A model generated the notes under the pieces. It made no database searches, had not been told where the DNA came from, and worked only from the letters and a program-made list of their open reading frames with translations. Source: Candidatus Shapirobacteria bacterium (GTDB lineage: Bacteria > Patescibacteriota > Microgenomatia > UBA12405). From it: a stretch of 64,000 bases of DNA. This document shows, piece after piece, positions 1-64,000 of this stretch; within the stretch, counting starts at the first letter, position 1; each line of letters starts with the position of its first letter. Location of the stretch: positions 285-64,284 of the forward strand of contig JAGOQF010000003.1 of the NCBI GenBank assembly GCA_017991615.1, written 5' to 3'. The translations under genes were made by a program, and so were the position numbers.

Positions 1-531
1 TCTTCACCGCCAAGTTATAGTTTTACCTGCACTGACGCCAGACCACTATTTAAGTCTGATTTATTTCAAATAAATACTACCTATAATTCAGCCAAACTGT
101 TCTTTACTCCACTGCCTGACACCAATCAATATTTCATTAGTTTTTCCACTAACCCCAATGCTGAGGAACATGGAGAACAAGTTACTCTTCTTAGAGAGGG
201 AGTTCAAAGTCATAGTATTTATTTCTTAAAACCAAATACCACTTACTATGTTAAAGTCAGAGGTCAAAATGGCTGTGCCACTGGGGATTGGAGTAATATT
301 ATGAAATTTAAAACTAATCATCAGATTTATTACAAAAATTTCCCCGCAGTCAGTACCACAAATACCTCATTGTCTTCTAATTTAGTTACCAAACAATCGA
401 AAACATTGTTTACTACTATTACCACTCCAACACCCACTGTGGCTGCTCCAAAAGCTACTGCTGTTCCCACACCTCCACCAATTAAAGATCAACCGAAACC
501 CAAGAAATGTTTCCTCTGGTGGTGTTGGTAG
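1..531 (+). CDS. C-terminal fragment of a larger protein (5' partial). It has an FN3/Ig-like beta-rich segment, then a Thr/Pro-rich linker, and ends in CFLWWCW.
   Basis: Frame 1 is open from base 1 to the stop at 531. The 301 Met of the ORF track is internal. The stretch YYVKVRGQNGCATGDW resembles a fibronectin-III strand. The tail is low-complexity and P/T-rich. Confidence 0.4.
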   Translation, partial: SSPPSYSFTCTDARPLFKSDLFQINTTYNSAKLFFTPLPDTNQYFISFSTNPNAEEHGEQVTLLREGVQSHSIYFLKPNTTYYVKVRGQNGCATGDWSNIMKFKTNHQIYYKNFPAVSTTNTSLSSNLVTKQSKTLFTTITTPTPTVAAPKATAVPTPPPIKDQPKPKKCFLWWCW

Positions 532-535
532 AGTG

Positions 536-586
536 TAACGCATTCAAGTAATTATTTTTTGTAACATTTTGTGTTACAATGCGTTA
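536..586. promoter_or_regulatory. Nested inverted repeats just upstream of the antitoxin gene, likely the operator/promoter of the toxin-antitoxin operon. Outer pair: TAACGCATT...AATGCGTTA. Inner pair: TTGTAACA-tttt-g-TGTTACAA.
   Basis: Perfect 9-bp outer arms at 536-544 and 578-586. 8-bp inner arms at 559-566 and 572-579. A TACAAT -10-like hexamer lies inside. Type II antitoxins typically autoregulate at palindromes of this kind. Confidence 0.4.
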
Positions 587-807
587 TGAGACAAATTATT
601 AACATCTCCTTACCCAAATCAATGGCCGACTACGTCAACCGTTCAGTCAAAAAAGGTGGTTTTGCTAGCAAAAGCGAATTTTTTAGGAGTCTTCTAAGAG
701 AAAAATCTGAGTCAGAGATTATAAAATCTCTCAAAACCAGTCGCAAAGAAATGCAAAAAGGGAATAAGTTCTTGCTTAAATCTTTCAAAGACCTAAAAAA
801 ACTATAA
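586..807 (+). CDS. Ribbon-helix-helix antitoxin (ParD/CopG-like).
   Basis: The motif ISLPKSMADYVNRSVKKGGFASKSEFFRSLLRE is typical of RHH antitoxins. The ATG at 586 (MRQIINISLP) is preferred over the GTG at 571 listed in the ORF track. A toxin gene lies 11 nt downstream. Confidence 0.6.
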   Translation: MRQIINISLPKSMADYVNRSVKKGGFASKSEFFRSLLREKSESEIIKSLKTSRKEMQKGNKFLLKSFKDLKKL

Positions 808-818
808 AATAAATTGTA

Positions 819-1076
819 GTGAAAATATATCTTTCTTCAAATTTTCTTAAAGAATATAAAAAAGTTTCAAAATTAATTAAAAATAAGCTAGAAGTTAAGG
901 AAAAAATTTTCCGAACCAACCCGTTTGATCCTTGTCTTAAAACTCATCCACTTACAGGAAAATTAAAGGGCTTTTATTCTTTCTCAATAGATTACCATTA
1001 TAGAATTGTTTTTTCTTTTGAAAATGAAAATGAAATTTGGTTTCATTCCATCGGCACCCATGCTATATATAAATAA
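819..1076 (+). CDS. RelE/ParE-family toxin (mRNA interferase fold).
   Basis: 85 aa with a GTG start. HPLTGKLKGFYSFSIDYHYRIVF...IGTHAIY matches the RelE/YoeB-like core. Its stop overlaps the dut start as TAATG. Confidence 0.6.
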   Translation: MKIYLSSNFLKEYKKVSKLIKNKLEVKEKIFRTNPFDPCLKTHPLTGKLKGFYSFSIDYHYRIVFSFENENEIWFHSIGTHAIYK

Positions 1077-1507
1077 TGAAACTTAATCTTAAACGTTTTG
1101 ATAAAACTCTGCCCTTACCGGTTCACAAAACTGCCGGCGCTGTCGCTGTCGATCTTTGCGCTCGCCTTGATGTTGATATCGACCCTAAACAAATTGCTTA
1201 CATTCCCTTAAATGTCGCCATCAAAATCCCCGACGGTTACTTTATTTTAATGGTTCCTCGTAGTTCAACTCACAAACTCGGTCTGATGTCTGCCAACAGT
1301 GTTGGTGTTTTTGATCGCGATTTTTGCGGTAACGACGATGAATATCTTTTTGCCGCTTACAATTTTACTGATCAACCGGTTCATATTGACAAAGGGACTC
1401 GTCTTTGTCAGTTACTTTTAATCAAGTGTGAAAATTTTGAGTTTAACGAAGTTGATGATATGTCTCATCCTTCCCGCGGCGGTCTCGGTACTACTGGAAT
1501 AAAGTAA
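1076..1507 (+). CDS. dut: dUTP diphosphatase.
   Basis: The dUTPase motifs are present: GAVAVDL, PRSS, GVFDRDFCGND and a C-terminal RGGLGTTG. Confidence 0.85.
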   Translation: MKLNLKRFDKTLPLPVHKTAGAVAVDLCARLDVDIDPKQIAYIPLNVAIKIPDGYFILMVPRSSTHKLGLMSANSVGVFDRDFCGNDDEYLFAAYNFTDQPVHIDKGTRLCQLLLIKCENFEFNEVDDMSHPSRGGLGTTGIK

Positions 1508-1546
1508 TTTCAAATCCCCCCTTGTTAAAGAGGAGATTAGATTTAG

Positions 1547-2650
1547 GTGATAAAATCTTTTATGACCTACATTTATATTCTCTTAGTTTTAATTCTCTTA
1601 GCCTTGGTTTTTTTGATTCTCAAGAACAAGAAAAATACTGCTGCTGACATCAGTTCCGAATTTTTTAACCAATTCAATCAAAAATTTCCCGAAATTTTAA
1701 ATCAAGCTAATACTAATTTAATCAATCTTGCCAACGAAAAAGTTAGCACCGATTTATCTAACAAAAAACAAGCCATTGAGGAATTGGTTAACCGAGCTTT
1801 AACAGAAATTGACAAAAATAACAAAAAATTGGAGGAGGTTGAAAAGGGGAGAATCGGCAGTTTTTCCAGTTTAGCCGAAAAATTGGAAGAGCAAAAAACC
1901 CTTACTCAACAACTTAAAATTACCACTGAAGGTCTCAAAAACGTTCTCAGTAACAATCAACTGCGGGGGCAATTTGGCGAACAAGTTGCCGAAGATTTAC
2001 TCAAAATGTCCGGCTTTGTTGCCGGTGTTAACTACGACAAGCAGGTGGCCGGCGATGTCTCTCGTCCTGACTTTACCGTCTATCTTCCCGACGGTGTCAA
2101 AATCAACATTGATGCCAAATTCCCTTATCAACATTTGGTCAAAATGAGTGAAGCCGAGACTAAATCTCAAAAAGAAGAGTACAAAAAATTGTTTGAACAA
2201 AGCATCAAAGCTAAAATCAAAGAAGTTACTACCAGAGAGTATATTAATCCCGAAAAAAATACCGTTGATTTTGTGATTCTTTTTATTCCCAATGAAATGA
2301 TTTTCAGTTTTATCTATGATCGTTTCCCTGAGATTTGGCAGGAAGCTATGACCAAAAAAGTTATTTTAGCCGGTCCTTTCAGTTTTACTGCCATCCTTCG
2401 TATGGTTCATCAGTCTTACGATAATTTCCGTTACCAGAAAAACGTTGCCAATATCATTGGTTATATTAGAAAATTTGCCGAGGAATTTGATACTTACAAT
2501 CAAGCTTTCAAAGAAATCGGCACTAAAATTGAAACTCTTCAAAAACATTATCACAAGGTTGATTCCACCAGAACCAATCAGTTAGTCAAAATTGTCAATA
2601 AAATCAAGACTGAAGGCGAAGATCCTATCAAACAACTCAATGAATCATAA
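1547..2650 (+). CDS. rmuC: DNA recombination protein RmuC.
   Basis: N-terminal TM helix, a long coiled coil, then the RmuC nuclease-like core (GQFGEQVAEDLLKMSGF, PDFTVYLPDG, KINIDAKFP). The RBS AAAGAGGAG lies upstream of the GTG/ATG start. Confidence 0.8.
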   Translation: MIKSFMTYIYILLVLILLALVFLILKNKKNTAADISSEFFNQFNQKFPEILNQANTNLINLANEKVSTDLSNKKQAIEELVNRALTEIDKNNKKLEEVEKGRIGSFSSLAEKLEEQKTLTQQLKITTEGLKNVLSNNQLRGQFGEQVAEDLLKMSGFVAGVNYDKQVAGDVSRPDFTVYLPDGVKINIDAKFPYQHLVKMSEAETKSQKEEYKKLFEQSIKAKIKEVTTREYINPEKNTVDFVILFIPNEMIFSFIYDRFPEIWQEAMTKKVILAGPFSFTAILRMVHQSYDNFRYQKNVANIIGYIRKFAEEFDTYNQAFKEIGTKIETLQKHYHKVDSTRTNQLVKIVNKIKTEGEDPIKQLNES

Positions 2651-2930
2651 ATTTTTCTACTTTTCTCTTTTGATTTGGTCAGTTTTTTTGTTGTTTATCA
2701 ACTATGTTTCCCCTCAATTTCTCTGGGCTAGAATTATGTTTTTTGTAATAATCTTTGCCGGATTTTTGTCCTTAAATTTTATCTTTTCCAAAAATTATTT
2801 TCTTTCTTTTTTGATTTCTTTTTATCTTACCTCTATTTTTTTGCTCCAATCTTTCCGTCAATTATCTATTATTAACCTAGTTATTATTGCTCTACTTTTT
2901 GGTCTGATTTTTTTCATATTCAAAAAGTAA
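2640..2930 (+). CDS. Small polytopic membrane protein, hypothetical.
   Basis: Highly hydrophobic ORF. The start was trimmed to the in-frame ATG at 2640, which overlaps the rmuC stop. The composition is low-complexity (F/L/I-rich), so it could be spurious. Confidence 0.3.
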   Translation: MNHKFFYFSLLIWSVFLLFINYVSPQFLWARIMFFVIIFAGFLSLNFIFSKNYFLSFLISFYLTSIFLLQSFRQLSIINLVIIALLFGLIFFIFKK

Positions 2931-2944
2931 ATTATCCATCCCTC

Positions 2945-2981
2945 TTGACAACTGTTAGCAGTCAGTCTATTATATTGCTAA
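2945..2981 (+). promoter_or_regulatory. Sigma70-type promoter (TTGACA-17-TATTAT) overlapped by a degenerate CIRCE element (TTAGCAGTC-N9-TATTGCTAA), directly upstream of hrcA.
   Basis: The -35 TTGACA is at 2945-2950 and the -10 TATTAT at 2968-2973. The left CIRCE arm at 2955-2963 matches the TTAGCACTC consensus at 8 of 9 positions. The right arm at 2973-2981 matches GAGTGCTAA at 6 of 9. HrcA-CIRCE regulation of hrcA-grpE-dnaK operons is well established. Confidence 0.5.
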
Positions 2982-2982
2982 T

Positions 2983-3720
2983 ATGGCAGATCTAACTCAA
3001 CGACAAATAAAAATTCTCAAGTGTATTACTGAGGAATTTATCGAAACCGCCTCTCCGGTTGGTTCTGAAACCCTGGAAAAAAAGTATTCTTTGGGGATTT
3101 CTTCAGCCACCATTAGAAACGAAATGGCGACTCTAACTCAGATGGGCTTTCTTAAGAAAGGTCATCTTTCCGCCGGTCGTTCACCGACTTCAATGGGTCT
3201 CAAATATTATGTCCGAAATTTGATGACGCCTAAAAATCTTTCCGCCAGTGAAGAAATTGGTGTTAAAGAAAAAGTCTGGGATTATCGCAACGAGTTTGAT
3301 TCACTCCTTCGCGAGACTACCAAAGAATTAGCTAACCGCACCCGATCTATGGCTATCGCCACCACCGATCACGGTATTATTTACAGTCACGGCGCCTCTA
3401 ATTTATTGGAAGAACCCGAATTTTATAACATCGATGTTACCAAAACTGTTTTGTCTTTGTTGGATAATTACAATTTTTGGTTTGACATTATCAACAAAGC
3501 TTCTGCTGTCGCCGACAATGATGATGATTTTGTCCATCTTTTAATCGGTGAAGATTTGGGTATTGAACATCTCGAACCCTGTGGTTTTGTTTACCAGAAA
3601 TATGAAGCTGGTCCCCATCGGGGTGTTGTTGGTGTTGTTGGTCCAGCCCGATTTCATTATACGCACGTTGTTCCTACTGTTGACTACTTTGCCAATCTTA
3701 TCTCCAAAATTACTCGTTAA
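2983..3720 (+). CDS. hrcA: Heat-inducible transcription repressor HrcA (short form, 245 aa).
   Basis: The N-terminal winged helix (QRQIKILKCITEEFIETASPVGSETL, SSATIRNEMATLTQMGFL) is canonical for HrcA. The protein is about 100 aa shorter than typical HrcA. Confidence 0.8.
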   Translation: MADLTQRQIKILKCITEEFIETASPVGSETLEKKYSLGISSATIRNEMATLTQMGFLKKGHLSAGRSPTSMGLKYYVRNLMTPKNLSASEEIGVKEKVWDYRNEFDSLLRETTKELANRTRSMAIATTDHGIIYSHGASNLLEEPEFYNIDVTKTVLSLLDNYNFWFDIINKASAVADNDDDFVHLLIGEDLGIEHLEPCGFVYQKYEAGPHRGVVGVVGPARFHYTHVVPTVDYFANLISKITR

Positions 3721-3726
3721 TTATCT

Positions 3727-4173
3727 ATGACCAAAACTAAAAAATCTAAAACTGATTCCGCCGAATCTCAAAAAATCTCTGAGTTGGAAAATAGACTCAA
3801 ACGGTCCTTGGCTGACTATGCCAATCTTGAAAAAAGAATTGAGTCCCAACGTCAACTTTTTGTGACTCTAGCTACTACTGCCATGGTTACCAAAATGATT
3901 GAAGTCTTAGATGATTTTAATCTTACTTACCAACATCTCCAAGATGCCGGTCTCAAAATCGCTATCGACAAATTTATATCAGTTCTCAAAACCGAGGGTG
4001 TTGAAGAAATTGAGGCTCTCAATCATAAATTTAATCCCGAAACTATGGAATGTGTCGAAGCTGTTCCCGGTCAAGACAATTTAGTTATTTCTGTCAAAAA
4101 ACCCGGTTATAAATTAAATGGTCACGTTATCCGACCGGCTCATGTCGTTGTTGGTAAATCTGACCTAAATTAA
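3727..4173 (+). CDS. grpE: Nucleotide exchange factor GrpE.
   Basis: Coiled-coil N-terminus (ELENRLKRSLADYANLEKRIESQRQ) and a GrpE C-terminal beta domain. It sits between hrcA and dnaK. Confidence 0.8.
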   Translation: MTKTKKSKTDSAESQKISELENRLKRSLADYANLEKRIESQRQLFVTLATTAMVTKMIEVLDDFNLTYQHLQDAGLKIAIDKFISVLKTEGVEEIEALNHKFNPETMECVEAVPGQDNLVISVKKPGYKLNGHVIRPAHVVVGKSDLN

Positions 4174-4237
4174 TATTAATTAATAATTATTTTTTAAATT
4201 AAGCTCAAACGTCTCAACGTTCTAAAGCTATATATAT

Positions 4238-6163
4238 ATGTCAAACAAAATCATTGGAATCGATCTTGGAACTACCAATTCTTGTGTCGCTGTTATGGAA
4301 GGCGGCACTCCCAAAATTATTGTTAGCGCCGAAGGTCGAAATACTATCCCTTCAGTTGTTGAACCAGTCAAAAAACTGGTTGGTGATCTTGCCAAACGGC
4401 AGATGGTTCTCAATTCTGAAAATACTGTTTACAGTGTCAAGCGTCTTATGGGTCGTCGAATTGATGATCCTGAAGTTAAAAAAACTCAATCAGTGGCTCC
4501 ATTCAAAATTGTCGCTGGCAAAGATAAAACCGCCGCTGTCGAAATTGGTGGCAAAACTTATACTCCTCAAGAAATTTCGGCTATGATCCTGCAAAAATGT
4601 AAAACCGATGCCGAAAAATACTTAGGTGAAAAAGTCACTGATGCCGTTATTACTGTTCCGGCCTATTTTGATGATTCTCAGCGACAAGCTACCAAACAAG
4701 CCGGTGAAATCGCCGGTCTCAATGTCCAACGGATTGTCAACGAACCTACCGCTGCCGCTCTTGCCTATGGTATGGACAAAAAACAAAATGAACTTATTGC
4801 TGTCTATGATTTGGGTGGTGGTACCTTCGATATTTCTATTTTGGAAATCGGCGACGGTATTTTTGAAGTCAAATCCACCAACGGTGATACCTTCCTTGGT
4901 GGTGATGATTTTGATCAAAAGGTCATTACCTGGATCATTGATGACTTCCAAAAACAAAATGGTGTTGATTTAGGTAAAGATCCTCAAGCTCTCCAACGGG
5001 TTCGTGAAGCCGCTGAAAAAGCCAAAATTGAGCTTTCTAGCGCCGCTGAAACCGAAATTAACCTACCTTTTATCACTCAAAAAGACGGTCAACCGCTTCA
5101 TTTAACCAAGAAAATGACTCGTTCTGAACTGGAAAAATTGGTTGATGATCTTATTCAAAAAACTATCGTTCCGGTTGAAAAAGCTCTTAAAGATGCCGGT
5201 GTTTCCAAATCTGATATCAAAGAAGTCATTATGGTTGGTGGTATGACCCGTATGCCTAAAGTTCAAGAAGTTGTTAAAAACTTTTTTGGTAAAGATCTCA
5301 ACAACAACGTCAATCCCGACGAAGTTGTTGCCATTGGTGCCGCTGTCCAAGGAGCAGTTTTGACCGGCGAAGTCAAAGATATTGTTCTGTTAGATGTGAC
5401 TCCATTGACCTTAGGCATCGAAACTGCTGGTGGTGTTCGCACTCCTCTCATCGATCGCAATACTACCGTGCCTACCAAGAAATCTCAGATTTTCACCACT
5501 TATTCTGATAACCAACCTCAGGTGGAAATCAATGTTCTCCAAGGCGAACGACCTATGGCCGCTGATAACAAATCCCTCGGTCGGTTTATTTTGGACGGTA
5601 TTGCTCCGGCGCCTCGCGGTATGCCTCAAATCGAGGTTACCTTTGATATCGATAGCAACGGTATTCTCTCCGTTTCTGCCAAAGACAAGGGTACCAACAA
5701 AGAACAGCGGATTACTATTCAAAATGCTACTAATCTCAAAGAAGAAGAAGTTGAGCAGATGAAGCGCGATGCCGAAGCTCATGCCCGCGAAGATGAAGAC
5801 AAACGTCTTTTAGCTGAAGCCAAAAATAGGCTTGATGGCACTATTTTCTCTGGCGAAAAAACTCTCAAAGACTTGGGTGACAAGATCAAGTCTGAAGACA
5901 AAGAAAAAATTGAAACCAAAATCAAAGAGTCGAAAGATGTTCTTACCAAGGCTGATGTTCAAATTGATGAGTTAAACAAAGCTAGCGAAGAACTCAGTCA
6001 GATTCTTCAAACTGTCGGCGCTGCTATCTATCAACAACAGCATCAACAACAAACTCCGCCCACCGACGGTCCCGAAGCTCAAGCTCAAGGTCAACCATCT
6101 GAAGAAGCATCTTCCGGTTCTGAAGACACCAAAGATGCCGAAGAAGGCGAAGTTGTTGAATAA
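4238..6163 (+). CDS. dnaK: Molecular chaperone DnaK (Hsp70).
   Basis: [24 protein letters not shown] and VEIT/IDANGIL-type motifs are present. Full length is 641 aa with an acidic C-terminus. Confidence 0.97.
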
Positions 6164-6170
6164 ACTTTTA

Positions 6171-6204
6171 ACACAGGGGCGCGTCAGTAGACGCGCCCCT
6201 GTGT
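6171..6204 (+). terminator. Stem-loop immediately after dnaK: ACACAGGGGCGCGTC-agtag-GACGCGCCCCTGTGT.
   Basis: Perfect 15-bp GC-rich inverted repeat starting 8 nt after the dnaK stop. The 3' flank is A/T-rich but has no long U-tract. Confidence 0.55.
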
Positions 6205-6219
6205 ATTTAACAATCAAAA

Positions 6220-6489
6220 ATGATTATTAAAAAAAAGGCTTGGCCTGAATTGTTTGAAAAAGTAATTTCTGGTGATAAAACATTCGATCTTCGTTTAGCC
6301 GACTGGCAATATCGTGTCGGCGACACTTTAGTTTTGCAGGAATTTGACCCTAAAACCAAGCAATTTACTGGTCGTGAAATCAAAAAACAAATTACTTTTG
6401 TTCTAAAAACCAAAGATATTGAAGCCAGCGGGATGTGGTCCAAAAAAGAAATTGACCGCTATGGTTTTCAAATTATTTCGCTAAAATAA
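6220..6489 (+). CDS. DUF3850/ASCH-like small protein inserted between dnaK and dnaJ.
   Basis: WPELFEKVISGDKTFDLRL..VGDTLVLQEFDPKTKQFTGREI matches the DUF3850 (ASCH-fold) consensus. Confidence 0.55.
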   Translation: MIIKKKAWPELFEKVISGDKTFDLRLADWQYRVGDTLVLQEFDPKTKQFTGREIKKQITFVLKTKDIEASGMWSKKEIDRYGFQIISLK

Positions 6490-6494
6490 CTTCT

Positions 6495-7349
6495 ATGAAA
6501 AAAGATTTTTATGAAGTTTTGGGTGTCTCCAAAAACGCCACCAAAAGTGATATCAAAAGCGCTTATCGTAAATCGGCTCTTAAGTATCATCCTGATCACA
6601 ACAAAGCTGCCGACGCCGAAGAAAAATTCAAAGAAATCAACGAAGCTTACGAAGTTTTAAGTAACGACCAAAAAAGAGCCGCTTATGATCAATTTGGTCA
6701 CGCCGCTTTTGACCCCAACGCTGGACCGGCTGGTGGTCGAACTTACACTCAACAAAGTGGTCCTTTTAACTTTACTTATACCCAAAGCAGTGGTAACGTC
6801 GGTGGTGCCGACTTTGATTTTGGCGGTTTTAGCAACCCTTTTGATATTTTTGAACAATTTTTTGGGGCTGGTTTTACCGGACGCAGTCAAGGCAAACGCC
6901 TAGAGACTTACAAAATCAGCATTTCTTTTTTGGAAGCCGCCAAAGGAGTAGAAAAGGAATTCAATATTGATGGTAAACGTCGTAAAATTAAAATTCCTGC
7001 CGGTGTTGATGATGGTCAAAGAATCAGATTTAAAGATTTTATTTTATATATTGATGTTCTTCCCGATAAAGTTTTCAAACGTGAAGGTAACGACATTTTT
7101 GTCACTATCAACCTTACTTTTTCTCAAGCAGTTTTGGGTACTGAAATTGAAGTGCCAACTCTCACCGAACCGGTTAAAGTCAGAGTCAAAGCCGGCACTC
7201 AACCCAACACTCTTATCCGTCTTCGTGGTCGTGGTATCAAGCAAGTTTCTGGCTTTGGTATTGGCGATCTTTATATTCGTCTTATGGTTGAAATTCCCAC
7301 TCGTCTCACTCCTCGTCAAAAGGATCTTGTCCGCCAGCTTGGTTTATAA
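6495..7349 (+). CDS. dnaJ: DnaJ-class co-chaperone lacking the Cys-rich zinc-finger domain (CbpA/type II-like).
   Basis: J-domain with HPD (YHPDHNK). A G/F-rich region follows, then C-terminal substrate-binding domains. No CxxCxGxG repeats are present. Confidence 0.8.
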   Translation: MKKDFYEVLGVSKNATKSDIKSAYRKSALKYHPDHNKAADAEEKFKEINEAYEVLSNDQKRAAYDQFGHAAFDPNAGPAGGRTYTQQSGPFNFTYTQSSGNVGGADFDFGGFSNPFDIFEQFFGAGFTGRSQGKRLETYKISISFLEAAKGVEKEFNIDGKRRKIKIPAGVDDGQRIRFKDFILYIDVLPDKVFKREGNDIFVTINLTFSQAVLGTEIEVPTLTEPVKVRVKAGTQPNTLIRLRGRGIKQVSGFGIGDLYIRLMVEIPTRLTPRQKDLVRQLGL

Positions 7350-7357
7350 TAGAACCA

Positions 7358-7966
7358 ATGAAATTGGAAACTCTAGTTATCGGCACTCACAATCCCGCTA
7401 AACTTGATTATTATCAAAATTTATTAACCCCTCTTTCCAAAAAAATAGTTGGCCTAAAAGATATTGGAATTGATCAAAAACCTACCGAAACTGGTGATAC
7501 TGCGGAAGAAAATTCTCAAATTAAAGCCAAGTTTTATTCTCAAAGAACAAATTTGCCTGTCTTCTGTGAGGATGAGTCCTTATTTGTTGATTTTCTCCCG
7601 CCATCAGAACAACCCGGAGTTAATGTCAGACGGATTAATCATAATTTAGACGCCACCGATAGTGAATTATTTGATTATTGGGAAAACGTAATTAAAAATG
7701 TTCCCGAAGCTAAACGCACCGGTTATTGGCGGATTGCTTATACCTTAATGTTAAACAATAAACTAAATACTGTTTCTTTTGATCGTCAAATTAAGTTTTT
7801 TTATCCCGCTTCAGATACAAAAATTTCTGGTTGGCCTTTGAATAGCCTTCAAGGTCCGGCCAAGTTCAATAAACCATTTATTGAAATGACTTCAGATGAA
7901 AAAAATCTTATTCAAAAAGAAGAAAATCAATTGATTATCAAAAAACTAATCAGCCTGTTCAAATAA
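7358..7966 (+). CDS. Ham1/RdgB-family non-canonical purine NTP pyrophosphatase (divergent).
   Basis: VIGTHNPAKL corresponds to ATGNxxK. ETGDTAEENSQIKA corresponds to ExGxTFxENAxxKA. CEDESLFV corresponds to DDSGLxV. QPGVNVRR corresponds to the GxPGVYSAR region. Confidence 0.55.
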   Translation: MKLETLVIGTHNPAKLDYYQNLLTPLSKKIVGLKDIGIDQKPTETGDTAEENSQIKAKFYSQRTNLPVFCEDESLFVDFLPPSEQPGVNVRRINHNLDATDSELFDYWENVIKNVPEAKRTGYWRIAYTLMLNNKLNTVSFDRQIKFFYPASDTKISGWPLNSLQGPAKFNKPFIEMTSDEKNLIQKEENQLIIKKLISLFK

Positions 7967-8046
7967 TCAACTTTTTGTCGTATCAATTCCATTGATAAAT
8001 TTAAATCACTACTATTTAGCCTGTAGTTACTAATTTATTGATTATT

Positions 8047-8057
8047 TGTGCTATAAT
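8047..8057 (+). promoter_or_regulatory. Extended -10 promoter TGTGCTATAAT for the orphan gene at 8114.
   Basis: TGnTATAAT consensus, 57 nt upstream of the ATG. The same 11-mer core recurs at 8779-8787 and 13901-13911. Confidence 0.45.
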
Positions 8058-8113
8058 CCATCCGAACCCAAAAGCGGGTGCACTTGAACAATTTATTTAA
8101 GGAGGGGAATACT

Positions 8114-8662
8114 ATGAATTCAGAGGTAGGTATAAGAGGTGTCGCCATCACTCAGATCCAAAAATCTATTGCCGAAAATGCCGAAAAAGAAAGGAAAAGA
8201 CAAGAAGCAATTCAAAAAAAAGCTGAAGAAGAAGCCAAAGAAGAAGCCAAAGAAAGACAAGTTTATGAGAAAGAACTTCAAAAGCAATTTCCTCACGACC
8301 AAAAACTGTTGGCTGGCTGCTTAAATATTTTGAGATTTATAGCAGCAAGTCTTGAAGAAGATCCAGCCTTTTTCCCTTTAAGGAGGAAAATTATCAACAT
8401 CATCACTGACAACCCTCACAACGAAATCCTAAACCAACAAAATGTTCACTTTTCTGTTTCTCCCACCATAAAACCGCCCTACCGTATCTTTTTCAAGGTT
8501 TCTTGGAGTTCTTACCAATATATTATCCTGTTTGTAATCCGTAATCGTGATGGAAAGGCAAACCTTTACATGAACTTATTTCAACACGAAGGCAACATCG
8601 ACGTCCCTCTTGAGGAAAATGAAGCAGTCACGGAAATCATAAAATTCTTGATGACTGTTTGA
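8114..8662 (+). CDS. Hypothetical protein with an N-terminal KEE-rich coiled coil. The C-terminal half has a beta-strand pattern reminiscent of the RelE/ParE fold.
   Basis: Strong SD (GGAGGGG) 7 nt upstream of the ATG at 8114. It has its own promoter and a downstream hairpin. YRIFFKV...YIILFVIRNRDGKANLY resembles RelE/ParE core strands. This is pattern-level only. Confidence 0.45.
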   Translation: MNSEVGIRGVAITQIQKSIAENAEKERKRQEAIQKKAEEEAKEEAKERQVYEKELQKQFPHDQKLLAGCLNILRFIAASLEEDPAFFPLRRKIINIITDNPHNEILNQQNVHFSVSPTIKPPYRIFFKVSWSSYQYIILFVIRNRDGKANLYMNLFQHEGNIDVPLEENEAVTEIIKFLMTV

Positions 8663-8720
8663 TTTATCTACAGCGCCAAAAAATTTCTAGAACTCAATCC
8701 CTCCCACACTAAACTGCCAC

Positions 8721-8769
8721 AGCGCCTGTAAGGTTTGCAAAAACAACCAAACGGGCGCTTTTTCTTTGC
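8721..8769 (+). terminator. Weak terminator-like inverted repeat AGCGCC...GGCGCT followed by TTTTTCTTT.
   Basis: 6-bp arms at 8721-26 and 8754-59 with a 27-nt loop and a U-rich 3' flank. It lies downstream of the orphan gene. Confidence 0.3.
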
Positions 8770-8778
8770 TCAATTTTC

Positions 8779-8787
8779 TGCTATAAT
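8779..8787 (+). promoter_or_regulatory. Extended -10 promoter TGCTATAAT upstream of nusA.
   Basis: TGnTATAAT, 83 nt upstream of the nusA ATG. Confidence 0.4.
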
Positions 8788-8821
8788 ATTCCACTAATAT
8801 AATTTTTTGCGATTTGAATTT

Positions 8822-8846
8822 GGGGCTGGCAAGGCCCCTTTTTTTG
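8822..8846 (+). terminator. Intrinsic-terminator-like hairpin (GGGGCT-ggcaa-GGCCCC plus T7) in the nusA 5' leader. It lies between the promoter and the RBS.
   Basis: 6-bp GC stem, 5-nt loop, then 7 consecutive T. The RBS AAAAAAGGAG follows 10 nt later, then the ATG at 8870. Confidence 0.55.
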
Positions 8847-8869
8847 TAAATCGCCAAAAAAGGAGATTT

Positions 8870-9859
8870 ATGGATCTAAGAAAACTACCAAAAACTGAAT
8901 TCGCCGCCGCCGTGGCCCAAATTGCCGGCGAACGCAACATCGATGTCCAATCTATTTTGGATTCTATCGAACTTGGACTGATTTCTGCCTACAAACGCGA
9001 CCAAAAAGAACGTGGTCAAGAAGTTTCTGAAGATGATCAATTCGAAGTTGAACTTTCCGCTGACAGTGGTTCTTTCAAAGTTTTTAAACTCGAAGGTAAT
9101 AAAAAAATCGAAGTTACTCCACCCGGATTCGGTCGTATTGCCGCTCAAACCGCCAAGCAGGTTATTGATCAAAAAATTCACGAAATCGAAAAAGAAACCG
9201 TTATTAGTGAATTCCAAAAGAAAGTCGGTCAATTAGTTCCCGGTATTGTTTTGCGATCTGATCCTTACAAGTTAGTCGTCGGCGTTGGTAAAACTGAAGG
9301 TATTTGCCCCAAAGACGAACAAATTCGCGGTGAAGTCATTCAATTGGGTAGTCGTAAATGGTTTTTACTCAAATCGATTGTCAAAGACGAAGAAACCGGC
9401 AAAAGCGAAGTTATCCTTTCCCGCCGCGATCCTGAATTTATCAAACAATTATTTGTTCGCGAAGTTCCCGAAGTCGGCAACAAATCTGTCACTATCGAAA
9501 AAATAGCCAGATCAGCTGGCGAAAGAACCAAAGTAGCTGTTTCCTCCACTCAAGCTGGTGTTGATCCAGTCGGTTCTTGTATTGGTCAAAAAGGTTCTCG
9601 AATTCAAGCCATTCTCAACGAATTGCCACCTTCTGAAAAAGTCGATGTGGTTCCCTTTTCTAAAAATATCAATAATTTTGTAGTTCAGGCTTTATCTCCA
9701 GCCGAGGACATCAAAGTTGTTTCTATTGACCAAAATGTGGCCACTGTCTCTGTTCCTGAAAATCAATTAGCTTTAGCTATCGGTGGTGGCGGTGAAAACG
9801 TCCGTTTGGCCGGTCAGCTAGTTGGATTGGAAATTAAAATAACTCAAAATCAGGAATAA
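8870..9859 (+). CDS. nusA: Transcription termination/antitermination factor NusA (short form without the C-terminal AR domains).
   Basis: Start trimmed to MDLRKLPK, which has a strong SD. NusA N-terminal domain, S1 domain and KH domains (GQKGSRIQAI..., LAIGGGGENVRLA) are present. Confidence 0.85.
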   Translation: MDLRKLPKTEFAAAVAQIAGERNIDVQSILDSIELGLISAYKRDQKERGQEVSEDDQFEVELSADSGSFKVFKLEGNKKIEVTPPGFGRIAAQTAKQVIDQKIHEIEKETVISEFQKKVGQLVPGIVLRSDPYKLVVGVGKTEGICPKDEQIRGEVIQLGSRKWFLLKSIVKDEETGKSEVILSRRDPEFIKQLFVREVPEVGNKSVTIEKIARSAGERTKVAVSSTQAGVDPVGSCIGQKGSRIQAILNELPPSEKVDVVPFSKNINNFVVQALSPAEDIKVVSIDQNVATVSVPENQLALAIGGGGENVRLAGQLVGLEIKITQNQE

Positions 9860-9885
9860 ATTCATAGTTTCTGGTTTTCTAAAAT

Positions 9886-11298
9886 ATGACATTAACTCAA
9901 TCTAATACCTTTCGTCCGCCCATTGTTACTGTTATGGGTCATATTGATCATGGTAAAACCAGTCTTTTGGATAAAATCAGATCTACCGATGTTATCCGTC
10001 GCGAAGCCGGTGGTATTACTCAACATATCGGCGCTTATCAAGTTCAAGGAATTACTTTTATTGACACCCCCGGTCATGCCGCATTTTGTGACATGCGCAC
10101 CCGTGGCGCCAGTATTACCGATATTGCCGTTTTAGTTGTTGCTGCCACCGAAGGGATTATGCCTCAGACCAAAGAATGTATTGAACATATCAAAAAAAAT
10201 GATATTCCTTTTATTGTTGCCATGAACAAAATGGATCTTGAAGGCGCTTCTCCCGACAAGGTCAAAGGTCAATTGGTTGAAGCTGGTTTTACTCCTGAAG
10301 AATACGGCGGTCAAACTGCCGTTGTCCCTGTTTCCGCCAAAACCGGTCAAGGAATTGATAAACTATTAGAGCTTATTAAGCTTAACGCTGAAATTTTAGA
10401 GCTGAAATCTTACCCTGATCGTCCTCTTCAAGCTTTTATTATTGAGTCTAAACTTGATAAATCCCGCGGTCCAGTGGCTTCCTTGATTGTCCAAGAAGGT
10501 ACTCTCAATCTTGGCGATCAAGTTTATGCCGACGATATTTTATGCAAAGTCAAAGCCATTGTTGACGACAAAGGTCAATCTCTTAAATCTGCCGGTCCTA
10601 GCACTCCGGTTAAAGTTTTAGGTTTCGAATTAGTTCCTTGTGTTGGCAGTTTGGTTACTCCTGAAAAACGTCTGCCTTCTCCTACTTCTCAATGTAAAGT
10701 CAAGTATGAATACGACGAAGACAATCCCAAATTGAAAATCATTCTCAAAGCCGATGTTGAAGGCACTCTTGAGGCTCTCAAACGCAGTTTTTCCGATGAT
10801 GTTTACATTTTATCCGAAGGTGTCGGCGCCATTACTGACAATGATGTTTTTATGGCTGAAACCGGCAATGCTCAAATTTTTGCTTTCAATGTCAACACTC
10901 CCAAACAAATCCTCAAATTAGCGGAAAAAAATCAAGTCAAAGTCTTTCAGTCCAAAATTATTTACGAAATTATCGAAAATATTCAATCTCAAGTTCTCAA
11001 AATGTTGGAACCTACCATTGATGAAACTATTTTAGGCGAGGGGATCATCAAAGCTGAATTCAAAATTGACAAAGTCAGAATTGCCGGTATTCAGTGTACC
11101 AAAGGCGAAATTACTAAAGGTGATCAAATTCACCTCAAAAGAGACGGCAAAATTATCAAAGACACCAAGGTTGAGGGTATTCGTCACGGTAAAGATATTA
11201 TTGACAAAGTCAAGTCTGGTTCCGATTGTGGTATGACTTTTAAGCCTTATATTGACTTTAAGTTAAACGATGTTATAATATCCTATAACAAGACGTAA
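9886..11298 (+). CDS. infB: Translation initiation factor IF-2 lacking the N-terminal domains.
   Basis: Begins directly with the G domain (IVTVMGHIDHGKTSLLD, DTPGH, NKMD). The C-terminal beta-barrels are present. Length is 470 aa. Confidence 0.85.
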   Translation: MTLTQSNTFRPPIVTVMGHIDHGKTSLLDKIRSTDVIRREAGGITQHIGAYQVQGITFIDTPGHAAFCDMRTRGASITDIAVLVVAATEGIMPQTKECIEHIKKNDIPFIVAMNKMDLEGASPDKVKGQLVEAGFTPEEYGGQTAVVPVSAKTGQGIDKLLELIKLNAEILELKSYPDRPLQAFIIESKLDKSRGPVASLIVQEGTLNLGDQVYADDILCKVKAIVDDKGQSLKSAGPSTPVKVLGFELVPCVGSLVTPEKRLPSPTSQCKVKYEYDEDNPKLKIILKADVEGTLEALKRSFSDDVYILSEGVGAITDNDVFMAETGNAQIFAFNVNTPKQILKLAEKNQVKVFQSKIIYEIIENIQSQVLKMLEPTIDETILGEGIIKAEFKIDKVRIAGIQCTKGEITKGDQIHLKRDGKIIKDTKVEGIRHGKDIIDKVKSGSDCGMTFKPYIDFKLNDVIISYNKT

Positions 11299-11402
11299 AT
11301 GGCACTTAATTAGCTTGCCGTTTAGTTTTAATTAAAAAATAATAAGAATTAAAGCAGGCTTTCTGATAATTGCCAAATTGTCTTATCAGAAATGAATTTC
11401 TT

Positions 11403-12158
11403 ATGAAAAACTACAAAGTCGATGACATCAAAAATTTGCTTCAAACTGCCAAGACAGCTTTGGTTGTCGTCCCTCAGTTAAGTATCGATAGTTTATCTGC
11501 CGGTTTAGCTTTGGCTTTGTCTCTTAAAAACAATAATCTTGATACCAAGCTTTTTTGCCCCCAAAAACCCGACGCTAACTATTCTAAACTTAGTGGTTTA
11601 GAAATGGTTACCGACACTCACAATCAAAATGATTTAGTCATTACTCTTGACTATCCTCTTGATCAAATTGAAACCGTCAACTACAACCAAGATAACGGCA
11701 AATTAAACTTAGTAGTTCAAACCAAAGACGGTTCTCCAAAAGTCTCTCAAAATCAAATTTTGGTTACCAATCAGTCCGGTAGCGCTGACGTTAACTTTAT
11801 TCTGGGTGATGAAACCAGTTTAGGGGTCAATTCCAATATAGTTAATTCTGGCACTTGGGTGCAGATTTCTCCTCAAAACAATCTCAAACCTTGGGCTAAA
11901 ACTGGTTTAGTTGATCAAGATGCCCCTTATTCCGAAATGTTCACTTTTTTACTGCCTATGCTCAATTTAAATCTTACTCATGACATTGCCAAAAACTTGC
12001 TTATCGGTTTGCGTGTTGCCACCCAATCATTTTCCATCAATGTTTCTCCGGAAACTTTCGAAGCCGGTGCTATTTGTCTCAGAGCCACTCAAATCCCCGC
12101 CAGTCAAGAATCTCAACCTCAGCCAACCAATAATCCCAATTTCACCCCCACCGCCTAA
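11403..12158 (+). CDS. Hypothetical protein, possibly a degenerate DHH/DHHA1 (NrnA-like) phosphoesterase homolog lacking the catalytic DHH residues.
   Basis: ALVVVPQLSIDSLSAGLALALSL and LVITLDYPLDQI mimic the NrnA motifs (VRPDPDAYGS and VIVCDT respectively). DHH itself is absent. The position after infB is where rbfA/nrnA usually sit. Confidence 0.3.
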   Translation: MKNYKVDDIKNLLQTAKTALVVVPQLSIDSLSAGLALALSLKNNNLDTKLFCPQKPDANYSKLSGLEMVTDTHNQNDLVITLDYPLDQIETVNYNQDNGKLNLVVQTKDGSPKVSQNQILVTNQSGSADVNFILGDETSLGVNSNIVNSGTWVQISPQNNLKPWAKTGLVDQDAPYSEMFTFLLPMLNLNLTHDIAKNLLIGLRVATQSFSINVSPETFEAGAICLRATQIPASQESQPQPTNNPNFTPTA

Positions 12159-12218
12159 GTAAAACATAGAATACCAACTTATCTTGAAAACACTCATCAA
12201 TACTGATATAACTCTTTT

Positions 12219-13043
12219 ATGAAAGAGAAAAAGTTATCGATATCCAAAAAAGTTTTATATTTACTCTTGGTGCTTAGTTTAGGTCTTGGTTTGTTTTTTA
12301 TTTTTAATAAACCTGTCTCCAAATTAGAGTCATACAACGATCTGGAAATTTTATTCAATCAAATTAGTAATCAATTGACTACCGATAATCGGGTTACTGA
12401 GTTTGATTCTTCCCGCGAAGCTTGGTGGATTGACACCGACAATCTAGACTTAGCTATCCCCACTCAATTATCCATAGGATTTATCATCAAAAATGACTCC
12501 AATAATCCTAACAGAAACAAAGATCTAGACCAAATTTTTGATAATCTGAATAAAATTGTCAAAAATAATTTATCTCGTCACGGTTTCAAAATAAATACTC
12601 GAAATTCTTCCAAAAACAAGGATGATAACCAATTTTATGACTACATTCAGGCTTATGAATCGGGACAATTTATTTGTCTAGCCGAATCCCCGATCATAGA
12701 AGAAATGGGGAATTGGTTCCATTTTTATTGTTTTACTTCAGACCAAGTTAAAGCCGCTCGGGAACGGCAGTTACCTTTTATAAAAATTCTTCAGTCTAAA
12801 AATTCTATAATTTATGATTTAGAAATTATTGATAACTATGCCAAGGGTAATCATCACGCCAGAAGAGTTGGTTCCACCGCATATTTTTATAAAAATAATA
12901 ATCAATGGGAATTACTTTGGGACTATCAAGATCTCCCTATGTGTACCGAATTTTCTGAAAAAAATATTCCAACCAAATACTGGACTGATTGTTATGACCA
13001 ACAAATGAATATTCATAAAGGTAGTGACGTTTGGTCAAATTAA
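12219..13043 (+). CDS. Hypothetical membrane-anchored/secreted protein.
   Basis: N-terminal TM/signal anchor (LYLLLVLSLGLGLFFIF). No recognisable domains. Confidence 0.5.
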   Translation: MKEKKLSISKKVLYLLLVLSLGLGLFFIFNKPVSKLESYNDLEILFNQISNQLTTDNRVTEFDSSREAWWIDTDNLDLAIPTQLSIGFIIKNDSNNPNRNKDLDQIFDNLNKIVKNNLSRHGFKINTRNSSKNKDDNQFYDYIQAYESGQFICLAESPIIEEMGNWFHFYCFTSDQVKAARERQLPFIKILQSKNSIIYDLEIIDNYAKGNHHARRVGSTAYFYKNNNQWELLWDYQDLPMCTEFSEKNIPTKYWTDCYDQQMNIHKGSDVWSN

Positions 13044-13093
13044 CTTTTTTATAATCAATTGTCACATCATTAAATTAAAGGTATACTGTTTGT

Positions 13094-13900
13094 ATGAAAG
13101 ATACTACCTTAATTCAGGAATCTCAACCAGTCCAAGTTAATCAGTCTAGTTCAACTAACAATCCCTATAAATATTTATTTTTTACTACCATTGCTATTTT
13201 ATTAGCTGCTGTTGGTGTCTTTTATTTTGTTTTAAATAATAAAGCGAATCAATTAAAGACTGACAAAATAAATAGCAAAGTTTCTTCAGAAATTGTCCTT
13301 CAAGCACCAACTATAACCACCCAACCGACTCCAAACAAGCAGGAATCAACTTTAACAGAGTCTGACTCAAATTATAATCTTTATACTAACTATAAATTTG
13401 GTTTTTCTCTGATTGTTTCCAAATTTTTAACCAATCAAATTGATTGTGGGGACAAAAATTTACCAATAACATTTTTTGAAAACGGAGATACTATTTATCT
13501 GGCCTCCAAATCCTTTTACACTCCCAATTCTTGTCAAAAAAATACTACCACTTGGGAAGATTTTAAAAGCACTAATTACTCATTATCTAGGCTAAAAATA
13601 TATGCAGCTAACGTTAAAGACGACAGTTCTCTTGAGAATTATTTAAAATCAAAATACGGTTCGGGTTGTAAATTAGGCCAAAAAACTCAATCTCCCACAG
13701 CAGATATTTATAATGTCAAAATTTTAGGCGACGGTAAAGATCTTTCCGAAAGCGATTGTCCTATCAATTTTATGGTCGACGTCAAATATAATCCCACAAA
13801 AAGTACCGTTGTTATTTTCGAATTAGGTCAAGCCTGCAATCTTTACCAAGGCCAAAATTGTGCCGATTCAAAAGTTGTCAGTAGCCTTAAGTTTCTTTAA
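13094..13900 (+). CDS. Hypothetical membrane-anchored Cys-containing extracytoplasmic protein.
   Basis: N-terminal TM segment. Eight Cys residues are spread across the ectodomain. Confidence 0.5.
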   Translation: MKDTTLIQESQPVQVNQSSSTNNPYKYLFFTTIAILLAAVGVFYFVLNNKANQLKTDKINSKVSSEIVLQAPTITTQPTPNKQESTLTESDSNYNLYTNYKFGFSLIVSKFLTNQIDCGDKNLPITFFENGDTIYLASKSFYTPNSCQKNTTTWEDFKSTNYSLSRLKIYAANVKDDSSLENYLKSKYGSGCKLGQKTQSPTADIYNVKILGDGKDLSESDCPINFMVDVKYNPTKSTVVIFELGQACNLYQGQNCADSKVVSSLKFL

Positions 13901-13911
13901 TGTGCTATAAT
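13901..13911 (+). promoter_or_regulatory. Extended -10 promoter TGTGCTATAAT upstream of rpsO.
   Basis: Third copy of the same 11-mer core, 77 nt upstream of the rpsO ATG. It is followed by a CTCCC...GGGAG hairpin at 13912-13942. Confidence 0.45.
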
Positions 13912-13987
13912 CTCCCCTAGACTAAATTCGGTTTTTTGGGAGCCATTCCAAAATATTATATTTTTACCGGACTTAGCCGAATAACAT

Positions 13988-14257
13988 ATGGCGTTAACCA
14001 AAGAAGAAAAGCAGGAAATTATTACTAAACACGCTCAAGCCAAGGGTGATACCGGTTCTCCGGAAATTCAAATTGCTATTCTTACCAAAGAAGTCGAAAA
14101 ACTCCAAGGTCATTTAGCTGAAAACAAACACGATTCTCCGGCCAAACGCGGCATTTTAACCAAAATTGCCAAACGTCGCCGTCTGCTTCGTTATCTGTCT
14201 ATTCACAAACCTGATCGATACACTGCTATCACTAAGTCTCTTGGATTGAAGAAATAA
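13988..14257 (+). CDS. rpsO: 30S ribosomal protein S15.
   Basis: KEEKQEIITKH...GDTGSPEIQIAILT...RRRLLRYL is canonical S15. Confidence 0.93.
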   Translation: MALTKEEKQEIITKHAQAKGDTGSPEIQIAILTKEVEKLQGHLAENKHDSPAKRGILTKIAKRRRLLRYLSIHKPDRYTAITKSLGLKK

Positions 14258-14278
14258 CCAGCTAAAATTAATTAATTT

Positions 14279-16465
14279 ATGAAAATGTATACACAAGATA
14301 TTTTGGTGGGTGACAAAAAAATCAGTCTTTCCACTGGTAAACTCGCTCCTCAAACCAACGCTTCAGTTGTCGCTCAATTTGGCGATACCGTGGTTCTAGC
14401 CACTGTTTTAATGGGAAAACTAGACGAAACTAAAGATTATTTTCCTTTGTCTGTTGAATTTATTGACAAACTTTATGCCGGTGGCATTATCAAAGGTGGT
14501 AAATGGATCAAACGCGACGGCGCCCCTTCCGATACTGCCATTCTTTTTGGCCGAATTATCGACCGTTCCCTTCGACCTCTGTTTCCACAAGGGTTTTTAA
14601 ACGAGATTCAAATCATTACTACCGTCCTTAGCAATGACAAAAATCACGATGTTGTTATTCCCGCCTTTACCGCTGCCGCCGCAGCTTTGGCAATTTCTGA
14701 TATTCCCTTCAACGGTCCCGTTTCTGCCGTCAGAGTTGGCTATGTTGACGATAAATTAGTTGTCAATCCAACCTTAGATCAGTTGAAATCATCTTTATTC
14801 GATCTTTTGGTTTGCACCAGTCCCAAAGGTGTTAATATGATCGAAGCCGACGGTAATATCGTCAAAAACGATTTAATGCTTTCTGCTATTGAATTGGCTA
14901 AAACTACCGGCGATCAAATCAATGCTCAAATTAATGAGTTTGTCGCCAAAGCCGGCAAAACCAAAATTATTTTTGAACCTGCCGGACCTTCTGTCGATCT
15001 TATCAAAGATGTTGAATCCAAAATCAAAACTGATATTAAAAAATTCTTTGACGATGGTGTCGATGGCGCTCATATGATTGGACAGGAGACCATTATTGAA
15101 AAAGTCAAGCAAATTTATCAGGACAAAATTGATTCCGAAGAAGTTTCTTTAAACCATCTTATTGCTGCCGTCGATACTATTCTTAAAGCTCATGTTCGCC
15201 AACAAACTCTTTCTGGTCATCGTTATGATCGTCGAAAATTAGACGAGATTCGACCTCTAAACGTGGAAGTCGGTGTTTTGCCTACCACCCACGGTTCGGC
15301 CTTGTTTGAACGGGGACTAACCCAAGCTATCACTGTTACCACTCTAGCTCCTTTGGCTGAAAAACAATATCTTCAAGATAGTAATGGTGAAGCTACCAAA
15401 CGCTATATCCACTATTACTCGGCTATGCCTTTCTCCACCGGTCAAACCGGTCGTGTCGGTCGTCCTGGTCGTCGGGAAATCGGTCATGGAGCCTTGGCTG
15501 AAAAAGCCTTGGTTCCGGTCATTCCTAGCGAATCTGAATTCCCTTACACTATTGTTTTAACTTCCGAAGTTTTGTCTCAAAATGGTTCTTCTTCCATGGC
15601 CTCTACTTGTGGCTCCACTATGTCTCTTATGGACGCTGGTGTTCCCATCAAAGACAAAGTTGCCGGTATTTCCATTGGTCTTATGGCTGAAACCGACGAC
15701 AAATATATTTTGTTAACTGATATTGCCGGTATTGAGGATCATTTTGGTGATATGGATTTTAAAATCACTGGGACTCGCGATGGTATCACTGCTATCCAAT
15801 TGGATATCAAACGTGAAGGTCTGACTTTACAAATGATTCGTGATACTTTTATCGCTTCCACTAAAGCTCGACTTCAGATTTTGGATAAAATGGATTCAGT
15901 TCTCGCCGCGCCCAGGTCCGAATTATCACCCTTAGCTCCAAAAGTAAAATTAGTCCAATTACCTGAAGACAAAATTGGTGATGTTATTGGTAGTGGCGGT
16001 AAAACTATCAAAGCTCTAATGGATAAATATCAGGTTCAAATTGATATTGACGATTTTGGTGCCGCTTCTATTTCTTCCCAAAACCAACAATCAATTGAAG
16101 ATGCCGTCTATGAGATTGAATCTATGATTAAAGAGGTTCAGATTGGTGAAGAATATTCAGGCATCGTTACCAGAGTTGAAAACTATGGTGCTTTTGTGGA
16201 ATTCTTACCCGGTCGCGAAGCTTTACTTCATGTCTCCGAAATGTCTGGTGGCTTTTTATCCGATCCTTCAACCATCATTAAAGTTGGTGATAAATTAAAT
16301 GTCAAAATTGCCGGCTTCAACGACAATCATCAGATTAAATTATCTTCTCCTGAGTTCAAAGCCGCTCACCCCGGTCAACCTCGAGAAAATAACAACCGAG
16401 CTCAGTTTGCTTCCAAACCGGAATTTCGCAAATTCAACCCTAACTTTTCCAAGCGACCCAAATAA
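14279..16465 (+). CDS. pnp: Polynucleotide phosphorylase.
   Basis: Two RNase PH domains, plus KH and S1 domains. The FSTGQTGRVGRPGRREIGHG motif is present. Confidence 0.95.
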   Translation: MKMYTQDILVGDKKISLSTGKLAPQTNASVVAQFGDTVVLATVLMGKLDETKDYFPLSVEFIDKLYAGGIIKGGKWIKRDGAPSDTAILFGRIIDRSLRPLFPQGFLNEIQIITTVLSNDKNHDVVIPAFTAAAAALAISDIPFNGPVSAVRVGYVDDKLVVNPTLDQLKSSLFDLLVCTSPKGVNMIEADGNIVKNDLMLSAIELAKTTGDQINAQINEFVAKAGKTKIIFEPAGPSVDLIKDVESKIKTDIKKFFDDGVDGAHMIGQETIIEKVKQIYQDKIDSEEVSLNHLIAAVDTILKAHVRQQTLSGHRYDRRKLDEIRPLNVEVGVLPTTHGSALFERGLTQAITVTTLAPLAEKQYLQDSNGEATKRYIHYYSAMPFSTGQTGRVGRPGRREIGHGALAEKALVPVIPSESEFPYTIVLTSEVLSQNGSSSMASTCGSTMSLMDAGVPIKDKVAGISIGLMAETDDKYILLTDIAGIEDHFGDMDFKITGTRDGITAIQLDIKREGLTLQMIRDTFIASTKARLQILDKMDSVLAAPRSELSPLAPKVKLVQLPEDKIGDVIGSGGKTIKALMDKYQVQIDIDDFGAASISSQNQQSIEDAVYEIESMIKEVQIGEEYSGIVTRVENYGAFVEFLPGREALLHVSEMSGGFLSDPSTIIKVGDKLNVKIAGFNDNHQIKLSSPEFKAAHPGQPRENNNRAQFASKPEFRKFNPNFSKRPK

Positions 16466-16493
16466 ATAATAAATAAATAATGTATAATTAGTT

Positions 16494-17000
16494 ATGAAAG
16501 CTAAATTAAACTTAGAAAATAAGAATCTTTTTAATGTTGTTATTGTATTATTCCTCTTGATAGTCATTGTTGTTTTGGTGGTAACTAAATATCAAACTTT
16601 GCCCAACACTCAAAGCTTAGATCAAGAAAATCTAAAAAAATTAGCTTCCCGAGAAATTGACAAAGCCCTTCATTTTCATTTTCACTTTACCGCTGACACA
16701 GATAAACCATATCAATATAAACCTAGTGATCTTGACTACGAAACTCAAATCATAAAAATCTCACCAGATCATAATGCCGTTATTGGTAAATATAGGACTA
16801 GCGATTCTTGGTTTTGGTTAGGCTGGAAAGAAGATAATGGATCTTGGAAAATATTAGTTGATCTCGACGGATATGATTGCAAGGATTTAGATACTATTCC
16901 TCAAAAATACTCTGATTTCTTTTATGAACAAGTCCACCCATATTCTCCATTAGATAGAAAATGTTTTGATTGGGATAAACATTATAAACAGAGAAAATAG
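16494..17000 (+). CDS. Hypothetical membrane-anchored protein.
   Basis: N-terminal TM segment (VVIVLFLLIVIVVLVV). W/Y-rich ectodomain. No recognisable domain. Confidence 0.45.
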   Translation: MKAKLNLENKNLFNVVIVLFLLIVIVVLVVTKYQTLPNTQSLDQENLKKLASREIDKALHFHFHFTADTDKPYQYKPSDLDYETQIIKISPDHNAVIGKYRTSDSWFWLGWKEDNGSWKILVDLDGYDCKDLDTIPQKYSDFFYEQVHPYSPLDRKCFDWDKHYKQRK

Positions 17001-17047
17001 TTTTCTAAGACTAAGATATTATCTCTAAAATAGATTATACTTTTCAT

Positions 17048-18109
17048 ATGGATTCTAGTGTTTTGACTACTCAACAAGCTATCAAGACTCTTCGTCAAAA
17101 GGTTAATTCTGTCAAGCTACCGGAAAATTTACTTACCAACTTAGAAGAACTTTTTTCTCAGCTAGTCATCAATTCTCGTAATGAGGAATCCTTTTGGCAA
17201 AATTATCAATCTGCATCAAAATACATCAGTTATCTTATCAGTGTTCCTTGGTTTGCTCAGACTCAAGATATTCTTGACCTCCAGTTTGCTAGAGAAAAAC
17301 TCAACGAGCAACACTATGGCTTAGACGCTGTCAAGGAACGTCTGTTAGAATATATTTCCGTTCTTGCCCTCCAAAAAAATCGTCATCCAGACAATCCTAT
17401 CAAAGCTCCAGTTTTATTGTTTGTCGGTTTGGTTGGCACCGGCAAAACTACTATGGCCAAATCTATTGCCAACGTTTTAGGTCGACAGTTAATCCGAATT
17501 CCTTTTGGTGGCTTAGGTGACCCGCTTTATCTCCGTGGTCAGTCTCGAATTCACCCTGAAGCCGAACCTGGACAAATTATCAAAGGTCTAATCAATTCTA
17601 AAAGTATCAATCCGGTAATTCTTTTAGATGAAATCGACAGAGTTGCCGACGATGCTCTCAACACCATTATGGGTGTTTTAGTAGAGTTGCTTGACCCAGA
17701 GCAAAATAATCACTTTGTTGACCATTACATTGATTATCCAGTCGATCTGTCTCGAGCCATTTTTTGTGCCACTTGCAACAACACTTCTCGAATTGCCACC
17801 GCTGTCATGGATCGACTTGAGGTTATTCAAATGCCCTCTTATACTGACGAAGAAAAAATAGTTATCGGCCGTGACTATATTTTCCCCAAAGTTATCAAAG
17901 AAGCCGGCCTCCGCCCCGAAGAAATCAAAATTGACAATTCAGTTTGGGATCAAATTGTCCGTCCTTTGGGTTTTGACGCCGGAGTTCGGACTCTTCAACG
18001 CAATATCGAAGGTTTATGCCGCAAAGTTGCCAAAATGATTTTTGAAGGCAAAACCAAACAGGTTGTGGTTGACGAGTCCAATGTTAAACACTATCTGCCC
18101 CAATGGTAG
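17048..18109 (+). CDS. Lon-family AAA+ ATPase module without a protease domain.
   Basis: VKERLLEYISV, LLFVGLVGTGKTTMAKSIANVLGRQLIRIPFGG, VILLDEIDRV, LVELLDPEQNNHFVDHYIDYPVDLSRAIFCATCN and AGVRTLQRNIEGLCRKVA align with the Lon ATPase core. The ORF ends where the Lon S16 protease domain would begin. Confidence 0.65.
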   Translation: MDSSVLTTQQAIKTLRQKVNSVKLPENLLTNLEELFSQLVINSRNEESFWQNYQSASKYISYLISVPWFAQTQDILDLQFAREKLNEQHYGLDAVKERLLEYISVLALQKNRHPDNPIKAPVLLFVGLVGTGKTTMAKSIANVLGRQLIRIPFGGLGDPLYLRGQSRIHPEAEPGQIIKGLINSKSINPVILLDEIDRVADDALNTIMGVLVELLDPEQNNHFVDHYIDYPVDLSRAIFCATCNNTSRIATAVMDRLEVIQMPSYTDEEKIVIGRDYIFPKVIKEAGLRPEEIKIDNSVWDQIVRPLGFDAGVRTLQRNIEGLCRKVAKMIFEGKTKQVVVDESNVKHYLPQW

Positions 18110-19884
18110 ATACAAATCAAAAAATTATGATTAAAAATAACAAAAATTTTAAACCGAGAACCAGCTTTGCTGGCGCTCAAAACCAGGTTAGAGAATTCAA
18201 ATCTAACCAAGATTCTGTCAGAATTAGTTCCCTGGGAGGTTTTGGTGATGTCACTCAAAACATGTTCGTTTACGAATTTATCCCCAACGGCGACACTTCC
18301 AAAAGTCAAATAATTATTGTTGACTGTGGTGTTGGTTTTCCTGAAGAAGATATTTTCGGCGTTGACATGCAAATCCCCGACACTCATTATTTAGAAGACA
18401 AAAAAGATCGTATTTTAGGTATCTTTATTACCCACGGTCATGAAGATCATATTGGTGCCGTTAAATTTGTTCTACCAGTTTTAGGTGAAAAAATTCCTAT
18501 TTTTGCTCCCAAACTTGCCGCCGCCTTTATCGAATCGCGTCTTAGTGAAGTCAATCAGCGAGCCATTATCAACGTTTACGAAGATGGTATTCCTATTCAA
18601 AAAGGAGTTTTTAATGTCGATCCGATTCGGGTGACCCATTCCATCCCTGATACTTTTCATTTCGCTATTACTACTCCTATTGGTATTTTTTACCACGGTT
18701 CCGATTTTAAGTTTGATGTCTTCCCGCTTGACGGTAAACAAGCCGATCTCAGTCATATCGCCCGCATTGGTGAAAAAAAAGTTGTGGCTCTTATGTCTGA
18801 CAGTCTTGGTTCCGATCACGAAGGTTATTCTCCTTCCGAAAGTTCCATTGCCGAAAATTTTAAATATGAGATTACCTTTGCCAAAGGTCGAGTCTTTGTT
18901 ACCTCAATTTCTAGTAATATTATTCGTTGGTCTCAAGCGATTGAATATGCCAAAAGTGTCGGCCGTAAAATTGTTATTGTTGGTTTTTCTGTTGACAAGG
19001 CTATTGGTATTGCCAAAGATCTCAATTATCTTAGCCTCAATGATTCTGACATTGTTCCCCCTGAACGAGCCAAAAATTTCCCCGACAACAAACTGATTTT
19101 TCTGGTTGCTGGTTTTGCTGGTCAGCCAGATTCTGCTCTCAGCAAAATGGTTATGGGTAAACATCGTATCAAAATTAGATCTGGTGATAAAGTCATCTTT
19201 TCTTCACCCGATTATATTCCCGGCACTACCTCAAATATCTACACCATGATTGACACTCTTTCCAAACTTGGTGCTGAGGTTGTTTATGGTGAGAAAGAAG
19301 AACTTCATGTCTCCGGTCACGGTTATCAAAAAGAACACGCTCTTCTTATTAGTCTGGTCAAACCCAAATATTTACTGCCTATTGGTGGTAATTTCCGTCA
19401 TATCAAGCAATATCAATCTATGGCCAAAAAACTTGGTTATGCCGAAGAAAATGTTATTTTGCCTGATTTCGATGCCACTGTTACTTTTTATAGCAACGGC
19501 AAATTTGATACTAATTTTCATATTCCCATCCGCAAAGTTCTCATTGATGGTTTTGGTATTGGCGATGTCGGTACCACTGTTCTCCGCGATCGCAGACTTC
19601 TGGCCGGAGATGGTATGTTTTCTGTAGTCATTCTGATCAACAAAGCCACCGGTCAAATGGAAAAGGAACCGGTTGTCTTAAGTCGCGGATTTGTCTTTGT
19701 CAAAGAAAATACCGACCTTATCAACTATCTCAAGCAAGAAACTGTTAAAAAATTCAACGAGGCCACCAGTAGTCCGGCCAATCTTGATTATATCCGCGAA
19801 GAAATTCAAGCTCATATCGAAGAAATTATTCACCAAAAAACCGGCCGCCAACCCATGGTCTTACCCTTAGTCATCGAAGTCTAA
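18103..19884 (+). CDS. rnj: Ribonuclease J (metallo-beta-lactamase/beta-CASP RNase).
   Basis: HGHEDHIG motif, beta-CASP region and the RNase J C-terminal domain are present. The true start may be a few codons downstream of 18103. Confidence 0.85.
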   Translation: MVDTNQKIMIKNNKNFKPRTSFAGAQNQVREFKSNQDSVRISSLGGFGDVTQNMFVYEFIPNGDTSKSQIIIVDCGVGFPEEDIFGVDMQIPDTHYLEDKKDRILGIFITHGHEDHIGAVKFVLPVLGEKIPIFAPKLAAAFIESRLSEVNQRAIINVYEDGIPIQKGVFNVDPIRVTHSIPDTFHFAITTPIGIFYHGSDFKFDVFPLDGKQADLSHIARIGEKKVVALMSDSLGSDHEGYSPSESSIAENFKYEITFAKGRVFVTSISSNIIRWSQAIEYAKSVGRKIVIVGFSVDKAIGIAKDLNYLSLNDSDIVPPERAKNFPDNKLIFLVAGFAGQPDSALSKMVMGKHRIKIRSGDKVIFSSPDYIPGTTSNIYTMIDTLSKLGAEVVYGEKEELHVSGHGYQKEHALLISLVKPKYLLPIGGNFRHIKQYQSMAKKLGYAEENVILPDFDATVTFYSNGKFDTNFHIPIRKVLIDGFGIGDVGTTVLRDRRLLAGDGMFSVVILINKATGQMEKEPVVLSRGFVFVKENTDLINYLKQETVKKFNEATSSPANLDYIREEIQAHIEEIIHQKTGRQPMVLPLVIEV

Positions 19885-19970
19885 TCATTATTTTTAGACT
19901 ATCTCTAACAACCCTGACTGTTTAATTATTTTTCACTCACAATAGTAATTGTAGTTTTTAGTAAATTAAA

Positions 19971-20495
19971 TTAATCAGCATCTGCATAAAAACAATATTT
20001 TTTGCAGTGAAGACAGCGAAAAAGATATCCAGCAATGTAACCACCTATTTTTAAACTTTGTTTGACATCTTCAAAATCACACTCTTCTGGGTAATTTTTT
20101 TTATAATATTCTTCTATTTCTTTTTCTATTCCTAATTCTACGATATCATCCCAAGAAACTTCTCCCAAAAAATCGCAGAAATCGTTACAATGACTTAACC
20201 AATGACTCTCTTGTATTGAATTGAAACCCGGAGTTCGATATAACAATTCATTTTTACTTTCATCACTATCAACTTCACATTCATAATCATAAACAATTGT
20301 AAATTCACCATCGTATTTTTTGGCGGCGAAACCACTAGCAATGCAGTTTGGACAAATATTTTCCAATGTATCCTGACTATGAAAAGGTCCTATGTAGGAG
20401 TAATCTGAATGTTTACCACAAACATCACAAATAATTTTCTTTGATATTATTGATCCAGTTTTTAATGGCGTTAGTGCATTTAATATTTCAGTCAC
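19971..20495 (-). CDS. CbrC-family (UPF0167) protein.
   Basis: ICDVCGKHSDYSYIGPF and CPNCIASG match the CbrC N-terminal zinc-binding pattern. The gene is low-GC relative to its flanks and starts with GTG. Confidence 0.6.
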   Translation of the reverse strand: MTEILNALTPLKTGSIISKKIICDVCGKHSDYSYIGPFHSQDTLENICPNCIASGFAAKKYDGEFTIVYDYECEVDSDESKNELLYRTPGFNSIQESHWLSHCNDFCDFLGEVSWDDIVELGIEKEIEEYYKKNYPEECDFEDVKQSLKIGGYIAGYLFRCLHCKKYCFYADAD

Positions 20496-20596
20496 TTTTC
20501 ATTATTGTTTCTTCTTTTTTTTCTTATATTTTCTCACTTTTATTTATTCTTTTTCACTCTTCTTAATATCATGAAAAGTGAAGATAAGTGATAAAT

Positions 20597-20640
20597 AGTG
20601 AGAAAAAGATACCAAAAGGTATCTAATAAGGTATCTAAAT
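20597..20640. promoter_or_regulatory. Operator-like module: AGTGAGAAAAAG, then palindrome AGATACC-aaaa-GGTATCT, then a direct repeat GGTATCTAA 12 nt later.
   Basis: Seen directly in sequence. AGATACC is at 20607-13. GGTATCTAA is at 20618-26 and 20630-38. The module lies upstream of cbrC-like on the minus strand and downstream of the methyltransferase gene. Confidence 0.5.
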
Positions 20641-20646
20641 TTTATA

Positions 20647-21453
20647 TTATTTTTTATATCCAATATACATTGCATGACCACAAGTATCTATGATTGATGG
20701 ATTTTCTGATGTTTCGTTAATTAAATCAACAACTTTATTAAACATATTCTTATCCTCTATATTATATAGTGAATCTTCTTTTTCATATCCAAATCCACGA
20801 ATTGATCTAATTGTGATTTTTTCAAATCCACTATTACTGAATAAATTTTCTATTTCATTTATTGTTGGATAATATCCTTCTTGGAATCCTTTATCTGATG
20901 AATTATTAAATTTACCAGATTTAAATACTTCGGATAAATTATTTATATCTACTTGTTCAGGATGTCTAAAATATCTATCTACTATTGCAATACTACCAGA
21001 AAGATATGGAATAAAACTTGCAAATATTTTTCCTCCTGGTTTTAATACTCTGCTTATTTCTTTTATACATTGTTCTCTTTCTGATTTTTCAAGCAAGTGA
21101 TATAAAGGTCCAAATAATAATACAACATCAAATTGATTGTTTTCATACATACTAAGATTTGTAGCATTAACTACATCACAAGATATAATGTTTTGATTAT
21201 TTTGTTTCTTAGCTTGATTAATCAAATCTTCGGATAAATCAGCTAAGTATACTTTATAACCTTTATCTGCTAATGGAAATGAATAAACACCTGCTCCACC
21301 ACCTAAATCTAAAATTACTCCGTTTGCTGGTAAATTATTTCCCAATATATTCATTGTCATATCATATTCTAACTTTCCACTATTATCATTTTGCAATCTA
21401 TTCTTTTCATCAAAATTTTTATAATAATTTTTTACTTTATTAAAATCTGTCAT
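20647..21453 (-). CDS. Class I SAM-dependent methyltransferase.
   Basis: VILDLGGGAGVYSFPLA is motif I (GxGxG). An acidic motif II (KVYLADLSEDL) and motif III (VVLLFGPLYHL) follow. The gene is very AT-rich (roughly 28% GC) with a strong SD (AGGAGTG). Confidence 0.8.
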   Translation of the reverse strand: MTDFNKVKNYYKNFDEKNRLQNDNSGKLEYDMTMNILGNNLPANGVILDLGGGAGVYSFPLADKGYKVYLADLSEDLINQAKKQNNQNIISCDVVNATNLSMYENNQFDVVLLFGPLYHLLEKSEREQCIKEISRVLKPGGKIFASFIPYLSGSIAIVDRYFRHPEQVDINNLSEVFKSGKFNNSSDKGFQEGYYPTINEIENLFSNSGFEKITIRSIRGFGYEKEDSLYNIEDKNMFNKVVDLINETSENPSIIDTCGHAMYIGYKK

Positions 21454-21479
21454 ATTATCACTCCTATATTAATTATATC

Positions 21480-21505
21480 AAAAAAAGACCAATTTTGGTC
21501 TTTTT
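21480..21505 (-). terminator. Bidirectional A/U-flanked hairpin AAAAAGACC-aatttt-GGTCTTTTT downstream of the HIT gene.
   Basis: 9-bp stem with A-run and T-run flanks. On the minus strand the stem is followed by T7. Confidence 0.45.
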
Positions 21506-21518
21506 AATCATTTTTCAG

Positions 21519-21564
21519 GGTATCTAAAAGGTATCTAATTCACGATTTTTCACTTTTTCTCACT
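21519..21564. promoter_or_regulatory. Second copy of the operator-like module: GGTATCTAA-aa-GGTATCTAA, then TTTTTCACT and TTTTTCTCACT.
   Basis: GGTATCTAA is at 21519-27 and 21530-38. TTTTTCACT motifs are at 21546-54 and 21554-64. The module is upstream of the methyltransferase gene on the minus strand. Confidence 0.5.
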
Positions 21565-21593
21565 TTGTAATCTTCTAAAACCCTTGATTTTAC

Positions 21594-21692
21594 TTATTTT
21601 CCGCAACACTGCTTATATTTGCGTCCAGAGCCACATGGATCTGAATGATATTTAAATATAGGCAAACTTGTCTCTTTTTTATTATTTTTCAT
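21594..21692 (-). CDS. Unannotated 32-aa ORF encoding a SEC-C zinc-binding motif peptide: MKNNKKETSLPIFKYHSDPCGSGRKYKQCCGK.
   Basis: I translated the minus strand by hand. It is too short for the provided ORF track. DPCGSGRKYKQCCGK matches the SEC-C consensus CPCGSGKKYKxCCG found at the SecA C-terminus and in YecA/YchJ. No obvious SD is present. Confidence 0.4.
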   Translation of the reverse strand: MKNNKKETSLPIFKYHSDPCGSGRKYKQCCGK

Positions 21693-21740
21693 TTTTTATT
21701 AAATTTATAAAATGTACTATTGCTGAGTAATTGTAGCAAA

Positions 21741-22187
21741 TTATAACTGTAAATTTTTTAATAACATTTTCTTCATTTTTTTTAAACCTTTTTCTGTCGG
21801 CTTATATTTTTCATTACACCTGATTTCTTTTTCAATCGCCCAAATTGCTGTTTCCGGTTTTGGGTCAGTTTTATATCTTGGAATCAAATGCCAATGTAAA
21901 TGTGAGTCTGAATTACCCAACAACTCATAATTCAGTTTTTTAGGTTTAAAAGTTTTTATTACCGCTTCAGCCACTTTTGCCATTTCTTCTAAAAATAATT
22001 TTTGTTTATCTCCTAATTTATATAATTCATCAGTATGAATTTTGGAAATAAAAATAGTGTAGCCGTAGAAATATTGATAATCCGCCAACACTACGTATCC
22101 ACTTTTTAATTCTTTTACAAAATAAATATTTTTATTTTGTTTAATTAGTTCGATTCTCTGACAAACTGGACAATTATCGTTAATCAT
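21741..22187 (-). CDS. HIT-family (histidine triad) nucleotide hydrolase/transferase.
   Basis: HLHWHLIPR is the HxHxHxx triad. A CxxC lies near the N-terminus. The gene is AT-rich. Confidence 0.8.
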   Translation of the reverse strand: MINDNCPVCQRIELIKQNKNIYFVKELKSGYVVLADYQYFYGYTIFISKIHTDELYKLGDKQKLFLEEMAKVAEAVIKTFKPKKLNYELLGNSDSHLHWHLIPRYKTDPKPETAIWAIEKEIRCNEKYKPTEKGLKKMKKMLLKNLQL

Positions 22188-22224
22188 AATTAATATTTTA
22201 TCTCTTTATTCAGTATAATAAGCC

Positions 22225-23646
22225 ATGACTAAAAAATTTATCAAACTCAAGTCAGAGGACTTGTCAGAATGGTACAACGACGTTGTTGTCAAATCCGGTT
22301 TGGCTGATTATGCCCCTGTCAAAGGTTGTATGGTTATCCGTCCCTACGGTTACGCTATTTGGGAAAGAATCCATAATTTTATGGATCCTTTTATCAAAGA
22401 AAAAGGTGTTCAAAATGCCTATTTTCCCATTTTTATTCCCGAAAATTTTTTAAAAAAAGAAAAAGAACATGTTGAAGGTTTCGCTCCTGAATTAGCCGTT
22501 GTCACCCATGGTGGTGGGGAAGAGCTCACCGAAAAGTTGGTTATTCGTCCCACTTCGGAAACCATTATGTATGAAATGTACAAAAAATGGACTCAAAGCT
22601 GGCGCGATTTGCCGGTTATGATGAATCAATGGTGCAACGTCGTTCGTTGGGAAAAACGCACTTATCTGTTTTTGCGAACTTCCGAATTTTTGTGGCAGGA
22701 AGGCCATTGCGCTCACACTACCGAATCAGAAAACCAAGACATGGTCAAATGGGCTCTTGATCTTTACAAAAAAACTTATCGTGATTTGTTATCGATTTAC
22801 GGCATCACCGGTGTCAAAAGTGATTCTGAAAAGTTTGCCGGTGCTGGCAAAACTTACACTATCGAAGCACTTATGCCCAACGGCAAGTCGCTTCAAGCCG
22901 CCACTTCTCACGATTTATCCCAAAATTTTTCAAAATCCTTTGACTGGTCGGTCCAAGATCAAAATGGTCAAAAACTTTATCCCTACCAAAACAGTTGGGG
23001 ACTTTCCACTCGCGCCATTGGCAGCTTAATTATGGTTCACGGTGACGACAATGGTTTAGTCTTTCCATCTCAAGTTGCTCCAGTTCAAATTGTTATTATT
23101 CCTATCCCTGGTCACTCCAAAGCCAAAACTCTGGCCGAAAATGTTTTTACCGATCTAAAAACTAAATATCGTTGTCAACTTGACCTTATCGACAATGAAA
23201 CTGCCGGATTTAAGTTTAATCATTGGGAAATGAAAGGAGTCCCTTTGCGAATCGAAATTGGTGACAAAGAAGCTGACAACAATGCTGTAGTTTTATGTCG
23301 TCGTGACAATCTCCAAAAACAAACCGTTTCAGTTTCTGATTTGAATAAAAATATTACTCAAATTTTGGCAGATATTCAAGCCACCCTCTTGAAAAAACAT
23401 CAAGAGTTCACTCAACAAAACACTCATACCACCGATTCTTATGATGAATTCAAAAAAATCATGTCAACCACTCGCGGTTTTGTTTTAGCTCATTGGTGTG
23501 AAAACCCTCAGTGTGAAGCCGAGATTAAACAAGATACCAAAGCCACCACCCGCTGTTTACCTGATGGTCAACCAGAAGAGAAGGGTGTTTGTATTCACTG
23601 CGGTCAACCATCAAAACATCGTTGGTTATTTGCGCAAAGCTACTAA
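22225..23646 (+). CDS. proS: Prolyl-tRNA synthetase, archaeal/eukaryotic-type (class IIa with C-terminal zinc-binding domain).
   Basis: The length (473 aa) and the C-terminal CIHCGQP motif match the archaeal-type architecture, as does the absence of a bacterial-type insertion domain. Class II motifs are present. Confidence 0.9.
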   Translation: MTKKFIKLKSEDLSEWYNDVVVKSGLADYAPVKGCMVIRPYGYAIWERIHNFMDPFIKEKGVQNAYFPIFIPENFLKKEKEHVEGFAPELAVVTHGGGEELTEKLVIRPTSETIMYEMYKKWTQSWRDLPVMMNQWCNVVRWEKRTYLFLRTSEFLWQEGHCAHTTESENQDMVKWALDLYKKTYRDLLSIYGITGVKSDSEKFAGAGKTYTIEALMPNGKSLQAATSHDLSQNFSKSFDWSVQDQNGQKLYPYQNSWGLSTRAIGSLIMVHGDDNGLVFPSQVAPVQIVIIPIPGHSKAKTLAENVFTDLKTKYRCQLDLIDNETAGFKFNHWEMKGVPLRIEIGDKEADNNAVVLCRRDNLQKQTVSVSDLNKNITQILADIQATLLKKHQEFTQQNTHTTDSYDEFKKIMSTTRGFVLAHWCENPQCEAEIKQDTKATTRCLPDGQPEEKGVCIHCGQPSKHRWLFAQSY

Positions 23647-23662
23647 AAAGGTATACTTATTT

Positions 23663-25792
23663 ATGGCTAAACGTGGTCGCAAAAAAAAGAGAATTATTCC
23701 CAGTCTGCGCTTAAAACCAGAAACAGTTCAAACTATCTTTTTTATTTTCTTTCTTATCCTGACTATTTTGACTGTTTTTTCTTTTCTCCAAACTGGTCCA
23801 ATTCCGTCTCGGATTAATCAAATCATTGTTACCTATTTTGGTTTCGGTGCCGTTTTGATTCCTTTTATTCTCTTTTTAGCCGCCTTTTTGTTTGCCAAAA
23901 TCAAAACCCCTCTCAAAGACTTAAACGTTTTTTTGGGTTTTTTGATTATGTTTATTTCCCTTATCAGTCTTTTTAATCATGGTATTGTTGGCACTTTTCT
24001 TTTTGAACAATTAGTTACTTTATTTACTCGGATTCCTACTATTCTTATTTTAATCTTTTGTTTAATCGTTGGCTTTGTCATCATGTTTGATACTTCTGTG
24101 GCTCAAGTAGTCAAATTTTTTGTCACCGTTTTTAACATTATCAAAAAATATGCTGTTGGCAATGCCAAAAAAATTGCCAAAAAAACCAAAGACAAACAAA
24201 AATCAAAGATTTTTCAATCAGAATTGCCACTTGAATCTCAATCCGATTCTAAAAAAGACAAACCTGACCCAAATGTTGTCAATGTTCCACCTGTTTTTAA
24301 ACCCAGCCCCAACATTATCACTCCCACTGCCGCCCTCAGTTCTTCTAGTCAGCAAATTTGGGAATATCCTTCTATCGATATTTTTGACAATTCTCCTGGC
24401 GCTAAAGCCGATAGGGGAGACATTCGTAAAAATGCCCAAACTATCGAACAAACTCTTGATTCATTCGGGATTACTGCTCGAGTTGCCGAAATCAACGATA
24501 GTCCTTCGGTCACTCAATATGCTCTCGAAGTTGCTTTAGGTACCAAATTAGCCAAAATTGTCAGTCTTAGCAACGACTTGGCTATGGCCTTGGCAGCCCC
24601 TGGTGGTATGATCCGGGTTGAAGCCCCCATTCCTGGTCGGGCTCTAGTTGGAATTGAGGTTCCCAACCGTTCTTTAGAAGTGGTTCCTATTAGGCGGATG
24701 CTTGAGTCAGACGCTATGAAAAATGCCAAAAACAAAATTACGGTTCCTCTGGGTTTAGATGTTTCTGGCAACCCCAAGGTGGCTGATATTAGCAAAATGC
24801 CTCACGTTCTTATTGCTGGTCAAACCGGTTCTGGAAAGTCCGTTTGTGTTAATTCTTGGATTAGCAGTATTTTATTCAAAGCTTCTCCTGACGAAGTTAA
24901 AATGATCATGGTCGATCCCAAACGAGTTGAACTTACTCCCTACAATGGCATTCCCCATCTCTTATCGCCGGTTATTGTTGAACCCGACAAAGTTCTCTCC
25001 TCTCTTAAGTGGGCTGTTGGCGAGATGGAGCGCCGTTACAAAACTTTTACTGAAGTCGGCGCCAAAAACATCGAAGCTTACAACAATCTTTCTGGTTTTC
25101 AATCTATGCCTTACATTTTGATTTTTATTGACGAATTAGCTGAAATTATGTTATTTTCTCCCTCCGAAGTTGAAGATAATATTTGTCGCATTGCTCAAAT
25201 GGCTCGGGCTGTTGGTATTCACCTTATCCTCGCCACTCAAAGACCATCTGTTAACATTATTACCGGTCTTATTAAAGCTAATATTCCGACTCGAATTTCC
25301 TTTGCTGTTGCCTCAGTTACTGATTCTCGAGTAATTCTTGATGCTCCTGGTGCCGAAAAACTTCTCGGTCGAGGAGATATGCTTTATTTGCCTCCAGATT
25401 TAGCCAAACCAGTCCGGGTGCAAGGTTGTTTTGTTTCCGACAAAGAAGTCACCAATCTCATCAATCTTCTTAAAAGTCAAAGAAATACCGAATACAACGA
25501 AGAAATATTAAATCAGCCGGTTTCTGTAGGTAAACAAATTAAAAATGCTCCTTCTACCGGTGAGACTCTTGAAGAAAGAGATCCTTTGTTTGATGATGCT
25601 GTTAAATTGGTCCAGGAGCTTGGTAAAGCCTCATCTTCTCTGATGCAACGCCGCCTCAAACTTGGTTATGCCCGTGCCGCTCGGGTTCTTGATCAACTTG
25701 AAAAAGCTGGAATTGTTGGTCCTGCCAGAGGTGCCAAGGCCAGAGATATCCTTATTCCTCACAATACTCCCAGCGACGATACTGCTGAATAA
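23663..25792 (+). CDS. ftsK: DNA translocase FtsK/SpoIIIE.
   Basis: Start trimmed to MAKRGRKKK, just after the proS stop. N-terminal TM helices are followed by a linker. The AAA motor carries GQTGSGKS (Walker A), the Walker B LIFIDELA, and a gamma domain. Confidence 0.85.
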   Translation: MAKRGRKKKRIIPSLRLKPETVQTIFFIFFLILTILTVFSFLQTGPIPSRINQIIVTYFGFGAVLIPFILFLAAFLFAKIKTPLKDLNVFLGFLIMFISLISLFNHGIVGTFLFEQLVTLFTRIPTILILIFCLIVGFVIMFDTSVAQVVKFFVTVFNIIKKYAVGNAKKIAKKTKDKQKSKIFQSELPLESQSDSKKDKPDPNVVNVPPVFKPSPNIITPTAALSSSSQQIWEYPSIDIFDNSPGAKADRGDIRKNAQTIEQTLDSFGITARVAEINDSPSVTQYALEVALGTKLAKIVSLSNDLAMALAAPGGMIRVEAPIPGRALVGIEVPNRSLEVVPIRRMLESDAMKNAKNKITVPLGLDVSGNPKVADISKMPHVLIAGQTGSGKSVCVNSWISSILFKASPDEVKMIMVDPKRVELTPYNGIPHLLSPVIVEPDKVLSSLKWAVGEMERRYKTFTEVGAKNIEAYNNLSGFQSMPYILIFIDELAEIMLFSPSEVEDNICRIAQMARAVGIHLILATQRPSVNIITGLIKANIPTRISFAVASVTDSRVILDAPGAEKLLGRGDMLYLPPDLAKPVRVQGCFVSDKEVTNLINLLKSQRNTEYNEEILNQPVSVGKQIKNAPSTGETLEERDPLFDDAVKLVQELGKASSSLMQRRLKLGYARAARVLDQLEKAGIVGPARGAKARDILIPHNTPSDDTAE

Positions 25793-25798
25793 TTTTTT

Positions 25799-26407
25799 AT
25801 GATTGCTTCTTCTTTACTCAAAAATACTCGTCTCGACAAAGAATGGGAATTGGAAGATATTTCCAAAAAAATCAAAATACCTGTTAAGTACCTTCGGGCT
25901 CTCGAAGATGAACAAATCAATTGTTTTCCTCAGGAACCTTACTGTTCTTTAATCATCAAAGATTATGCTGACTATCTTGGTCTTCAAGGCCAAGATGTTC
26001 TAGCCCTGTTCCGTCGCGATTTTGAACAGAAAAGAAAATCCAAAAATGTCGTCAATACTGGTTTTACTTTTACTCCTAAATTTACTTTTACTGTTTCTAT
26101 TTTTATCATCATTATTTTATTTTCCCTTTATCTAATTTCAGAATACTTTAAATTTCACCAACCCCCCAAACTAAAAGTCAATTGGCCACTTGAGGCAACC
26201 GTCTCCAGTTCTGTTATTGAAATCAGTGGTATTACTGATCCAGAGTCTACTATCAGAATCAACGACGACTTGATTATTGTTGATTCTACCGGTTCTTTTC
26301 AAAAGAAAATTACACTTAATTCCGGTGATAATAATATTATTGTTGAATCTACCTCTCCCAACGGCAAAATTACTACTGAGGAACGAAATATAAATTCTTC
26401 CCTCTAG
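25799..26407 (+). CDS. RodZ-like protein (XRE-type HTH, single TM, C-terminal domain).
   Basis: N-terminal HTH (LLKNTRLDKEWELEDISKKIKIPVKYLRALE). TM segment FTVSIFIIIILFSLYLI. A beta-rich C-terminal domain follows. Confidence 0.45.
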   Translation: MIASSLLKNTRLDKEWELEDISKKIKIPVKYLRALEDEQINCFPQEPYCSLIIKDYADYLGLQGQDVLALFRRDFEQKRKSKNVVNTGFTFTPKFTFTVSIFIIIILFSLYLISEYFKFHQPPKLKVNWPLEATVSSSVIEISGITDPESTIRINDDLIIVDSTGSFQKKITLNSGDNNIIVESTSPNGKITTEERNINSSL

Positions 26408-26432
26408 TTTTAAAATAGTTTATACTGGTTAT

Positions 26433-26705
26433 ATGGATACCATACAAATTGTCACCATCGTCAGTTTGATTTTAATTACCGGTATTGTGGTTGGCTCCGG
26501 TATTTGGCTGATCTTGGTTTTCAAACAACTTCGTGCCACCCTCATCAAAACCAATCAAATTCTTGAAGACACTCAGCTTATTACCAGTTCTATTGCCAAG
26601 CCAGTCTCTTCTTTTTCTGAGTTTCTCATGGGATTTAAAAATGGTTTTGGTTTTTTTAATAAATTATTTAACAAGAAAGATAAATCCGATGACTCGTCAG
26701 TCTAA
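26433..26705 (+). CDS. Small membrane protein, hypothetical.
   Basis: N-terminal TM segment (IVTIVSLILITGIVVGSGIWLILVF). Confidence 0.4.
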   Translation: MDTIQIVTIVSLILITGIVVGSGIWLILVFKQLRATLIKTNQILEDTQLITSSIAKPVSSFSEFLMGFKNGFGFFNKLFNKKDKSDDSSV

Positions 26706-27030
26706 TCAATCTGATCAAAATTGTTGTCAACACAGCTCCGGTTTTGTTTTTGGTCTTATTTGCGGCGCTGTTATTAGCGCTGTTATTGCTGTTATTATTT
26801 ACAAAAACAATCGAACTGAAATCTTCGAAAAGTTAGAACAAAAAATCAAACATTTTTTTGACCATCTTTATCCTCAAAAACCTACCTCTCGACCAAAAAC
26901 AAAACCTCGAAAATCATCTCCTTCCAAATTCATTGCTGCCACTGTCCCTAAAACCGCCACCAAAAAAGACATCACTCCTGTTTTTGTCAAAAAATCTCCC
27001 CCAAAAATGTTTGTCAAACCCAAAAAATAG
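26689..27030 (+). CDS. Small membrane protein with a Lys/Pro-rich C-terminal tail, hypothetical.
   Basis: Start trimmed to the ATG at 26689 (MTRQSNQ...), which removes the out-of-frame overlap with the previous ORF. One TM segment (FVFGLICGAVISAVIAVIIY). Confidence 0.35.
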   Translation: MTRQSNQSDQNCCQHSSGFVFGLICGAVISAVIAVIIYKNNRTEIFEKLEQKIKHFFDHLYPQKPTSRPKTKPRKSSPSKFIAATVPKTATKKDITPVFVKKSPPKMFVKPKK

Positions 27031-27047
27031 TTGGTATAATTGGCCTT

Positions 27048-28871
27048 ATGAACGCTCGTCAGCTCAAAGAAAAATTTGTCGACTTTTTTGTTGCCCGTGA
27101 TCATGTTGAAATTCCCTCCAGTAATCTTGTTCCCGAAAATGACCCGACTACTTTATTTATTTCTGCCGGTATGCATCCTTTGGTGCCCTACCTTTTAGGT
27201 CAACCACATCATTTAGGTAAACGGCTTACCAGTGTTCAAAAATGCATTCGTACCGGTGATATCGATGAGGTTGGTGATAAGTTTCATCACACTTTTTTTG
27301 AAATGTTGGGTAATTGGTCTCTGGGTGATTATTTCAAAAAAGACATGATTCCTTGGAGTTTTGAATTCTTAACTAAACATTTGGGTTATCAAGTTGATCA
27401 AATTCATGTCACTTGCTTTGAAGGTGATAAAAATGCTCCCCGCGATACCGAATCTCATGATTTATGGTTAGCTCAAGGTATTTCCAAATCTCATATCCAT
27501 TATTTACCCAAAAAAGATAATTGGTGGGGCCCTGCTGGTGCTACCGGTCCTTGTGGTCCCGATACCGAGATGTTTGTTGATCTTGATGTTAAAGCCGGAC
27601 CAATTGATTTTGTTGACGGTTGCAAATCCGAGCGGATTGTTGAAATTGGTAACGATGTTTTTATGGAATACAATCTGACTGCTTCCGGTAAATACCAACC
27701 TTTATCTCAAAAAAACGTCGACACTGGTTACGGCGTCGAACGTAATATCGCTGTTATCAACGGTTTTACCGATAATTACCTTACCGACATTTGGCAGCCG
27801 ATTATAAAAACTGTCGAAAATATTTGCGGTCAAAAATATGGTCAATCGGATGAAGTTACCCGATCTTTAAGAATTATTGTCGATCATCTCAAAGCCGCTG
27901 TTTTTATTCTTGCCGACGGAGTTGAGCCCAGTAACAAAGAAGCTGGTTATGTTCTTCGCCGTCTTATTCGCCGAGCTATCCGTCGTGGCAAGATGTTGGG
28001 TATCGAAACCAATTTTATTTCTCAAGTAGCCCTGTCAGTTCTTCAAAACCAAGACAATTATGCCGGTATTTATCCTGAACTTAATCTTCACCACGACAAA
28101 ATTTTATCTGTTTTAGATTTTGAAGAAAATAAATTTCGTAAAACTCTCAATCGGGGACTGGCTGAGCTTCAAAAAGATGAATCTAATTTTCGTCAAAACC
28201 ATCCTGATACTAAATCAGTCGACAAAAAATATCTCGGTGATAAGTCTTTTTATTATTACGAAAGTTTTGGTTTTCCATTCGAAATGTTTTATGAAGAATC
28301 AACTCTTGCCAAAGCTTTTCCCAAAGAAGAGGTTTACAAATATTTCCAAAAATCCCAACAAGATCATATCAATCAATCCCGCAACCTTTCTGCCGGTAAA
28401 TTTAAATCTGGTTTAGCCGATCACTCCGCCATTATTGTTAAATATCATACCGCCGCTCATTTGATGCACGCTTCCCTTCGTCGAGTTTTAGGTAACCATA
28501 TTCATCAAGCTGGTTCCAATATTACCGCCGACAGAATTCGTTTTGATTTCACTCACCCTGAAAAGATTACTTCCGATCAAATCCAACAAGTTGAGACCTT
28601 AGTTAATGATCAGATCAAAGCCGCTCTACCAGTAACTCATCAAATTATTCCATTTAATGAGGCCAAATCCCAAGGAGCTCTTTTTCTTGCCGGTCATACC
28701 TACCCGGAAATGGTCACTGTTTATACTGTTGGTAATCCTGATAATTTTTATTCCAAAGAAATTTGTACCGGCCCTCATGTTGACAACACCAATCAACTAA
28801 CCGAATTTAAAATCCTCAAAGAAGAATCCGCCGGCTCTGGCAAACGCCGTCTTTACGCTGTCCTTCGATAA
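27048..28871 (+). CDS. alaS: Alanyl-tRNA synthetase, short form lacking the C-terminal C-Ala domain.
   Basis: Class II AlaRS catalytic core (FTNAGM-like SAGMHPLVP, GDYFK). Editing-domain HxxxH (HTAAHLMHASL) and CTGPHV are present. The protein is 607 aa versus about 870 aa typical. Confidence 0.85.
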   Translation: MNARQLKEKFVDFFVARDHVEIPSSNLVPENDPTTLFISAGMHPLVPYLLGQPHHLGKRLTSVQKCIRTGDIDEVGDKFHHTFFEMLGNWSLGDYFKKDMIPWSFEFLTKHLGYQVDQIHVTCFEGDKNAPRDTESHDLWLAQGISKSHIHYLPKKDNWWGPAGATGPCGPDTEMFVDLDVKAGPIDFVDGCKSERIVEIGNDVFMEYNLTASGKYQPLSQKNVDTGYGVERNIAVINGFTDNYLTDIWQPIIKTVENICGQKYGQSDEVTRSLRIIVDHLKAAVFILADGVEPSNKEAGYVLRRLIRRAIRRGKMLGIETNFISQVALSVLQNQDNYAGIYPELNLHHDKILSVLDFEENKFRKTLNRGLAELQKDESNFRQNHPDTKSVDKKYLGDKSFYYYESFGFPFEMFYEESTLAKAFPKEEVYKYFQKSQQDHINQSRNLSAGKFKSGLADHSAIIVKYHTAAHLMHASLRRVLGNHIHQAGSNITADRIRFDFTHPEKITSDQIQQVETLVNDQIKAALPVTHQIIPFNEAKSQGALFLAGHTYPEMVTVYTVGNPDNFYSKEICTGPHVDNTNQLTEFKILKEESAGSGKRRLYAVLR

Positions 28872-28903
28872 CTAAAGATTCAGATTTATAGTATCCTTAT
28901 AAT

Positions 28904-31108
28904 ATGGAAGGGAACAGTTTTTGGTTGATATATATTCAAAACGATCAGGTTTCCGTTTCTCTTGTTTCCGCTTTCGACAACAAGTATCGAATTTTAGCCA
29001 CTGGGCCTAATCAAGGCTGGAACATTGATAATCCCGAAACTTTAACTACCGCTATTGATGAATCTTTATCAGCCGCCTCGCTTAACGCTAATATTACCGA
29101 AGAACAGGAACCGGGTTCAGCCGCTATTGTTGTTCCCCCTTTTTGGGTCAGTAACGACAGTAAAATTCTTCCCACCAAAATCAAAATTATCAAAGATGCT
29201 TGCAAAAGTCTTTCACTTACCCCTACTGGCTTTTTAGCCGAAGATGATGCCATTGTTGAAGATGCTAATCAATTAGACGGTTTTCCTGCCAGCTTTATTT
29301 TACTCCATCTTTCCGATAAAGATTTTTATCTCTCTTTAGTTTATCTCGGCCATATCAAAGAGAGAATCAAAAAAAATCTCACTCAAGAATTTACCAGTCA
29401 AGATTTGGAATCAGCCTTGTTAGAAATCAATTCCGAGTCAGCCTTGCCTCCGCAAATCCTTGTTTTTGGTCAGTTTGATGCCCGAATTCTCAGTTCTCTC
29501 AAAAATTATCCTTGGGTTGGCAAAAAAAATATCGAAACTTTTTTACATCTTCCTGAGATTAAGTCTTATGATCAGGATCAGGTCATCGATATTTTCACCC
29601 GAGTCATTTCCAGTCAATTAGATCCTTCCACCTTGTCCAAAACCATCCCCGACACTGATGAGTCCCAACTCTCTTCTCCTGCCGAAAATTCCGAAGTTTC
29701 AAATCCGCCACTTGAGCCAGAAACCGACCCAGATCAGGAAATCACTCCTCCTGCCCAAAAACTGACTCTTATCGAAACTGACCCTCAAGATCTTGGCTTT
29801 AGTTCATCTGAAACTCATCCTACTCCTGTCTTACCCATTATTACTCCTGCTGACATTCCCGCCCAAGTCAACCAAACTCCTGATCCTTTGTCGGTTCCAA
29901 CGCCAACAGATCCCACCCCTAAAAGACCAAAATTTTCCTTCACTTTCTTTAAAAAAATCAAATTACCCCAGTTTAAATTCAATAAAAACTTTCTTTGGTT
30001 AGGCTTGATATTTATTCCTATTTTAGCGGTTTTACCTTTTTTTCTTATCAAAACTAAAATTACTCTTTTTGTTATCCCTTATAAGTTTAATAAATCTCTT
30101 CCAGTTACTCTCAAAGTCGACGCCACTGAAAGCGATATTTCTAATTCCGTTATCCCTATTAACAAAGAAATTTTTGATATCAAAGCTGAAGTTAGTCTCA
30201 AAACCACCGGTCAAAAAACCGTCGGTGATAAATCCCAAGGCGAAATTACTATCTTTAATAAACTTGACAAACCCCAAAGTTTACCAAAAGGTTCCGTTCT
30301 TATTGATTCTGATGGCAAAAAATTTGAGCTTACCACTGCTGTTTCTGTTGCCGCCAGCAGTTCCAATCTTGAAGAAGGAGTTATTAAATTGGGTCAAATC
30401 AAAACTGTCGCCATAGCTTTGGATATCGGTTCAGAATACAATATTGTTGCTGGTTCCCAACTAAAGTTTAAAGATTTCCCCGAAACCGATTTGATCGCCA
30501 AGACAGAATCTGCCTTTTCTGGTGGCAGTCGCCAACAAATCGCCGCTGTCAGCCTTGAGGATAAGACCACCATCCAATCCCGTATCAACGAAGAAATTTC
30601 CAAAAAAGTTGAAGAAAAGATTAACCAAACTACTGGCAGTATCTCTGGTATTATCAAAGAAACCATTCAAACCAAAAAAGATAATTTAGAGCTTAGTCGA
30701 GAAGTCGGTGAAGCTGCTGAAAATCTCACCGCCACCATTACTGCCTCAGTCAGTGTTTTTGTTCTGGAGGATAACATCAAAGATAGTCTTATTCGTCAAT
30801 TTTTAGCCTCTGAAACTGATTTTTCCAACAGTCTTTTTGACTCTAAAGACTATACTTTTTCTCTCAAAGTTAATAAAATTGAAACTAATCAAGCTTCTGG
30901 CAATCTTACCGTCTCCGGTCAATCATTGCCAAAAGTTGATCAGTTAAATCTCAAAAAAGCTCTGACCTTCAAAACTGTCAAAGGTGCTGAAACAGTCATC
31001 AAAAAAATCGTTCCTCGAGCTTATAATTTTAATATTAACACTAAACTGCCCCTTATCTCCTTTACCCCCAATCATATCAATATTGAAGTTAAAACCGAGA
31101 CCAAGTGA
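28904..31108 (+). CDS. Large bitopic membrane protein, hypothetical. It has a cytoplasmic N-domain, a Pro-rich linker, one TM segment and a large extracytoplasmic C-domain.
   Basis: The TM segment LWLGLIFIPILAVLPFFLI lies mid-protein. The PT/PE-rich linker is at residues 250-330. The stop overlaps the sortase start as ATGA. Confidence 0.5.
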   Translation: MEGNSFWLIYIQNDQVSVSLVSAFDNKYRILATGPNQGWNIDNPETLTTAIDESLSAASLNANITEEQEPGSAAIVVPPFWVSNDSKILPTKIKIIKDACKSLSLTPTGFLAEDDAIVEDANQLDGFPASFILLHLSDKDFYLSLVYLGHIKERIKKNLTQEFTSQDLESALLEINSESALPPQILVFGQFDARILSSLKNYPWVGKKNIETFLHLPEIKSYDQDQVIDIFTRVISSQLDPSTLSKTIPDTDESQLSSPAENSEVSNPPLEPETDPDQEITPPAQKLTLIETDPQDLGFSSSETHPTPVLPIITPADIPAQVNQTPDPLSVPTPTDPTPKRPKFSFTFFKKIKLPQFKFNKNFLWLGLIFIPILAVLPFFLIKTKITLFVIPYKFNKSLPVTLKVDATESDISNSVIPINKEIFDIKAEVSLKTTGQKTVGDKSQGEITIFNKLDKPQSLPKGSVLIDSDGKKFELTTAVSVAASSSNLEEGVIKLGQIKTVAIALDIGSEYNIVAGSQLKFKDFPETDLIAKTESAFSGGSRQQIAAVSLEDKTTIQSRINEEISKKVEEKINQTTGSISGIIKETIQTKKDNLELSREVGEAAENLTATITASVSVFVLEDNIKDSLIRQFLASETDFSNSLFDSKDYTFSLKVNKIETNQASGNLTVSGQSLPKVDQLNLKKALTFKTVKGAETVIKKIVPRAYNFNINTKLPLISFTPNHINIEVKTETK

Positions 31109-31824
31109 GTTATATTTATCTTAAAAAAAAGTCCAAAGCCGTCCCTGCTAAAATCAAACGTCGTCGTCTTCTCGCCGCTGGCTTTGTTTTTTTAGGTCTT
31201 ACTTTTTTAAGTCTGGCCGTTTTTCCAATTGTTAAATTCCAACTTTCTTATTCCACCCGCCTCAAACAAATTATTGACCCACTATCAGCCGAATCCTATG
31301 ATCAACCCTCTATTCTAGGTCAATCCGCCACTGACTATACTCAACTATCTAATTGGTTTATTAATTCCCCTGAGCTACCCAATCTAAGTTCCCAAACCAT
31401 TGATACTTCAATTAGCAGTTACTATCTCACCATCCCCAAGCTTAAAATCAATCGAGCTTTAGTTACTTTGGGTAGCATGGATTTGGAAAAAAGTTTAATT
31501 CACTATCCTCAAACGGCTCTTCCAGGGCATTTTGGCAATACCGTTATTTTTGGTCACTCGGTTTTACCTCAATTTTTCAGTCCCAAAAACTATCTCACCA
31601 TCTTTTCCACTCTTTTCAAATTAAATCAAGGTGATGAAATTATTTTAGAGTATGACAAATCTACTTATAAATATATTGTTGAAGAAATGTTTGAAGTCAA
31701 ACCTACCAACCTTTCTGTTTTGGATCAAAGATTTGATGATAAAACCTTAACTCTTATCACTTGTAGCCCTCCTGGCACCTATCTCCGCCGCCTTATAATT
31801 AAAGCCAGTTTGGGAAATAATTAA
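31105..31824 (+). CDS. Sortase-family transpeptidase.
   Basis: N-terminal TM anchor. The catalytic His is in VIFGHSV, the Cys in TLITCSPPG (TLxTC), and the Arg in RRLIIK. Confidence 0.8.
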   Translation: MSYIYLKKKSKAVPAKIKRRRLLAAGFVFLGLTFLSLAVFPIVKFQLSYSTRLKQIIDPLSAESYDQPSILGQSATDYTQLSNWFINSPELPNLSSQTIDTSISSYYLTIPKLKINRALVTLGSMDLEKSLIHYPQTALPGHFGNTVIFGHSVLPQFFSPKNYLTIFSTLFKLNQGDEIILEYDKSTYKYIVEEMFEVKPTNLSVLDQRFDDKTLTLITCSPPGTYLRRLIIKASLGNN

Positions 31825-31826
31825 AA

Positions 31827-32090
31827 CTATTCTTTGGAATATTTCTTATAAAAATTCTCCACCTCTTCTAGATACATAGAAATGTTATCAAACACCGCCG
31901 GAGCTCTGACTGCAAAATTTAATTCACTAGCCATTAGTGTGGCTTGAAATAAATCTGATTTAGGATATTTCTTACCTGCTTCATGAAAAAATCGTCCACT
32001 AAAAGACGAAAACTCATCTAAAGTAATATCTTGATTCTTAAACTCTTTTATTTTTTTAATAAAAATTTTATTTGCCTCTTTTTCTGTCAT
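31827..32090 (-). CDS. Hypothetical small cytoplasmic protein.
   Basis: 87-aa ORF convergent with the sortase gene. No recognisable motif. Confidence 0.35.
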   Translation of the reverse strand: MTEKEANKIFIKKIKEFKNQDITLDEFSSFSGRFFHEAGKKYPKSDLFQATLMASELNFAVRAPAVFDNISMYLEEVENFYKKYSKE

Positions 32091-32338
32091 AATTATTTAT
32101 AACCAAATTTTTAAAATTAGTCATTGGAAGTTTAATTTTTAAAATTATACTTAGTCTCCTTTACTTTATTTTACAAACCCTCTATTTCCATTAACAAGGA
32201 GACTTAATTAGAAGATAAGAAAAGTTCCTTGTCAAAGGGAAAACTCTCCTATATCTACGGGAGAAAGGGGATTTAAGAATTTAATTTTTTATCATTTGTC
32301 ATTCGTAATTAGTAATTAGAAATTATATAATTACTCCT

Positions 32339-32710
32339 ATGAATTCTCTTGCCATTGACTATGGCACTAAAAGAATCGGTATTGCCATTTCTATTCAGGG
32401 AGTCATTCAACCACTGACTACTCTCAAAAATTCACCTCAGTTTTTTGAAAAACTACAACAAATCATCTCTGATTACAAAATTGACCAAATTTATGTCGGT
32501 ATTTCTCAGGGAGCTATTGCCACTCAAACTAAAAAATTTGTCAATCAGCTTCAAAATATGCTAACATTACCCATTAGCACGGTTGAAGAAGCCGTCAGCA
32601 CTGTCGAAGCTGACAACATCTTTACTGCCAATAAAAAGCATCGTAAAGATTATCAAAAAACCATCGATGCTATCGCCGCTGCTGTTATTCTCAAAAGAGT
32701 TATAAGTTAA
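32339..32710 (+). CDS. ruvX: Holliday-junction-resolvase-like / pre-16S rRNA nuclease YqgF (RuvX).
   Basis: LAIDYGTKRIGIAIS is the YqgF N-terminus with the catalytic Asp. Confidence 0.8.
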   Translation: MNSLAIDYGTKRIGIAISIQGVIQPLTTLKNSPQFFEKLQQIISDYKIDQIYVGISQGAIATQTKKFVNQLQNMLTLPISTVEEAVSTVEADNIFTANKKHRKDYQKTIDAIAAAVILKRVIS

Positions 32711-32717
32711 CAAAATT

Positions 32718-32915
32718 ATGATTAAAGATCTTATTGCCCCCATTCAAGCCTGGTTATTATCTCAAAAAAGATGTGTTGGTTGCGGCACTGCTCTTTCGAA
32801 AGGCACCCGTAAACCAGTTCGAGGTCAAATTACTGTCACTTGCCGTTGTGGTCGTATTTTTATTTACGATGAGTCCAAAAAGACTTACCGTCGCGCCCTG
32901 TTTGACGAAATTTAA
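32718..32915 (+). CDS. Small zinc-ribbon protein, hypothetical.
   Basis: CVGCG...CRCGRIF is a four-Cys zinc ribbon. Length is 65 aa. Confidence 0.45.
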   Translation: MIKDLIAPIQAWLLSQKRCVGCGTALSKGTRKPVRGQITVTCRCGRIFIYDESKKTYRRALFDEI

Positions 32916-32920
32916 TCCTG

Positions 32921-33889
32921 ATGAAAAAAATTCTCCTTATTGCCGGTGGCATTGTTCTGGTCTTAATTTTAATTCTCGGATTTTATATCAGCCTAGGTCT
33001 AGCCCCAGTTTCATCTGAAACCAAAACCACTAATTTTGTTATCAAAAAAGGCGAGGGGATTGCTGATGTCGCCCAAAAGCTCCAAGATAACCATCTGATT
33101 AAAAACAAATATTCTTTTATTGCTTATGCCGTGATCACCGGTCAAAACAAAAAAATTCCCTCCGGCACTTTTCGCCTTTCACCCTCATTATCAGTTAAAG
33201 AAATTTTTATCAATTTTGCCAGTGGCGGTATCTCTGATTATTGGCTAAAAATTATCGATGGTTTTCGTGTTGAAGAGATTGCTCCTCTTTTTCCTGAAGG
33301 GTTATCTTTCAGTCAAGCTGATTTTCTTAATCAAGCCAAAACCAAAGAAGGTTCTCTTTTTCCCGACAGTTATCTTATTCCTAAATATTACAACCTTGAC
33401 CAGGTTTTAGATTTTTTCAATCAAAATTTTATTAAAAAAATTTCTCAAGCCAAGTCTGGCAGTCAAACCACTCTTTCAGACGAAGACAATCTAATTTTAG
33501 CCTCTCTTATCGAACGGGAAGGTCGGTCTCTTGAAGCCAAAAAAATGATCGCCGGCATTCTTCTAAACCGATTGCGTCTTAATATGCCTCTTCAAGTTGA
33601 TGCCTCAGTTCAATATGCTCGCGACAGCCAAAGTCAAAATTTAACCAAATATTGGCAACTTGTTAGTCGCGATGAAATCAAACAAATTAATTCTAAATAC
33701 AATACCTATCTTTACCCTCATCTCCCGCCTGGACCTATTTGCAATCCCGGTTATGACTCTATCTATGCCGCTTACCATCCCACTGATTCTGATTATTTTT
33801 ACTACATTACCGGCAATGACCACAAAATGCACTACGCCAAAACTCTAGACGAACACAACCAAAACATTGCCAAATACTTAAAGAAATAA
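32921..33889 (+). CDS. mltG: Endolytic murein transglycosylase MltG (YceG family).
   Basis: N-terminal TM segment and YceG-like domain (FVIKKGEGIADVAQKL, the LASLIEREGRS-like region, NTYLYPHLPPGPICNPG). Confidence 0.8.
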   Translation: MKKILLIAGGIVLVLILILGFYISLGLAPVSSETKTTNFVIKKGEGIADVAQKLQDNHLIKNKYSFIAYAVITGQNKKIPSGTFRLSPSLSVKEIFINFASGGISDYWLKIIDGFRVEEIAPLFPEGLSFSQADFLNQAKTKEGSLFPDSYLIPKYYNLDQVLDFFNQNFIKKISQAKSGSQTTLSDEDNLILASLIEREGRSLEAKKMIAGILLNRLRLNMPLQVDASVQYARDSQSQNLTKYWQLVSRDEIKQINSKYNTYLYPHLPPGPICNPGYDSIYAAYHPTDSDYFYYITGNDHKMHYAKTLDEHNQNIAKYLKK

Positions 33890-34044
33890 ATTTTGTTTTA
33901 AAAATATTTTTAAAACAAAACAAAATTAAAAATAAAAACATTAAACATAAAACCTAGTAAACTTTGTTCAAACAAGTTACTAGTTGATATTGAATAAATT
34001 TATAATATTATCCTGGTAACGCTTACATATTCATAATATAAATT

Positions 34045-34383
34045 GTGAAAATTAGTGATATTCAAAAATGGGAGAGAGATTTTTCCTTAAGAAAAGGTAT
34101 TGCTCAGGATGAGGAAAAATCACTTAAAATAGCCACATTAAAGTTGTCTGAAGAAGTGGGTGAAGTTTGTAAAGCAATCTTAGAAAAAAAATGGGAAGAA
34201 GTTCCTGCTGAAATAACAGATGTGATTGTTTTTGCTTGTAAAATTGCTAATATTGCAGAGGATTTCCATAATACTAAAAAATTAGAAAAAGTCTTAAAGA
34301 AAAAGTTGGAATATAGCGAAACAAGGAAATATAACCCCCAAATTAACAAAATGAATAAACCCCCTAATAAAGATTTCAAATGA
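34045..34383 (+). CDS. MazG-like all-alpha NTP pyrophosphohydrolase domain protein.
   Basis: GTG start. LKLSEEVGEVCKAILEKKWEE...DVIVFACKIANI resembles the MazG/dCTPase EExxE core. The gene is low-GC, and its AGA/ATA codon usage is atypical for this window. Confidence 0.5.
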   Translation: MKISDIQKWERDFSLRKGIAQDEEKSLKIATLKLSEEVGEVCKAILEKKWEEVPAEITDVIVFACKIANIAEDFHNTKKLEKVLKKKLEYSETRKYNPQINKMNKPPNKDFK

Positions 34384-34397
34384 TAAAAAAAGAATTT

Positions 34398-34453
34398 AAA
34401 CTAGTTAAACAAAAAACAAAGTTCTGTTGATGAAAACTTACCCTAACTAGTTT
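34398..34453. terminator. Bidirectional terminator-like inverted repeat AAACTAGTTA...TAACTAGTTT between convergent genes.
   Basis: Perfect 10-bp arms with a 36-nt loop. T-runs follow on both strands. Confidence 0.4.
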
Positions 34454-34467
34454 ATTAATATTTTTAT

Positions 34468-35547
34468 TTAAAACAAACAATTTTTATTAATCATTTCATT
34501 CAGTCTTACCCATCTTTCTTTTTTGATTTTCATCGGCACGTCGTCAGGGTATAGTTTTTCACTCACCGTTCCCGGTCGGGGAGAGTATTTGTTCAAATAA
34601 GCTATCTCAAAGCCAACTTTTTGACAAACATCTACCGTCTCTTCAAATGCCTTATCATCTTCCCCGGGGAAACCGATAATAATATCAGTACTAAATCTAA
34701 CTTCGTTCACTTTAGACTTGATTTTTTTTACCAAATCCAAATATTCTTGTTTGGTATAGTTTCGGTTCATTTTTTGCAAAATCTTATTATCTCCTGATTG
34801 AAACGGTAAGTGAATCAATCGGTCAATATTTTTGTATTTAGCTATAACTTCAATTAAATCATCCGAAAAATCCCAGGGATTATTACTTACAAATGAGACT
34901 TGATCTACTTGTTTTTCTGCCACTTCTGCCAGTAAATTGGGAAACAGACTTTTAAATCTTTTTTTGCCCATCGACACAAAACCACAACCGCTTAAATCCG
35001 ATCCATACGAATTAACATTTTGCCCAATGAGTAAAATTTTTTTATCACCATTTCTAATTGCCTTATCCACATCCGCTAAAATTTCTCCCATTGGCCGAGA
35101 AATCTCTCTCCCTTTAGCCTGAGGCACAATACAATAAGAACACATATTGTTACAACCATAACTGATCGGCACCAATACTACTCCATTAAATTTTTTGATC
35201 GGTTCTGTATTTATGACATATTTATCAAGCGGTTTAAATTCCACTCCCGGAAAATTTTTTTTCGTTTCCATTTTTTTCTTATTATTCTTGTTCATTACTC
35301 CTACCAAACAGCCGGTAACTACCACCTTTTTTTCAAATTTTTGTACGTTTCTTAAAAATCCATAAGCCCGGTTTTCAGCTGATTGTCGGATAACACAGGT
35401 ATTAATCACCACCTCATCAGCTTCTTTCCAGTTTTTAACCTCTTCCCAACCATTTTCCCAATAATACGCTTTAATTCTTTCCGAATCAGACGTATTTTGA
35501 ATACAACCAAAAGTTTTAACAAAAAATTTCACCCTTGATTTTACCAA
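34468..35547 (-). CDS. MiaB/RimO-family radical-SAM methylthiotransferase (short, apparently without the TRAM domain).
   Basis: FVKTFGCIQN (MTTase N-domain). The radical SAM motif is CNNMCSYC (CxxxCxxC). Length is 359 aa. Confidence 0.8.
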   Translation of the reverse strand: MVKSRVKFFVKTFGCIQNTSDSERIKAYYWENGWEEVKNWKEADEVVINTCVIRQSAENRAYGFLRNVQKFEKKVVVTGCLVGVMNKNNKKKMETKKNFPGVEFKPLDKYVINTEPIKKFNGVVLVPISYGCNNMCSYCIVPQAKGREISRPMGEILADVDKAIRNGDKKILLIGQNVNSYGSDLSGCGFVSMGKKRFKSLFPNLLAEVAEKQVDQVSFVSNNPWDFSDDLIEVIAKYKNIDRLIHLPFQSGDNKILQKMNRNYTKQEYLDLVKKIKSKVNEVRFSTDIIIGFPGEDDKAFEETVDVCQKVGFEIAYLNKYSPRPGTVSEKLYPDDVPMKIKKERWVRLNEMINKNCLF

Positions 35548-35553
35548 ATCAGC

Positions 35554-36030
35554 TTATTTGATTATTTTCTTGGCCGCCATCAATAATCCCGATCCTAAAG
35601 TTGACAAAACTATCGTTGGCATTATCACTCCCACTGTCGGTAAGGTAGTTGCCCCCGCTTCGGCGTTCACCGCTTCCCAGTTTACATTTTCTGCTCCAGT
35701 CGTTAGAGTGAAATTTATTGTCGATCCATTGTTGGAAATAATTACTGTATGATCACCTCCAGCCAACGCCCCAGCTGCATAAGACCAATTATTACTATCA
35801 TTACTAATTGCCGTTCCTTCGTTATCGTCAACACTCACTGTCACCGTACTACCTGCTGGCGCTTCGCCATTAAAAACTACGTTTGTTCCAGAATACCACC
35901 AGTGTGAAATCTGCCGTCCATCGGTATTTACCGGCCCGATTGATTTCAAATTAAAACCGCTGGCCAAAACTTTACTATTAAACATCACCATCAACCCTAA
36001 AAAACACAAAAGCATCAACACTCTTTTCAT
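35554..36030 (-). CDS. Secreted surface protein with a signal peptide and a C-terminal cell-wall-sorting-signal-like tail (LPTVG, hydrophobic stretch, KKIIK).
   Basis: The signal peptide is MKRVLMLLCFLGLMVMFNSKVLASG. The C-terminus reads TTLPTVGVIMPTIVLSTLGSGLLMAAKKIIK. A sortase gene lies 3.7 kb away. Confidence 0.5.
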   Translation of the reverse strand: MKRVLMLLCFLGLMVMFNSKVLASGFNLKSIGPVNTDGRQISHWWYSGTNVVFNGEAPAGSTVTVSVDDNEGTAISNDSNNWSYAAGALAGGDHTVIISNNGSTINFTLTTGAENVNWEAVNAEAGATTLPTVGVIMPTIVLSTLGSGLLMAAKKIIK

Positions 36031-36097
36031 ACTAACTAAATACTAAAACTATTATTTTAAATTTGCAACTTTTTTAAATAAATGAGAATATTATTCT

Positions 36098-36874
36098 ATG
36101 GACGACATCAAAAATAAATCAATTGATCAACAAGATCAAGATAATTATCAAGAAATTCTTGATAAATATGCCGCTTCTGTCAAACCTGAAACCGATATTA
36201 CTCCTCCTTCATCACCAGAAACAGTCTCTTCAGAAACTATTACTACTACTACCGCTTCTGCCTCCAATGAAACCGACCCTATTATAAACGATAACCTCAC
36301 TCCTCCTCCTGAAACTGAAGTCACTCCTGTCGCTCCAGTTACTCCTCCATCTCTATCCCCAGAACCCGAATCCAAAACCAAAACCCCCGAAGAAATCAAA
36401 GCTGAAATTGACAGAATTTTAGTCGATGATCCCAATCAAACATCTTCCTCTAAATCGGAACCCATTACTTCACCTTCCGTTTCCTCGTCCAGCAAATTTC
36501 TAAAAACTCTTTTTATTATTTCTCTAATTATTTTTCTAACCATAATTGGTTTATTGGTCTATTTTGCATTTTTTAACAAACCCATCAAAAATAATTCTCC
36601 AGACGAGGGTATAGTTCCTACCTCCGTTCCTGAAGTTACTTGTGAACTTAACGGAGTCGAATATAAACTAGGTGAATCTTTTCCTTCCGCCGACGGTTGT
36701 AATACTTGTGTTTGTCAATCTCCTGATGTCATCACTTGCACTGAAATGGCCTGTGACACCAATTCTACCCCTGAGGTTGAAATTACCACTGTCACTCCTG
36801 CTCCCTCAGCCACCAAATCTGGAATCAAAACCATTACTCCCACCACTTCTACCTCGCCAACTTTAGGTCCCTAG
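36098..36874 (+). CDS. Bitopic membrane protein with a PT/S-rich N-terminal region and an extracytoplasmic Cys-rich domain resembling a VWC-like module.
   Basis: TM segment LFIISLIIFLTIIGLLVYFAFF. The Cys pattern is CELNGVEYKLGESFPSADGCNTCVCQSPDVITCTEMAC (CxxNGxxYxxGExFxxxDGCNxCxC...C...C). Confidence 0.5.
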   Translation: MDDIKNKSIDQQDQDNYQEILDKYAASVKPETDITPPSSPETVSSETITTTTASASNETDPIINDNLTPPPETEVTPVAPVTPPSLSPEPESKTKTPEEIKAEIDRILVDDPNQTSSSKSEPITSPSVSSSSKFLKTLFIISLIIFLTIIGLLVYFAFFNKPIKNNSPDEGIVPTSVPEVTCELNGVEYKLGESFPSADGCNTCVCQSPDVITCTEMACDTNSTPEVEITTVTPAPSATKSGIKTITPTTSTSPTLGP

Positions 36875-37016
36875 TTTTTGAACCAAAATCCTACCTATTG
36901 CTAACTCTTGACACTAGGTTTATAATACCCTCATTCTAGCGAGCGGTTGGTACATAACTCGCGCATCCGTTGGAGATCTTTTGTTAACGGATCATTTTTA
37001 GTAATTAAATTTATTG

Positions 37017-40000
37017 ATGCCTTCCGTAAAACGAACTTACTGGGGTAAGAAGTATCCCAATATTCCCAAGTTAGATTTAATTCAAATTCAAAAGGAATCA
37101 TGGCAAGATTTTCTTGATCGTGAGCTTAAAGAGACCATTCACGCCATCAGTCCTATTGTTGATTATACCGGCAACAACTGGCAACTTGATTTAGGCGAAC
37201 TTTCCTACGATCCTGTCACCATTACTCCCGAAACTGCCAAGAAAAAAGGCCTAAATTACACTCTTCCTGTTCGTATCAAAGCCACCCTAACCAACAAACG
37301 CACCGGTAATGTCCGCGAAGAAGATGTCTTCTTTCTTAATCTCCCTACTATGACCGATGAAGGTACCTTCATTATCAATGGTATTGAAAGGGGAATTATT
37401 AATCAGTTAGTCCGTTCTCCTGGTGTTTATTTTACCGGCGAGAGAGACCCAGCTACCGGCAAAACCCTTTATAATGCCGAACTCCGCCCCAACAAAGGTT
37501 CTTGGTTGGAATTTTTTGTCGGCAAAAAAGATGTTATCTTTGCCCGTATTGACCGAAAAAAGAAGTTTCCTGCCACCATTCTTCTCCGAGCCGCTTGTCA
37601 ATTAAATGATAAGCAACTTATCAGTGAATTTAGTGATTTTATTTCTGCCACTATTCAGGCTGATGTTTCCAAAAATCCTGATGAAGCTGTTTTGGAATTT
37701 TATCGTAAACTTCGTCCTGGTGAGCCGGTAGTTATGGAAAATGCCCAGAAATTTTTTGAAGAAAGATTTTTTGATCTTCGAACTTATGAACTTGGTCCTG
37801 TCGGCCGCTACAAAGTTAACAAAAAATTCGGTTTTAAATTTGACGATACCGACAAAGCCAATTGGGTGTTACGAAAAGAAGACTTAATTGCCACCGTCAA
37901 ATATCTAGTCCAACTTCAAAAAGGCGAAGTTACTCGTCTTGATGATATTGATAGTCTGGCCAACCGTCGTCTTCGTCGTTGTGGCGAAATTGTTTCTCAA
38001 ATCGCTATTCGTCCAGCCATGGCCAGGTTTGAAAGAATGGTTAAAGAGAGAATGAGTTTAATTTCCACCAAAGAAAAACCGGCTCCCAGTCAAATGATCA
38101 ATCCTCAACCGCTTATCTCTACTCTCAACACTTTCTTTAGATCCAACCAATTATCAGCTATTCTCGATCAAACCAATCCTTTATCTGAACTTGATTTATT
38201 GCGCCGTGTTACTGTTGTTGGTATCGGTGGTTTGACTCGTGATCGTGCCGCTTTCTCCATCCGTGACGTTCATTCTTCTCAATACGGTCGTATTTGTACT
38301 GTTCGCTCTCCTGAAGGTCCCAACATTGGTTTGGTTACTTACCTTGCTCTTTACGCCAAAGTTGATAAATACGGTTTCATTTTGGCTCCTTTTAGAAAAC
38401 TGGTCAAAGTTAAAGACGGTTATACCATCTCCGACGATTATTTTTATCTTGATGCCGATGATGAATATGATAAAAAAATCACCCATCTTGGCATTGAATT
38501 TGATGATCAAGGAGTTACTCATCAAAAGTGGGTTCCTATCCGTTATCAAGGCGAATTTATTGAAGGCCCTATCAATCAGGTGGAATACATTGATCTAGTT
38601 CCCAACCAAATTGTTGGCGCTTCTGCCTCTTTGATTCCTTTCATTGACCATGATGATGCTACCAGAGCCCTTATGGGTTCTCACATGCAGACTCAGGCAG
38701 TTCCTTTAGTTTCTCCTCAGGCTCCGATTGTTGGTACCGGTATGGAAGGTCCCGTTGCTACTTCAATGAATCGAAGTGTTTTAGCTCATCGGTCCGGCAA
38801 AGTTACCTATGTTGATGCCTCAAAAATTGTCATTACCCTAGATAAAAAAGCCTCAGTTGAATATCACGACGAAAGCGAAATCAGTTCCGACGGTAAAACC
38901 GAAACTTATTACTTATCTAAATTTGAACGTACTTCGCCTTATGGTACTTGTTACAACCAAAGAGCCGTAGTTACTACCGGGGACGTGGTCAAACAAGGTG
39001 ACCTTTTAATTGACGGTCCTTCCACTGATGGTGGTGAACTTTCAATCGGTAAAAATTTATTGGTTGCTTACGCCGAGTTGGACGGTCTCAACTACGAAGA
39101 CTCTTTTTTGATTTCCGATAGATTGGTTAAAGAGGATATTCTGACCAATATTCAAATTTATGAATATCAGGCTCAAGTGGTTGAAACCAAACTTGGCTCA
39201 GAAGAATTAACCAAAGATATCCCCAATGTTTCCGAAAATGAACTTAGCAAACTTACTGATGACGGTATTGTTATGATCGGTGCCACTGTCGGTCCTAACG
39301 ATATTTTAGTCGGTAAGGTCGAGCCTCGCGGTGAGAAAGAACTTTCTGCAGAAGAAAGACTTCTTCGTGCCATTTTTGGTGAAAAAGCCCGTGAAGTCAA
39401 AGATACTTCCCTTCGAGTCGCCAATGGTGAAGGTGGTGTCGTTATCAAAGTTGATGTCCTTGACAAAGATCAAGGTGACGAGCTTGATCCTGGTGTTAAT
39501 AAAGTTGTTAAAGTCTATGTAGCTCAAATCCGCCGGATTCAAGAAGGCGACAAAATTGCTGGCAGACATGGTAATAAAGGCGTTATTGGTCGAGTTTGGC
39601 CCGCCTATGATATGCCTCGCACCGCCGACGGTACTCCGGTTGACTTAGTTATGTCGCCGATTTCTGTAATTTCCCGTATGAATCTGGGTCAGATTTTAGA
39701 AGCTAACTTAGCTCATGCCGGTCTTCATCTCAACAAAAGATATGCTGTTCCTGTTTTTGAAAAATATCCTGAAAGCCGCATTACCGATGAACTCGAAGCT
39801 GCTGGTCTCAATAAAAATTGCAAAGTCCAACTTTACGACGGTCGTACCGGCGAAGCTTACGATCAACAAACCGTAGTTGGTGTCGCCTATATTCTTAAGT
39901 TAGTTCACATGGTCGACGATAAGGTCCACTCTCGATCCACCGGTCCTTACTCTTTAGTTACTCAGCAACCTCTCGGCGGCAAAGCTCGCATGGGTGGTCA

Positions 40001-40388
40001 AAGATTAGGAGAGATGGAAGTTTGGGCCCTAGAAGCTCATCGAGCCGCCCATACTTTACGGGAGATGTTGACTATCAAATCTGACGATATTGACGGTCGT
40101 ACCCATGCTTTCCAGTCAATTATCAAAGGTGAACCTATTCCTGAACCTGCTATCCCTGAATCGTTCAAAGTTCTTACCAAAGAACTTGCCGGTCTGGCTT
40201 TAGACATTTCACCTGTCGGCGTCAAAGAGATTGATCTTCTTCCTGAAGAAGAAACTCCCAACCCAGATTTCAAACCGGAAGATGTCGACTTAGACATCTC
40301 GACAGAAGAAAATTTTGAAGCTGAAAGCGATGGTTTAACCGTAGCTGATTCGGCTCAGTTAGAGGATGAAACAAAGGAGGAACAATAA
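37017..40388 (+). CDS. rpoB: DNA-directed RNA polymerase subunit beta.
   Basis: Canonical RpoB along its full length (GxxxRxGEMEVWALEAHRAA and others). The ATG at 37017 is preferred over the adjacent TTG at 37014. Confidence 0.97.
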   Translation: MPSVKRTYWGKKYPNIPKLDLIQIQKESWQDFLDRELKETIHAISPIVDYTGNNWQLDLGELSYDPVTITPETAKKKGLNYTLPVRIKATLTNKRTGNVREEDVFFLNLPTMTDEGTFIINGIERGIINQLVRSPGVYFTGERDPATGKTLYNAELRPNKGSWLEFFVGKKDVIFARIDRKKKFPATILLRAACQLNDKQLISEFSDFISATIQADVSKNPDEAVLEFYRKLRPGEPVVMENAQKFFEERFFDLRTYELGPVGRYKVNKKFGFKFDDTDKANWVLRKEDLIATVKYLVQLQKGEVTRLDDIDSLANRRLRRCGEIVSQIAIRPAMARFERMVKERMSLISTKEKPAPSQMINPQPLISTLNTFFRSNQLSAILDQTNPLSELDLLRRVTVVGIGGLTRDRAAFSIRDVHSSQYGRICTVRSPEGPNIGLVTYLALYAKVDKYGFILAPFRKLVKVKDGYTISDDYFYLDADDEYDKKITHLGIEFDDQGVTHQKWVPIRYQGEFIEGPINQVEYIDLVPNQIVGASASLIPFIDHDDATRALMGSHMQTQAVPLVSPQAPIVGTGMEGPVATSMNRSVLAHRSGKVTYVDASKIVITLDKKASVEYHDESEISSDGKTETYYLSKFERTSPYGTCYNQRAVVTTGDVVKQGDLLIDGPSTDGGELSIGKNLLVAYAELDGLNYEDSFLISDRLVKEDILTNIQIYEYQAQVVETKLGSEELTKDIPNVSENELSKLTDDGIVMIGATVGPNDILVGKVEPRGEKELSAEERLLRAIFGEKAREVKDTSLRVANGEGGVVIKVDVLDKDQGDELDPGVNKVVKVYVAQIRRIQEGDKIAGRHGNKGVIGRVWPAYDMPRTADGTPVDLVMSPISVISRMNLGQILEANLAHAGLHLNKRYAVPVFEKYPESRITDELEAAGLNKNCKVQLYDGRTGEAYDQQTVVGVAYILKLVHMVDDKVHSRSTGPYSLVTQQPLGGKARMGGQRLGEMEVWALEAHRAAHTLREMLTIKSDDIDGRTHAFQSIIKGEPIPEPAIPESFKVLTKELAGLALDISPVGVKEIDLLPEEETPNPDFKPEDVDLDISTEENFEAESDGLTVADSAQLEDETKEEQ

Positions 40389-43300
40389 TGTTTAAATATA
40401 AAAATATGATCGATTTTACCGGTCTTCAAATTAAATTAGCTTCTCCAGAAGAAATTCTCAGCTGGTCTCATGGTGAAGTTACTAAACCGGAAACCATTAA
40501 CTACCGTAGCTGGCGTCCCGAAAAAGATGGTCTTTTTTGTGAGAAAATTTTCGGTCCCAGCCGTGATTATGAATGTTATTGTGGTAAATACAAAAAAATT
40601 CGTTTCAAAGGTGTTATCTGCGATCGTTGTGGAGTTGAAGTTACCGTCTCCAAAGTTCGACGTGAACGTATGGGTCATATTGCTCTAGCTGCTCCAGTAA
40701 CTCACCTTTGGTATCTTCGCAATACCCCTTCACCATTGGGAGTGATTTTAGATGTTTCTCAAAAAGATCTTGAATCGGTTGTTTATTTTACTAAATATTT
40801 AGTTACTAAAATCGACGATTCCAAGCGGAAAGAAGCTCTAGACAATCTCCGTCAACATTCTCATCAGCGCCTAGAACAAATTGATATTGACACCAAAAAA
40901 GCCATTGAACAGAAAACTAAAGACATGAATAAGGAAAAAGCCGATTTGAAAAAGAAAATTAAAAATAAAGATCAACTTAACATTGCCCAAGAAGAAAGAG
41001 ATGTCCGTCTCAAACAAGAGATTCAAAAAATTGAAAATAAAGCTTTAACTGAAAAAAATCGGATTGAGGGTTTAATCAAATATCTTGAAGAAAAAATCCA
41101 AACTATTGAAGTTTTGTCCACTATTTCTGATGAAGAAAGCTTTTATCTCTCTCAATTCCGAGCCGACATTTTCTTTACTGCCAAAATGGGTGCCGAAAGT
41201 TTAGTCGAAGTCTTATCCCAAATTGATTTGGTTGAAACCGTCAAGAATCTCAAAAAAGAGCTTGCTAAAACCAGTTCCAAAATCAAGAAAAAGAAAATCA
41301 TGTATAAAATCCGGATTCTCAACGGTATGATTGACAATGATATCAAACCGACTTCTATGATTTTAACAAATGTTCCGGTAATTCCACCAGATTTACGTCC
41401 CATGGTTCAATTGACTGGTGGTCGTTTTGCTACCTCCGATCTAAACGATTTATATCGCCGTCTTATCAACCGTAATAACCGTCTCAAAAAATTACTTAAA
41501 CTTGGAGCCCCAGAAATAATTCTTCGTAACGAAAAAAGAATGCTTCAGGAGTCAGTCGATATTTTAATTGACGCTCAAAAAGCCTCCAAGAATAAACGTA
41601 AGAGTATCAAACGAGTTCCTCGATCTCTTTCTGATTTGTTACGTGGCAAAAAAGGTCGTTTCCGCCGCAATCTTTTAGGTAAGCGGGTTGATTATTCCGG
41701 CCGTTCTGTCATTGTTGTCGGCCCCGAGCTAAAACTTGATCAAGTTGGTTTACCCAAAGAAATTGCCTTGGAAATGTTCAGACCTTTCGTTTTAAGAGAA
41801 CTTATGGCTGTTGGTATTGCCCCCAACATCAAGAGTGCTAAAAATCTAATTGATCATCGAGTTACTGAGGTTTATGATATTCTCGAAAAAGTCACCCAGG
41901 ATAAATATGTCCTTCTTAACCGAGCTCCCACTCTTCACAAACTTTCAATTCAAGCTTTCAAGCCGGTTTTAACCGACGGTCTAGCCATTCGTCTTCACCC
42001 TTGTGTTTGTAAAGGTTTTAATGCCGATTTTGATGGCGACCAGATGGGTGTTCATTTGCCTTTGTCTGAGGCCTCTCAAAAGGAAGCTAAAAAATTAATG
42101 TTGCCTTCCAAAAATTTACTCAAGCCAGCGGACAGCAGTCCTATTTCTATTCCAACTCAAGGTATGGCTGTTGGTTGTTATTATATTACTTCTGTTCGTT
42201 CTCAGGATTTAGACAAAGAGGCTGCTGAAGGTTTTAAAGACCTCCCAATTTTTACCAATCGTACCGAAGCTGAGTTGGCTTATCAATCTCATCAAATTGA
42301 ACTTCGTCAACTTATTGCTGTTCGTATCAAAGGTGAAATTATCAAGACTACCTTTGGTCGAATCTGGTTTAATAAAATTCTTCCCAAAGAATTTAGTTTT
42401 GTTAACGAAGCTATGGCCGGGTCCAAAGCTCTCAATGACTTAGTTGTCAAATCTTTAAAAATTGCCGGTCGAGTCAAAACTGTTAAACTTATCGATGCTC
42501 TCAAAGATATTGGTTTTAAGGGCTTTACTTTGTCAGGTATCTCTTTGTCTATGGAAGATTGTGGTTATCTCCCTGAGAAAAATGACATTATTCACAATGC
42601 CAATAAATTAGTGGCTGAGATTGAGGAAAATTACAAAGTTGGTCTTATTAGCAACGACGAGAAAAAACGTTTAAGTCAAAATATTTGGTTGGAAAAAACC
42701 GAAGAAATTGCTGAAAAAACCTGGAATACTCTTGATATTGATTCTCCTATTAGAATTGTCTCTTCAGCTGGCATTAAGCGAGCCTCTAAAGACCAAATCA
42801 AACAAATTTCAGGTATGCGCGGACTTATGGTCGATCCCACTGGGAAAATAGTTCAATTACCTACCAAGTCTAATTTCCGCGAAGGTCTATCAGTTTTTGA
42901 GTATGTTACCGGCGCTCGCGGTACTCGCAAAGGTCTGGCTGATACTGCTCTCAAAACCGCTGATGCCGGTTATTTGACCAGGCGTCTGGTTGATGCCGCC
43001 CACATTTCTATCATCAGAATTGATGACTGTGGTACCAATAAATACATTACTATTGATGCCAACGAAAAAGGCCGTGAAAGATATTTTGCTCGCCGTATCT
43101 TAGGTCGGGTTTTAGCCAACGATGTCGTTGATCCTAAAACTAAAAAAGTCCTTCTTAAAAAAGGTGAGGTTTTAGATGACAGTGCTGTTGATCTTATCGA
43201 AAATAAACAAATTACCCTAGTTGATATCCGTTCTCCGATTACCTGTGCCGCTGAAACTGGCCTCTGTCGCCAATGCTACGGTTGGGATCTGTCTACCCGA

Positions 43301-44122
43301 AAAATGGTCGATGTTGGTGTTCCTGTTGGCGTTATTGCTGCTCAGTCTGTTGGTGAACCTGGAACTCAATTAACCCTCAGAACCAAACATACCGGTGGTG
43401 TTGTCGGTGTCGATGTTACTCAAGGTTTACCTCGGGTTCAAGAATTGTTTGAAATTCGTATGCCTAAAATTCCCTCTCCTTTAGCCGAAATTGACGGTAA
43501 AATTAAAATTAAAGAAACTATCGACGGCTACGAAGTTAAACTTACTGGCAAAGACGACAAAAAAGTTACCAAAAATATCACCTATATTTTACCCTCAAAC
43601 GCCAATTTATTAGTTGCTGATGGTGATTTAGTTGGTAAAGGGACTCAGCTATCTTCTGGATCTTTGGATGTCAGAGAAATTATGGATATCAAGGGCTTAG
43701 AAGCTGCCCAAAAATATTTAATTAACAGTATCCAAGGTGTTTATGAGTCTCAAGGGATTACTATCCATGATAAACACTTAGAAGTTATTATCAAAGAAAT
43801 GAGCGGTAAAATCAAAATTGAAGACCCGGGTGACACTAACTTCCTTTATGGTCAGATTGTTTCTTTGGCAGTTTTCAACGCCACTAATGAAAAAGTCAAA
43901 ACTAAAGAAGATGGTAACAATAAACCCGCTACTGGTCGACAAATTCTCCTCGGTCTTATCCAGTCTGCCTTGACTACTGGATCCTGGTTGTCCGCCGCTT
44001 CTTTCCAACAAACTACCAGTATTTTGACCGAAGCCTCCTTGATTGCTGAAGTCGATGACTTGATAGGCCTAAAGGAAAATGTTATTATCGGACGTCTTAT
44101 TCCTGTCAGTAAGGATCAATAA
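40388..44122 (+). CDS. rpoC: DNA-directed RNA polymerase subunit beta'.
   Basis: Zn-binding CxxC...CxxC and the NADFDGDQM catalytic motif are present. Start overlaps the rpoB stop. Confidence 0.97.
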
Positions 44123-44123
44123 T

Positions 44124-44549
44124 ATGCCAACATCAAATCAACTTATTAAACGTGGTCGTAAGGCCAGAGTCAAGAAACTTAAAACCGGCGCTCTTCGAGA
44201 TAATTTCAACACTATCAATAACCGGTTTACTAAAACTATCAACCCTATCAAAAAGGGAGTGGTTACTGTTGTCAAAACTATGACTCCCAAAAAACCCCAT
44301 TCTGCCTTGCGAAAAATTTGCAAAGTCAAACTCAGCAATCGTAATTTAGTTACTGCTTACATCCCCGGTATTGGCCATAATCTTGCTGAACACAGTATTA
44401 TTTCTATCAGAGGTGGCCGGGTTCGAGATTTGCCTGGTGTTCGTTATCATGTTATTCGGGGTAAGTTTGATGCCGCCGGAGTTACTGGACGAATGCAATC
44501 TCGCAGTAAATATGGCGCTAAAAAACCTGGTGCCAAAGCCGATTCTTAA
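44124..44549 (+). CDS. rpsL: 30S ribosomal protein S12.
   Basis: Start trimmed to [23 protein letters not shown]-type motif present. Confidence 0.95.
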
Positions 44550-44581
44550 TTTATTACTTTAATAAACCTATATAACCAATT

Positions 44582-45064
44582 ATGTCCAGAAAGGGAGCCA
44601 GTAAAATCAGACAAATAGAACCTGATGCTATCTACAACAGCGTTTTGGTTTCCAAAATTATCAACGCTATTATGAAAGATGGCAAGCGCAATGCTGCCGA
44701 AAAACAAATTTATCAAGCATTGGAACTGATTAAAAAAGATTTTCCTAAAGAATCTGAACTTGAAGTTCTGGAAAGAGCCATCGAAAACATCAAACCTAAA
44801 ATTGAAGTTCGTCCTCGTCGAATTGGTGGCGCTGTCTATCAAATTCCAACTCCAGTTCGCGGGCTTCGTCAAAATGCTCTGGCTATCCGTTGGTTAATCA
44901 GTGCTTCCCGCGCTCGCAGTAACAAACAATATCATTCTTTTGCCCAAAAAATTGTCGCCGAGTTAAATGATGCTCTTAGTAACAGCGGTGCTGCTGTCGC
45001 CAAAAGAATGGAAGTCGAACGTATGGCTGAAGCCAACAAAGCCTTTGCTCATTTGCGTTGGTAA
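44582..45064 (+). CDS. rpsG: 30S ribosomal protein S7.
   Basis: PDAIYNSVLVSKIINAIMKDGKR is canonical S7. Confidence 0.95.
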   Translation: MSRKGASKIRQIEPDAIYNSVLVSKIINAIMKDGKRNAAEKQIYQALELIKKDFPKESELEVLERAIENIKPKIEVRPRRIGGAVYQIPTPVRGLRQNALAIRWLISASRARSNKQYHSFAQKIVAELNDALSNSGAAVAKRMEVERMAEANKAFAHLRW

Positions 45065-45077
45065 TTTGATTAAAAAT

Positions 45078-45107
45078 CAAAACTCCCCGATAATGGGGAG
45101 TTTTTTG
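45078..45107 (+). terminator. Rho-independent terminator AAAACTCCCC-gataat-GGGGAGTTTT plus T-tract after rpsG.
   Basis: Perfect 10-bp stem followed by TTTTTTG, 14 nt after the rpsG stop. Confidence 0.7.
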
Positions 45108-45129
45108 TTTAAGATTAATTTTTAATCTC

Positions 45130-46560
45130 TTGATTTTATGGTCAGATTTAGTCATACTTAAACAGTATATGTCGTTATTTTCTAAGCCCAAGGTAGTCAT
45201 CTGGCCTAAAAACAAATCTGTTGAGATTTATCTTAGTCGCAAAAATGATAATTTTTTCAGTCTTGATATTAACCTTTGGGAAGATTGCAGTGATAAAGAT
45301 CTCGAAGGTTTGATTTATTTTTTTAATCAGAACAAAATTACTCAGGCTTCAGTTTTAGTTCCCGATGATGTTGTTGTCACCAAATCTTTTGTTTACGACA
45401 CCAAAATTGATACCATCGACAAAAAAGAGGTTATTGGTTTAGCCTCCGGTTTTGTTAACTTTGATATTGATCCTGATTCTATTGAACACTCCCTTATTCA
45501 GGACGGTGAAAAAACCATTATCAATGCCGTTATCTACGACAAATCAAAATTTGATTGTCTCAAATCCAATTTGCTTAAAACTAACTTGGTTATCAATTCT
45601 TACCGTCCTGTTTCTGCCGCCGTCAGCGATGTTGTTTCCAAAATTTATCTTAGTGAATTTTTCCTTATCTATCCCTTAAACGATAAAGATTACACTTTGA
45701 TGTTATCCAAAAATAATCAGGTTTATCTAACCGCCAATTTTAAAGGTCCTAGTCTTGATATTCAAAAAACTATTAATTATGCTCAATTATATTTTTCCAA
45801 TCCAGTCACCAAAATTTATTATCCTGAATCCAAAGATTTGGAGATTATCACTTCCACCGAAATGGAAAAAACTTCTTACAATGAATCTCAAATTGCTCAA
45901 AATTCGAATCATCCCCACAATATTCCTTTACCGGTCATTGGTCAGATTGATGGTATAATCAAACCATCTCAAGATATTAGTTCAAATAAACAACCAAATA
46001 TGAATAACAAGAAAAATCTCATTCCCATTATTGCTGTTATTATCTTTTCTTTTGTCATCGTCTCTTTTGTTGTCTACTTTATTATGAGCAAAAACAAGTC
46101 GAAAGAAATTATCGATGGCAGTCAAATTGATTCTGATATTGTCCCTACCACCATTATTGAAACTGTCACCCCCGAACCGACTCCAACTATCGCGGAGATT
46201 AGTAAAGATATCAAAATCCAAATTTTAAACGCTACCGATATCAACGGTCAGGCTGCTACTCTCAAGGCTAAATTGGTTTCTTTAGGTTTTGAAAATGTCG
46301 CTGTTGGTAATGCCGCTACTTCCGCTACCACCAATACTGTTCAAACCAAATCAGCCACCACTTCAGCTTATTTTGAATCAATTTTAGATCAAGACTTTCC
46401 CGCCGCCTATACTCAAGATCTCAAAACCACCTCTGCTTATGACGCTGTTTTCACTATCGGCACCGATATTTCCGGTATGAAAACCAGTGCTGTCACTATC
46501 ACTCCCACCAAAACCGCCACCCCAACTTCCACTGCCGTCACTCCTACTTTGGTTGAATAA
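45130..46560 (+). CDS. Bitopic membrane protein with a C-terminal LytR_C-like domain.
   Basis: TM segment IPIIAVIIFSFVIVSFVVYFIM. The C-terminus (IQILNATDINGQAATLKAKLVSLGFENVAVGNA) matches the LytR_C pattern. Confidence 0.5.
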   Translation: MILWSDLVILKQYMSLFSKPKVVIWPKNKSVEIYLSRKNDNFFSLDINLWEDCSDKDLEGLIYFFNQNKITQASVLVPDDVVVTKSFVYDTKIDTIDKKEVIGLASGFVNFDIDPDSIEHSLIQDGEKTIINAVIYDKSKFDCLKSNLLKTNLVINSYRPVSAAVSDVVSKIYLSEFFLIYPLNDKDYTLMLSKNNQVYLTANFKGPSLDIQKTINYAQLYFSNPVTKIYYPESKDLEIITSTEMEKTSYNESQIAQNSNHPHNIPLPVIGQIDGIIKPSQDISSNKQPNMNNKKNLIPIIAVIIFSFVIVSFVVYFIMSKNKSKEIIDGSQIDSDIVPTTIIETVTPEPTPTIAEISKDIKIQILNATDINGQAATLKAKLVSLGFENVAVGNAATSATTNTVQTKSATTSAYFESILDQDFPAAYTQDLKTTSAYDAVFTIGTDISGMKTSAVTITPTKTATPTSTAVTPTLVE

Positions 46561-46586
46561 TTTAATCAAAAACAAATAATTATTTT

Positions 46587-46607
46587 CCCCGCTTCAGCGG
46601 GGTTTTT
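46587..46607 (+). terminator. Rho-independent terminator CCCCGC-ttca-GCGGGG-TTTTT.
   Basis: Lies 27 nt after the stop of the 45130-46560 ORF. Confidence 0.65.
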
Positions 46608-46610
46608 AAC

Positions 46611-46671
46611 CAAAAAAATCCCGGTAGTGTTTTGTTGTATTTGCAATTGTTTGCAGAATACCACTACCGGG
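46611..46671 (-). terminator. Minus-strand terminator-like hairpin CCCGGTAGTG...CACTACCGGG with a U-tract (complement of CAAAAAAAT) downstream of the NUDIX gene.
   Basis: 10-bp GC-rich arms with a 32-nt loop. Together with the previous terminator it forms a convergent pair. Confidence 0.4.
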
Positions 46672-46738
46672 TAAAACTTAGACCAAGTTAAAAAAAGATA
46701 AAAAAGAAAACTATAGAAATAAAGAAATAAAACGGTTT

Positions 46739-47437
46739 TTAAAAAATTATTCCATATTGGAACGCTACCAATGTTTTGGCAAATGCCGCAATGGCAATGC
46801 CGTCACAAGTGTTGCCGATGGCATCAATCGCCGGCAGGAATACAAGCTTTGACAGCTTATCCAATTCAGCAATCGCGCCCTCTGTGGCAGGTAAGTATAG
46901 TTGACCGTCTTTCTCTGCCAAGGCAAACCACTCTACCTTGCAGGCAAAGATTGTCACCGGCCAGTTGCCTTCCGGTTGTTTAATCCAGAAAGCTCGATTC
47001 GAAGTGAATCCTCCGACCTCAGTCAAGTTGTTGATACGAACTCCAGTTTCTTCCAAAGTTTCACGTTTGGCAGTATTTTCTGGAGTCTCTTTGTTAAGTC
47101 CAAATCCACCCGGCGGTGTGAACATCAGAGTTCCATCATCCACCAGTAGGCGCTTTTCATAGCCGCCAGCCAGGAATAGTTCTCCTCCGGGAGAAACAGC
47201 GTAAGGCACCATTACAGCGCCGCCGCTTTCTTCGAAAGCCCACTGCCCATAGACACCATTGTATCCCATGGTCAGTTGACCGAACCTTGACGACAACTTG
47301 GCATACCTAGTTTCGTCGATAGAGACAATCTTTCCAGAAATCCGCTTGCCGTCGTCTGTACTGATTGTCGCCTTACCGGCAAAATCAGTAAAATTCCAAC
47401 CTAAACTTTTTCCTTCCGGAACCATACCTAGTTTCAT
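46739..47437 (-). CDS. NUDIX hydrolase.
   Basis: The Nudix box is GGFGLNKETPENTAKRETLEETGV (Gx5Ex7REUxEExGU). The gene is conspicuously GC-rich (roughly 48-50%) in a window of about 38% GC. RBS AGAAGG. Confidence 0.8.
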   Translation of the reverse strand: MKLGMVPEGKSLGWNFTDFAGKATISTDDGKRISGKIVSIDETRYAKLSSRFGQLTMGYNGVYGQWAFEESGGAVMVPYAVSPGGELFLAGGYEKRLLVDDGTLMFTPPGGFGLNKETPENTAKRETLEETGVRINNLTEVGGFTSNRAFWIKQPEGNWPVTIFACKVEWFALAEKDGQLYLPATEGAIAELDKLSKLVFLPAIDAIGNTCDGIAIAAFAKTLVAFQYGIIF

Positions 47438-47778
47438 ATTTTAACCTTCTTTCTCCCAGTTCCATCTTTTTGATGAACGGGAATCTGGCTGCATAGTACC
47501 TATCTAACCAAATTCCCATTCATCAATTTTGGTCTAATTTTAAAGTGCCAAATTATTGTCTATAAATCAGCTTCTAATTTATTTTCAATAATTCACCCAT
47601 ATTATACCCTATAATATAGAAAAAGTCAATATTATATCACCTCTAAAAAATAATCATACAACTATATTTCACTCCACCTTCTTAGATTACAATTTTTCCC
47701 CAAACTAACCATGTGTTTTAGTTTTTAAAACTGTCAAACTTGAAACCCTACCCCCAAATGCGATAGACTATAACCACT

Positions 47779-48792
47779 ATGAAACTTTTAATTACAGGTG
47801 GTTTAGGTTTTATTGGTTCTAATTTTATTCGTTATTGGCTTACTCATCACCCAGAGGATAAAATTGTCAATTTAGACAAGGTTACCTACGCCGCCAATTT
47901 TAAAAGCACAATCGATATCGAATCAAACATCAATTATAGCTTCGTTCGTGGCGATATTGTCGATAACCAATTGGTTGATAAAATTTTTTCACAAGGCATT
48001 GACACTGTTGTTCATTTCGCCGCTGAATCACATGTTGATCGTTCTATTGACGATCCTTCATTGTTTGTCAAAACCAATGTTTTAGGCACTTACACTCTTC
48101 TTAGTCTCGCCGCTAAATATGGAGTCAAAAGATTTCATCACATTTCTACAGACGAAGTCTTTGGTAGCATCGCTCTTGATTCCAAATCTCAATTTAACGA
48201 AAATACTCACTACGACCCCTCCAGTCCCTATTCCGCTTCCAAAGCTGCTTCCGATCACTTAGTTCGGTCTTTTTTCAAGACTTTTGGATTGCCAGTTACC
48301 ATCAGTAATTGTTCTAATAACTATGGTCCTTACCAACATCCCGAAAAGATGATTCCTCGCAGTATTACCAATCTCCTTTCCGGTAACAAAATTAAAGTTT
48401 ACGGTCAGGGCTTAAATTTCCGAGATTGGCTTCATGTTGAGGATCATTGTCGGGCTATCGAGTTGATCCTCCTCAAAGGTAAAATCGGCGAAACTTATTG
48501 TGTTGGTGGTCTTAAAAAAGGCACCTCCAATATGGAATTAGTTAAACTAATACTTAAGCTTATGAATAAAGATGAAAATTCGTTGGAATTTGTCGCCGAT
48601 CGACCGGCACACGACAATTATGCTGTCAACTGGGACAAAATAAACAAAGAACTTGGCTGGCAACCTCAATACGATTTGGAATCAGGACTTAAACAAACCA
48701 TTGATTGGTATACCCAAAATGAATCTTGGTGGCAGGAAACCAAAAAAGAAGCCGAAGAGTTTTATCTCAAATTAAACCAAGTCAAAAAATAA
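47779..48792 (+). CDS. rfbB: dTDP-glucose 4,6-dehydratase.
   Basis: ITGGLGFIGSNF, YSASKAASD (YxxxK) and the extended SDR architecture are present. Confidence 0.9.
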   Translation: MKLLITGGLGFIGSNFIRYWLTHHPEDKIVNLDKVTYAANFKSTIDIESNINYSFVRGDIVDNQLVDKIFSQGIDTVVHFAAESHVDRSIDDPSLFVKTNVLGTYTLLSLAAKYGVKRFHHISTDEVFGSIALDSKSQFNENTHYDPSSPYSASKAASDHLVRSFFKTFGLPVTISNCSNNYGPYQHPEKMIPRSITNLLSGNKIKVYGQGLNFRDWLHVEDHCRAIELILLKGKIGETYCVGGLKKGTSNMELVKLILKLMNKDENSLEFVADRPAHDNYAVNWDKINKELGWQPQYDLESGLKQTIDWYTQNESWWQETKKEAEEFYLKLNQVKK

Positions 48793-49340
48793 TGCCCAAA
48801 TTTATTCAAACCAAAATTGCTGGACTTGTAATTGTTGAGCCTGATGTTTTTACTGATGATAGGGGATTTTTTATGGAAAGTTACAATCAGCAAGTTTTTA
48901 CTCAAAACGGTATCGATGTTAATTTTGTTCAAGACAATCATTCTCAATCCACCAAAGGTGTTCTTCGTGGTCTTCATTTTCAAAAACCACCTTTTACTCA
49001 AGATAAATTAATTCGTTGTCCTCGTGGCGAAGTTTTTGATGTTGCTGTTGATCTTCGCCCTGGTTCAGCCACTTTCGGTCAATATGAGTCGGTTGTTTTA
49101 TCCGAAACCAACAAAACTATGTTTTTTATTCCCAAAGGTTTTGCTCACGGCTTTTTGGTTCTGTCTGATGTTGCCGATTTTCAGTATAAATGTTCCAACT
49201 TTTATCATAAAGAATCCGAAGCTGGTCTGCTTTGGAATGATCCGGATCTCAACATCAATTGGCCTCAGTTGGATAATTTAATTTTGTCTGACAAAGACAA
49301 ACTTTGGCCCACCTTAAAAGAACTTAAGCCTACCTTATAA
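48792..49340 (+). CDS. rfbC: dTDP-4-dehydrorhamnose 3,5-epimerase.
   Basis: Start trimmed to MPKFIQTKIAGL, a TAATG overlap with rfbB. RmlC cupin motifs are present (RGLHFQ, FIPKGFAHGF). Confidence 0.85.
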   Translation: MPKFIQTKIAGLVIVEPDVFTDDRGFFMESYNQQVFTQNGIDVNFVQDNHSQSTKGVLRGLHFQKPPFTQDKLIRCPRGEVFDVAVDLRPGSATFGQYESVVLSETNKTMFFIPKGFAHGFLVLSDVADFQYKCSNFYHKESEAGLLWNDPDLNINWPQLDNLILSDKDKLWPTLKELKPTL

Positions 49341-49358
49341 CTTTATAAACTTTATAAC

Positions 49359-50249
49359 TTGAAAACTAAAATTATCGGTACCGGTCTCTCCGGTTTGGTT
49401 GGTTCTCGAATTGTCGAACTTCTCGGCGATAAATTTGAGTTTGTTGATTTTTCCTTAGACAAGGGCATTAATATCTTAAACAAAGACAGTTTATCCCAGG
49501 CTTTTGGTAGTCATCAGGATGCTACTGCCGTAATTCATTTAGCCGCCTTTACCGACACCAATGCTGCTTGGGAGCAAAGAGGGGATAAATCTGGTCTTTG
49601 TTATCAGCTCAATGTTGTCGGCACCGAAAATGTCCTTAATCTGGCCAAAAAAAATCATCAATACTTTATCTATATTTCTACTGACTTCGTTTTTGATGGT
49701 ACCAAAACCACTCCTTATGTTGAAACAGATACTCCACATCCGATTGAGTGGTACGGTGAAACCAAATATATCGGCGAACAGGTAGTTTTAAACTCTCGCC
49801 ACCCCTCGGCTGTGACTCGAATTACTTATCCTTATCGAGCTAAATTTGATCAAAAACCAGATATTATTCACAAAGTTTTAAACAAACTTCAATCAGGCGA
49901 CGTTGTTAAAATGTTTGCCGATCAAATTTGCACCTATACTTTTATCGACGATATTGCCCTTGCTCTAGATCAATTTTTAGACAAAAAATATACCGGTATC
50001 TATCACCTGGTCGGTTCATCTTCTCACTCTCCCTACGATATGTCTCGATTGGTTGCTCAAACTTTCGGTTACGACCTTAAACTAGTTCAACCTTCAAGTT
50101 TGCAAGATTACATCAATTCTCAATCTGCCGGCAGCCGTCCCTGGCAACAAACCCTGATCACTTCCAATCAAAAAGTTGTCAACTTGGGTATTGATTTTAA
50201 AACTCTGACCGAAGGCCTTGCCGAAATTAAGACTCAGCTATTATCTTAG
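49359..50249 (+). CDS. rfbD: dTDP-4-dehydrorhamnose reductase.
   Basis: TTG start. GTGLSGLVGSRI Rossmann motif, YGETKYIGE (YxxxK) and RmlD-like length. Confidence 0.85.
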   Translation: MKTKIIGTGLSGLVGSRIVELLGDKFEFVDFSLDKGINILNKDSLSQAFGSHQDATAVIHLAAFTDTNAAWEQRGDKSGLCYQLNVVGTENVLNLAKKNHQYFIYISTDFVFDGTKTTPYVETDTPHPIEWYGETKYIGEQVVLNSRHPSAVTRITYPYRAKFDQKPDIIHKVLNKLQSGDVVKMFADQICTYTFIDDIALALDQFLDKKYTGIYHLVGSSSHSPYDMSRLVAQTFGYDLKLVQPSSLQDYINSQSAGSRPWQQTLITSNQKVVNLGIDFKTLTEGLAEIKTQLLS

Positions 50250-51444
50250 CTATCTTTTGAGCTTCTTTTACTGCGTAATTAATTCCTCTGTCTTCAGGGT
50301 AAATCTGAGCAAAATTCATTTGATAAATTTTGTCCGAAATTTTTATTGGCGGGATTTTTTTAGCATAACTTGTCGTCACAATATGTTGAGCATATTTAAA
50401 TCGGAATATAAACATTTTACCTACCATTTTTTTGTCAAATTCCGGGAATATTTTTTTCAGATAATCAAACCAAACCTTGATTATTTCTTTATCGCTTTTA
50501 CCAAAAAATTCATGATCTTGTGGTAAATATGAACCTAAATAATAAATTTCCTTGTTTCCATAATTCTTTTTGTCAATCAAGTTAGTCTGTTGAACTACTG
50601 CCACAAACGGGGAATTGACATCATTTATATTATGCCAATAATATTGGCTTAAATTCTGCTTGCTTTCAAACACTACATCGATTGCTCCCAAATAATCAAT
50701 TCCTTTGGCTGGTCGAGTGTCAACAATCACATCATATTCTTTTTCTAAAAATACTAAATTTTTAATTTCAGTCTTCAATTTTATTTTTCCACCGTTCTTT
50801 TTAATCAACTTGGCCAATTTTTCTATAATTTTTTCAAAACCGCCATCAATATACCCCAACACCTCTTCTCCTTTTTTATTGGTTGAATTACCTCTGGTAT
50901 GAATTCTGGCCCACAACCAAGCCATTGACACTTTTTTATAAAAATCATGAAATTTACCCTGCAATAGTGGTTGCCAGATTACTTTATAAGCTCTTTTACC
51001 TACCATTTTTCTCATCCACTTATCCGCAGTTATTGTTTCGTATTTTTGCCAATTTTTATCAAGCTTAAGCCATATTGCCACCATTCCCATTTTTAGCTTA
51101 TCCATCAAACCCAAAGGTTTAAATCTAAGCAAATCCATTGCCGTCACAAATGGATACATTTTTTTATTCCAATACAATCCCACCGAACTTTTATACCAGC
51201 TAATATCTCTAATTAAACCAATTTCTTTAATCAATTTAATCAAATCCTTATCGGTTTTAAAAAAATGATGATAAGTTTGTTCCAAATTTACTCCGTTCAT
51301 TTTAAATCCTGCCATTAGTCCGCCCAAATTTTTCTCTTTTTCCAAAATAGTTACCTTATTGCCTTTTTTTGCCAACAAATATCCCAAGGTTAGCCCGCCC
51401 ATACCTCCACCCACAATTGCTATTTTTTTCTCTTTTATATTCAT
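50227..51444 (-). CDS. FAD/NAD(P)-binding oxidoreductase (amine-oxidase / UDP-galactopyranose-mutase-like).
   Basis: The N-terminal KIAIVGGGMGGLTLGYLLAKKGNKVTILEKEKNLGG is a GxGxxG dinucleotide-binding fold. The gene is low-GC (roughly 30%). Its 3' end overlaps rfbD convergently by 23 nt. Confidence 0.55.
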   Translation of the reverse strand: MNIKEKKIAIVGGGMGGLTLGYLLAKKGNKVTILEKEKNLGGLMAGFKMNGVNLEQTYHHFFKTDKDLIKLIKEIGLIRDISWYKSSVGLYWNKKMYPFVTAMDLLRFKPLGLMDKLKMGMVAIWLKLDKNWQKYETITADKWMRKMVGKRAYKVIWQPLLQGKFHDFYKKVSMAWLWARIHTRGNSTNKKGEEVLGYIDGGFEKIIEKLAKLIKKNGGKIKLKTEIKNLVFLEKEYDVIVDTRPAKGIDYLGAIDVVFESKQNLSQYYWHNINDVNSPFVAVVQQTNLIDKKNYGNKEIYYLGSYLPQDHEFFGKSDKEIIKVWFDYLKKIFPEFDKKMVGKMFIFRFKYAQHIVTTSYAKKIPPIKISDKIYQMNFAQIYPEDRGINYAVKEAQKIAKIIAES

Positions 51445-51472
51445 TTATTCTTATGGTATCATAGAAACAGTC

Positions 51473-51510
51473 GCTGCTACCGTGACTTTAATGGTAGCAG
51501 TTTTATATTT
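51473..51510 (+). promoter_or_regulatory. Hairpin CTGCTACC-gtgactttaat-GGTAGCAG followed by a T-rich tract, in the fusA 5' leader.
   Basis: 8-bp stem with an 11-nt loop, then TTTTATATTTTTATT. The fusA ATG lies about 30 nt downstream. Confidence 0.4.
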
Positions 51511-51539
51511 TTATTAAAGAAGTACCTACAATCTAATTT

Positions 51540-53651
51540 ATGGCTGAACAAATTAAATTAACCAAAAATCGCGACGTTCCGATGGAAAAAGTCCGCAATA
51601 TTGGCATTATTGCCCACATTGACGGCGGTAAAACCACCACCACCGAACGTCTTTTATTTTATACCGGTAATATTCATAAAATCGGTTCTGTTGACGATGG
51701 CACTACCACCACCGATTCTATGGCTCAAGAAAGAGAACGGGGGATTACTATTCAATCTGCCTGTGTTACTACCTTTTGGAAAGATTTTCGTCTCAATGTT
51801 ATTGATACCCCCGGACACGTTGACTTTACTGCTGAAGTCGAACGTTCTCTGCGGGTGCTTGACGGTGCCATTATGATTTTTGATGGTAATGCCGGGGTTC
51901 AAGCTCAATCTGAAACCGTCTGGCGCCAAGCTGACAAATATGGTGTCCCACGCATTGCTTTTGTCAATAAAATGGACAAAATCGGTGCTTCATTTGAAAA
52001 CACCCTCAAAAGTATTCAAGATAAACTTCGCGCCCCAGTCGTGCCGGTAGTTATTCCTGTTGGTCAAGAACACGGTTTTATTGGCGTTATCGATCTTATG
52101 GATCAAAAAATGATTATCTACGACAAAGATGAACAAGGTATGGAGTTTACTACCAAAGATGTTACTGACGAATACAAAGATGCTGTTGCCACTGCTCGAG
52201 CTAAAATGGTCGAACAAATTGCCGGTGAAGATGAGACTCTTATGGAAAAATTCCTCAACGACGAAGAAATCTCTGTTCCCGAACTCAAAGCCGCTCTTCG
52301 AAAAGCCACTATCAGCCGTCGTCTTTTTCCTATTTATTGTGGCGCTGCTTGGCGTAATAAGGGCATCCATCCTATCCTCGATGGCATTATTGATTACCTG
52401 CCCTCACCACTTGATTTACCGCCTGTTGAAGGTTTCAATCCGGAAAACAATGAAGTTTTAACTCGTCACCCTGTCAAAACCGACCCTCTTTCTGCTCTTC
52501 TCTTCAAAGTTCAGTCAGACCCTCACGTTGGTACTTTATCTTATGTCAGGATTTATTCCGGTATTCTTAAAGCCGGTTCTGAAGTCTACAATACTACCAA
52601 AGGCAAAAACGAACGGATTGGTCGCTTACTTTTGATGCATGCTGACAAAAGAGAGGGTATCGAGGAAGGTTTTGCTGGCGAAATTGTGGCTTGTATTGGT
52701 CTCAAAGAATCCACCACTGGTGATACTTTGTGTGATTCCAATAACATCATTTCTCTCTCGCCGATTCAATTTTCTGAACCAGTTATTTCCCTTTCAATTG
52801 AACCAATGACTGCCGATGATCAGGAAAAAATGGGCGCCGCTCTCAATCGTTTGGCTATTGAAGATCCGACTTTCAAAGTCAGCTACAACCATGAAACCGG
52901 TCAAACCATCATTGGTGGTATGGGTGAACTTTATCTGGAGATTGTTGTTGATCGTCTCAAGCGTGAATTTGGTGTCGGTGTCAAAACCGGGGCTCCTCAG
53001 GTAGCCTATCGGGAAACTATTTCTGCCAACGCTGACGGTGAAGGTAAATATATTCACCAATCCGGTGGTCATGGTCAATATGGTCACTGTAAAATCAAGG
53101 TTGAACCCAAAAATCGCGGTGAAGGTTACGAATTTGTTAACGCCGTCAAAGGCGGCGCTATTCCAGCCAACTTTATTCCTGCCATTGAAAAAGGTGTCAA
53201 AGAAACCCTTCAAAAAGGTATTATTGCTGGCTATCCTTGTACTGATATCAAAGTTACCGTTTACGACGGTACCTATCACGAAGTTGACTCTTCAGAAATG
53301 GCTTTCAAATTAGCCGGATCTTACGCTATTAAGGATGCCTTTATTGCCGCCAAACCTTTGGTTTTGGAGCCGATTATGAAATTTGAAGTCAATACTCCTT
53401 CAGAATTCTTAGGTGCAGTTATCGGTGATTTATCTTCTCGCCGTGGTCAGATTAACGGTACTACCGAATCCGGCAATTTCACCACTATCAACGCCGCTGT
53501 TCCTTTGGAGGCAGTTCGTGGTTATGCTACTGTCATTAGAAGTTTAACCCAAGGTAGAGGATCATTTTATATGGAACCCAGTCATTATGATCCGGTTCCT
53601 CGAGATATCCAAGAACAATTGACCAGTAAAACCAATTCTGAATCAAAGTAA
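51540..53651 (+). CDS. fusA: Elongation factor G.
   Basis: AHIDGGKTTTTER, DTPGHVDF and NKMD are present. Full five-domain length. Confidence 0.97.
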   Translation: MAEQIKLTKNRDVPMEKVRNIGIIAHIDGGKTTTTERLLFYTGNIHKIGSVDDGTTTTDSMAQERERGITIQSACVTTFWKDFRLNVIDTPGHVDFTAEVERSLRVLDGAIMIFDGNAGVQAQSETVWRQADKYGVPRIAFVNKMDKIGASFENTLKSIQDKLRAPVVPVVIPVGQEHGFIGVIDLMDQKMIIYDKDEQGMEFTTKDVTDEYKDAVATARAKMVEQIAGEDETLMEKFLNDEEISVPELKAALRKATISRRLFPIYCGAAWRNKGIHPILDGIIDYLPSPLDLPPVEGFNPENNEVLTRHPVKTDPLSALLFKVQSDPHVGTLSYVRIYSGILKAGSEVYNTTKGKNERIGRLLLMHADKREGIEEGFAGEIVACIGLKESTTGDTLCDSNNIISLSPIQFSEPVISLSIEPMTADDQEKMGAALNRLAIEDPTFKVSYNHETGQTIIGGMGELYLEIVVDRLKREFGVGVKTGAPQVAYRETISANADGEGKYIHQSGGHGQYGHCKIKVEPKNRGEGYEFVNAVKGGAIPANFIPAIEKGVKETLQKGIIAGYPCTDIKVTVYDGTYHEVDSSEMAFKLAGSYAIKDAFIAAKPLVLEPIMKFEVNTPSEFLGAVIGDLSSRRGQINGTTESGNFTTINAAVPLEAVRGYATVIRSLTQGRGSFYMEPSHYDPVPRDIQEQLTSKTNSESK

Positions 53652-53771
53652 ACGCACAAATATATTGCAAAGCTAACAACTAGCTGATACAATTCTAAGA
53701 CGTTTTATCTTAAAATATTATTAATTAGAAATTAGTCTTAAACAAGACAATAAATTAAAAAAGGAGAAAAA

Positions 53772-54947
53772 ATGGCAGACACTTTTCAAAGGACCAAGCC
53801 GCACGTTAATGTTGGTACTATCGGTCACGTCGATCATGGTAAAACCACTTTAACTGCTGCTATTTCCAAAATTCAAGGAAGTGCCAAATCATACGCTGAT
53901 ATCGCCAAGGGCGGTACTGTGCGTGATGCTTCCAAAATCGTTACTATTGCTATCTCTCACATCGAATACGAAACCGACAAGAGACATTATGCTCACATCG
54001 ATTGTCCCGGTCACGCTGATTATGTCAAAAACATGATTACTGGTGCCGCTCAAATGGATGGTGCTATCTTAGTAGTATCTGCACCCGATGGGCCCATGCC
54101 TCAAACTCGGGAACACGTTTTGTTAGCCAAACAGGTCAACGTCCCTAAATTGGTTGTTTATCTTAACAAAGTTGATTTAGTTGAAGATCCCGAGTTTTTG
54201 GATTTAGTCGAAATGGAAATCCGTGATTTGTTAACCAAATATGAATATCCTGGTGACGAAATTCCTATTATCCGTGGTTCCGCTCTTAAAGCCCTCAACG
54301 ATGAAGCTGATGGCGTTGAATCTATTAAAAAATTAATGGAAGCTCTCGATACTTATATCCCTGAGCCTGTTCGTGAACTTGATAAACCATTTTTAATGGA
54401 AATTGAAGATGTCTTCTCTATCAAAGGTCGTGGTACCGTTGCTACTGGTAGAATTAATCGCGGTATTGTTAAAGTCAACGACGAAGTTGAAATCGTCGGT
54501 CTTCGTGATACTCGCAAGGCTGTGGTTACCGGAGTTGAGATGTTTCACAAACAACTCGACCAAGGTCAAGCTGGTGACAATGTCGGCATTTTGCTTCGCG
54601 GTGTTGAAAAAGATGATATCGAAAGAGGTCAGGTTTTAGCTAAACCAGGCACCATCACTCCTCATACCGAATTTGAAGCTGAAGTTCTTTTGCTCAAAAA
54701 AGAAGAAGGCGGTCGCCATACTCCTATCTTTACCGGTTATCGACCTCAAGTCTTCGTCGGTACTACCGATGTTACTGGAGATATTAGCTTGGCAGAAGGC
54801 ACTGAAATGATTATGCCCGGTGATAACGCCAAAGTTAATATTAAATTAATCAAACCTATTGCTATGGAAGAAGGTCAGAGGTTTGCTATTCGTGAAGGTG
54901 GTTTAACTGTCGGCGCCGGCGCGATTACTAAAATCATTAAAAAATAA
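53772..54947 (+). CDS. tuf: Elongation factor Tu.
   Basis: [18 protein letters not shown] and NKVD motifs. RBS AAAGGAG. Confidence 0.97.
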
Positions 54948-54949
54948 AT

Positions 54950-55261
54950 ATGCCCAAAGGTAACCGCATCCGCATCAGATTGAAGTCGTTCGATCATCGT
55001 ATTATCGATGAGGCGGCTCTCAAGATTGTTGAGGCGGCGGTTACCGCTGGAGCCAAGGTTGAAGGACCGATTCCTTTACCTACTGAACACAAGACAATTA
55101 CTGTTTTAACCAGTCCTCATACCGACAAGGATGCTCGTGAACATTTCGAACTCCGAACTCACAAGCGTCTGATTGATATTTCCAATACCAGTCTTCGTAC
55201 TGTCGATAGTCTCCAACACTTGGATTTACCCTCAGGAGTGGAAGTAGAAGTTAAGATGTAA
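54950..55261 (+). CDS. rpsJ: 30S ribosomal protein S10.
   Basis: [24 protein letters not shown] is canonical S10. Confidence 0.95.
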
Positions 55262-55263
55262 CT

Positions 55264-55884
55264 ATGATTTCAGGATTTTTAGTCAAAAAAGGTCATATGA
55301 CCAGTACTTACACCGAAGATGGCCGCCGAATTGCGGTCACCAAGTGTTTGGCTCTGCCGCTTAAAGTGACTCAAGTAAAAACTATCGATAAAGATGGCTA
55401 TCAGGCTGTTCAAGTTGCCTACGGTTCCAAAAAACATTTAGATCAAGCCACTGGCACCAAGTTGTCTAAACTTAAACTAGATATTAAACCTCAATTTTTC
55501 AAAGAATTTAAATTAACCTCTGACCAAGTCCCGGAAATTGGTGCCGATATCACCTTTGAGTCGGTTTTTAATCAAGGAGACGTGGTTGATGTTACCGGCA
55601 CTTCCAAAGGTCGTGGCTTTGCCGGTGTAATCAAACGCCATGGTTTCAAAAAACAACCCATTCTTGGTTCTTCCGATCGTGTCCGTCGTCCCGGATCCAT
55701 CGGCGCTCAAACACCCGGCAAAGTTGTCAAAGGTAAAAAAATGCCCGGACATATGGGCAATAAAACCGTTACTGTTACTAACCTGCAGGTTTTTTCCATC
55801 AATCCCGAAACCAAAGAAGTTTTAATCAAAGGTCCCGTTCCCGGAAGCTTCAATTCTTGGGTAATTATCAACAAGACCAATTAA
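55264..55884 (+). CDS. rplC: 50S ribosomal protein L3.
   Basis: GxxKGRGFAGVIKRHGF motif. Confidence 0.93.
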   Translation: MISGFLVKKGHMTSTYTEDGRRIAVTKCLALPLKVTQVKTIDKDGYQAVQVAYGSKKHLDQATGTKLSKLKLDIKPQFFKEFKLTSDQVPEIGADITFESVFNQGDVVDVTGTSKGRGFAGVIKRHGFKKQPILGSSDRVRRPGSIGAQTPGKVVKGKKMPGHMGNKTVTVTNLQVFSINPETKEVLIKGPVPGSFNSWVIINKTN

Positions 55885-55887
55885 TTT

Positions 55888-56520
55888 ATGAAATCTCAAC
55901 TTTACAATTTAAAATCAGAAAAAATCGGCGAAATTGCTTTGCCTAAAAATATTTTTGAAGTCAAAGCTCCCGATAGTCTCATTGCTCAGGCTATCAGGGT
56001 TACTCTTACCAATCGTCGCTCTTCTTTTGCTAAAACCAAAACCCGTTCCGAAGTTGCCGGCACTCGAAAAAAGGTTTGGTCTCAAAAAGGCACTGGTAAC
56101 GCTCGTCACGGTAACCGTACCGCTCCCATTTTTATTGGCGGCGGCATTGCTATGGGCCCCGACGGTCAACAAAACTACTCTCTAAAAATTAGCAAAAATA
56201 TGAAAAAGAAGGCTTTATATACCCTTCTTTCCAAATTTGCCGCCAGTAAAAAAATTTTGGTCATTGATAACTTCTCCAAACTTGACCCCAAAACCAAATC
56301 TGGTGTCAAATTGATAACTGGACTTAAATCCAAAGATAAAGTATTATCAAAAAGTCGTAAAATAGGGATTATTACTACCAACACTTTGACTCCTGTCAAA
56401 AGAGCTTTTGGTAATATCAAAGATATTTCCTTAATTTCCCTCAAATCTCTTAATGTTTATGACCTATCAAAACAGAATTATTTGATTTTTAGCCAGAAGG
56501 CTATCAAGCAATTTAAATAA
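55888..56520 (+). CDS. rplD: 50S ribosomal protein L4.
   Basis: KVWSQKGTGNARHG motif. Position in the S10 operon. Confidence 0.9.
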   Translation: MKSQLYNLKSEKIGEIALPKNIFEVKAPDSLIAQAIRVTLTNRRSSFAKTKTRSEVAGTRKKVWSQKGTGNARHGNRTAPIFIGGGIAMGPDGQQNYSLKISKNMKKKALYTLLSKFAASKKILVIDNFSKLDPKTKSGVKLITGLKSKDKVLSKSRKIGIITTNTLTPVKRAFGNIKDISLISLKSLNVYDLSKQNYLIFSQKAIKQFK

Positions 56521-56522
56521 CT

Positions 56523-56822
56523 ATGAATTATAAAATTATTGATTTAAAACCAATTGTCACCGAAAAGGCTCTGTCTGCTCAACAGACACAAGATAAGTAT
56601 GCCTTTTGGGTTAGTCCTAGCGCCACCAAGACCCAAATTGAAGTTGCTTTTAAATCGGTTTTTAATATCACCCCTTTGTCTATCAATACTGTCACTCTCA
56701 AAGGTAAAACCAAAACTAATTGGCAAACACGAGCTTATATCAAAAAATCTGATCGCAAAAAAGCCATTATCTCTGTCCCTAAGGGCACCAAAATCGAATT
56801 ACTTAAACTAAATACCAAATAA
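56523..56822 (+). CDS. rplW: 50S ribosomal protein L23.
   Basis: IIDLKPIVTEKA start. Operon position. Confidence 0.9.
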   Translation: MNYKIIDLKPIVTEKALSAQQTQDKYAFWVSPSATKTQIEVAFKSVFNITPLSINTVTLKGKTKTNWQTRAYIKKSDRKKAIISVPKGTKIELLKLNTK

Positions 56823-56823
56823 T

Positions 56824-57567
56824 ATGACTCATAAACCTTTATTAACTATTAAAAAGAAATGCAGTGGTCGTGATTCTCAAGGTCACATTTCTGTCCGCCA
56901 TCAAGGCGGTCAGCACAAACGTTTTCTTCGTCAAATTGAATGGAATCGCAATCGACTTGATACTCAAGCCAAAGTCGTTTCTATTGAATACGATCCCAAC
57001 CGCACTGCCGACATTGCTCTTTTGGTTTACGAAAACGGCGCCAAGTCTTACATTTTATCAACTACTAATCTTAAAGTCGGTGATACTGTTGTTTCTGCCG
57101 TTCAAGCCCCTATTAAAGACGGCAATTGTCTGCCTCTAAAAAATATCCCTATTGGTGTCCCTATTCACGCCATTAGTTTTCAAGTGGGCAAACCGGCTCA
57201 AATAGTTAAAACTGCCGGATCTGCCGCTTTCATTCAAAGTATTGATGGTGATAAAGCTACTATCAAACTGCCTTCAGGCGAAATCAGAATTTTTCACGCT
57301 GATTGTCGAGCCACTATTGGCCAGGTTAGCAATACTGATCATTCCAATCAAAAGCTAACTAAAGCCGGTCAATCCCGCCATCGCGGCATCCGCCCGGGTG
57401 TTAGAGGTGTGGCTCAAAATCCTAAGTCCCATCCCCACGGAGGTGGTGAAGGTCGCAGTTCTATTGGTATGCATCCCAAAACCAAATGGGGTCGACCTGC
57501 TTTCAAAAAGACTCGCAAACTCAAAAAGGCTTCTAATAAATTAATCGTTCAACGGAGAAAGAAATAA
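56824..57567 (+). CDS. rplB: 50S ribosomal protein L2 (short, 247 aa).
   Basis: GGGEGRSSIGMHPKTKWGRPA and HPHGGG motifs. Confidence 0.93.
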   Translation: MTHKPLLTIKKKCSGRDSQGHISVRHQGGQHKRFLRQIEWNRNRLDTQAKVVSIEYDPNRTADIALLVYENGAKSYILSTTNLKVGDTVVSAVQAPIKDGNCLPLKNIPIGVPIHAISFQVGKPAQIVKTAGSAAFIQSIDGDKATIKLPSGEIRIFHADCRATIGQVSNTDHSNQKLTKAGQSRHRGIRPGVRGVAQNPKSHPHGGGEGRSSIGMHPKTKWGRPAFKKTRKLKKASNKLIVQRRKK

Positions 57568-57584
57568 CAATTTTATAATTAATT

Positions 57585-57857
57585 ATGTCCAGAAGCTCAA
57601 AAAAAGGTCCATATATCGACCAAAATATTTTAGACAAAATCAAAAAGGGTGGCAATCAGGTTATTAAAACCTATGCTCGTATGAGTTCTATTTCTCCGGA
57701 ATTTGTTGGTCGTACCTTCGATGTTCACAACGGTAGAAAATTTATCAGTGTTTATGTTACCGAAGATATGGTTGGTCATAAACTTGGCGAATTTGCCCCC
57801 ACCAGAACCTTCAAAGGTCATGGTCGGGTTGTTAAAAGAGTTATTGAAAAAACCTAA
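57585..57857 (+). CDS. rpsS: 30S ribosomal protein S19.
   Basis: [11 protein letters not shown]...[14 protein letters not shown] is canonical S19. Confidence 0.95.
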
Positions 57858-57863
57858 ACTCCT

Positions 57864-58322
57864 ATGCCAAAGATTACTAAAAAAACTGTTTCTAAAACTG
57901 ATAAAAAAGTTGTCAAAAAGACTCCGGTTGTTAAGGCTGATAAACCGATCCAAACACCGGTCTCTCAACCAGTTTTCAAAACTGCCAAATACGTCAACAA
58001 AAATATTCAAATTTCTCCAAGAAAATTACGTTTATTGGTTGATGAAGTTAGAAAATTCTCCCCGGTCGAGGCTCTTAACCGTCTTAAATTTGTCAACACC
58101 AAATCAGCCCGAATTATGGTTAAAGCGCTTAAAAATATCATTGCTGACGCCAAAAATAATTTTAACTTAGATACAAATTCATTAAAATTTGATACTATAA
58201 AAGCCGACGAAGCCTTAAAAATCAAACGGATGGATAAATCCCATGGATCTCGTTTCCAACGTGGTCTTATCCAAAGACGTCATAGTCGGCTCGTCATTAT
58301 TGTTAAAGGAGTCCAAAAGTAA
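57864..58322 (+). CDS. rplV: 50S ribosomal protein L22 (with a Lys-rich N-terminal extension).
   Basis: ISPRKLRLLVDEVR core. Operon position. Confidence 0.9.
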   Translation: MPKITKKTVSKTDKKVVKKTPVVKADKPIQTPVSQPVFKTAKYVNKNIQISPRKLRLLVDEVRKFSPVEALNRLKFVNTKSARIMVKALKNIIADAKNNFNLDTNSLKFDTIKADEALKIKRMDKSHGSRFQRGLIQRRHSRLVIIVKGVQK

Positions 58323-58324
58323 TT

Positions 58325-58966
58325 ATGGGTCAAAAAGTTAATCCTATCGGTTTTAGACTTGAGGCTGTCAAGAACAGTCCTGAGTGGCAATCTAGTTGGT
58401 TCGCCAATTCCAAAAAATATTCTCTTTTTCTTCTCGAGGACAAGAAAATTCGTGACTTTTTGCAAAAGAGAATTTATTCTGCCGGCATTGTTGGTATTAA
58501 AATTGAAAGATCTGTTAAAAAATTAAAAATTACTATTATTGTGGCTCGTCCCGGTTTGGTTATCGGTCGCGGCGGCAAAGAATTGGAAACTCTCAAAAAA
58601 GAAATTCAAAAATTACTCAGCAAAGACGCCGGTAAACAATCCGTCGAAATTCAGGTGGAAGAGTTTAAGCATGCTGATCTTTCCGCCAAATTAGTTGCCG
58701 AAAAAATTGCTTACCAACTTACCAAAAGAATGCCGTATCGTCGGGTAGTTTTGTCCGCCATTGAAAAATCAATGTCCGCAGGCGCCAAAGGTGTCAAAGT
58801 TGTTCTTTCCGGTCGTATTAACGGCGCTGAAATCGGTCGTCGGGAAAAATTTTCTGAAGGTAAAATTCCTCTCAGCACTATTAGATCCAGAATCGATTAT
58901 TATGAATGTCCATCACTTACTCGTTCCGGATATATCGGAGTTAAAGTTTATCTTTGTTTGACTTAA
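58325..58966 (+). CDS. rpsC: 30S ribosomal protein S3.
   Basis: MGQKVNPIGFRL start, KH domain, GRINGAEIGRRE motif. Confidence 0.95.
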   Translation: MGQKVNPIGFRLEAVKNSPEWQSSWFANSKKYSLFLLEDKKIRDFLQKRIYSAGIVGIKIERSVKKLKITIIVARPGLVIGRGGKELETLKKEIQKLLSKDAGKQSVEIQVEEFKHADLSAKLVAEKIAYQLTKRMPYRRVVLSAIEKSMSAGAKGVKVVLSGRINGAEIGRREKFSEGKIPLSTIRSRIDYYECPSLTRSGYIGVKVYLCLT

Positions 58967-58998
58967 AAATTATAACTTTATAACTTTACAAACTTTTT

Positions 58999-59400
58999 AT
59001 GTTACAACCTAGCCGAACCAAATACAGAAAACAATTCCGCGGCAAAATGCGAGGCACCGCCAAAGGTAATCTAGTTGCCTTCGGTGAATATGGTCTCAAA
59101 AGTATGGAATGTGGTTGGATTACTGCCAACCAAATTGAAGCCGCTCGTCGCGCCATTTCCAACGCCACTAAAAGAAGCGGTCGTATTTGGATTAGAATTT
59201 TTCCCGACAAACCTTTTACTCAAAAAGGCACCGGTACCATGGGTGCCGGCAAAGGTGAAGTTAAAGGTTACGTGGCTGTTGTCAAACCTGGTCGAATTAT
59301 GTTTGAAATCTCTGGCATTAACGATGAAGATTCCAAGAGAGTTCTCAAGCTGGCCGCCGCCAAATTACCCGTTGTTTGCAAAATAGTTACCAAAAAATAG
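58999..59400 (+). CDS. rplP: 50S ribosomal protein L16.
   Basis: MLQPSRTKYRKQFRGKMRG is canonical L16. Confidence 0.95.
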   Translation: MLQPSRTKYRKQFRGKMRGTAKGNLVAFGEYGLKSMECGWITANQIEAARRAISNATKRSGRIWIRIFPDKPFTQKGTGTMGAGKGEVKGYVAVVKPGRIMFEISGINDEDSKRVLKLAAAKLPVVCKIVTKK

Positions 59401-59411
59401 GAGTGGAATTT

Positions 59412-59615
59412 ATGAAAAAAACTGATAAAATTGCCTACAGACAAAAGAGTCCCGAAGAACTCAAAAAAAATCTGATCGATCTTAAAAAAAGTTTAATTGA
59501 GTCGAAATCAAAGTTGGCTACTGGCAATCAGTCCGATACTTCTGTTTTCAAAAAGACCAAAAAACAAATTGCTCTGATTTTAACCCTTTTGGGGGAAACT
59601 AAAAATGAAAAATAA
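59412..59615 (+). CDS. rpmC: 50S ribosomal protein L29.
   Basis: Start trimmed to MKKTDKIAYRQKSPEELKKNLIDLKKSL, which has the SD GGAGTGG. Confidence 0.85.
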   Translation: MKKTDKIAYRQKSPEELKKNLIDLKKSLIESKSKLATGNQSDTSVFKKTKKQIALILTLLGETKNEK

Positions 59616-59865
59616 AACTAAAAATACCGGTAAGATTTTTATTGGCAATGTTGTCTCCGACAAGATGGCCAATACTATCGTTGTTTCCCTTGAATACACT
59701 CGCCGACACCCTATGTACAAAAAAATTATTCGCAAACATAAAAATATTTATGCCGACAACAATCTCTCCGCCAAAACCGGTGATATTGTCAAAGTCCGCG
59801 AAACCAAACCCATCAGTAAACTCAAGAGGTTCACTACTATAGAAATTATCAAAAAATCTATTTAA
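59605..59865 (+). CDS. rpsQ: 30S ribosomal protein S17.
   Basis: [19 protein letters not shown]...[12 protein letters not shown] is canonical S17. It overlaps the end of rpmC by 11 nt. Confidence 0.93.
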
Positions 59866-59866
59866 T

Positions 59867-60235
59867 ATGGTTCAACTTAGAAGTATTATTAAACCGGCTG
59901 ACAACTGCGGCGCCAAACGGGTCCAAGTGATTCACGTTTACAAGGGTCATTTTCACAAAAAAGCTACCATTGGTGATATTGTTTTGGCGGTGGTCAAGGA
60001 TGCCATTCCCAACGGTATGGTCAAGAAAAAAGAAAAAGTTAAAATGGTCATTGTTCGCACCAAAAAAGAATTTGGTCGCAGTGACGGTTCTTATATTCGT
60101 TTTAGCGACAATGCCGGTGTGGTTATTGATTCCCAAAACAATCCTCGAGGCACCCGTATCTTTGGTCCCATCGCCCGTGAAATTAAAGATTTAGGTTTTA
60201 ATAAAATCGCTTCTATGGCTCAGGAGGTTTACTAA
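59867..60235 (+). CDS. rplN: 50S ribosomal protein L14.
   Basis: [22 protein letters not shown] is canonical L14. Confidence 0.95.
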
Positions 60236-60236
60236 T

Positions 60237-60584
60237 ATGAAAATACTCAAAGGCGACAAAGTCAAAATTCTTATCGGCAAAGACAAAGGTCGTGAAGGTC
60301 TGGTTATAAAAAGCTTTCCCAAAAAATCCAGTCTGGTTGTCAAGGACTTAAATATCTTCAAAAAACACGTCAAACCCACTCAAGGCAAGCCTGGCAGTAT
60401 TGTCGAAAAAGAACGACCTATTTACATCTCCAAAGTCGCTCTTATCTGTCCTGAGTGCAAAAAAGTCACTCGAGTCGGTTACAAAATTGATAAATCCGGC
60501 GAAAAATACCGCATTTGTAAAAAATGTCAGTCAATTATTGTTGGTACCGCCAAAGGCGCTACTACTCCCACCAAAAAGAAATAA
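60237..60584 (+). CDS. rplX: 50S ribosomal protein L24, zinc-ribbon (C+) form.
   Basis: KOW motif (KGDKVKILIGKDKGREG). The C-terminal region reads ICPECKK...RICKKCQ, a four-Cys ribbon. Confidence 0.9.
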   Translation: MKILKGDKVKILIGKDKGREGLVIKSFPKKSSLVVKDLNIFKKHVKPTQGKPGSIVEKERPIYISKVALICPECKKVTRVGYKIDKSGEKYRICKKCQSIIVGTAKGATTPTKKK

Positions 60585-60586
60585 TT

Positions 60587-61147
60587 ATGCTCAAAGATAT
60601 TATTAACACCACTATCAAACAAGATCTGATCAATAAAATCGGTAAGAAAAGAAATATTTTTTCTTTGCCACATCTTTCCAAAGTGGTGGTTAATTATCGG
60701 GTCAGTGAAGCTCGCGAAAGTCAAGAATCTTTGGCTGCCGCTATCGAAGAAATCACCGCTATTACAGGTCAAAAACCTCAACTTTGCAAAGCCAAAAAAG
60801 CTGTTTCTGCCTTTAAACTTCGTCAAAACGACCCTTTAGCTCTCAAAGTTACTCTTCGAGGAAGTCGAATGTATGATTTTGTTGAAAAATTATTCAATCT
60901 TATTTTGCCTCGTCTCCGTGATTTCAAGGGTATGAGCGCTACTGCTTTTGATAGTGCCGGTAATTACAATCTGACTATCAAAGATCAGACTCTATTTCCT
61001 GAAGTTAACCTTGATAAGGTTAATAAAATCCGTTCCGTTCAAATAACTCTGAATATCAAAGCCGCTTCCAAAGAGGAGGCAAAAATGTTATTATCAGCTC
61101 TAGGTTTTCCTTTCGAAAAATCCGCAGATTCTGAATTACAAAAATAA
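60587..61147 (+). CDS. rplE: 50S ribosomal protein L5.
   Basis: Start trimmed to [31 protein letters not shown] and FPFEKS-type motifs are present. Confidence 0.93.
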
Positions 61148-61149
61148 TT

Positions 61150-61335
61150 ATGGCTACAACTGCAAAAAAAGTTAGAGAAACAAAAAAATTAAAATACCGC
61201 GTTCGCTATCGCAATCGCTGTTCTATTTGCGGTCGTCCTCGCGGTTATATTCGTTTATTTGGTATTTGCCGTCTTTGCTTTCGCAAGTTGGCTCACCAAG
61301 GGATGCTTCCTGGTGTTAAAAAATCCAGCTGGTAA
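61150..61335 (+). CDS. rpsN: 30S ribosomal protein S14 type Z (zinc-binding, 61 aa).
   Basis: [20 protein letters not shown] is the CxxC...CxxC pattern of type Z S14. Confidence 0.93.
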
Positions 61336-61339
61336 AAAT

Positions 61340-61729
61340 ATGTTGCAATCAACCTCAATCGATTTTTTAATTAGAATAAAAAATGCCGTCAGAGCCGGTA
61401 AGAAAAGTATGACGGCCCCGGCTTCAAATTTTTGTGTTAGTATCGCTGATCTTCTCAAAAGATATGGTTTTATCACCAACTACTCTCTTACCAGCGACAC
61501 TAAACCTTGTCTTTCTCTTGATCTGAGCTATACCGGCAATCAGCCCAAAATAACTGATATTAAAATCATTTCCAAACCGGGTTGTCGAGTTTACGAAAAA
61601 GTTTCGTCCCTTCCTTGGGGAAAAACTCCACAATCTTTGATTATTATTTCCACTTCCGCCGGGGTTATGTCCCAAAAGGAAGCTAAAACCAAAAAACTTG
61701 GTGGCGAAATTATCGCTGAAGTTTACTAA
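61340..61729 (+). CDS. rpsH: 30S ribosomal protein S8.
   Basis: Start trimmed to MLQSTSIDFLIRIKNA. The C-terminus is GGEIIAEVY. Confidence 0.93.
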   Translation: MLQSTSIDFLIRIKNAVRAGKKSMTAPASNFCVSIADLLKRYGFITNYSLTSDTKPCLSLDLSYTGNQPKITDIKIISKPGCRVYEKVSSLPWGKTPQSLIIISTSAGVMSQKEAKTKKLGGEIIAEVY

Positions 61730-61742
61730 TCAATAAATTACT

Positions 61743-62282
61743 ATGTCGCGCATTGGCAAACAACCAATTTCTATCCCCAGCGGAGTTACGGCTACTGTCG
61801 ACAAAAATGTCGTCACTGTTGCTGGACCAAAAGGGAATTTGTCTTTGGTTTTGCCTCCCAAAATCAATGCCGAGGTTAAAGACGGTCAATTGATTGTTAG
61901 TCGTCTTACTGAAGACAAAAAAACCAAAGCTAATCATGGTGCCACCAGATCACATCTTAACAATATGATCAACGGTGTCCAAAATCATTGGCAAAAAGAT
62001 TTGGAAATTCGTGGCACTGGTTACAAAGCTTCTCTTAATGGTAATAAACTTAAAATCAATGTTGGCTTCATCCACCCGGTTGAAGTTACCGCTCCTGAAG
62101 GTATTACCTTTCAAGTCCAAGAAGAAACCAAAATTACTGTTTCCGGAGCCGATCGAATGGTGGTCGGTCAAGTTGCTAGTAATATTCGTAAAATCAGACC
62201 CCCAGAACCTTACAAAGGCAAGGGTATTCGCTATGTTGATGAATTTATAAAGTTAAAAGCTGGTAAGAAAGCTAAAGCTTAA
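61743..62282 (+). CDS. rplF: 50S ribosomal protein L6.
   Basis: [16 protein letters not shown] is canonical L6. Confidence 0.95.
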
Positions 62283-62284
62283 TT

Positions 62285-62629
62285 ATGATTGAACAAAATA
62301 AAAAAACTAGAAGATTAAATCGGGTTAGAAACAAGATAGCTCAAAATCTTGGTATTCCCAGATTGTCTGTTTTTCGTAGTAACCAGCATATTTGGGCTCA
62401 AATAATTGACGATAAACATGGCAAAACTCTGGTTTCTGCCTCCACTAAAACCGTTAAAAATCTCAAAGGTACCAAATCGGAAAAAGCTACTGTTGTTGGT
62501 CAATCTTTGGCTAAACTCGCTCTTGATAAAAAAATTACTAAAGTTAGATTTGATCGGGGTAGCTACCGCTACCATGGCCGAGTCAAAGCTCTGGCTGACG
62601 GCGCCCGATCAGGAGGTTTGAAATTTTAA
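62285..62629 (+). CDS. rplR: 50S ribosomal protein L18.
   Basis: [18 protein letters not shown]...[26 protein letters not shown] is canonical L18. Confidence 0.95.
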
Positions 62630-62630
62630 T

Positions 62631-63113
62631 ATGACACCCAACCATCAAAAACCAAATCAAAAAAATGATCGACTAGAGAAACCGGTCAGTGAATTTACTG
62701 ACAAGGTTGTTCAAATCAAACGCGTTTCCAAAAAAACCAAAGGTGGCAATCAAATTCATTTTACCGCCTTGGTTGTTTCTGGTGACAAAAAATCCCGGGT
62801 CGGTGTTGGTTTGGGTAAGGCCAAAAGTGTCGCTGATGCTATTCAAAAAGGTATCAAAAGAGCTCAAAAGTCTTTGATTACTGTTCCCATTGTCGATGGT
62901 ACTATTCCCGGATCAGTTAAACTTAAATTCAAAGGTGCTGTTGTTTTGCTTCGTCCCGGCAAGGCTGGAAGTGGTATTATTGCTGGTGGTCCAGTTCGAT
63001 CCGTAGTTGAATCTGCCGGCATCAAGGATGTTGTCAGTAAAATTATCGGTTCCAAAAACAAGTCAATTAATGTTTGGGCAACTCTCAAAGCCCTCAGTTC
63101 TCTTCAAAAATAA
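62631..63113 (+). CDS. rpsE: 30S ribosomal protein S5.
   Basis: VVQIKRVSKKTKGGNQIHFTALVVSGD...GSGIIAGGPVRSVVESAGI is canonical S5. Confidence 0.95.
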   Translation: MTPNHQKPNQKNDRLEKPVSEFTDKVVQIKRVSKKTKGGNQIHFTALVVSGDKKSRVGVGLGKAKSVADAIQKGIKRAQKSLITVPIVDGTIPGSVKLKFKGAVVLLRPGKAGSGIIAGGPVRSVVESAGIKDVVSKIIGSKNKSINVWATLKALSSLQK

Positions 63114-63115
63114 TA

Positions 63116-63564
63116 TGGAAATTTTATCTCAACTTACCAAAATCACTAGTAAACCGACCCGCCGTCGCGGTCGCGGTATCGGTTCTGGACTTGGCGGTCA
63201 CACTGTCGGTCGCGGCACCAAAGGCGATAAAGCTCGAGGTAAAACCAAACTTACTTTTGATGGCACCAAGATCAAAAAATCATGGCTCAAAAGACTGCCT
63301 TTTATGCGAGGTAAAAACCGTCTCAGTAGTCGTAAAAATATCATCACTTTTAATTTAGCCCAAATTGATAAATGGTTTAAAAAAGGTGATTTAGTCGACC
63401 TCAATTCTCTAACTAAAAAAACTAAAATCTCTTTTAAGAAATTAAATGCTTCTGTCAAAATTTTATCCTCAGGCGATATTACCAAACCTCTCAAATTCAA
63501 AGGAGTTACAGTTTCCCAATCTGCTTCTCAAAAAATTATTGCTGCTGGTGGTAAGATAGAGTAA
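63116..63564 (+). CDS. rplO: 50S ribosomal protein L15 (directly after S5, with no L30 gene between).
   Basis: Start trimmed to MEILSQL. KPTRRRGRGIGSGLGGHTVGRGTKG is the L15 signature. Confidence 0.93.
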
Positions 63565-64000
63565 TGAATCGGTATACTAAGACCTTATCTCTTTATCTTG
63601 AAGGTTTAAAAACTCCAATTTTGCGAAAGAAATTACTTTATACCCTCGGTATTTTAGTTACTTTCAGATTTATTGCCCATATTCCCGTTCCTGGTGTCAA
63701 TACTGACATGTTGCGTCAATTTTTTGATCAAAATCAACTGCTCTCACTTTTGGACATATTTTCCGGCGGCACTTTAGCCAACTTTTCCATCACCGCCCTT
63801 GGTCTCAGTCCTTATATCAGTGCTTCGGTGATGATTCAACTTTTGGCTCTGGTCATTCCTCAACTGGCTGAACTCCAAAAAGAAGGGGAGTACGGTCAGT
63901 CAAAAATCAATCTCTATACTCGTATTGCCACCATTCCTTTTGCTATTATCAACGGTTTGGGTATGTATGCCATCCTTCGATCACAAAATATTATTGTTTC
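63564..64000 (+). CDS. secY: Preprotein translocase subunit SecY (3' partial, runs off the window).
   Basis: The ATG at 63564 overlaps the rplO stop as TAATG. The frame is open to the window end. LGILVTFRFIAHIPVPGV, ALGLSPYISASVMIQLL and QKEGEYGQ match SecY TM1-TM2. Confidence 0.9.
   Translation, partial: MNRYTKTLSLYLEGLKTPILRKKLLYTLGILVTFRFIAHIPVPGVNTDMLRQFFDQNQLLSLLDIFSGGTLANFSITALGLSPYISASVMIQLLALVIPQLAELQKEGEYGQSKINLYTRIATIPFAIINGLGMYAILRSQNIIV

Follow-up and report, generated by a model that had tools for sequence, protein, structure and literature searches.

A Conserved Intrinsic Terminator in the nusA Leader of Candidatus Shapirobacteria as a Candidate NusA-Feedback Attenuator of the nusA-infB Operon

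The nusA-infB operon of Candidatus Shapirobacteria carries a short intrinsic terminator between its promoter and the start codon of nusA. That this is a conserved leader terminator of nusA we regard as close to certain, and we propose, with a probability of about 0.65, that this promoter-proximal terminator is an attenuator of nusA-infB under feedback by NusA, i.e., the Shapirobacteria version of the rimP-leader. The proposal builds on the anatomy of the leader, its conservation and covariation among relatives, its linkage to nusA and its fit to the published motif. Transcripts that reach nusA and infB, whether they come from the TGCTATAAT promoter or from farther upstream, all cross this canonical terminator. 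The element was analyzed in a stretch of 64 kb from a Candidatus Shapirobacteria genome, termed here the window, and in the corresponding loci of related genomes.

Anatomy of the nusA Leader

The features of the leader and of the genes around it are collected in Table 1. The Pfam domains of the two genes confirm the nusA-infB operon named in an earlier note on this DNA; infB starts 26 nt past nusA in the same operon, and farther 3′ lie rpsO and a 728-aa ORF at the position of pnp. Public data contain a protein identical to the whole of this NusA, and its close homologues are annotated as Candidatus Shapirobacteria NusA; the matches of the protein search are close relatives only, with at least 72% identity. 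The upstream neighbor of the nusA promoter in the window is an orphan gene (8114-8662), which is followed by a terminator-like hairpin of its own. This hairpin alone folds at -18.2 kcal/mol, has a T-rich run in addition, and judging by the fold would end the orphan gene. L001 and L002, the two closest relatives, share with the window both the orphan gene and the GGGCGC and T-run part of this hairpin.

The layout of promoter, terminator, ribosome-binding site and nusA described in the earlier note can be read in the sequence as TGCTATAAT, hairpin, T7, GGAG and ATG, and its coordinates hold to within one base, the T-run ending at 8845 instead of 8846; the ATG of nusA is at 8870. Transcription is predicted to start near 8793-8796, about 7 nt past TGCTATAAT. 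The stem of the terminator hairpin, which we call P2, consists of five G-C pairs and one G-U pair closed by a loop of five, and the hairpin was also flagged as terminator-like by a consensus terminator scan of the window. Directly 3′ of T7 come gtaaatcgccAAAAAAGGAGattt and then the ATG, with 24 nt from the T-run to the start codon in the window and 3-98 nt (median 22) in the relatives. With its 6 bp and -10.6 kcal/mol, P2 is weaker than the other terminators of the window, which range from -14 to -18 kcal/mol. It is the single terminator within the transcribed leader, as the 8721-8767 hairpin lies 5′ of the promoter. For the 86-nt leader the predicted folding energy is -27.9 kcal/mol (z = -3.2), a value matched by 0 of 200 shuffled sequences. 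The nascent leader up to the loop reaches just -1.7 kcal/mol and forms no competing fold before the terminator is complete, and a conserved alternative pairing, i.e., an antiterminator, was looked for in 75 leaders and none was seen.

Table 1. Coordinates of the nusA leader elements and neighboring features in the window.
Feature	Position	Strand	Basis or remark
Separate terminator-like hairpin, AGCGCCTGT...ACGGGCGCT then TTTTCTTT	8721-8767	+	Fold of 8655-8875
Extended -10 promoter element, TGCTATAAT	8779-8787	+	Sequence; without a good -35
Leader motif extent	8797-8865	+	Matched by covariance model R2 (closest clade)
Outer helix P1, 5′ strand, UUUUUUGCGAUUUG	8803-8816	+	MFE and centroid structures
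Terminator hairpin P2, GGGGCU / GGCAA / GGCCCC	8822-8838	+	-10.6 kcal/mol
U-tract of P2 terminator, T7	8839-8845	+	Sequence
Outer helix P1, 3′ strand, UAAAUCG-C-CAAAAAA	8847-8861	+	MFE and centroid structures; ends at Shine-Dalgarno
Shine-Dalgarno, GGAG (AAGGAG 8860-8865)	8862-8865	+	4 nt 5′ of ATG
nusA, 329 aa	8870-9859	+	Pfam NusA_N, KH_5, KH_2
infB, short IF2, 470 aa	9886-11298	+	Pfam GTP_EFTU, IF-2, EF-G_D2

Several other readings of this segment were rejected. A leader peptide finds neither an ATG nor a Shine-Dalgarno sequence in the leader, and a bidirectional terminator can be dismissed because the minus strand has no T-run past the stem. The in-frame TTG at 8807 would merely lengthen the nusA frame at its 5′ end, across the terminator, and for annotation the start of nusA is the ATG and not this TTG. 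Two minus-strand ORFs (8687-8857 and 8794-8940) are short and overlap the conserved leader, and were treated as spurious.

Promoter-like and terminator-like strings may occur by chance in DNA of this composition (38% G+C). The TGNTATAAT motif is present eight times in the window against about 6.7 expected by our own estimate from base frequencies, and five of the eight copies are intergenic, correctly oriented and just 5′ of genes. A stricter scan left about four clear terminators on the plus strand of the 64 kb, and among these the GGGG..CCCC stem is unique to the nusA leader. As far as sequence can tell, the decisive evidence against chance is the conservation in relatives.

Conservation in Relatives and Linkage to nusA

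Our survey took one genome per species and comprised 80 loci whose NusA is 65-94% identical to the query. Many of them are metagenome bins with a generic label, and the loci with an informative taxon belong nearly all to Candidatus Shapirobacteria or other Patescibacteria. The earlier note had put the leader terminator forward as a candidate autoregulatory attenuator, whose hairpin should then be conserved 5′ of nusA in relatives. This is what we found: a GGG..CCC hairpin with a T-run precedes nusA in 75 of the 79 Shapirobacteria loci with upstream sequence, and the conserved module, the compensatory changes in its stem and the fit to the rimP-leader (see below) together support the idea. Within 60 nt 5′ of the hairpin, exact TGNTATAAT is present in 62 and TATAAT in 71 of the 75 hairpin-bearing leaders, and in all but two of the 62 the distance from the end of the -10 box to the hairpin is 25-38 nt, with a median of 30.5. 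Stems in the relatives are 6-7 bp long (median -11.2 kcal/mol) and T-runs of 5-7 follow in 67 of the 75; from the end of the T-run it is 3-35 nt to the ATG, or 70-98 nt in six loci, and AAGGAG or AAGGA is preserved in most relatives. The GGG and CCC cores, 90-100% conserved over the 75 sequences, are together with the T-run the most conserved parts of the leader. The hairpin was not found in four of the 79 loci (L026, L029, L076, and L079), where the promoter abuts nusA and, in two cases, nusA looks leaderless.

The gene upstream of the module varies. In 65 loci the co-directional upstream neighbor is dnaJ, and in about 40 loci its stop codon lies only 84-125 nt from the nusA ATG, abutting or overlapping the promoter, while the remaining dnaJ loci have 0.2-2.3 kb inserted between dnaJ and nusA. 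The insert in the window consists of a Ham1-family gene and the orphan gene. The promoter-hairpin module always sits directly on nusA, whatever gene precedes it, and therefore the hairpin is not simply the 3′ end of the upstream gene. The alternative considered in the earlier note, a terminator of the upstream orphan gene, is thus unlikely as the only role of P2, which in the window is not placed like an ordinary 3′-end terminator, the 8721-8767 hairpin and the promoter both separating it from the orphan gene. Part of that alternative may survive in relatives: where dnaJ abuts the promoter, as it does in about 40 cases, transcripts from dnaJ also meet this hairpin as their first terminator, and a role shared with dnaJ termination is possible.

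It is on this point that another explanation finds its footing, namely that the hairpin acts constitutively, as a terminator or insulator that mainly ends transcription from the upstream unit (dnaJ or inserted genes), imposes a fixed, unregulated cut on the nusA promoter and involves no NusA feedback. Being the first terminator past dnaJ, with the promoter abutting the stop codon, would suit such a device, as would the strong G/C core and the unbroken U-tract. We nevertheless hold this explanation to be unlikely, since more than 60 genomes keep the promoter 5′ and not 3′ of the terminator, with a constant spacing between the two, the module goes with nusA when another gene comes to lie upstream, the window has a separate terminator 5′ of the promoter, and the same architecture is a recognized attenuator class on the nusA operon in other phyla.

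An Outer Helix Reaching the Shine-Dalgarno Sequence

The predicted leader fold contains an outer helix, P1, that was absent from the earlier note. Its two strands (Table 1) enclose the terminator, which comes to lie at the tip of the structure, and its base touches the Shine-Dalgarno sequence. Single-sequence folds show P1 in most relatives with differing sequences, such as GCGAUUU/AAAUCGC, GCAGUGU/AUACUGC, GUAGUGUU/GAUACUAC and UGGUA/UACCA, and further UGAUA/UAUCA, GGGUA/UACCC, AGUGUAGU/AUUACACU and GUGAAUA/UAUUCAC. In these folds the entire leader becomes a single, imperfect helix 17-20 bp long, with 0-4 nt between its end and the Shine-Dalgarno sequence.

When the 75 leaders were aligned with MAFFT and passed to RNAalifold, only three invariant G-C pairs emerged from this alignment, which is not a structural one. 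Two covariance models were based on hand-set P1 plus P2 structures, R1 for the more distant clade and R2 for the clade of the window. At E ≤ 1 in 563 kb (the window plus the 80 loci, both strands), R1 gave 48 matches and R2 gave 47, every one of them on the coding strand and immediately 5′ of nusA; the window has a single R2 match, with 60.3 bits and E = 5e-8. In the R1 and R2 model alignments 86% of the cells are paired, and covariation scores of 0.26 and 0.33 compare with 0.10 and 0.16 for shuffled controls (0 of 500 score as high) and exceed every slid control three- to eightfold, although these figures overstate independence, the structure having guided the alignments and the sequences being related. 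Changes on both sides are seen in all five P1 pairs of the clade B alignment and in six of seven of the clade A alignment, and the lower two P2 pairs covary also. An alignment-free comparison agrees: the 26-nt flanks on the two sides of a terminator pair with their cognate at a mean of -6.7 kcal/mol versus -4.5 kcal/mol with non-cognate flanks, taken from dissimilar leaders, and the cognate does better in 53 of 68 cases.

The terminator string by itself is less specific than the matches to these models. Among the 80 loci listed by a metagenome scan for GGAATGGGGN{5,12}CCCCWTTTTT, nusA lies downstream in seven, all Shapirobacteria-like, and the other 73 resemble terminators but are unrelated, belong to other organisms and show no match to NusA in the DNA available for each locus. 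GGAATGGGG..CCCCWTTTTT, the exact string of the more distant clade, is therefore not diagnostic for nusA when taken alone.

P1 forms only after read-through and therefore cannot set termination, from which we infer a function in the full-length mRNA, whose stability or processing it would affect or whose Shine-Dalgarno sequence it would present. A hairpin of about 20 bp that abuts the Shine-Dalgarno sequence after read-through might then be a second, post-transcriptional layer, undescribed for rimP-leaders; we offer this tentatively and consider it rather doubtful.

Taken further, the same helix could be made the main point of the element, with P1 and P2 working in the read-through RNA as an RNase III site, an mRNA stabilizer or a translation gate and the U-tract being secondary. 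P1 needs sequence 3′ of the termination point and yet covaries, which together with the better pairing of cognate flanks and the single long helix near the Shine-Dalgarno sequence would fit such a function, and the metY-rimP leader of E. coli has an RNase III processing site. RNase III cleavage of the Shapirobacteria leader would, however, be an analogy drawn from E. coli, the best-conserved parts are those of the terminator (the core and the T-run) and eight relatives, whose T-run ends 3-8 nt from the ATG, keep the terminator with neither P1 nor a Shine-Dalgarno sequence, so that we find this explanation quite improbable. Scarcely any weight can be given to the idea that the terminated transcript of about 50 nt is a small RNA gene, like metY before rimP-nusA in E. 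coli, and that nusA is expressed by leakage past its terminator: the strong conserved promoter, the conserved 5′ sequence UUAAU-YUGUGG and the efficient-looking terminator would indeed yield a discrete short RNA, but the 563 kb hold no second copy and Rfam gives no match, the 5′ segment has a conserved partner beyond the terminator, and the element is lost only when the promoter has moved up against nusA.

Comparison with Known Leader Attenuators

The feedback attenuator proposed here has its model in the rimP-leader, which was named the “most ubiquitous transcription attenuator” (Naville & Gautheret 2010, Genome Biol 11:R97, PMC2965389). It is a short terminator ahead of rimP-nusA-infB whose 5′ arm is rich in G and whose 3′ arm is rich in C (GGGc..gCCC), with a U-stretch behind it and no antiterminator, at 4-130 nt from the start codon, and Naville & Gautheret proposed NusA as its likely effector (PMC2965389); that the E. 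coli rimP-nusA-infB operon is repressed by NusA is stated there with reference to other work. The Shapirobacteria hairpin likewise lies in the 5′ UTR of the nusA-infB operon and 3′ of the promoter, and it shares the GGG..CCC core, the G-rich and C-rich arms, the U-stretch, the lack of an antiterminator and the 4-130 nt range. All defining rimP-leader features that can be tested in silico are thus present. It differs from the rimP-leader in that the leader sits directly on nusA, rimP being absent between the two in all 79 loci, in that the core is GGGG/CCCC instead of GGGc/gCCC, and in the covarying P1 that extends to the Shine-Dalgarno sequence, whereas PMC2965389 reports no larger conserved element. 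The host also differs, as the CPR/Patescibacteria lineage was unsampled in 2010.

Resemblance extends to the letters of the motif. Some proteobacterial rimP-leaders have near-identical flanks, GGAAUGGGC...GCCCAUUUUUU (PMC2965389), and the lists of the same paper contain near-matches to Shapirobacteria GGAATGGGGGCGACGCGTCCCCATTTTT from Azoarcus (GGAATGGGCGTTTCGCCCATTTTTT) and Pseudomonas (GGGATGGGCGTTTCGCCCATTTTTT) and, from E. coli, a near-match (CTGGGCTTTAGGCCCTTTTTTT) to the TTGGGGCTGGCAAGGCCCCTTTTTTT of the window. The rimP-leader of Firmicutes has a -10 box, TATAAT in Staphylococcus, about 35 nt 5′ of the hairpin, a layout shared with Shapirobacteria. The distal terminator of E. coli, CUGGGCUUUAGGCCCUUUUUUU, also resembles UUGGGGCUGGCAAGGCCCCUUUUUUU of the window, and the best match of our CPR models in the E. 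coli metY-rimP region is the true rimP-leader terminator, though at 8 bits and E ~2 this is not significant. In E. coli a tRNA gene, rimP and a tandem upstream terminator with its antiterminator belong to this region, in contrast to the Shapirobacteria leader; the tandem upstream terminator (CCCg..cGGG) with antiterminator of Rfam RF01770 was accordingly not found in the window leader. At the gathering threshold Rfam has no match in the 64-kb window. RF01770, the rimP leader of Gammaproteobacteria and the only match at E ≤ 10, scores 18.2 bits (E = 5) over 8768-8844, below its gathering threshold of 47 bits, and this match was rejected as evidence, since the same model gives 25.5 bits to an unrelated terminator on the minus strand of locus L023. 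On the sequences compared, what other phyla share with this leader is a short terminator motif at the corresponding place, which does not amount to statistically demonstrable homology.

For B. subtilis, the nusA leader is summarized in PMC12288461 as autoregulated through NusA-stimulated intrinsic termination (Mondal 2016). Like this leader (ylxS/rimP-nusA), the Shapirobacteria leader places a terminator before the operon that encodes the termination enhancer NusA. The B. subtilis leader measures about 180 nt against about 76 nt here, and dependence on NusA, demonstrated in B. subtilis, is presumed in Shapirobacteria. NusA-dependent terminators of B. subtilis, as outlined in Mondal 2016 and Mandell 2021, mostly have weak stems and/or interrupted distal U-tracts. 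Set against this pattern, P2 gives a divided picture: its short, weaker stem (6 bp) suits a factor-assisted terminator, and its uninterrupted U7 does not.

In Firmicutes, leader attenuators under protein control are known as well from operons for translation factors and ribosomal proteins, with L10(L12)4 at rplJL and L20 at infC, both autogenous. Autogenous control by leader termination is what we propose for the nusA leader too, but the L10(L12)4 and L20 leaders are long and set a protein-binding structure against an antiterminator, whereas here the terminator lies within a single hairpin.

A Candidate Feedback Loop

NusA enhances hairpin-dependent termination. An RNA initiated at the predicted start would enter the short G/C hairpin after about 28 nt and then the U7, where some polymerases would stop and release an RNA of about 52 nt, with the rest continuing into nusA and infB. 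As there is no antiterminator, the fraction that reads through is constant or else depends on a trans-acting factor, and the likeliest such factor would be NusA itself, stimulating termination at the hairpin. A rise in NusA would then raise termination and lower nusA mRNA, which amounts to negative feedback. A perfect U-tract behind a G/C-rich stem means on the other hand that termination could be largely factor-independent. In the RNA that has read through, the 5′ leader is predicted to pair with the segment 5′ of the Shine-Dalgarno sequence, forming P1 and with it one long hairpin, and where dnaJ abuts the promoter the leader hairpin may also stop or attenuate dnaJ-derived transcripts.

Implications for Candidatus Shapirobacteria

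The attenuator class as such is already known: its prediction across bacteria dates from 2010, and B. subtilis provided the validation in 2016. The new points are its place in a CPR lineage and on a rimP-less operon, the conserved extended -10 promoter, the outer helix P1, and its occasional loss, with a short-leader or leaderless nusA in its stead. The leader joins the few predicted cis-regulatory RNAs for uncultured CPR organisms, and it indicates that Shapirobacteria apparently make use of TGnTATAAT extended -10 promoters and of canonical intrinsic terminators. If P1 does act after read-through, its hairpin could be a determinant of RNase III cleavage or stability or could gate the translation of nusA-infB, and CPR bacteria without rimP would regulate both NusA and IF2 through a compact two-step element, with termination followed by processing or translation. 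With the Shapirobacteria leader, the best-conserved transcription attenuator of bacteria would extend to a CPR lineage with a very small genome, and the persistence of the leader in an operon that has lost rimP and codes for a short NusA and a short IF2 speaks for a deeply conserved need for feedback on NusA dosage.

Variation of the nusA leader among relatives

The hairpin of the leader terminator that precedes nusA is missing in four relatives (L026, L029, L076 and L079). In two of these, L076 (about 2983-3003) and L079 (about 2985-3003), only 7-9 nt separate the end of a TGnTATAAT box from the nusA ATG, and this spacing predicts a leaderless nusA mRNA. In eight other relatives (L035, L037, L038, L059, L064, L067, L077 and L078) the T-run of the terminator ends only 3-8 nt from the nusA ATG, with no Shine-Dalgarno upstream of the gene and no space for the outer helix P1, thus translation must initiate directly beside the terminator hairpin.

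The leader of the window holds a second -10-like box, which lies 7 nt past the first one and within the predicted transcript. The conserved form of this segment is AUAAUAAUUUUG within the window's clade and GUUAAUCUGUGG within the distant one. It may serve as an alternative start or as a sigma-dependent pause site, or may be no more than the leader's conserved 5′ end. An in-frame TTG further lengthens the nusA ORF to 350 aa by reading through the terminator. Lengths of 343-347 aa in several database homologues, and of 375 aa in one, suggest that an upstream start of this kind is occasionally chosen by gene callers, thereby concealing the leader.

Other features of the window

dnaJ and nusA are separated by an insert consisting of a Ham1-family gene and an orphan gene, the latter having its own promoter, no match in Pfam, and counterparts in no relatives other than the two closest (L001 and L002). 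The rpsO leader, located downstream of another extended -10 box, is probably an S15 autoregulatory leader. It contains the pairings CUCCCC..GGGAG and UUCGG..CCGAA, and no Shine-Dalgarno precedes the rpsO ATG; matches to the Rfam S15-leader were found 5′ of rpsO in relatives, all of them sub-threshold (26.8 bits, E = 0.04 at L054 6490-6607). Elsewhere, a hairpin between two ORFs carries T-runs on both strands and resembles a bidirectional terminator.

Features of the window discussed in this section
Feature	Position	Detail
Ham1-family gene	7358-7966	
Orphan gene promoter	8049-8057	TGCTATAAT
Orphan gene	8114-8662	182 aa, Lys/Glu-rich N-terminus
Second -10-like box	8795-8803	TAATATAAT
In-frame codon upstream of nusA	8807 (extension 8807-8869)	TTG
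nusA	8870-9859	329 aa
IF2 gene	9886-11298	470 aa
rpsO leader	13901-13990	-10 box TGTGCTATAAT
rpsO start	13988	ATG
ORF	44582-45064	
Hairpin	45080-45103	AAACTCCCCG-ataa-TGGGGAGTTT
ORF	45130-46560	

Both IF2 and NusA of the window are much shorter than those of E. coli, consistent with the reduced genomes of the Shapirobacteria lineage.

Follow-up and report, generated by a model that had tools for sequence, protein, structure and literature searches.

The cbrC gene found between rnj and proS in this Candidatus Shapirobacteria (CPR) genome has very probably been split by a secA-end cassette from Firmicutes, within a 1.83-kb segment imported into the Shapirobacteria lineage. The window, the whole 64-kb stretch of DNA analysed here, has four minus-strand ORFs between rnj (18103-19884, plus strand) and proS (22225-23646, plus strand), and three of these 'genes' (CbrC, a SEC-C micro-protein and a methyltransferase) are to be annotated as one broken gene and one imported cassette. 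Starting from this locus, we came upon arrays of mini-elements that follow the secA 3' end in Firmicutes of gut and rumen and are both widespread and very regular.

Organization of the rnj-proS interval

The ORFs of the interval and the extent of the strain-specific insert are as follows; the family names that an earlier note had given the four ORFs from the sequence alone are the same in Pfam profile searches.

19971-20495, minus strand: CbrC-like ORF, 174 aa, Pfam UPF0167/CbrC
20647-21453, minus strand: methyltransferase ORF, 268 aa, Pfam Methyltransf_11/25
21594-21692, minus strand: SEC-C micro-ORF, Pfam SEC-C
21741-22187, minus strand: HIT ORF, Pfam HIT, GC 0.27, resident and outside the insert
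19903-21727, no strand assigned: strain-specific insert of 1825 nt (GC about 0.26), flanked by the 3' ends of rnj and HIT, which converge on it

In the relative L104, whose two flanks are about 91% identical in nucleotide sequence, segment 19903-21727 is replaced by 346 nt with an ORF of 89 aa, and in L012 the insert is absent and a single nucleotide separates the rnj and HIT stop codons. It is likewise missing in eight more distant Shapirobacteria that retain the PNPase-Lon-rnj-gap-proS-ftsK synteny; the loci without it include L016-L022 and L081. The HIT gene (PF01230, 27.2 bits with a cut-off of 21.5; HxHxHxx motif present as HLHWHLIP) has a counterpart in the same place beside proS in both L104 (146 aa) and L012 (147 aa, 89.5% amino acid identity). 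It is a resident gene outside the strain-specific insert, because two relatives without the rest keep it in situ and its Ile codons are host-like. The synteny comparison that the earlier note had suggested thus separates 19903-21727, absent from relatives, from HIT, which is kept.

Horizontal acquisition, proposed earlier for all four genes, is strongly supported for 19903-21727 by its absence from relatives, its composition, which is that of low-GC Firmicutes, and the 92.4% identity to a Firmicute-like contig of GC 0.276. The segment has the atypical composition, absence from close relatives and nearer match in a distant lineage that characterize an island; no mobility gene, tRNA gene or flanking repeats were found at the island borders, the repeat search having covered positions 19903 and 21727, and no recombinase was found by ORF list and Pfam among the ORFs in or near the insert. 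Thirteen independent assemblies carry the segment at 100% identity. At 92% DNA identity to its Firmicute match, the locus documents a recent passage of low-GC Firmicute DNA into CPR, and donors of CPR genes are seldom so clear.

Composition, codon usage and repeated motifs

GC content is 0.312 in the CbrC ORF, 0.254 in the methyltransferase and 0.273 in HIT, against a core mean of 0.383 +/- 0.032 (41 genes), and the corresponding GC3 values are 0.183, 0.104 and 0.235 against 0.323 +/- 0.031 (z-scores of -4.6, -7.2 and -2.9, respectively). The lowest-GC 1.8-kb stretch of the whole window lies here, and the low-GC minus-strand patch noticed earlier is real. The claim of unusual codons stands in part: in the methyltransferase and CbrC ORFs 50-53% of Ile codons are ATA, compared to 5% in core genes, and 86% of Arg codons in the methyltransferase are AGA, compared to 19%, but the claim fails for HIT, where ATA accounts for 8% of Ile codons.

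The motif TTTYTCACT occurs at 19929, 20530, 20550, 20597 (minus strand), 21546 and 21556, which are six of its seven matches in the window; shuffles of the region itself give a mean of 0.21, and none of 2000 reaches six. A second motif, GGTATCTAA, unnoticed by the earlier note, has exactly four copies in the window, arranged as tandem pairs flanking the methyltransferase at 20618/20630 and 21519/21530 (0.02 expected; 0/2000 shuffles reach four). The recurring motifs are therefore clustered far beyond chance, but their reading as island boundaries does not hold, since all but the 19929 copy lie inside cassette spacers and are kept in the Firmicute copy. TTTTTCACT and GGTATCTAA belong to the cassette itself, as repeats positioned like integrase arm sites. 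The one isolated copy may be a chance event.

19929-19937, plus strand: isolated TTTTTCACT copy, 3' of the cbrC stop and outside the cassette

A split cbrC gene

One UPF0167/CbrC gene supplies both the SEC-C micro-ORF and the CbrC-like ORF, each of which holds one of its halves; 1170 nt lie between them, following codon 19, and no continuous reading frame is left.

21636-21692, minus strand: cbrC 5' part, codons 1-19 (MKNNKKETSLPIFKYHSDP), matching the family N-terminus FKYHPDPLxTG, for example in P0124 (MEDNTKKSDLPKFKYHSDPLKTK)
19971-20465, minus strand: cbrC 3' part, codons 20-183 (LKTGSII...ADAD*), from Pfam PF03691 and blastn with L107

Positions 136-426 of the intact homologue L107 match window 20468-20169 and positions 62-138 match 21710-21636 (blastn), such that both cbrC halves are covered with one single break point. 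The 174-aa CbrC-like ORF scores 151.8 bits with PF03691 over HMM positions 10-174, and the rejoined 183-aa protein scores 169.7 bits over the full model (1-174/174).

The SEC-C micro-ORF scores 28 bits with PF02810 (cut-off 20.4), but the first Cys of the CPC is absent, the sequence reading DPCGSG, and the CxC...C(C/H) ligand set is incomplete. It is no independent gene but a fusion in which cbrC codons 1-19 run into the secA-end mimic of the cassette: the cassette starts with the last 45 nt of secA, and the cbrC stub consequently reads into 'PCGSGRKYKQCCGK*', resembling a SEC-C micro-protein. At the other junction the last ten cassette codons (GTG ACT ... CCA) are in frame with the remaining cbrC and give rise to the 174-aa ORF.

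In the present host cbrC is probably inactive. E. coli CbrC (YieJ), which is linked to colicin E2 tolerance (PMC3599342), shares with the window gene its Pfam family, the FKYHPDP N-terminus and the CxxC...CxxC motifs; however, the window gene is nearest to Firmicute proteins, is interrupted, and scores 123.1 bits with the E. coli colicin-E2-tolerance equivalog model NF040891, whose cut-off is 300. The colicin-tolerance role is not transferable from E. coli CbrC because the gene is interrupted.

Anatomy of the methyltransferase cassette

The cassette is organized as a secA-end mimic, a spacer, the methyltransferase, a second spacer and a tail with the end ...AATGCACTAACG, and its features are listed below from the 5' end.

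20469-21638, minus strand: integrase-less mobile cassette, 1170 nt, homologous to the L096 unit
21635-21638 and 20465-20468: CCAT (4 nt) at both cassette junctions
21594-21638, minus strand: duplicate of the 45-nt secA 3' terminus (CCATGTGGCTCTGG...TAA = PCGSGRKYKQCCGK*), forming the att-like cassette 5' end and giving the micro-ORF its SEC-C motif and stop codon
21540-21564, minus strand: three (A/C)GTGA repeats with a 10-nt period, adjoining the upstream tandem pair, including the TTTTTCACT copies at 21546 and 21556; conserved in L096
21519-21538, minus strand: tandem pair of TTAGATACC with an 11-nt period, lying some 98 nt into the cassette; candidate arm-type site, P' side
21472-21505, minus strand: hairpin AAAAAGACCAATTTTGGTCTTTTT (21482-21505), then extended -10-like TGATATAAT (21472-21480) and GGAG before the methyltransferase ATG
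20618-20638, minus strand: tandem pair of TTAGATACC with a 12-nt period, some 170 nt short of the cassette end; candidate arm-type site, P side
20529-20606, minus strand: imperfect 39+39-nt palindrome in the cassette tail with TCACT/AGTGA repeats at a 10-nt period, containing the motif copies noted earlier at 20529-20608

Window positions 20465-21638 match L096 5826-6988 with 92.4% nucleotide identity over 1174 nt, and homology begins and stops exactly at the unit borders. The L096 unit has secA-end copies on both sides (5826 and 6985); the window cassette has one at its 5' end only, its 3' end being joined to cbrC via CCAT, and no second 45-mer is present within the 64-kb window. The palindrome is conserved at L096 6848-6925 and is the counterpart of AAGTGC repeats at -72 in other units. 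The hairpin at 21482-21505 is a terminator-like site that is conserved in L096 together with the -10-like element, for which a promoter role may be inferred. The inner copy of the 20618-20638 pair is also part of a terminator hairpin (20607-20624).

The methyltransferase is the cassette's only ORF with a family match, and there are no integrase or transfer genes. It is a class I SAM-dependent methyltransferase (Pfam Methyltransf_11/25, 69.7 and 68.9 bits, above cut-offs) with a SAM-binding domain of Rossmann type, a glycine-rich LDLGGGAG at residues 48-55 and 95% amino acid identity to P0002 in L096. Its AlphaFold model has a pLDDT of 90.5 and its best Foldseek match is 2avn (TM1389; TM 0.78/0.84), with PDB neighbours that are uncharacterised or diverse. 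All NCBIfam matches to families with a named substrate (UbiE/UbiG, CmoM, ArsM and others) are far below cut-offs. The methyltransferase is probably the sole working cargo in the present host.

Cassette arrays downstream of secA

L096 is a Firmicute-like contig, placed by composition, gene context and SecA relatedness (59-75%) to named genomes, and its cassette homologue belongs to a series of units that follow secA head to tail. This unit and similar ones lie directly behind secA, head to tail, in low-GC Firmicutes of gut and rumen, and NCBI names in the donor group include Clostridium sp. CAG:524, Clostridiaceae and Clostridia. The array head is secA, with hpf before it. Each unit starts exactly at CCATGTGG, copying the last 45 nt of secA (encoding PCGSGRKYKQCCGK*), and in L096, L101, L109 and about 45 of 63 metagenome loci the 45-mer is both the real secA 3' end and the start of each following unit. 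Its variability is 0.30 at codon position 3 and 0.06-0.08 at positions 1 and 2.

Units are numerous, 0.7-6 kb in size and often single-gene, and carry GNATs, APH, methyltransferases, extra aminoacyl-tRNA synthetases and a van-like cluster, cargo of resistance type. A tandem pair with an 11-nt period is located about +100 to +127 from the unit start and a second with a 12-nt period about -129 from the unit end, both usually with the same 9-mer within one unit; most of 52 array units analysed have a pair of the same position and period as that at 21519-21538. Copies of one unit share 96-97% identity, the secA genes ahead of them only 70%, and the left border of the unit is at the 45-mer.

Directly behind some secA-end copies there are integrase genes of Tn916 type, or remnants of them, that have arm-binding domains. 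These include a 185-aa remnant with Arm-DNA-bind_4 and Phage_int_SAM_3 right after a 45-mer in L122, L153 and L136, and a 317-aa integrase after a degenerate 45-mer and tandem pair in a Clostridiaceae MAG; in L179, prfB lies downstream of the same integrase as the 317-aa one. Most integrase homologues are shortened by truncation or decay.

Alternative explanations

The earlier note read cbrC, the methyltransferase, SEC-C and HIT as a co-acquired cassette, possibly a stress or defence module, and all four are indeed minus-strand and low in GC, with E. coli CbrC tied to colicin E2 tolerance (PMC3599342). We nonetheless consider such a module very unlikely: L104 and L012 have HIT but not the other genes, and its ATA usage is host-like, the micro-ORF and CbrC ORF are parts of one disrupted gene, the methyltransferase is found elsewhere alone or among unrelated neighbours, and the four-gene set was found at this locus alone. 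PADLOC defence models give only a generic SAM-domain match for the methyltransferase (residues 40-152, mad2), none for HIT and only E = 0.0086 for CbrC, and with cbrC interrupted and well short of the E. coli equivalog (123 versus 300 bits) no colicin-tolerance or defence function is to be assigned to the three 'genes'. A still fainter prospect is that cbrC stays functional because the 1.17-kb insert splices itself out, as an intron or an element of similar kind; the insert does lie within a coding sequence, co-oriented with the host gene and with an ORF inside, but the same unit occurs outside genes in tandem arrays, the cassette has its own stop codon and terminators, and a search of 19500-22500 gave no covariance-model match at E <= 1 to group I or group II introns or other structured RNA. 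Firmicute reads joined to a CPR contig, by chimeric assembly or contamination, would explain the abrupt compositional shift, and L012 shows that mosaic contigs occur in these data sets; the chance of this is negligible, as 13 contigs, assembled with different programs from different samples, have the entire 2340-nt region and both of its junctions at 100% identity, the chimeric ORF is on 18 contigs, every one at this locus, and the NCBI MAG record has the same gene order.

Two further alternatives concern how and when the cassette moved, and both are more probable than the foregoing. Units might move by homologous or illegitimate recombination via their repeats, the 9-mers being transcription-factor sites or terminator parts. 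The 45-mers and conserved tails of about 120 nt provide enough homology between arrays and could also allow units to be shuffled within an array by homologous recombination, one tandem copy lies within a terminator hairpin, and most linked integrases are decayed; but the window cassette ends at the unit borders in a non-homologous target, cbrC, with only the 4 nt CCAT in common, so homologous exchange cannot yield this insertion, and the fixed distances and periods of the pairs from CCATGTGG and the adjacent arm-binding integrases fit an att-site architecture. We consider this explanation unlikely. Somewhat greater weight, though still well short of favour, goes to a reverse order in which intact cbrC was acquired first and the cassette integrated later inside the CPR cell via a Firmicute-type integrase. 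The cbrC::cassette junction is found solely in Shapirobacteria contigs, at this locus, and the cassette's database relatives (92% nucleotide identity) are closer than those of cbrC (76% to L108). Against this, the 64-kb window has no integrase and no second 45-mer, cassette and cbrC are equally extreme and donor-like in composition, and a single import requires fewer events. Insertion of the cassette into cbrC before transfer to CPR is the more likely order, with a hypothetical Firmicute donor already carrying the disrupted gene.

Proposed origin and movement

For the preferred reading, a split cbrC imported with its cassette, we propose that each unit is a remnant or satellite of an integrative element that used the secA 3' end as attachment site. 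Each would bring its own replacement secA end, which would account for the codon-like variation among 45-mer copies. The association of integrases with 45-mers suggests that units were moved by Tn916-type tyrosine integrases supplied in trans, and the tandem 9-mer pairs (TTAGATACC in the window) and 10-nt-period AGTGA repeats may be former attP-arm sites for integrase and accessory proteins. One unit would have been excised and re-inserted at a cbrC pseudo-site, GATCCAT, similar to GATCCATGT of secA, and the disrupted cbrC could then have entered the Shapirobacteria chromosome by a non-site-specific route.

More tentatively, the arrays may be a gene-capture platform, not described before, in low-GC Firmicutes of gut and rumen that have small genomes. 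Such a platform would be integron-like in outcome and would combine a Tn916-type tyrosine integrase, arm-type tandem repeats and the SEC-C end of secA as a coding attB, with units that excise and re-insert singly. The strongest evidence at hand that units move discretely is the window copy, which has both ends intact at its secondary site. If such a platform exists, the near-unaltered unit in Shapirobacteria would be a trace of DNA that recently passed from one of these Firmicutes to a CPR episymbiont, and might hint at the symbiont's host.

Relationship to known systems

The secA-end arrays appear to be a form of site-specific accretion not described before. Tandem accretion of ICE/IME-type elements and CIMEs (cis-mobilizable elements) at the 3' end of a conserved gene is exemplified by ICESt1/CIME at fda in Streptococcus thermophilus (PMC5704250), and the ssrA islands of Dehalococcoides are a further example (PMC3146451). 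As in these systems, the secA units are bounded by direct repeats copying the target gene's 3' end, lack integration and transfer genes, form head-to-tail arrays and have tyrosine integrases, often decayed, beside some repeats. They differ in that the target is secA and the repeat a 45-nt coding mimic, the units are very small and numerous with an integron-looking array, and the window unit, found in a different phylum, occupies a secondary site within a different gene. The review (PMC5704250) does not mention secA, and the literature searched gave no account of secA as such a target.

The arrays resemble integron cassettes in their promoter-poor or single-gene, co-oriented units arrayed at one site, their accessory or resistance-type cargo and the possibility of secondary-site insertion. 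However, no attC with a GTTRRRY core was found, the junction being ...|CCATGTGG, and the array head is secA rather than IntI/attI, with no IntI adjoining; the arrays instead use a housekeeping-gene 3' end and arm-type tandem repeats, and their integrases have Arm-DNA-bind_4.

A third comparison is with SCC at the rlmH (orfX) 3' end in staphylococci, where composite arrays and recombinase-less remnants are separated by repeats of the target 3' end. The secA units share this arrangement of elements and remnants between target-gene-end repeats, but SCC elements use serine recombinases (Ccr), have shorter integration-site repeats of roughly 15-20 bp, and are much larger.

Composition of the rnj-proS interval

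Four minus-strand ORFs lie between the plus-strand genes rnj and proS.

18103-19884, plus strand: rnj, left flank (product NCBI MBP6866918)
19971-20495, minus strand: UPF0167/CbrC ORF, 174 aa (Pfam)
20647-21453, minus strand: class I SAM methyltransferase ORF, 268 aa (Pfam)
21594-21692, minus strand: SEC-C motif micro-ORF, 32 aa (Pfam)
21741-22187, minus strand: HIT ORF, 148 aa (Pfam; product NCBI MBP6866922)
22225-23646, plus strand: proS, right flank (product NCBI MBP6866923)

The window is part of a Candidatus Shapirobacteria genome, and the nearest named genomes are Shapirobacteria MAGs. An earlier note had described the four ORFs as a low-GC, rare-codon island with recurring motifs, and suggested that they were acquired horizontally and may be a stress or defence module. 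Its family assignments (CbrC, methyltransferase, SEC-C and HIT) are those of Pfam, and the low GC is confirmed: relative to 41 core genes of the window (GC 0.383 +/- 0.032, GC3 0.323 +/- 0.031), the methyltransferase has a GC of 0.254 and a GC3 of 0.104 (z = -7.2), and GC3 is 0.183 in the CbrC ORF (z = -4.6) and 0.235 in HIT (z = -2.9). The interval also holds the lowest-GC 1.8-kb stretch in the entire 64-kb window. The codon claim stands in part; in the methyltransferase and CbrC ORFs ATA accounts for 50-53% of Ile codons, versus 5% in the core, and in the methyltransferase AGA accounts for 86% of Arg codons, versus 19% in the core, but HIT is host-like, with ATA at 8%. The motifs are real, as six of the seven TTTYTCACT matches in 64 kb are inside the island region, a number reached in none of 2000 shuffles of the region (mean 0.21). 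GGTATCTAA occurs exactly four times in the window, as one tandem pair to either side of the methyltransferase gene (expected 0.02; 0/2000 shuffles reach four), and an isolated TTTTTCACT copy lies at 19929. We note that two small plus-strand ORFs at 819-1076 and 2592-2930 have a GC as low as the island (about 0.26-0.27).

A strain-specific insert beside a resident HIT gene

Exact-protein look-ups recovered many same-organism contigs and two informative relatives. In the first, L104 (a JGI contig of 183.8 kb), both flanks share about 91% identity with the window; 346 nt that encode an 89-aa ORF occupy the position of window 19903-21727, and HIT still adjoins proS. The second, L012, shares 99.87% identity with the window as far as the final ~130 nt of rnj; past that point the figure is about 82%, and the stop codons of rnj and HIT lie 1 nt apart. 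In eight more distant Shapirobacteria the gene order PNPase, Lon-like AAA, rnj, gap, proS, ftsK, HTH is kept; CbrC, methyltransferase and micro-ORF are absent from all eight, and the gap contents differ in each. The strain-specific insert is therefore 19903-21727, and HIT is an older resident of the species group; horizontal acquisition thus applies to the insert and not to HIT, which is present in both L104 and L012.

The insert is not an assembly artefact, since the entire 2340 nt that include it recur with 100% identity in 13 contigs, which come from different samples. Neither repeats nor mobility genes were found at the borders of the 1.83-kb piece, in the rnj/HIT spacer. A 'frameshifted MTase' in contig L010 was considered as decay and rejected, the three homopolymer indels in this 4x-coverage contig probably being sequencing errors.

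A cassette splits cbrC

Members of the CbrC family have the N-terminus M..LP.FKYHPDPL.TG (for example protein P0124, MEDNTKKSDLPKFKYHSDPLKTKS...). The 174-aa CbrC ORF of the window begins with MTEILNALTPLKTGSII, without the first nine Pfam model positions, and the SEC-C micro-ORF begins with MKNNKKETSLPIFKYHSDP. An intact homologue on contig L107 matches both pieces by blastn (L107 62-138 to window 21710-21636, and L107 136-426 to window 20468-20169), and rejoining micro-ORF codons 1-19 to LKTG... gives a 183-aa protein covering positions 1-174 of the 174 in the Pfam model, with a score of 169.7 bits versus 151.8 for the 174-aa ORF. Judged by these alignments, the micro-ORF and the CbrC ORF are the halves of a single gene. 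It is probably inactive in the present genome, and at best could yield a protein with a replaced N-terminus from a GTG start. The equivalog test did not place it with E. coli CbrC, whose link to colicin E2 is summarised in PMC3599342.

Very close relatives of the methyltransferase (95%, 93% and 81-83% aa identity) are in contigs of GC 0.25-0.29. One of these, L096 (GC 0.276), matches window 20465-21638 at 5826-6988 with 92.4% DNA identity over 1174 nt, a stretch that runs from the final 45 nt of the micro-ORF, through the methyltransferase gene and the two motif-bearing spacers, to the initial 31 nt of the CbrC ORF. The limits of this homology coincide exactly with the points where the cbrC sequence breaks off and restarts. 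The left junction reads TCAGATCCA followed by TGTGGC and the right CTAACGCCA followed by TTAAAA; CCAT is present at both, which makes the inserted element 1170 nt long (20469-21638), with an overlap of 4 nt in addition. CCAT is the sole sequence common to the unit and the cbrC target, which is GATCCAT as compared with GATCCATGT of secA.

Left cbrC::cassette junction: TCAGATCCATGTGGCTCTGG
Right cbrC::cassette junction: CTAACGCCATTAAAAACTGG
Proposed cbrC pseudo-site: GATCCATTAAAA

secA-end arrays in low-GC contigs

In L096, the 45-nt piece at the start of the element (CCATGTGG...TAA, encoding PCGSGRKYKQCCGK*) is the genuine 3' end of secA. Five further copies of this 45-mer lie downstream of secA, each starting exactly at CCATGTGG and all in one orientation, with unrelated sequence before each. 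The L096 units carry the following cargo.

APH and DUF3800
methyltransferase
GIY-YIG/NUMOD3 endonuclease (7284-8183), free-standing and homing-endonuclease-like, adjoining the methyltransferase unit
HTH protein
TrpRS-like gene with a T-box leader

Contigs L101 and L109 have the same array structure with other cargo. A metagenome scan with the conserved tail/junction pattern gave 63 loci, about 45 of them with true 45-mer copies (up to four each); these have a GC of 0.24-0.31, with one exception at 0.36, and several begin at a real secA end. Array cargo is of accessory type, including nine GNAT families, APH, extra aminoacyl-tRNA synthetases, peptidase S51, methyltransferases, queuosine salvage and a VanR/S-VanW-Ddl cluster. 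NCBI names one array-bearing secA as 'Clostridium sp. CAG:524', and SecA proteins compared among five array-bearing contigs share 59-75% identity. Rfam searches of the conserved tails for structured RNA gave nothing but the T-box leader that precedes the TrpRS-like cargo of L096. The window locus is a modest case, a broken gene and an imported methyltransferase. It records a recent Firmicute-to-CPR transfer and reveals a regular array of secA-end cassettes; we found no description of such an array, or of secA as an integration site, in the literature searched for it.

An extra TrpRS/TyrRS-type synthetase of 330 aa, with a T-box leader of its own, is present as a cassette behind secA in L096 (9668-11008) and in contig L169 (11850-12842). 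Its 90% cluster has 1490 members, and it may serve as a spare synthetase that resists an antibiotic. Where the methyltransferase unit of L096 ends, the junction with what follows (6958-7029) forms a 23-aa ORF, MTEILNALMPCGSGRKYKQCCGK, whose first eight codons are those opening the truncated CbrC ORF of the window.

Proposed movement of the units

Among 82 distinct non-secA copies of the 45-mer, the minor-allele fraction is 0.30 at codon position 3 and 0.06-0.08 at positions 1 and 2, and 47 of them still encode PCGSG[RK]KYKxCC[GS][KR]*; most copies fall in no long ORF. This codon-like variation is the imprint of past or potential service as the end of secA, because an element entering the 3' end of a gene must supply a replacement end. 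Units have a tandem 9-mer pair with an 11-nt period about 100-127 nt from their start, and a pair with a 12-nt period about 129 nt before their end (about 170 nt in the TTAGATACC class). The 9-mer is usually identical at both unit ends and varies among units (TTAGATACG, TTAGATAAG, TTAGATACC, TGTTTCCA and others), and AAGTGC repeats with a 10-nt period are located at -72. In the window cassette, the TTAGATACC pairs are at +98 and -170, and AGTGA repeats stand in place of AAGTGC; the motifs of the earlier note are among these cassette repeats. A unit with a 216-aa ORF and a queuosine-salvage gene, with the 45-mer as its left border, is 96-97% identical in three contigs whose secA genes are 70% identical, and lies directly behind secA in one of them and behind other units in two.

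A 185-aa ORF with Arm-DNA-bind_4 and Phage_int_SAM_3 domains directly follows the 45-mer in contigs L122, L153 and L136, and its database relatives are mostly truncated. A 317-aa integrase relative in a Clostridiaceae MAG is about 175 nt downstream of a degenerate 45-mer and a tandem ACTGTCAACGG pair; upstream of it is an IME with a second integrase and a Mob_Pre relaxase, and in contig L179 it is followed by prfB. When 125 cargo representatives were scanned in bulk against Pfam, no recombinase was among the top families listed; the truncated integrase turned up in targeted scans. In L122 (317-5107), and at the equivalent place in L153, a VanR/VanS-VanW-D-Ala-D-Ala-ligase cluster comes immediately after the truncated arm-binding integrase and a secA-end copy, and a van-like element therefore uses the secA-end site.

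We propose that the units are integrase-less remnants or satellites of elements with the secA 3' end as attB, with the tandem pairs as candidate arm-type sites and a putative recombinase step in their movement. This proposal agrees with the published concept of CIMEs and accretion (PMC5704250). Units in an array could also be shuffled by homologous exchange through their shared repeats; in the window copy, both unit ends are intact within a target with only CCAT in common, which argues for discrete, site-specific movement of that copy.

Other origins were considered and rejected. Searches of 72,556 plasmids and 50,697 phages (distant mode) gave no match to the cassette DNA, and two viral-contig matches to the junction pattern are without the 45-mer and are chance matches. 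Rfam gave no match for an intron, and the junction sequence and array head do not fit an integron. A donor with the same cbrC::cassette junction was sought, and the chimeric ORF was found at the Shapirobacteria locus only. The junction is seen just in Shapirobacteria contigs, and the cassette may have entered cbrC either before or after the transfer.

The methyltransferase gene

The methyltransferase gene is intact and has a predicted hairpin, an extended -10-like TGATATAAT, a GGAG and a downstream terminator, all conserved in L096. Its structure model has a pLDDT of 90.5, and sequence and fold searches for a substrate matched only uncharacterised or heterogeneous small-molecule and tRNA methyltransferases. 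PADLOC was negative for a defence system except for a generic SAM domain, and with HIT a resident and the micro-ORF and CbrC ORF one split gene, a four-gene defence module is not supported.

Other features near the locus

The rnj-proS gap varies among relatives of the window. It is empty in L016, whereas L017 has an IS200-like Y1 transposase ORF there, L018 and L019 have a Cys-rich ORF of 76 aa, L081 has three ORFs, and L104 has an 89-aa ORF with a signal peptide. The proS slot is occupied by an archaeal/eukaryal type with a ProRS-C_1 domain in the window (22225-23646), L104, L018, L020 and L081, and by a roughly 410-aa bacterial-type ProRS (about 25% identity) in L012 (8267-9493), L016, L017, L019 and L021; from these sequences, the aminoacyl-tRNA synthetase looks to have been replaced in place among related Shapirobacteria. 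The switch in L012 from 99.87% to about 82% identity is at about 7650-7782 (window 19750-19884), involves synonymous changes only, and reflects either a recombinant strain or a chimeric assembly. Upstream, a 353-aa Lon-like ORF (17048-18109) with AAA+ and Lon-lid domains and without a protease domain overlaps the start of rnj by 7 nt and is conserved in all Shapirobacteria relatives. A second strain-specific indel is nearby, with window 16460-17035 corresponding to about 35 nt in L104; it includes a 168-aa membrane-anchored ORF (16494-17000; GC 0.31) that has no family match and is absent from L104.

Follow-up and report, generated by a model that had tools for sequence, protein, structure and literature searches.

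Within the window analysed, i.e. the whole 64,000-nt stretch of Candidatus Shapirobacteria contig JAGOQF010000003.1, a sortase is encoded directly downstream of a 734-aa membrane protein (BIG), and a 158-aa protein (p158) with a candidate sorting signal is encoded nearby. All lie within a core, deeply conserved block of housekeeping genes of this ultra-small CPR bacterium, which is a member of the Microgenomates (Shapirobacteria/Woesebacteria type). As an overall explanation, to which we give an even chance, the sortase would anchor p158 via the motif LP[T/A][V/A]G, and BIG would preferably be a scaffold that docks the sortase. Sortase has been reported to be near-ubiquitous in Microgenomates and is one of their few near-universal envelope enzymes (PMC6744442). 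In the literature searched, neither a substrate, a recognition motif nor a partner was defined for any CPR sortase. The locus offers three handles: the conserved candidate substrate carrying LP[T/A][V/A]G, a conserved cytoplasmic peptide of the sortase, and the BIG family, which is always found immediately upstream.

The sortase and its gene block

Judged by profile scores, the 239-aa product of positions 31105-31824 (+ strand) is a genuine sortase, scoring 91.9 bits with Pfam PF04203 (cut-off 26.6) and 60.3 bits with the NCBIfam model TIGR01076 (cut-off 39.35); a 100% identical protein from NCBI MAGs is annotated 'sortase'. The His/Cys/Arg catalytic residues recognised in the sequence-only reading were confirmed. 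His151 (FGHS; 31555-31557), Cys220 (TLITC; 31762-31764) and Arg229 (31789-31791), which span 31555-31791 of the + strand, align with those of Clostridium perfringens SrtD (4d70), and conservation of all three across 73 orthologues is at least 95%. This class D enzyme is also the nearest solved structure (E 4e-13). Scores with the NCBIfam models of classes A-F and GN were far under every class cut-off (class C, 57.8, cut-off 160; class E, 52.1, cut-off 160; class D, 50.6, cut-off 165; class F, 23.6, cut-off 166; class GN, 20.3, cut-off 158), placing the protein outside all named classes. Its predicted activity is that of a membrane-anchored cysteine transpeptidase, putatively the housekeeping sortase of the lineage. 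The membrane anchor (residues 22-43; 31168-31233, +) is a hydrophobic run, LLAAGFVFLGLTFLSLAVFPIV, that follows RRR. The cytoplasmic N-terminal peptide MSYIYLKK (M-x-Y-x-Y-x-K; 31105-31128, +) is at least 95% conserved in the 73 orthologues and is kept in distant lineages as MALYRYVKK, MALYAYYKS or TLYSYVRR; the residues between this peptide and the anchor are variable.

The ORFs of BIG (28904-31108, +) and the sortase overlap by 4 nt in different frames. This overlap had been read as ATGA, but the actual sequence is GTGA (aag-GTG-A), and the start codon of the sortase is GTG. In support of this GTG start, orthologues keep the N-terminus M-x-Y-x-Y-x-K encoded from there, and in 24 of them the start codon is ATG. 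Overlaps of 4 nt and 1 nt between genes are common in this compact genome, and about 22 sister loci show the same 4-nt overlap between the sortase gene and ruvX; the BIG-sortase overlap is nothing special beyond chance.

BIG adjoins the sortase on the upstream side in 73/73 loci having downstream DNA and in 6/6 distant lineages. The gap between the two genes is -4 to +6 nt in 72 of the 73 loci and widens to 64-123 nt in the distant lineages. Essentially all 89 related loci, including lineages in which BIG identity is only 24-30%, share a syntenic block of 14 genes in the order (PNPase-Lon-RNaseJ-)ftsK-rodZ-like-tm90-p165-alaS-BIG-srt-ruvX-znr-mltG-(miaB-p158-p258-)rpoB. The translational coupling that had been put forward as a sign of partnership therefore loses its force: since the order of the whole block is kept and the sortase gene lies just as close to ruvX, neither adjacency nor overlap proves a partnership. 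The BIG-sortase adjacency is conserved no better than that of alaS and BIG or of sortase and ruvX, so that gene context singles out no BIG-sortase module.

The same observations fit a reading in which BIG and the sortase are mere neighbours in an ancient housekeeping block, BIG serving by itself as a membrane tether of the FtsA/PilM type for division, elongation or envelope organisation and the overlap reflecting genome compaction. Block synteny even at the lowest BIG identities, the sortase-ruvX overlap, the wider gaps in distant lineages and the adjoining envelope or division genes (FtsK, a RodZ-like protein and MltG) all speak for this reading, which we consider a serious possibility at somewhat less than even chance. 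It leaves the conserved cytoplasmic peptide of the sortase in need of a cytoplasmic reader, however, and BIG has a fold of the right kind. Moreover, the alaS-ruvX-mltG cluster, which we take to be widespread in bacteria (e.g. alaS-yrrK-yrrL of Bacillus subtilis), presumably contains neither BIG nor sortase elsewhere, and the two therefore look like a two-gene insertion into this cluster, which also speaks against chance neighbours.

Domain organisation of BIG

BIG belongs to a very large, uncharacterised and unannotated family that is conserved across Microgenomates. No match was obtained with Pfam and NCBIfam profiles, and the 243 homologues found by word-index search were all 'hypothetical' and devoid of Pfam domains; the family comprises 6655 representative clusters (50% identity), 1450 of these at E<=1e-30. 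Structure prediction with AF2, as advised in the sequence-only reading, gave a mean pLDDT of 78.5, with both domains modelled with confidence. The model contains a single membrane helix (residues 361-380; 29984-30043, +), in agreement with the earlier description of a large bitopic protein. The strongly basic stretch KRPKFSFTFFKKIKLPQFKFNKN precedes the helix on its N-terminal side, indicating an N-in, C-out orientation.

The cytoplasmic domain (residues 1-244; 28904-29635, +) has the two-lobed actin-like fold of FtsA/PilM-type ASKHA proteins. Its best structural matches were 5eou (PilM:PilN1-12) and 7q6i (FtsA:FtsN1-29), both of which were solved with bound N-terminal partner peptides. BIG was not matched by the Pfam FtsA and PilM models. 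Recognisable nucleotide-binding motifs are lacking from the domain; by inspection only, no phosphate-binding DxG or DxGGG motif was found among the invariant columns of the BIG alignment. The linker that follows (residues 245-360) is Pro-rich and disordered apart from the motif E-x-x-P-x-D-L-G-F (29774-29800, +), in which E291, G298 and F299 are invariant; pLDDT in the linker is <50 except for a local rise with a short helix at residues 294-297. This conserved linker motif could itself be a ligand of the N-terminal domain of BIG, which weighs against a role of that domain in docking the sortase.

The extracytoplasmic domain (residues 384-734; 30053-31105, +) has the fold of the phage baseplate-wedge proteins (baseplate J/gp47 family). 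Pfam Baseplate_J (PF04865) did not match BIG even at E<=10, and the sole phage-type match from PHROG or Pfam was to PHROG 1369 (E 3e-5 over 47 residues). The structural matches to wedge proteins and the PHROG match might be taken to mark a remnant of a prophage or contractile injection system. Against such an origin, BIG is a core single-copy gene in the alaS to ruvX interval of every lineage sampled, and its wedge-like domain lies outside the cytoplasm, on a chain that also carries a membrane helix and an actin-fold domain. The block holds housekeeping genes only, and tail genes, whether for sheath, tube, spike or anything else, are absent from it; gene context effectively refutes the idea of a remnant, and we regard it as extremely improbable. 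As modelled, BIG is a trans-membrane scaffold, predicted to carry a degenerate FtsA/PilM-like actin fold inside and a domesticated baseplate-J-like domain outside, a combination that is unprecedented.

p158 and its conserved tail

ORF analysis, homologue comparison, AF2 and Foldseek were combined for p158 (158 aa; 35554-36030, - strand). The protein consists of a signal peptide (residues 1-24), an Ig-like beta-sandwich (residues 25-112), a short helix, a flexible segment with LPTVG, a membrane helix and KKIIK. The tripartite sorting tail ascribed to it in the sequence-only reading is thus present, with LPTVG at residues 130-134 (35629-35643, -) and 19 hydrophobic residues before KKIIK, and p158 is, as had also been stated, the single ORF of the window with a tail of this layout. 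Among 1436 ORFs in 1.35 Mb of related loci, such a tail was found only in the p158 family. The AF2 model (mean pLDDT 79) has values of about 90 in the sandwich and <50 at residues 127-133, i.e. LPTVG lies in a low-confidence, flexible segment between the Ig-like domain and the membrane helix, immediately before the helix. Foldseek matches were to generic Ig-like domains (glucodextranase domain B, S-layer SbsC and adhesins), and many of the 123 homologues carry PF19077 (Big_13).

Nearly all characterised sortases require Thr at position 4 of the pentapeptide. The family motif of p158 is [L/M/I]P[T/A][V/A]G, kept in 120/120 homologues (LPTVG 53, LPAAG 40, LPTAG 16, LPAVG 3, LPATG 2, others 6), and the pentapeptide, non-canonical as had been suspected, is under strong selection. 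Of the 121 family members, 119 have Val or Ala at position 4 and 2 have Thr. Pro131, Gly134 and Pro138, the last four residues past the Gly, are present in all 121 sequences, and the information content of the alignment peaks at L-P-x-x-G, after a variable linker with indels. The tail of an orthologue bearing LPATG scored 15.5 bits with the LPXTG_anchor model TIGR01167 (cut-off 15.9), and the tail of p158 from the window was not matched by the curated C-terminal sorting-domain models (TIGR01167 LPXTG, PEP-CTERM and others).

Because the motif is kept in the homologues and the LPATG orthologue nearly reaches the LPXTG-anchor model, p158 is likely, on the strength of its sequence, to be a sortase substrate with a variant motif. 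Alternatively, its C-terminus might be a permanent membrane anchor, with LPxxG...P as a juxtamembrane structural or interaction motif that is never cut by sortase. The rarity of Thr at position 4 and the failure of the window tail to match any of the sorting-domain models would fit such an anchor, as would the second invariant Pro within the helix and the conserved Gly146, which suggest constraints on the helix. Nevertheless, the layout of p158 is that of a textbook sorting signal, conservation peaks most sharply at the motif, past a variable linker, the rare LPATG members nearly satisfy TIGR01167, and a sortase is present in every genome carrying p158; we consider the permanent anchor possible but doubtful.

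It is also conceivable that p158 is a minimal pilin, the sortase joining the LP[TA][VA] carboxyl to the near-invariant Lys28 (SGFNLKSIG) of the next subunit, which would give a fibre of single Ig domains with the BIG ectodomain perhaps as its base. The protein has one Ig-like domain only, the strand GFNLKSIG directly after the signal-peptide cleavage site is among its most conserved parts, and Pam pili, filaments of an unusual type made of Ig folds, are produced by CPR bacteria (bioRxiv 10.64898/2026.03.03.709456). These pili, however, assemble by donor-strand exchange and not by sortase (same source), and conservation of a first beta-strand is expected anyway. Since p158 also has neither a YPKN-type pilin motif nor an E-box, and there is a single sortase with no tip or base pilin genes nearby, this option appears very unlikely.

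The p158 gene lies 3.7 kb from the sortase gene on the opposite strand, with five housekeeping genes between them. Its syntenic conservation is the same as that of all other genes of the block, and it is absent from the locus in more distant lineages that still carry BIG and sortase. A joint surface-display system, as outlined in the sequence-only reading, is not supported by the arguments given for it; the idea stays inferential because the coupling is uninformative and p158 is distant and not universally at the locus. Divergent from p158 is the gene of p258 (36098-36874, +), a 258-aa bitopic protein with a small six-Cys VWC/pacifastin-like ectodomain. The earlier description of a Cys-rich, VWC-like neighbour holds: six Cys (positions 182, 201, 204, 206, 214 and 219) lie within residues 182-219, and Pfam matches were just below the gathering scores for Pacifastin_I (27.1 bits, gathering 27.9, E 3.5e-6) and VWC (23.5 bits, gathering 27.6, E 7e-5), with TILa at 18.2 bits (gathering 27). 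About 25 loci share the pattern CxLNGxxYxxGESFxSADGCNTCxC, and the ectodomains at other loci are unrelated. Membership of p258 in the sortase system is uncertain.

Proposed pathway and relation to known systems

In the pathway that we infer from these directly established identities, folds, conserved residues, conserved motifs and gene order, p158 would be exported by Sec and held in the membrane by its C-terminal helix and KKIIK tail. Its signal would be of the LPXTG type with the Thr of position 4 replaced by Val or Ala, and the sortase would cut the exposed LP[T/A][V/A]G, presumably between position 4 and Gly, and transfer the single Ig-like domain onto a wall precursor. BIG might dock the sortase by holding its cytoplasmic N-terminal YxYxK peptide, as PilM holds PilN and FtsA holds FtsN, and any such contact could place anchoring beside the wall-synthesis or division machinery. 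Docking by BIG, drawn from this analogy, is the reading that we prefer, and it is unproven. A far-reaching form of it is unlikely in our judgement; here BIG would be a dedicated trans-envelope sortase-docking scaffold throughout Microgenomates, its PilM-like domain clamping YxYxK and its baseplate ectodomain organising the acceptor side, and the sortase would use a Thr-less LP[T/A][V/A]G-x3-P signal. If BIG were indeed a docking scaffold, CPR bacteria would have a new way of anchoring surface proteins under spatial control, and a family of >6000 clusters would gain its first assigned role. A true Val/Ala at position 4 would also make the enzyme attractive for ligation by sortase with orthogonal specificity.

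With the Gram-positive housekeeping sortases (classes A, D and E) the present enzyme shares the fold family, the His-Cys-Arg triad, TLxTC and the N-terminal membrane anchor; it differs from them in scoring far under every class-specific cut-off, in its conserved cytoplasmic YxYxK peptide and in its CPR host. Like proteins with LPXTG sorting signals, p158 has a signal peptide and, at its C-terminus, a pentapeptide ahead of a hydrophobic helix and a basic tail, but Val/Ala takes position 4 and a Pro at the fourth residue past the Gly is invariant. The class GN 'marine' sortase and its single target (TIGR03784) illustrate the same idea of a sortase devoted to a single conserved target, or a few, from its gene neighbourhood, whereas the candidate target p158 is encoded at a distance of 3.7 kb on the opposite strand and is not universal, and the GN model gave about 20 of the 158 bits demanded. 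From the PilM-PilN and FtsA-FtsN pairs BIG differs in being itself membrane-spanning, with a minimal actin fold of about 240 aa, no visible ATP-binding motifs, no PilM/FtsA Pfam match and a gene outside any pilus or dcw cluster. Compared with the wedge proteins of the baseplate J/gp47/T4 gp6 type and diffocin TRI-2, its outer domain is extracytoplasmic and membrane-tethered, is not matched by Baseplate_J, and is encoded in a housekeeping block without accompanying tail genes. The actinobacterial housekeeping sortase SrtA is reported to have a genetically linked small membrane protein, SafA, which binds it and controls its membrane homeostasis (PMC9282373); SafA thereby sets an example of a conserved membrane protein whose gene stands beside that of a housekeeping sortase. 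SafA is small and acts through an FPW motif, whereas BIG has 734 aa, two large folded domains and no sequence relation to it.

A candidate sortase substrate with a variant sorting signal

The 158-aa protein p158, encoded on the minus strand at 35554-36030, was the sole ORF in the window combining a signal peptide with a tail of pentapeptide, hydrophobic stretch and basic residues, and the ORF scan agreed in this with the sequence-only reading, which had named it as the only protein with a tripartite tail. No sorting tail beyond the p158 family was found in the window or in the roughly 1.35 Mb of neighbourhood loci compared, a set that is not a genome sample, and extension of the source contig by 10 kb at either end yielded housekeeping genes only, again with no sorting tail. 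A search of 5.8 billion proteins returned 123 homologues of p158, all of 145-195 aa and many annotated as Big_13 (PF19077).

All of the 120 homologues listed carried the sorting motif at the same place. LPTVG was the most frequent form (53 of 120), followed by LPAAG (40), LPTAG (16), LPAVG (3), LPATG and MPTVG (2 each) and LPDAG, LPSAG, MPTAG and IPAAG (1 each). In the family alignment, Pro131 and Gly134 were present in 121 of 121 sequences and Leu130 in 117 of 121; position 3 of the motif was T or A and position 4 was A or V, with Thr in two sequences only. The rarity of Thr at position 4 bears out the earlier description of LPTVG as a non-canonical pentapeptide. A second invariant proline follows four residues beyond the motif glycine, while the six or seven residues upstream of the motif showed low information content and indels. 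The conserved motif thus forms an island of conservation behind a variable linker, as in sorting signals.

In the AF2 model of p158 (mean pLDDT 79), the signal-peptide helix is followed by a beta-sandwich predicted with confidence (residues 26-110); a short helix comes next, then a flexible stretch of low confidence that holds the motif (residues 127-133), and finally a membrane helix (residues 135-156). Foldseek returned generic Ig-like domains only. The p158 tail from the window matched none of the curated C-terminal sorting-domain models; the tail of an LPATG orthologue reached 15.5 bits on the LPXTG_anchor model TIGR01167 (cut-off 15.9) and also touched three other LPXTG-anchor models. We read the p158 tail as a signal of the LPXTG type in which, within this lineage, position 4 appears to have shifted to Val or Ala. 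Cleavage and anchoring of p158 by the sortase are, on the sequences, fairly likely if far from assured. The Pam pili of CPR bacteria, considered as another account of p158, were ruled out by their two-domain pilins, which undergo donor-strand exchange with chaperones (bioRxiv 10.64898/2026.03.03.709456), and by their different operon.

A RodZ-like protein (25799-26407) also carries an Ig-like ectodomain, Glucodextran_B (E 4.5e-12), behind HTH_25 and a membrane helix, and this is the fold class resembled by the p158 domain in Foldseek. Homology between p158 and this ectodomain was rejected, the BLASTP match being not significant (E 0.078).

The neighbouring gene p258 (36098-36874, plus strand; 258 aa) is divergent from p158, at a distance of 67 nt. 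Its proposed Cys-rich, VWC-like ectodomain was upheld as far as the six-Cys module is concerned (36641-36775, plus strand), but the scores for Pacifastin_I and VWC were just below the Pfam gathering thresholds. Within the p258 family (45 loci), the cytoplasmic N-terminal part and the membrane helix were kept and the ectodomain was swapped: the six-Cys VWC/pacifastin-like module CxLNGxxYxxGESFxSADGCNTCxC occurred in about 25 loci, and other loci had unrelated ectodomains of 150-300 aa ending in ...STFKF.

The sortase and its gene block

The 239-aa protein encoded at 31105-31824 (plus strand) scored 91.9 bits with PF04203 and 60.3 bits with TIGR01076, each above cut-off, and its residues H151, C220 (in TLITC) and R229 aligned with those of C. 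perfringens SrtD (4d70), which supports its earlier identification as a sortase. It reached none of the class-specific sortase models and is therefore unclassified; on these profile matches, its assignment to the sortase superfamily, in no named class, is solid. All of the 120 matches listed in the sortase search were at least 59% identical. Sortases are almost universal among Microgenomates (PMC6744442) and have been recorded in individual genomes of the CPR (PMC7143001, PMC4736985), and the literature searched on CPR sortases described no motif, substrate or partner.

The window has a GC content of about 38% and its genes lie nearly all on the plus strand; close protein homologues came from MAGs named Candidatus Shapirobacteria or Woesebacteria (Microgenomates, CPR/Patescibacteria). 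The block runs from ftsK (23498-25792) through the RodZ-like gene, two small membrane protein genes, alaS (27048-28871), the 734-aa membrane protein gene BIG (28904-31108, plus strand) and the sortase gene to an orphan 87-aa ORF (31827-32090, minus strand), after which ruvX, a Zn-ribbon gene, mltG/YceG, a MazG-like gene, a MiaB-like radical-SAM gene (minus strand), p158, p258 and rpoB follow. From ftsK to rpoB the block was collinear in practically every related locus. The promoter and terminator scan gave counts no higher than in shuffled controls, and the 64-kb window contained no tRNA genes and no Rfam families at gathering score.

Several other features of the region were recorded. GC skew was persistently negative on the gene-rich strand and strongest at 28-38 kb (-0.22 to -0.25), a pattern reminiscent of the compositional difference between strands that was reported in a further Microgenomates genome (PMC7143001). 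A low-GC island at 19971-22187 (GC 0.27 against about 0.38) holds three minus-strand genes, for UPF0167, a SAM methyltransferase and a HIT-family protein, within an otherwise all-plus region, and was probably acquired horizontally; the following 1.3 kb or so (22200-23490) contained no convincing ORF. AlaRS has only 607 aa (585-595 aa in related loci), with the catalytic and tRNA_SAD domains present and the usual bacterial C-terminal extension apparently missing. An RHH antitoxin-like and YafQ/RelE-like toxin gene pair with weak Pfam matches lies at 571-1076, directly upstream of dUTPase. Many of the MAG records with this patescibacterial block (loci L001-L078) bear the title 'uncultured Gammaproteobacteria', while 'Candidatus Methanoperedens' and 'Bdellovibrionales' occur once each; such titles are not a reliable guide to the organism.

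At the junction of the two genes, the BIG frame ends ...acc aag tga and the sortase opens GTG AGT TAT. The 4-nt overlap with the sortase start described earlier was confirmed, but it reads GTGA and not ATGA, the start codon being GTG. Among 73 orthologues, the sortase started with GTG in 49 and with ATG in 24, and in its N-terminus M-S-Y-I-Y-L-K-K the residues M, Y3, Y5 and K7 were conserved in at least 95%, which makes the GTG start credible. Read-through of the TGA or an alternative code fusing BIG and sortase was ruled out by the different frames; since, in addition, the aligned stop codon of BIG orthologues is TAA or TAG, the TGA is a real stop.

On its other side, the sortase gene is separated from ruvX by a 515-nt insert (31825-32338) holding the orphan ORF, which had no homologue across the related loci. 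The distance from sortase to ruvX is -4 to +27 nt in most sister genomes, where the genes abut or overlap; as about 13 loci also carry an insert here, of 440-880 nt, the gap looks like a variable insertion site.

The upstream membrane protein BIG and its possible link to the sortase

BIG had no sequence match in Pfam, NCBIfam or a PDB profile search. The word index gave 243 relatives, every one of them labelled as hypothetical, and a profile search found 6655 clusters (50% identity) at E<=1e-3 and 1450 at E<=1e-30, the best 150 being almost all full length. In the AF2 model (mean pLDDT 78.5, both domains mostly 85-93), an actin-type fold (residues 1-244), with which Foldseek agreed, is followed by a disordered Pro-rich linker (residues 245-360), a single membrane helix (residues 361-380) and an ectodomain resembling baseplate wedge proteins (residues 384-734; Foldseek E ~1e-7). 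The single helix between inner and outer domains agrees with the earlier view of a large bitopic membrane protein, and the very basic stretch preceding it indicates an N-in, C-out topology. BIG is an unannotated, widespread family with a new domain architecture.

The ectodomain also matched PHROG 1369 'baseplate protein' (E 3e-5 over 47 residues). No tail genes occurred anywhere in the ftsK-rpoB block, indicating a domesticated fold and no prophage; a prophage or contractile-system origin was ruled out by this gene context. On inspection, the DxG/DxGGG phosphate-binding motifs were absent from the invariant alignment columns of the N-domain, which points to a putative non-catalytic scaffold domain. 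In one metagenomic contig (L090, 2-1767), BIG was split within the linker region into two ORFs with a 4-nt overlap, one for the N-domain and one of 392 aa with membrane helix and ectodomain; either a true gene split or a frameshift introduced by assembly may account for this.

The overlap of BIG and sortase had been taken as translational coupling, with BIG as the partner. Among 78 loci from species-representative genomes, the sortase followed BIG directly in all 73 with DNA downstream of BIG, with a 4-nt overlap (GTGA) in 39, a 1-nt overlap in 5, a gap of 0-6 nt in 28 and a gap of 118 nt in one. Six distant BIG homologues (24-49% identical pairwise) likewise kept the order alaS-BIG-sortase-ruvX-mltG, with gaps of up to 123 nt. 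However, the control junction sortase-ruvX was equally tight, the two genes overlapping by 4 nt in about 22 loci, and gene calls showed 4-nt overlaps to be frequent elsewhere on the same contig. Together with the collinearity of the block, this removes most of the force of the adjacency: what adjacency and overlap show is an ancient, compact operon of housekeeping genes, not a specific two-gene module. The cluster alaS-ruvX-mltG is widespread in bacteria without BIG and without the sortase, so that the two genes look like a joint insertion, which still speaks for a link between them.

A link is also favoured by the extreme cytoplasmic N-terminus of the sortase, which is kept as Y-x-Y-[LV]-K in distant lineages (MALYRYVKK, MALYAYYKS, TLYSYVRR) while the remainder of the cytoplasmic tail varies. 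The nearest structural likenesses of the BIG cytoplasmic domain were PilM and FtsA, and because each of these grips a cytoplasmic peptide at the N-terminus of its bitopic partner (PilN and FtsN, respectively), the preferred mechanism is that this domain would dock the sortase via its N-terminal peptide. By this analogy a docking role for BIG is a tentative proposal, somewhat short of an even chance. An alternative ligand of the N-domain may be BIG's own linker motif, E-x-x-P-x-D-L-G-F (residues 291-299; 29774-29800), which is conserved within an otherwise unconserved linker.

Relation to known systems

The surface-protein display system proposed by the sequence-only reading is supported in part; apart from the one-letter error, the observation itself was largely right. 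What is said of function beyond fold, motif and synteny we infer. The sortase itself is of a known kind; new here are the probable variant sorting signal that goes with it and the domain architecture of the unannotated, widespread neighbour family.

The recently described Pam pili of the CPR differ from the proposed pairing of sortase and p158 in being sortase-independent. The p158 signal would work like an LPXTG sorting signal, but lacks the defining Thr and fails the curated model. For a membrane factor encoded beside a sortase there is a precedent in SafA of Actinobacteria, a conserved factor next to the housekeeping sortase (PMC9282373) which is small and unrelated to BIG.
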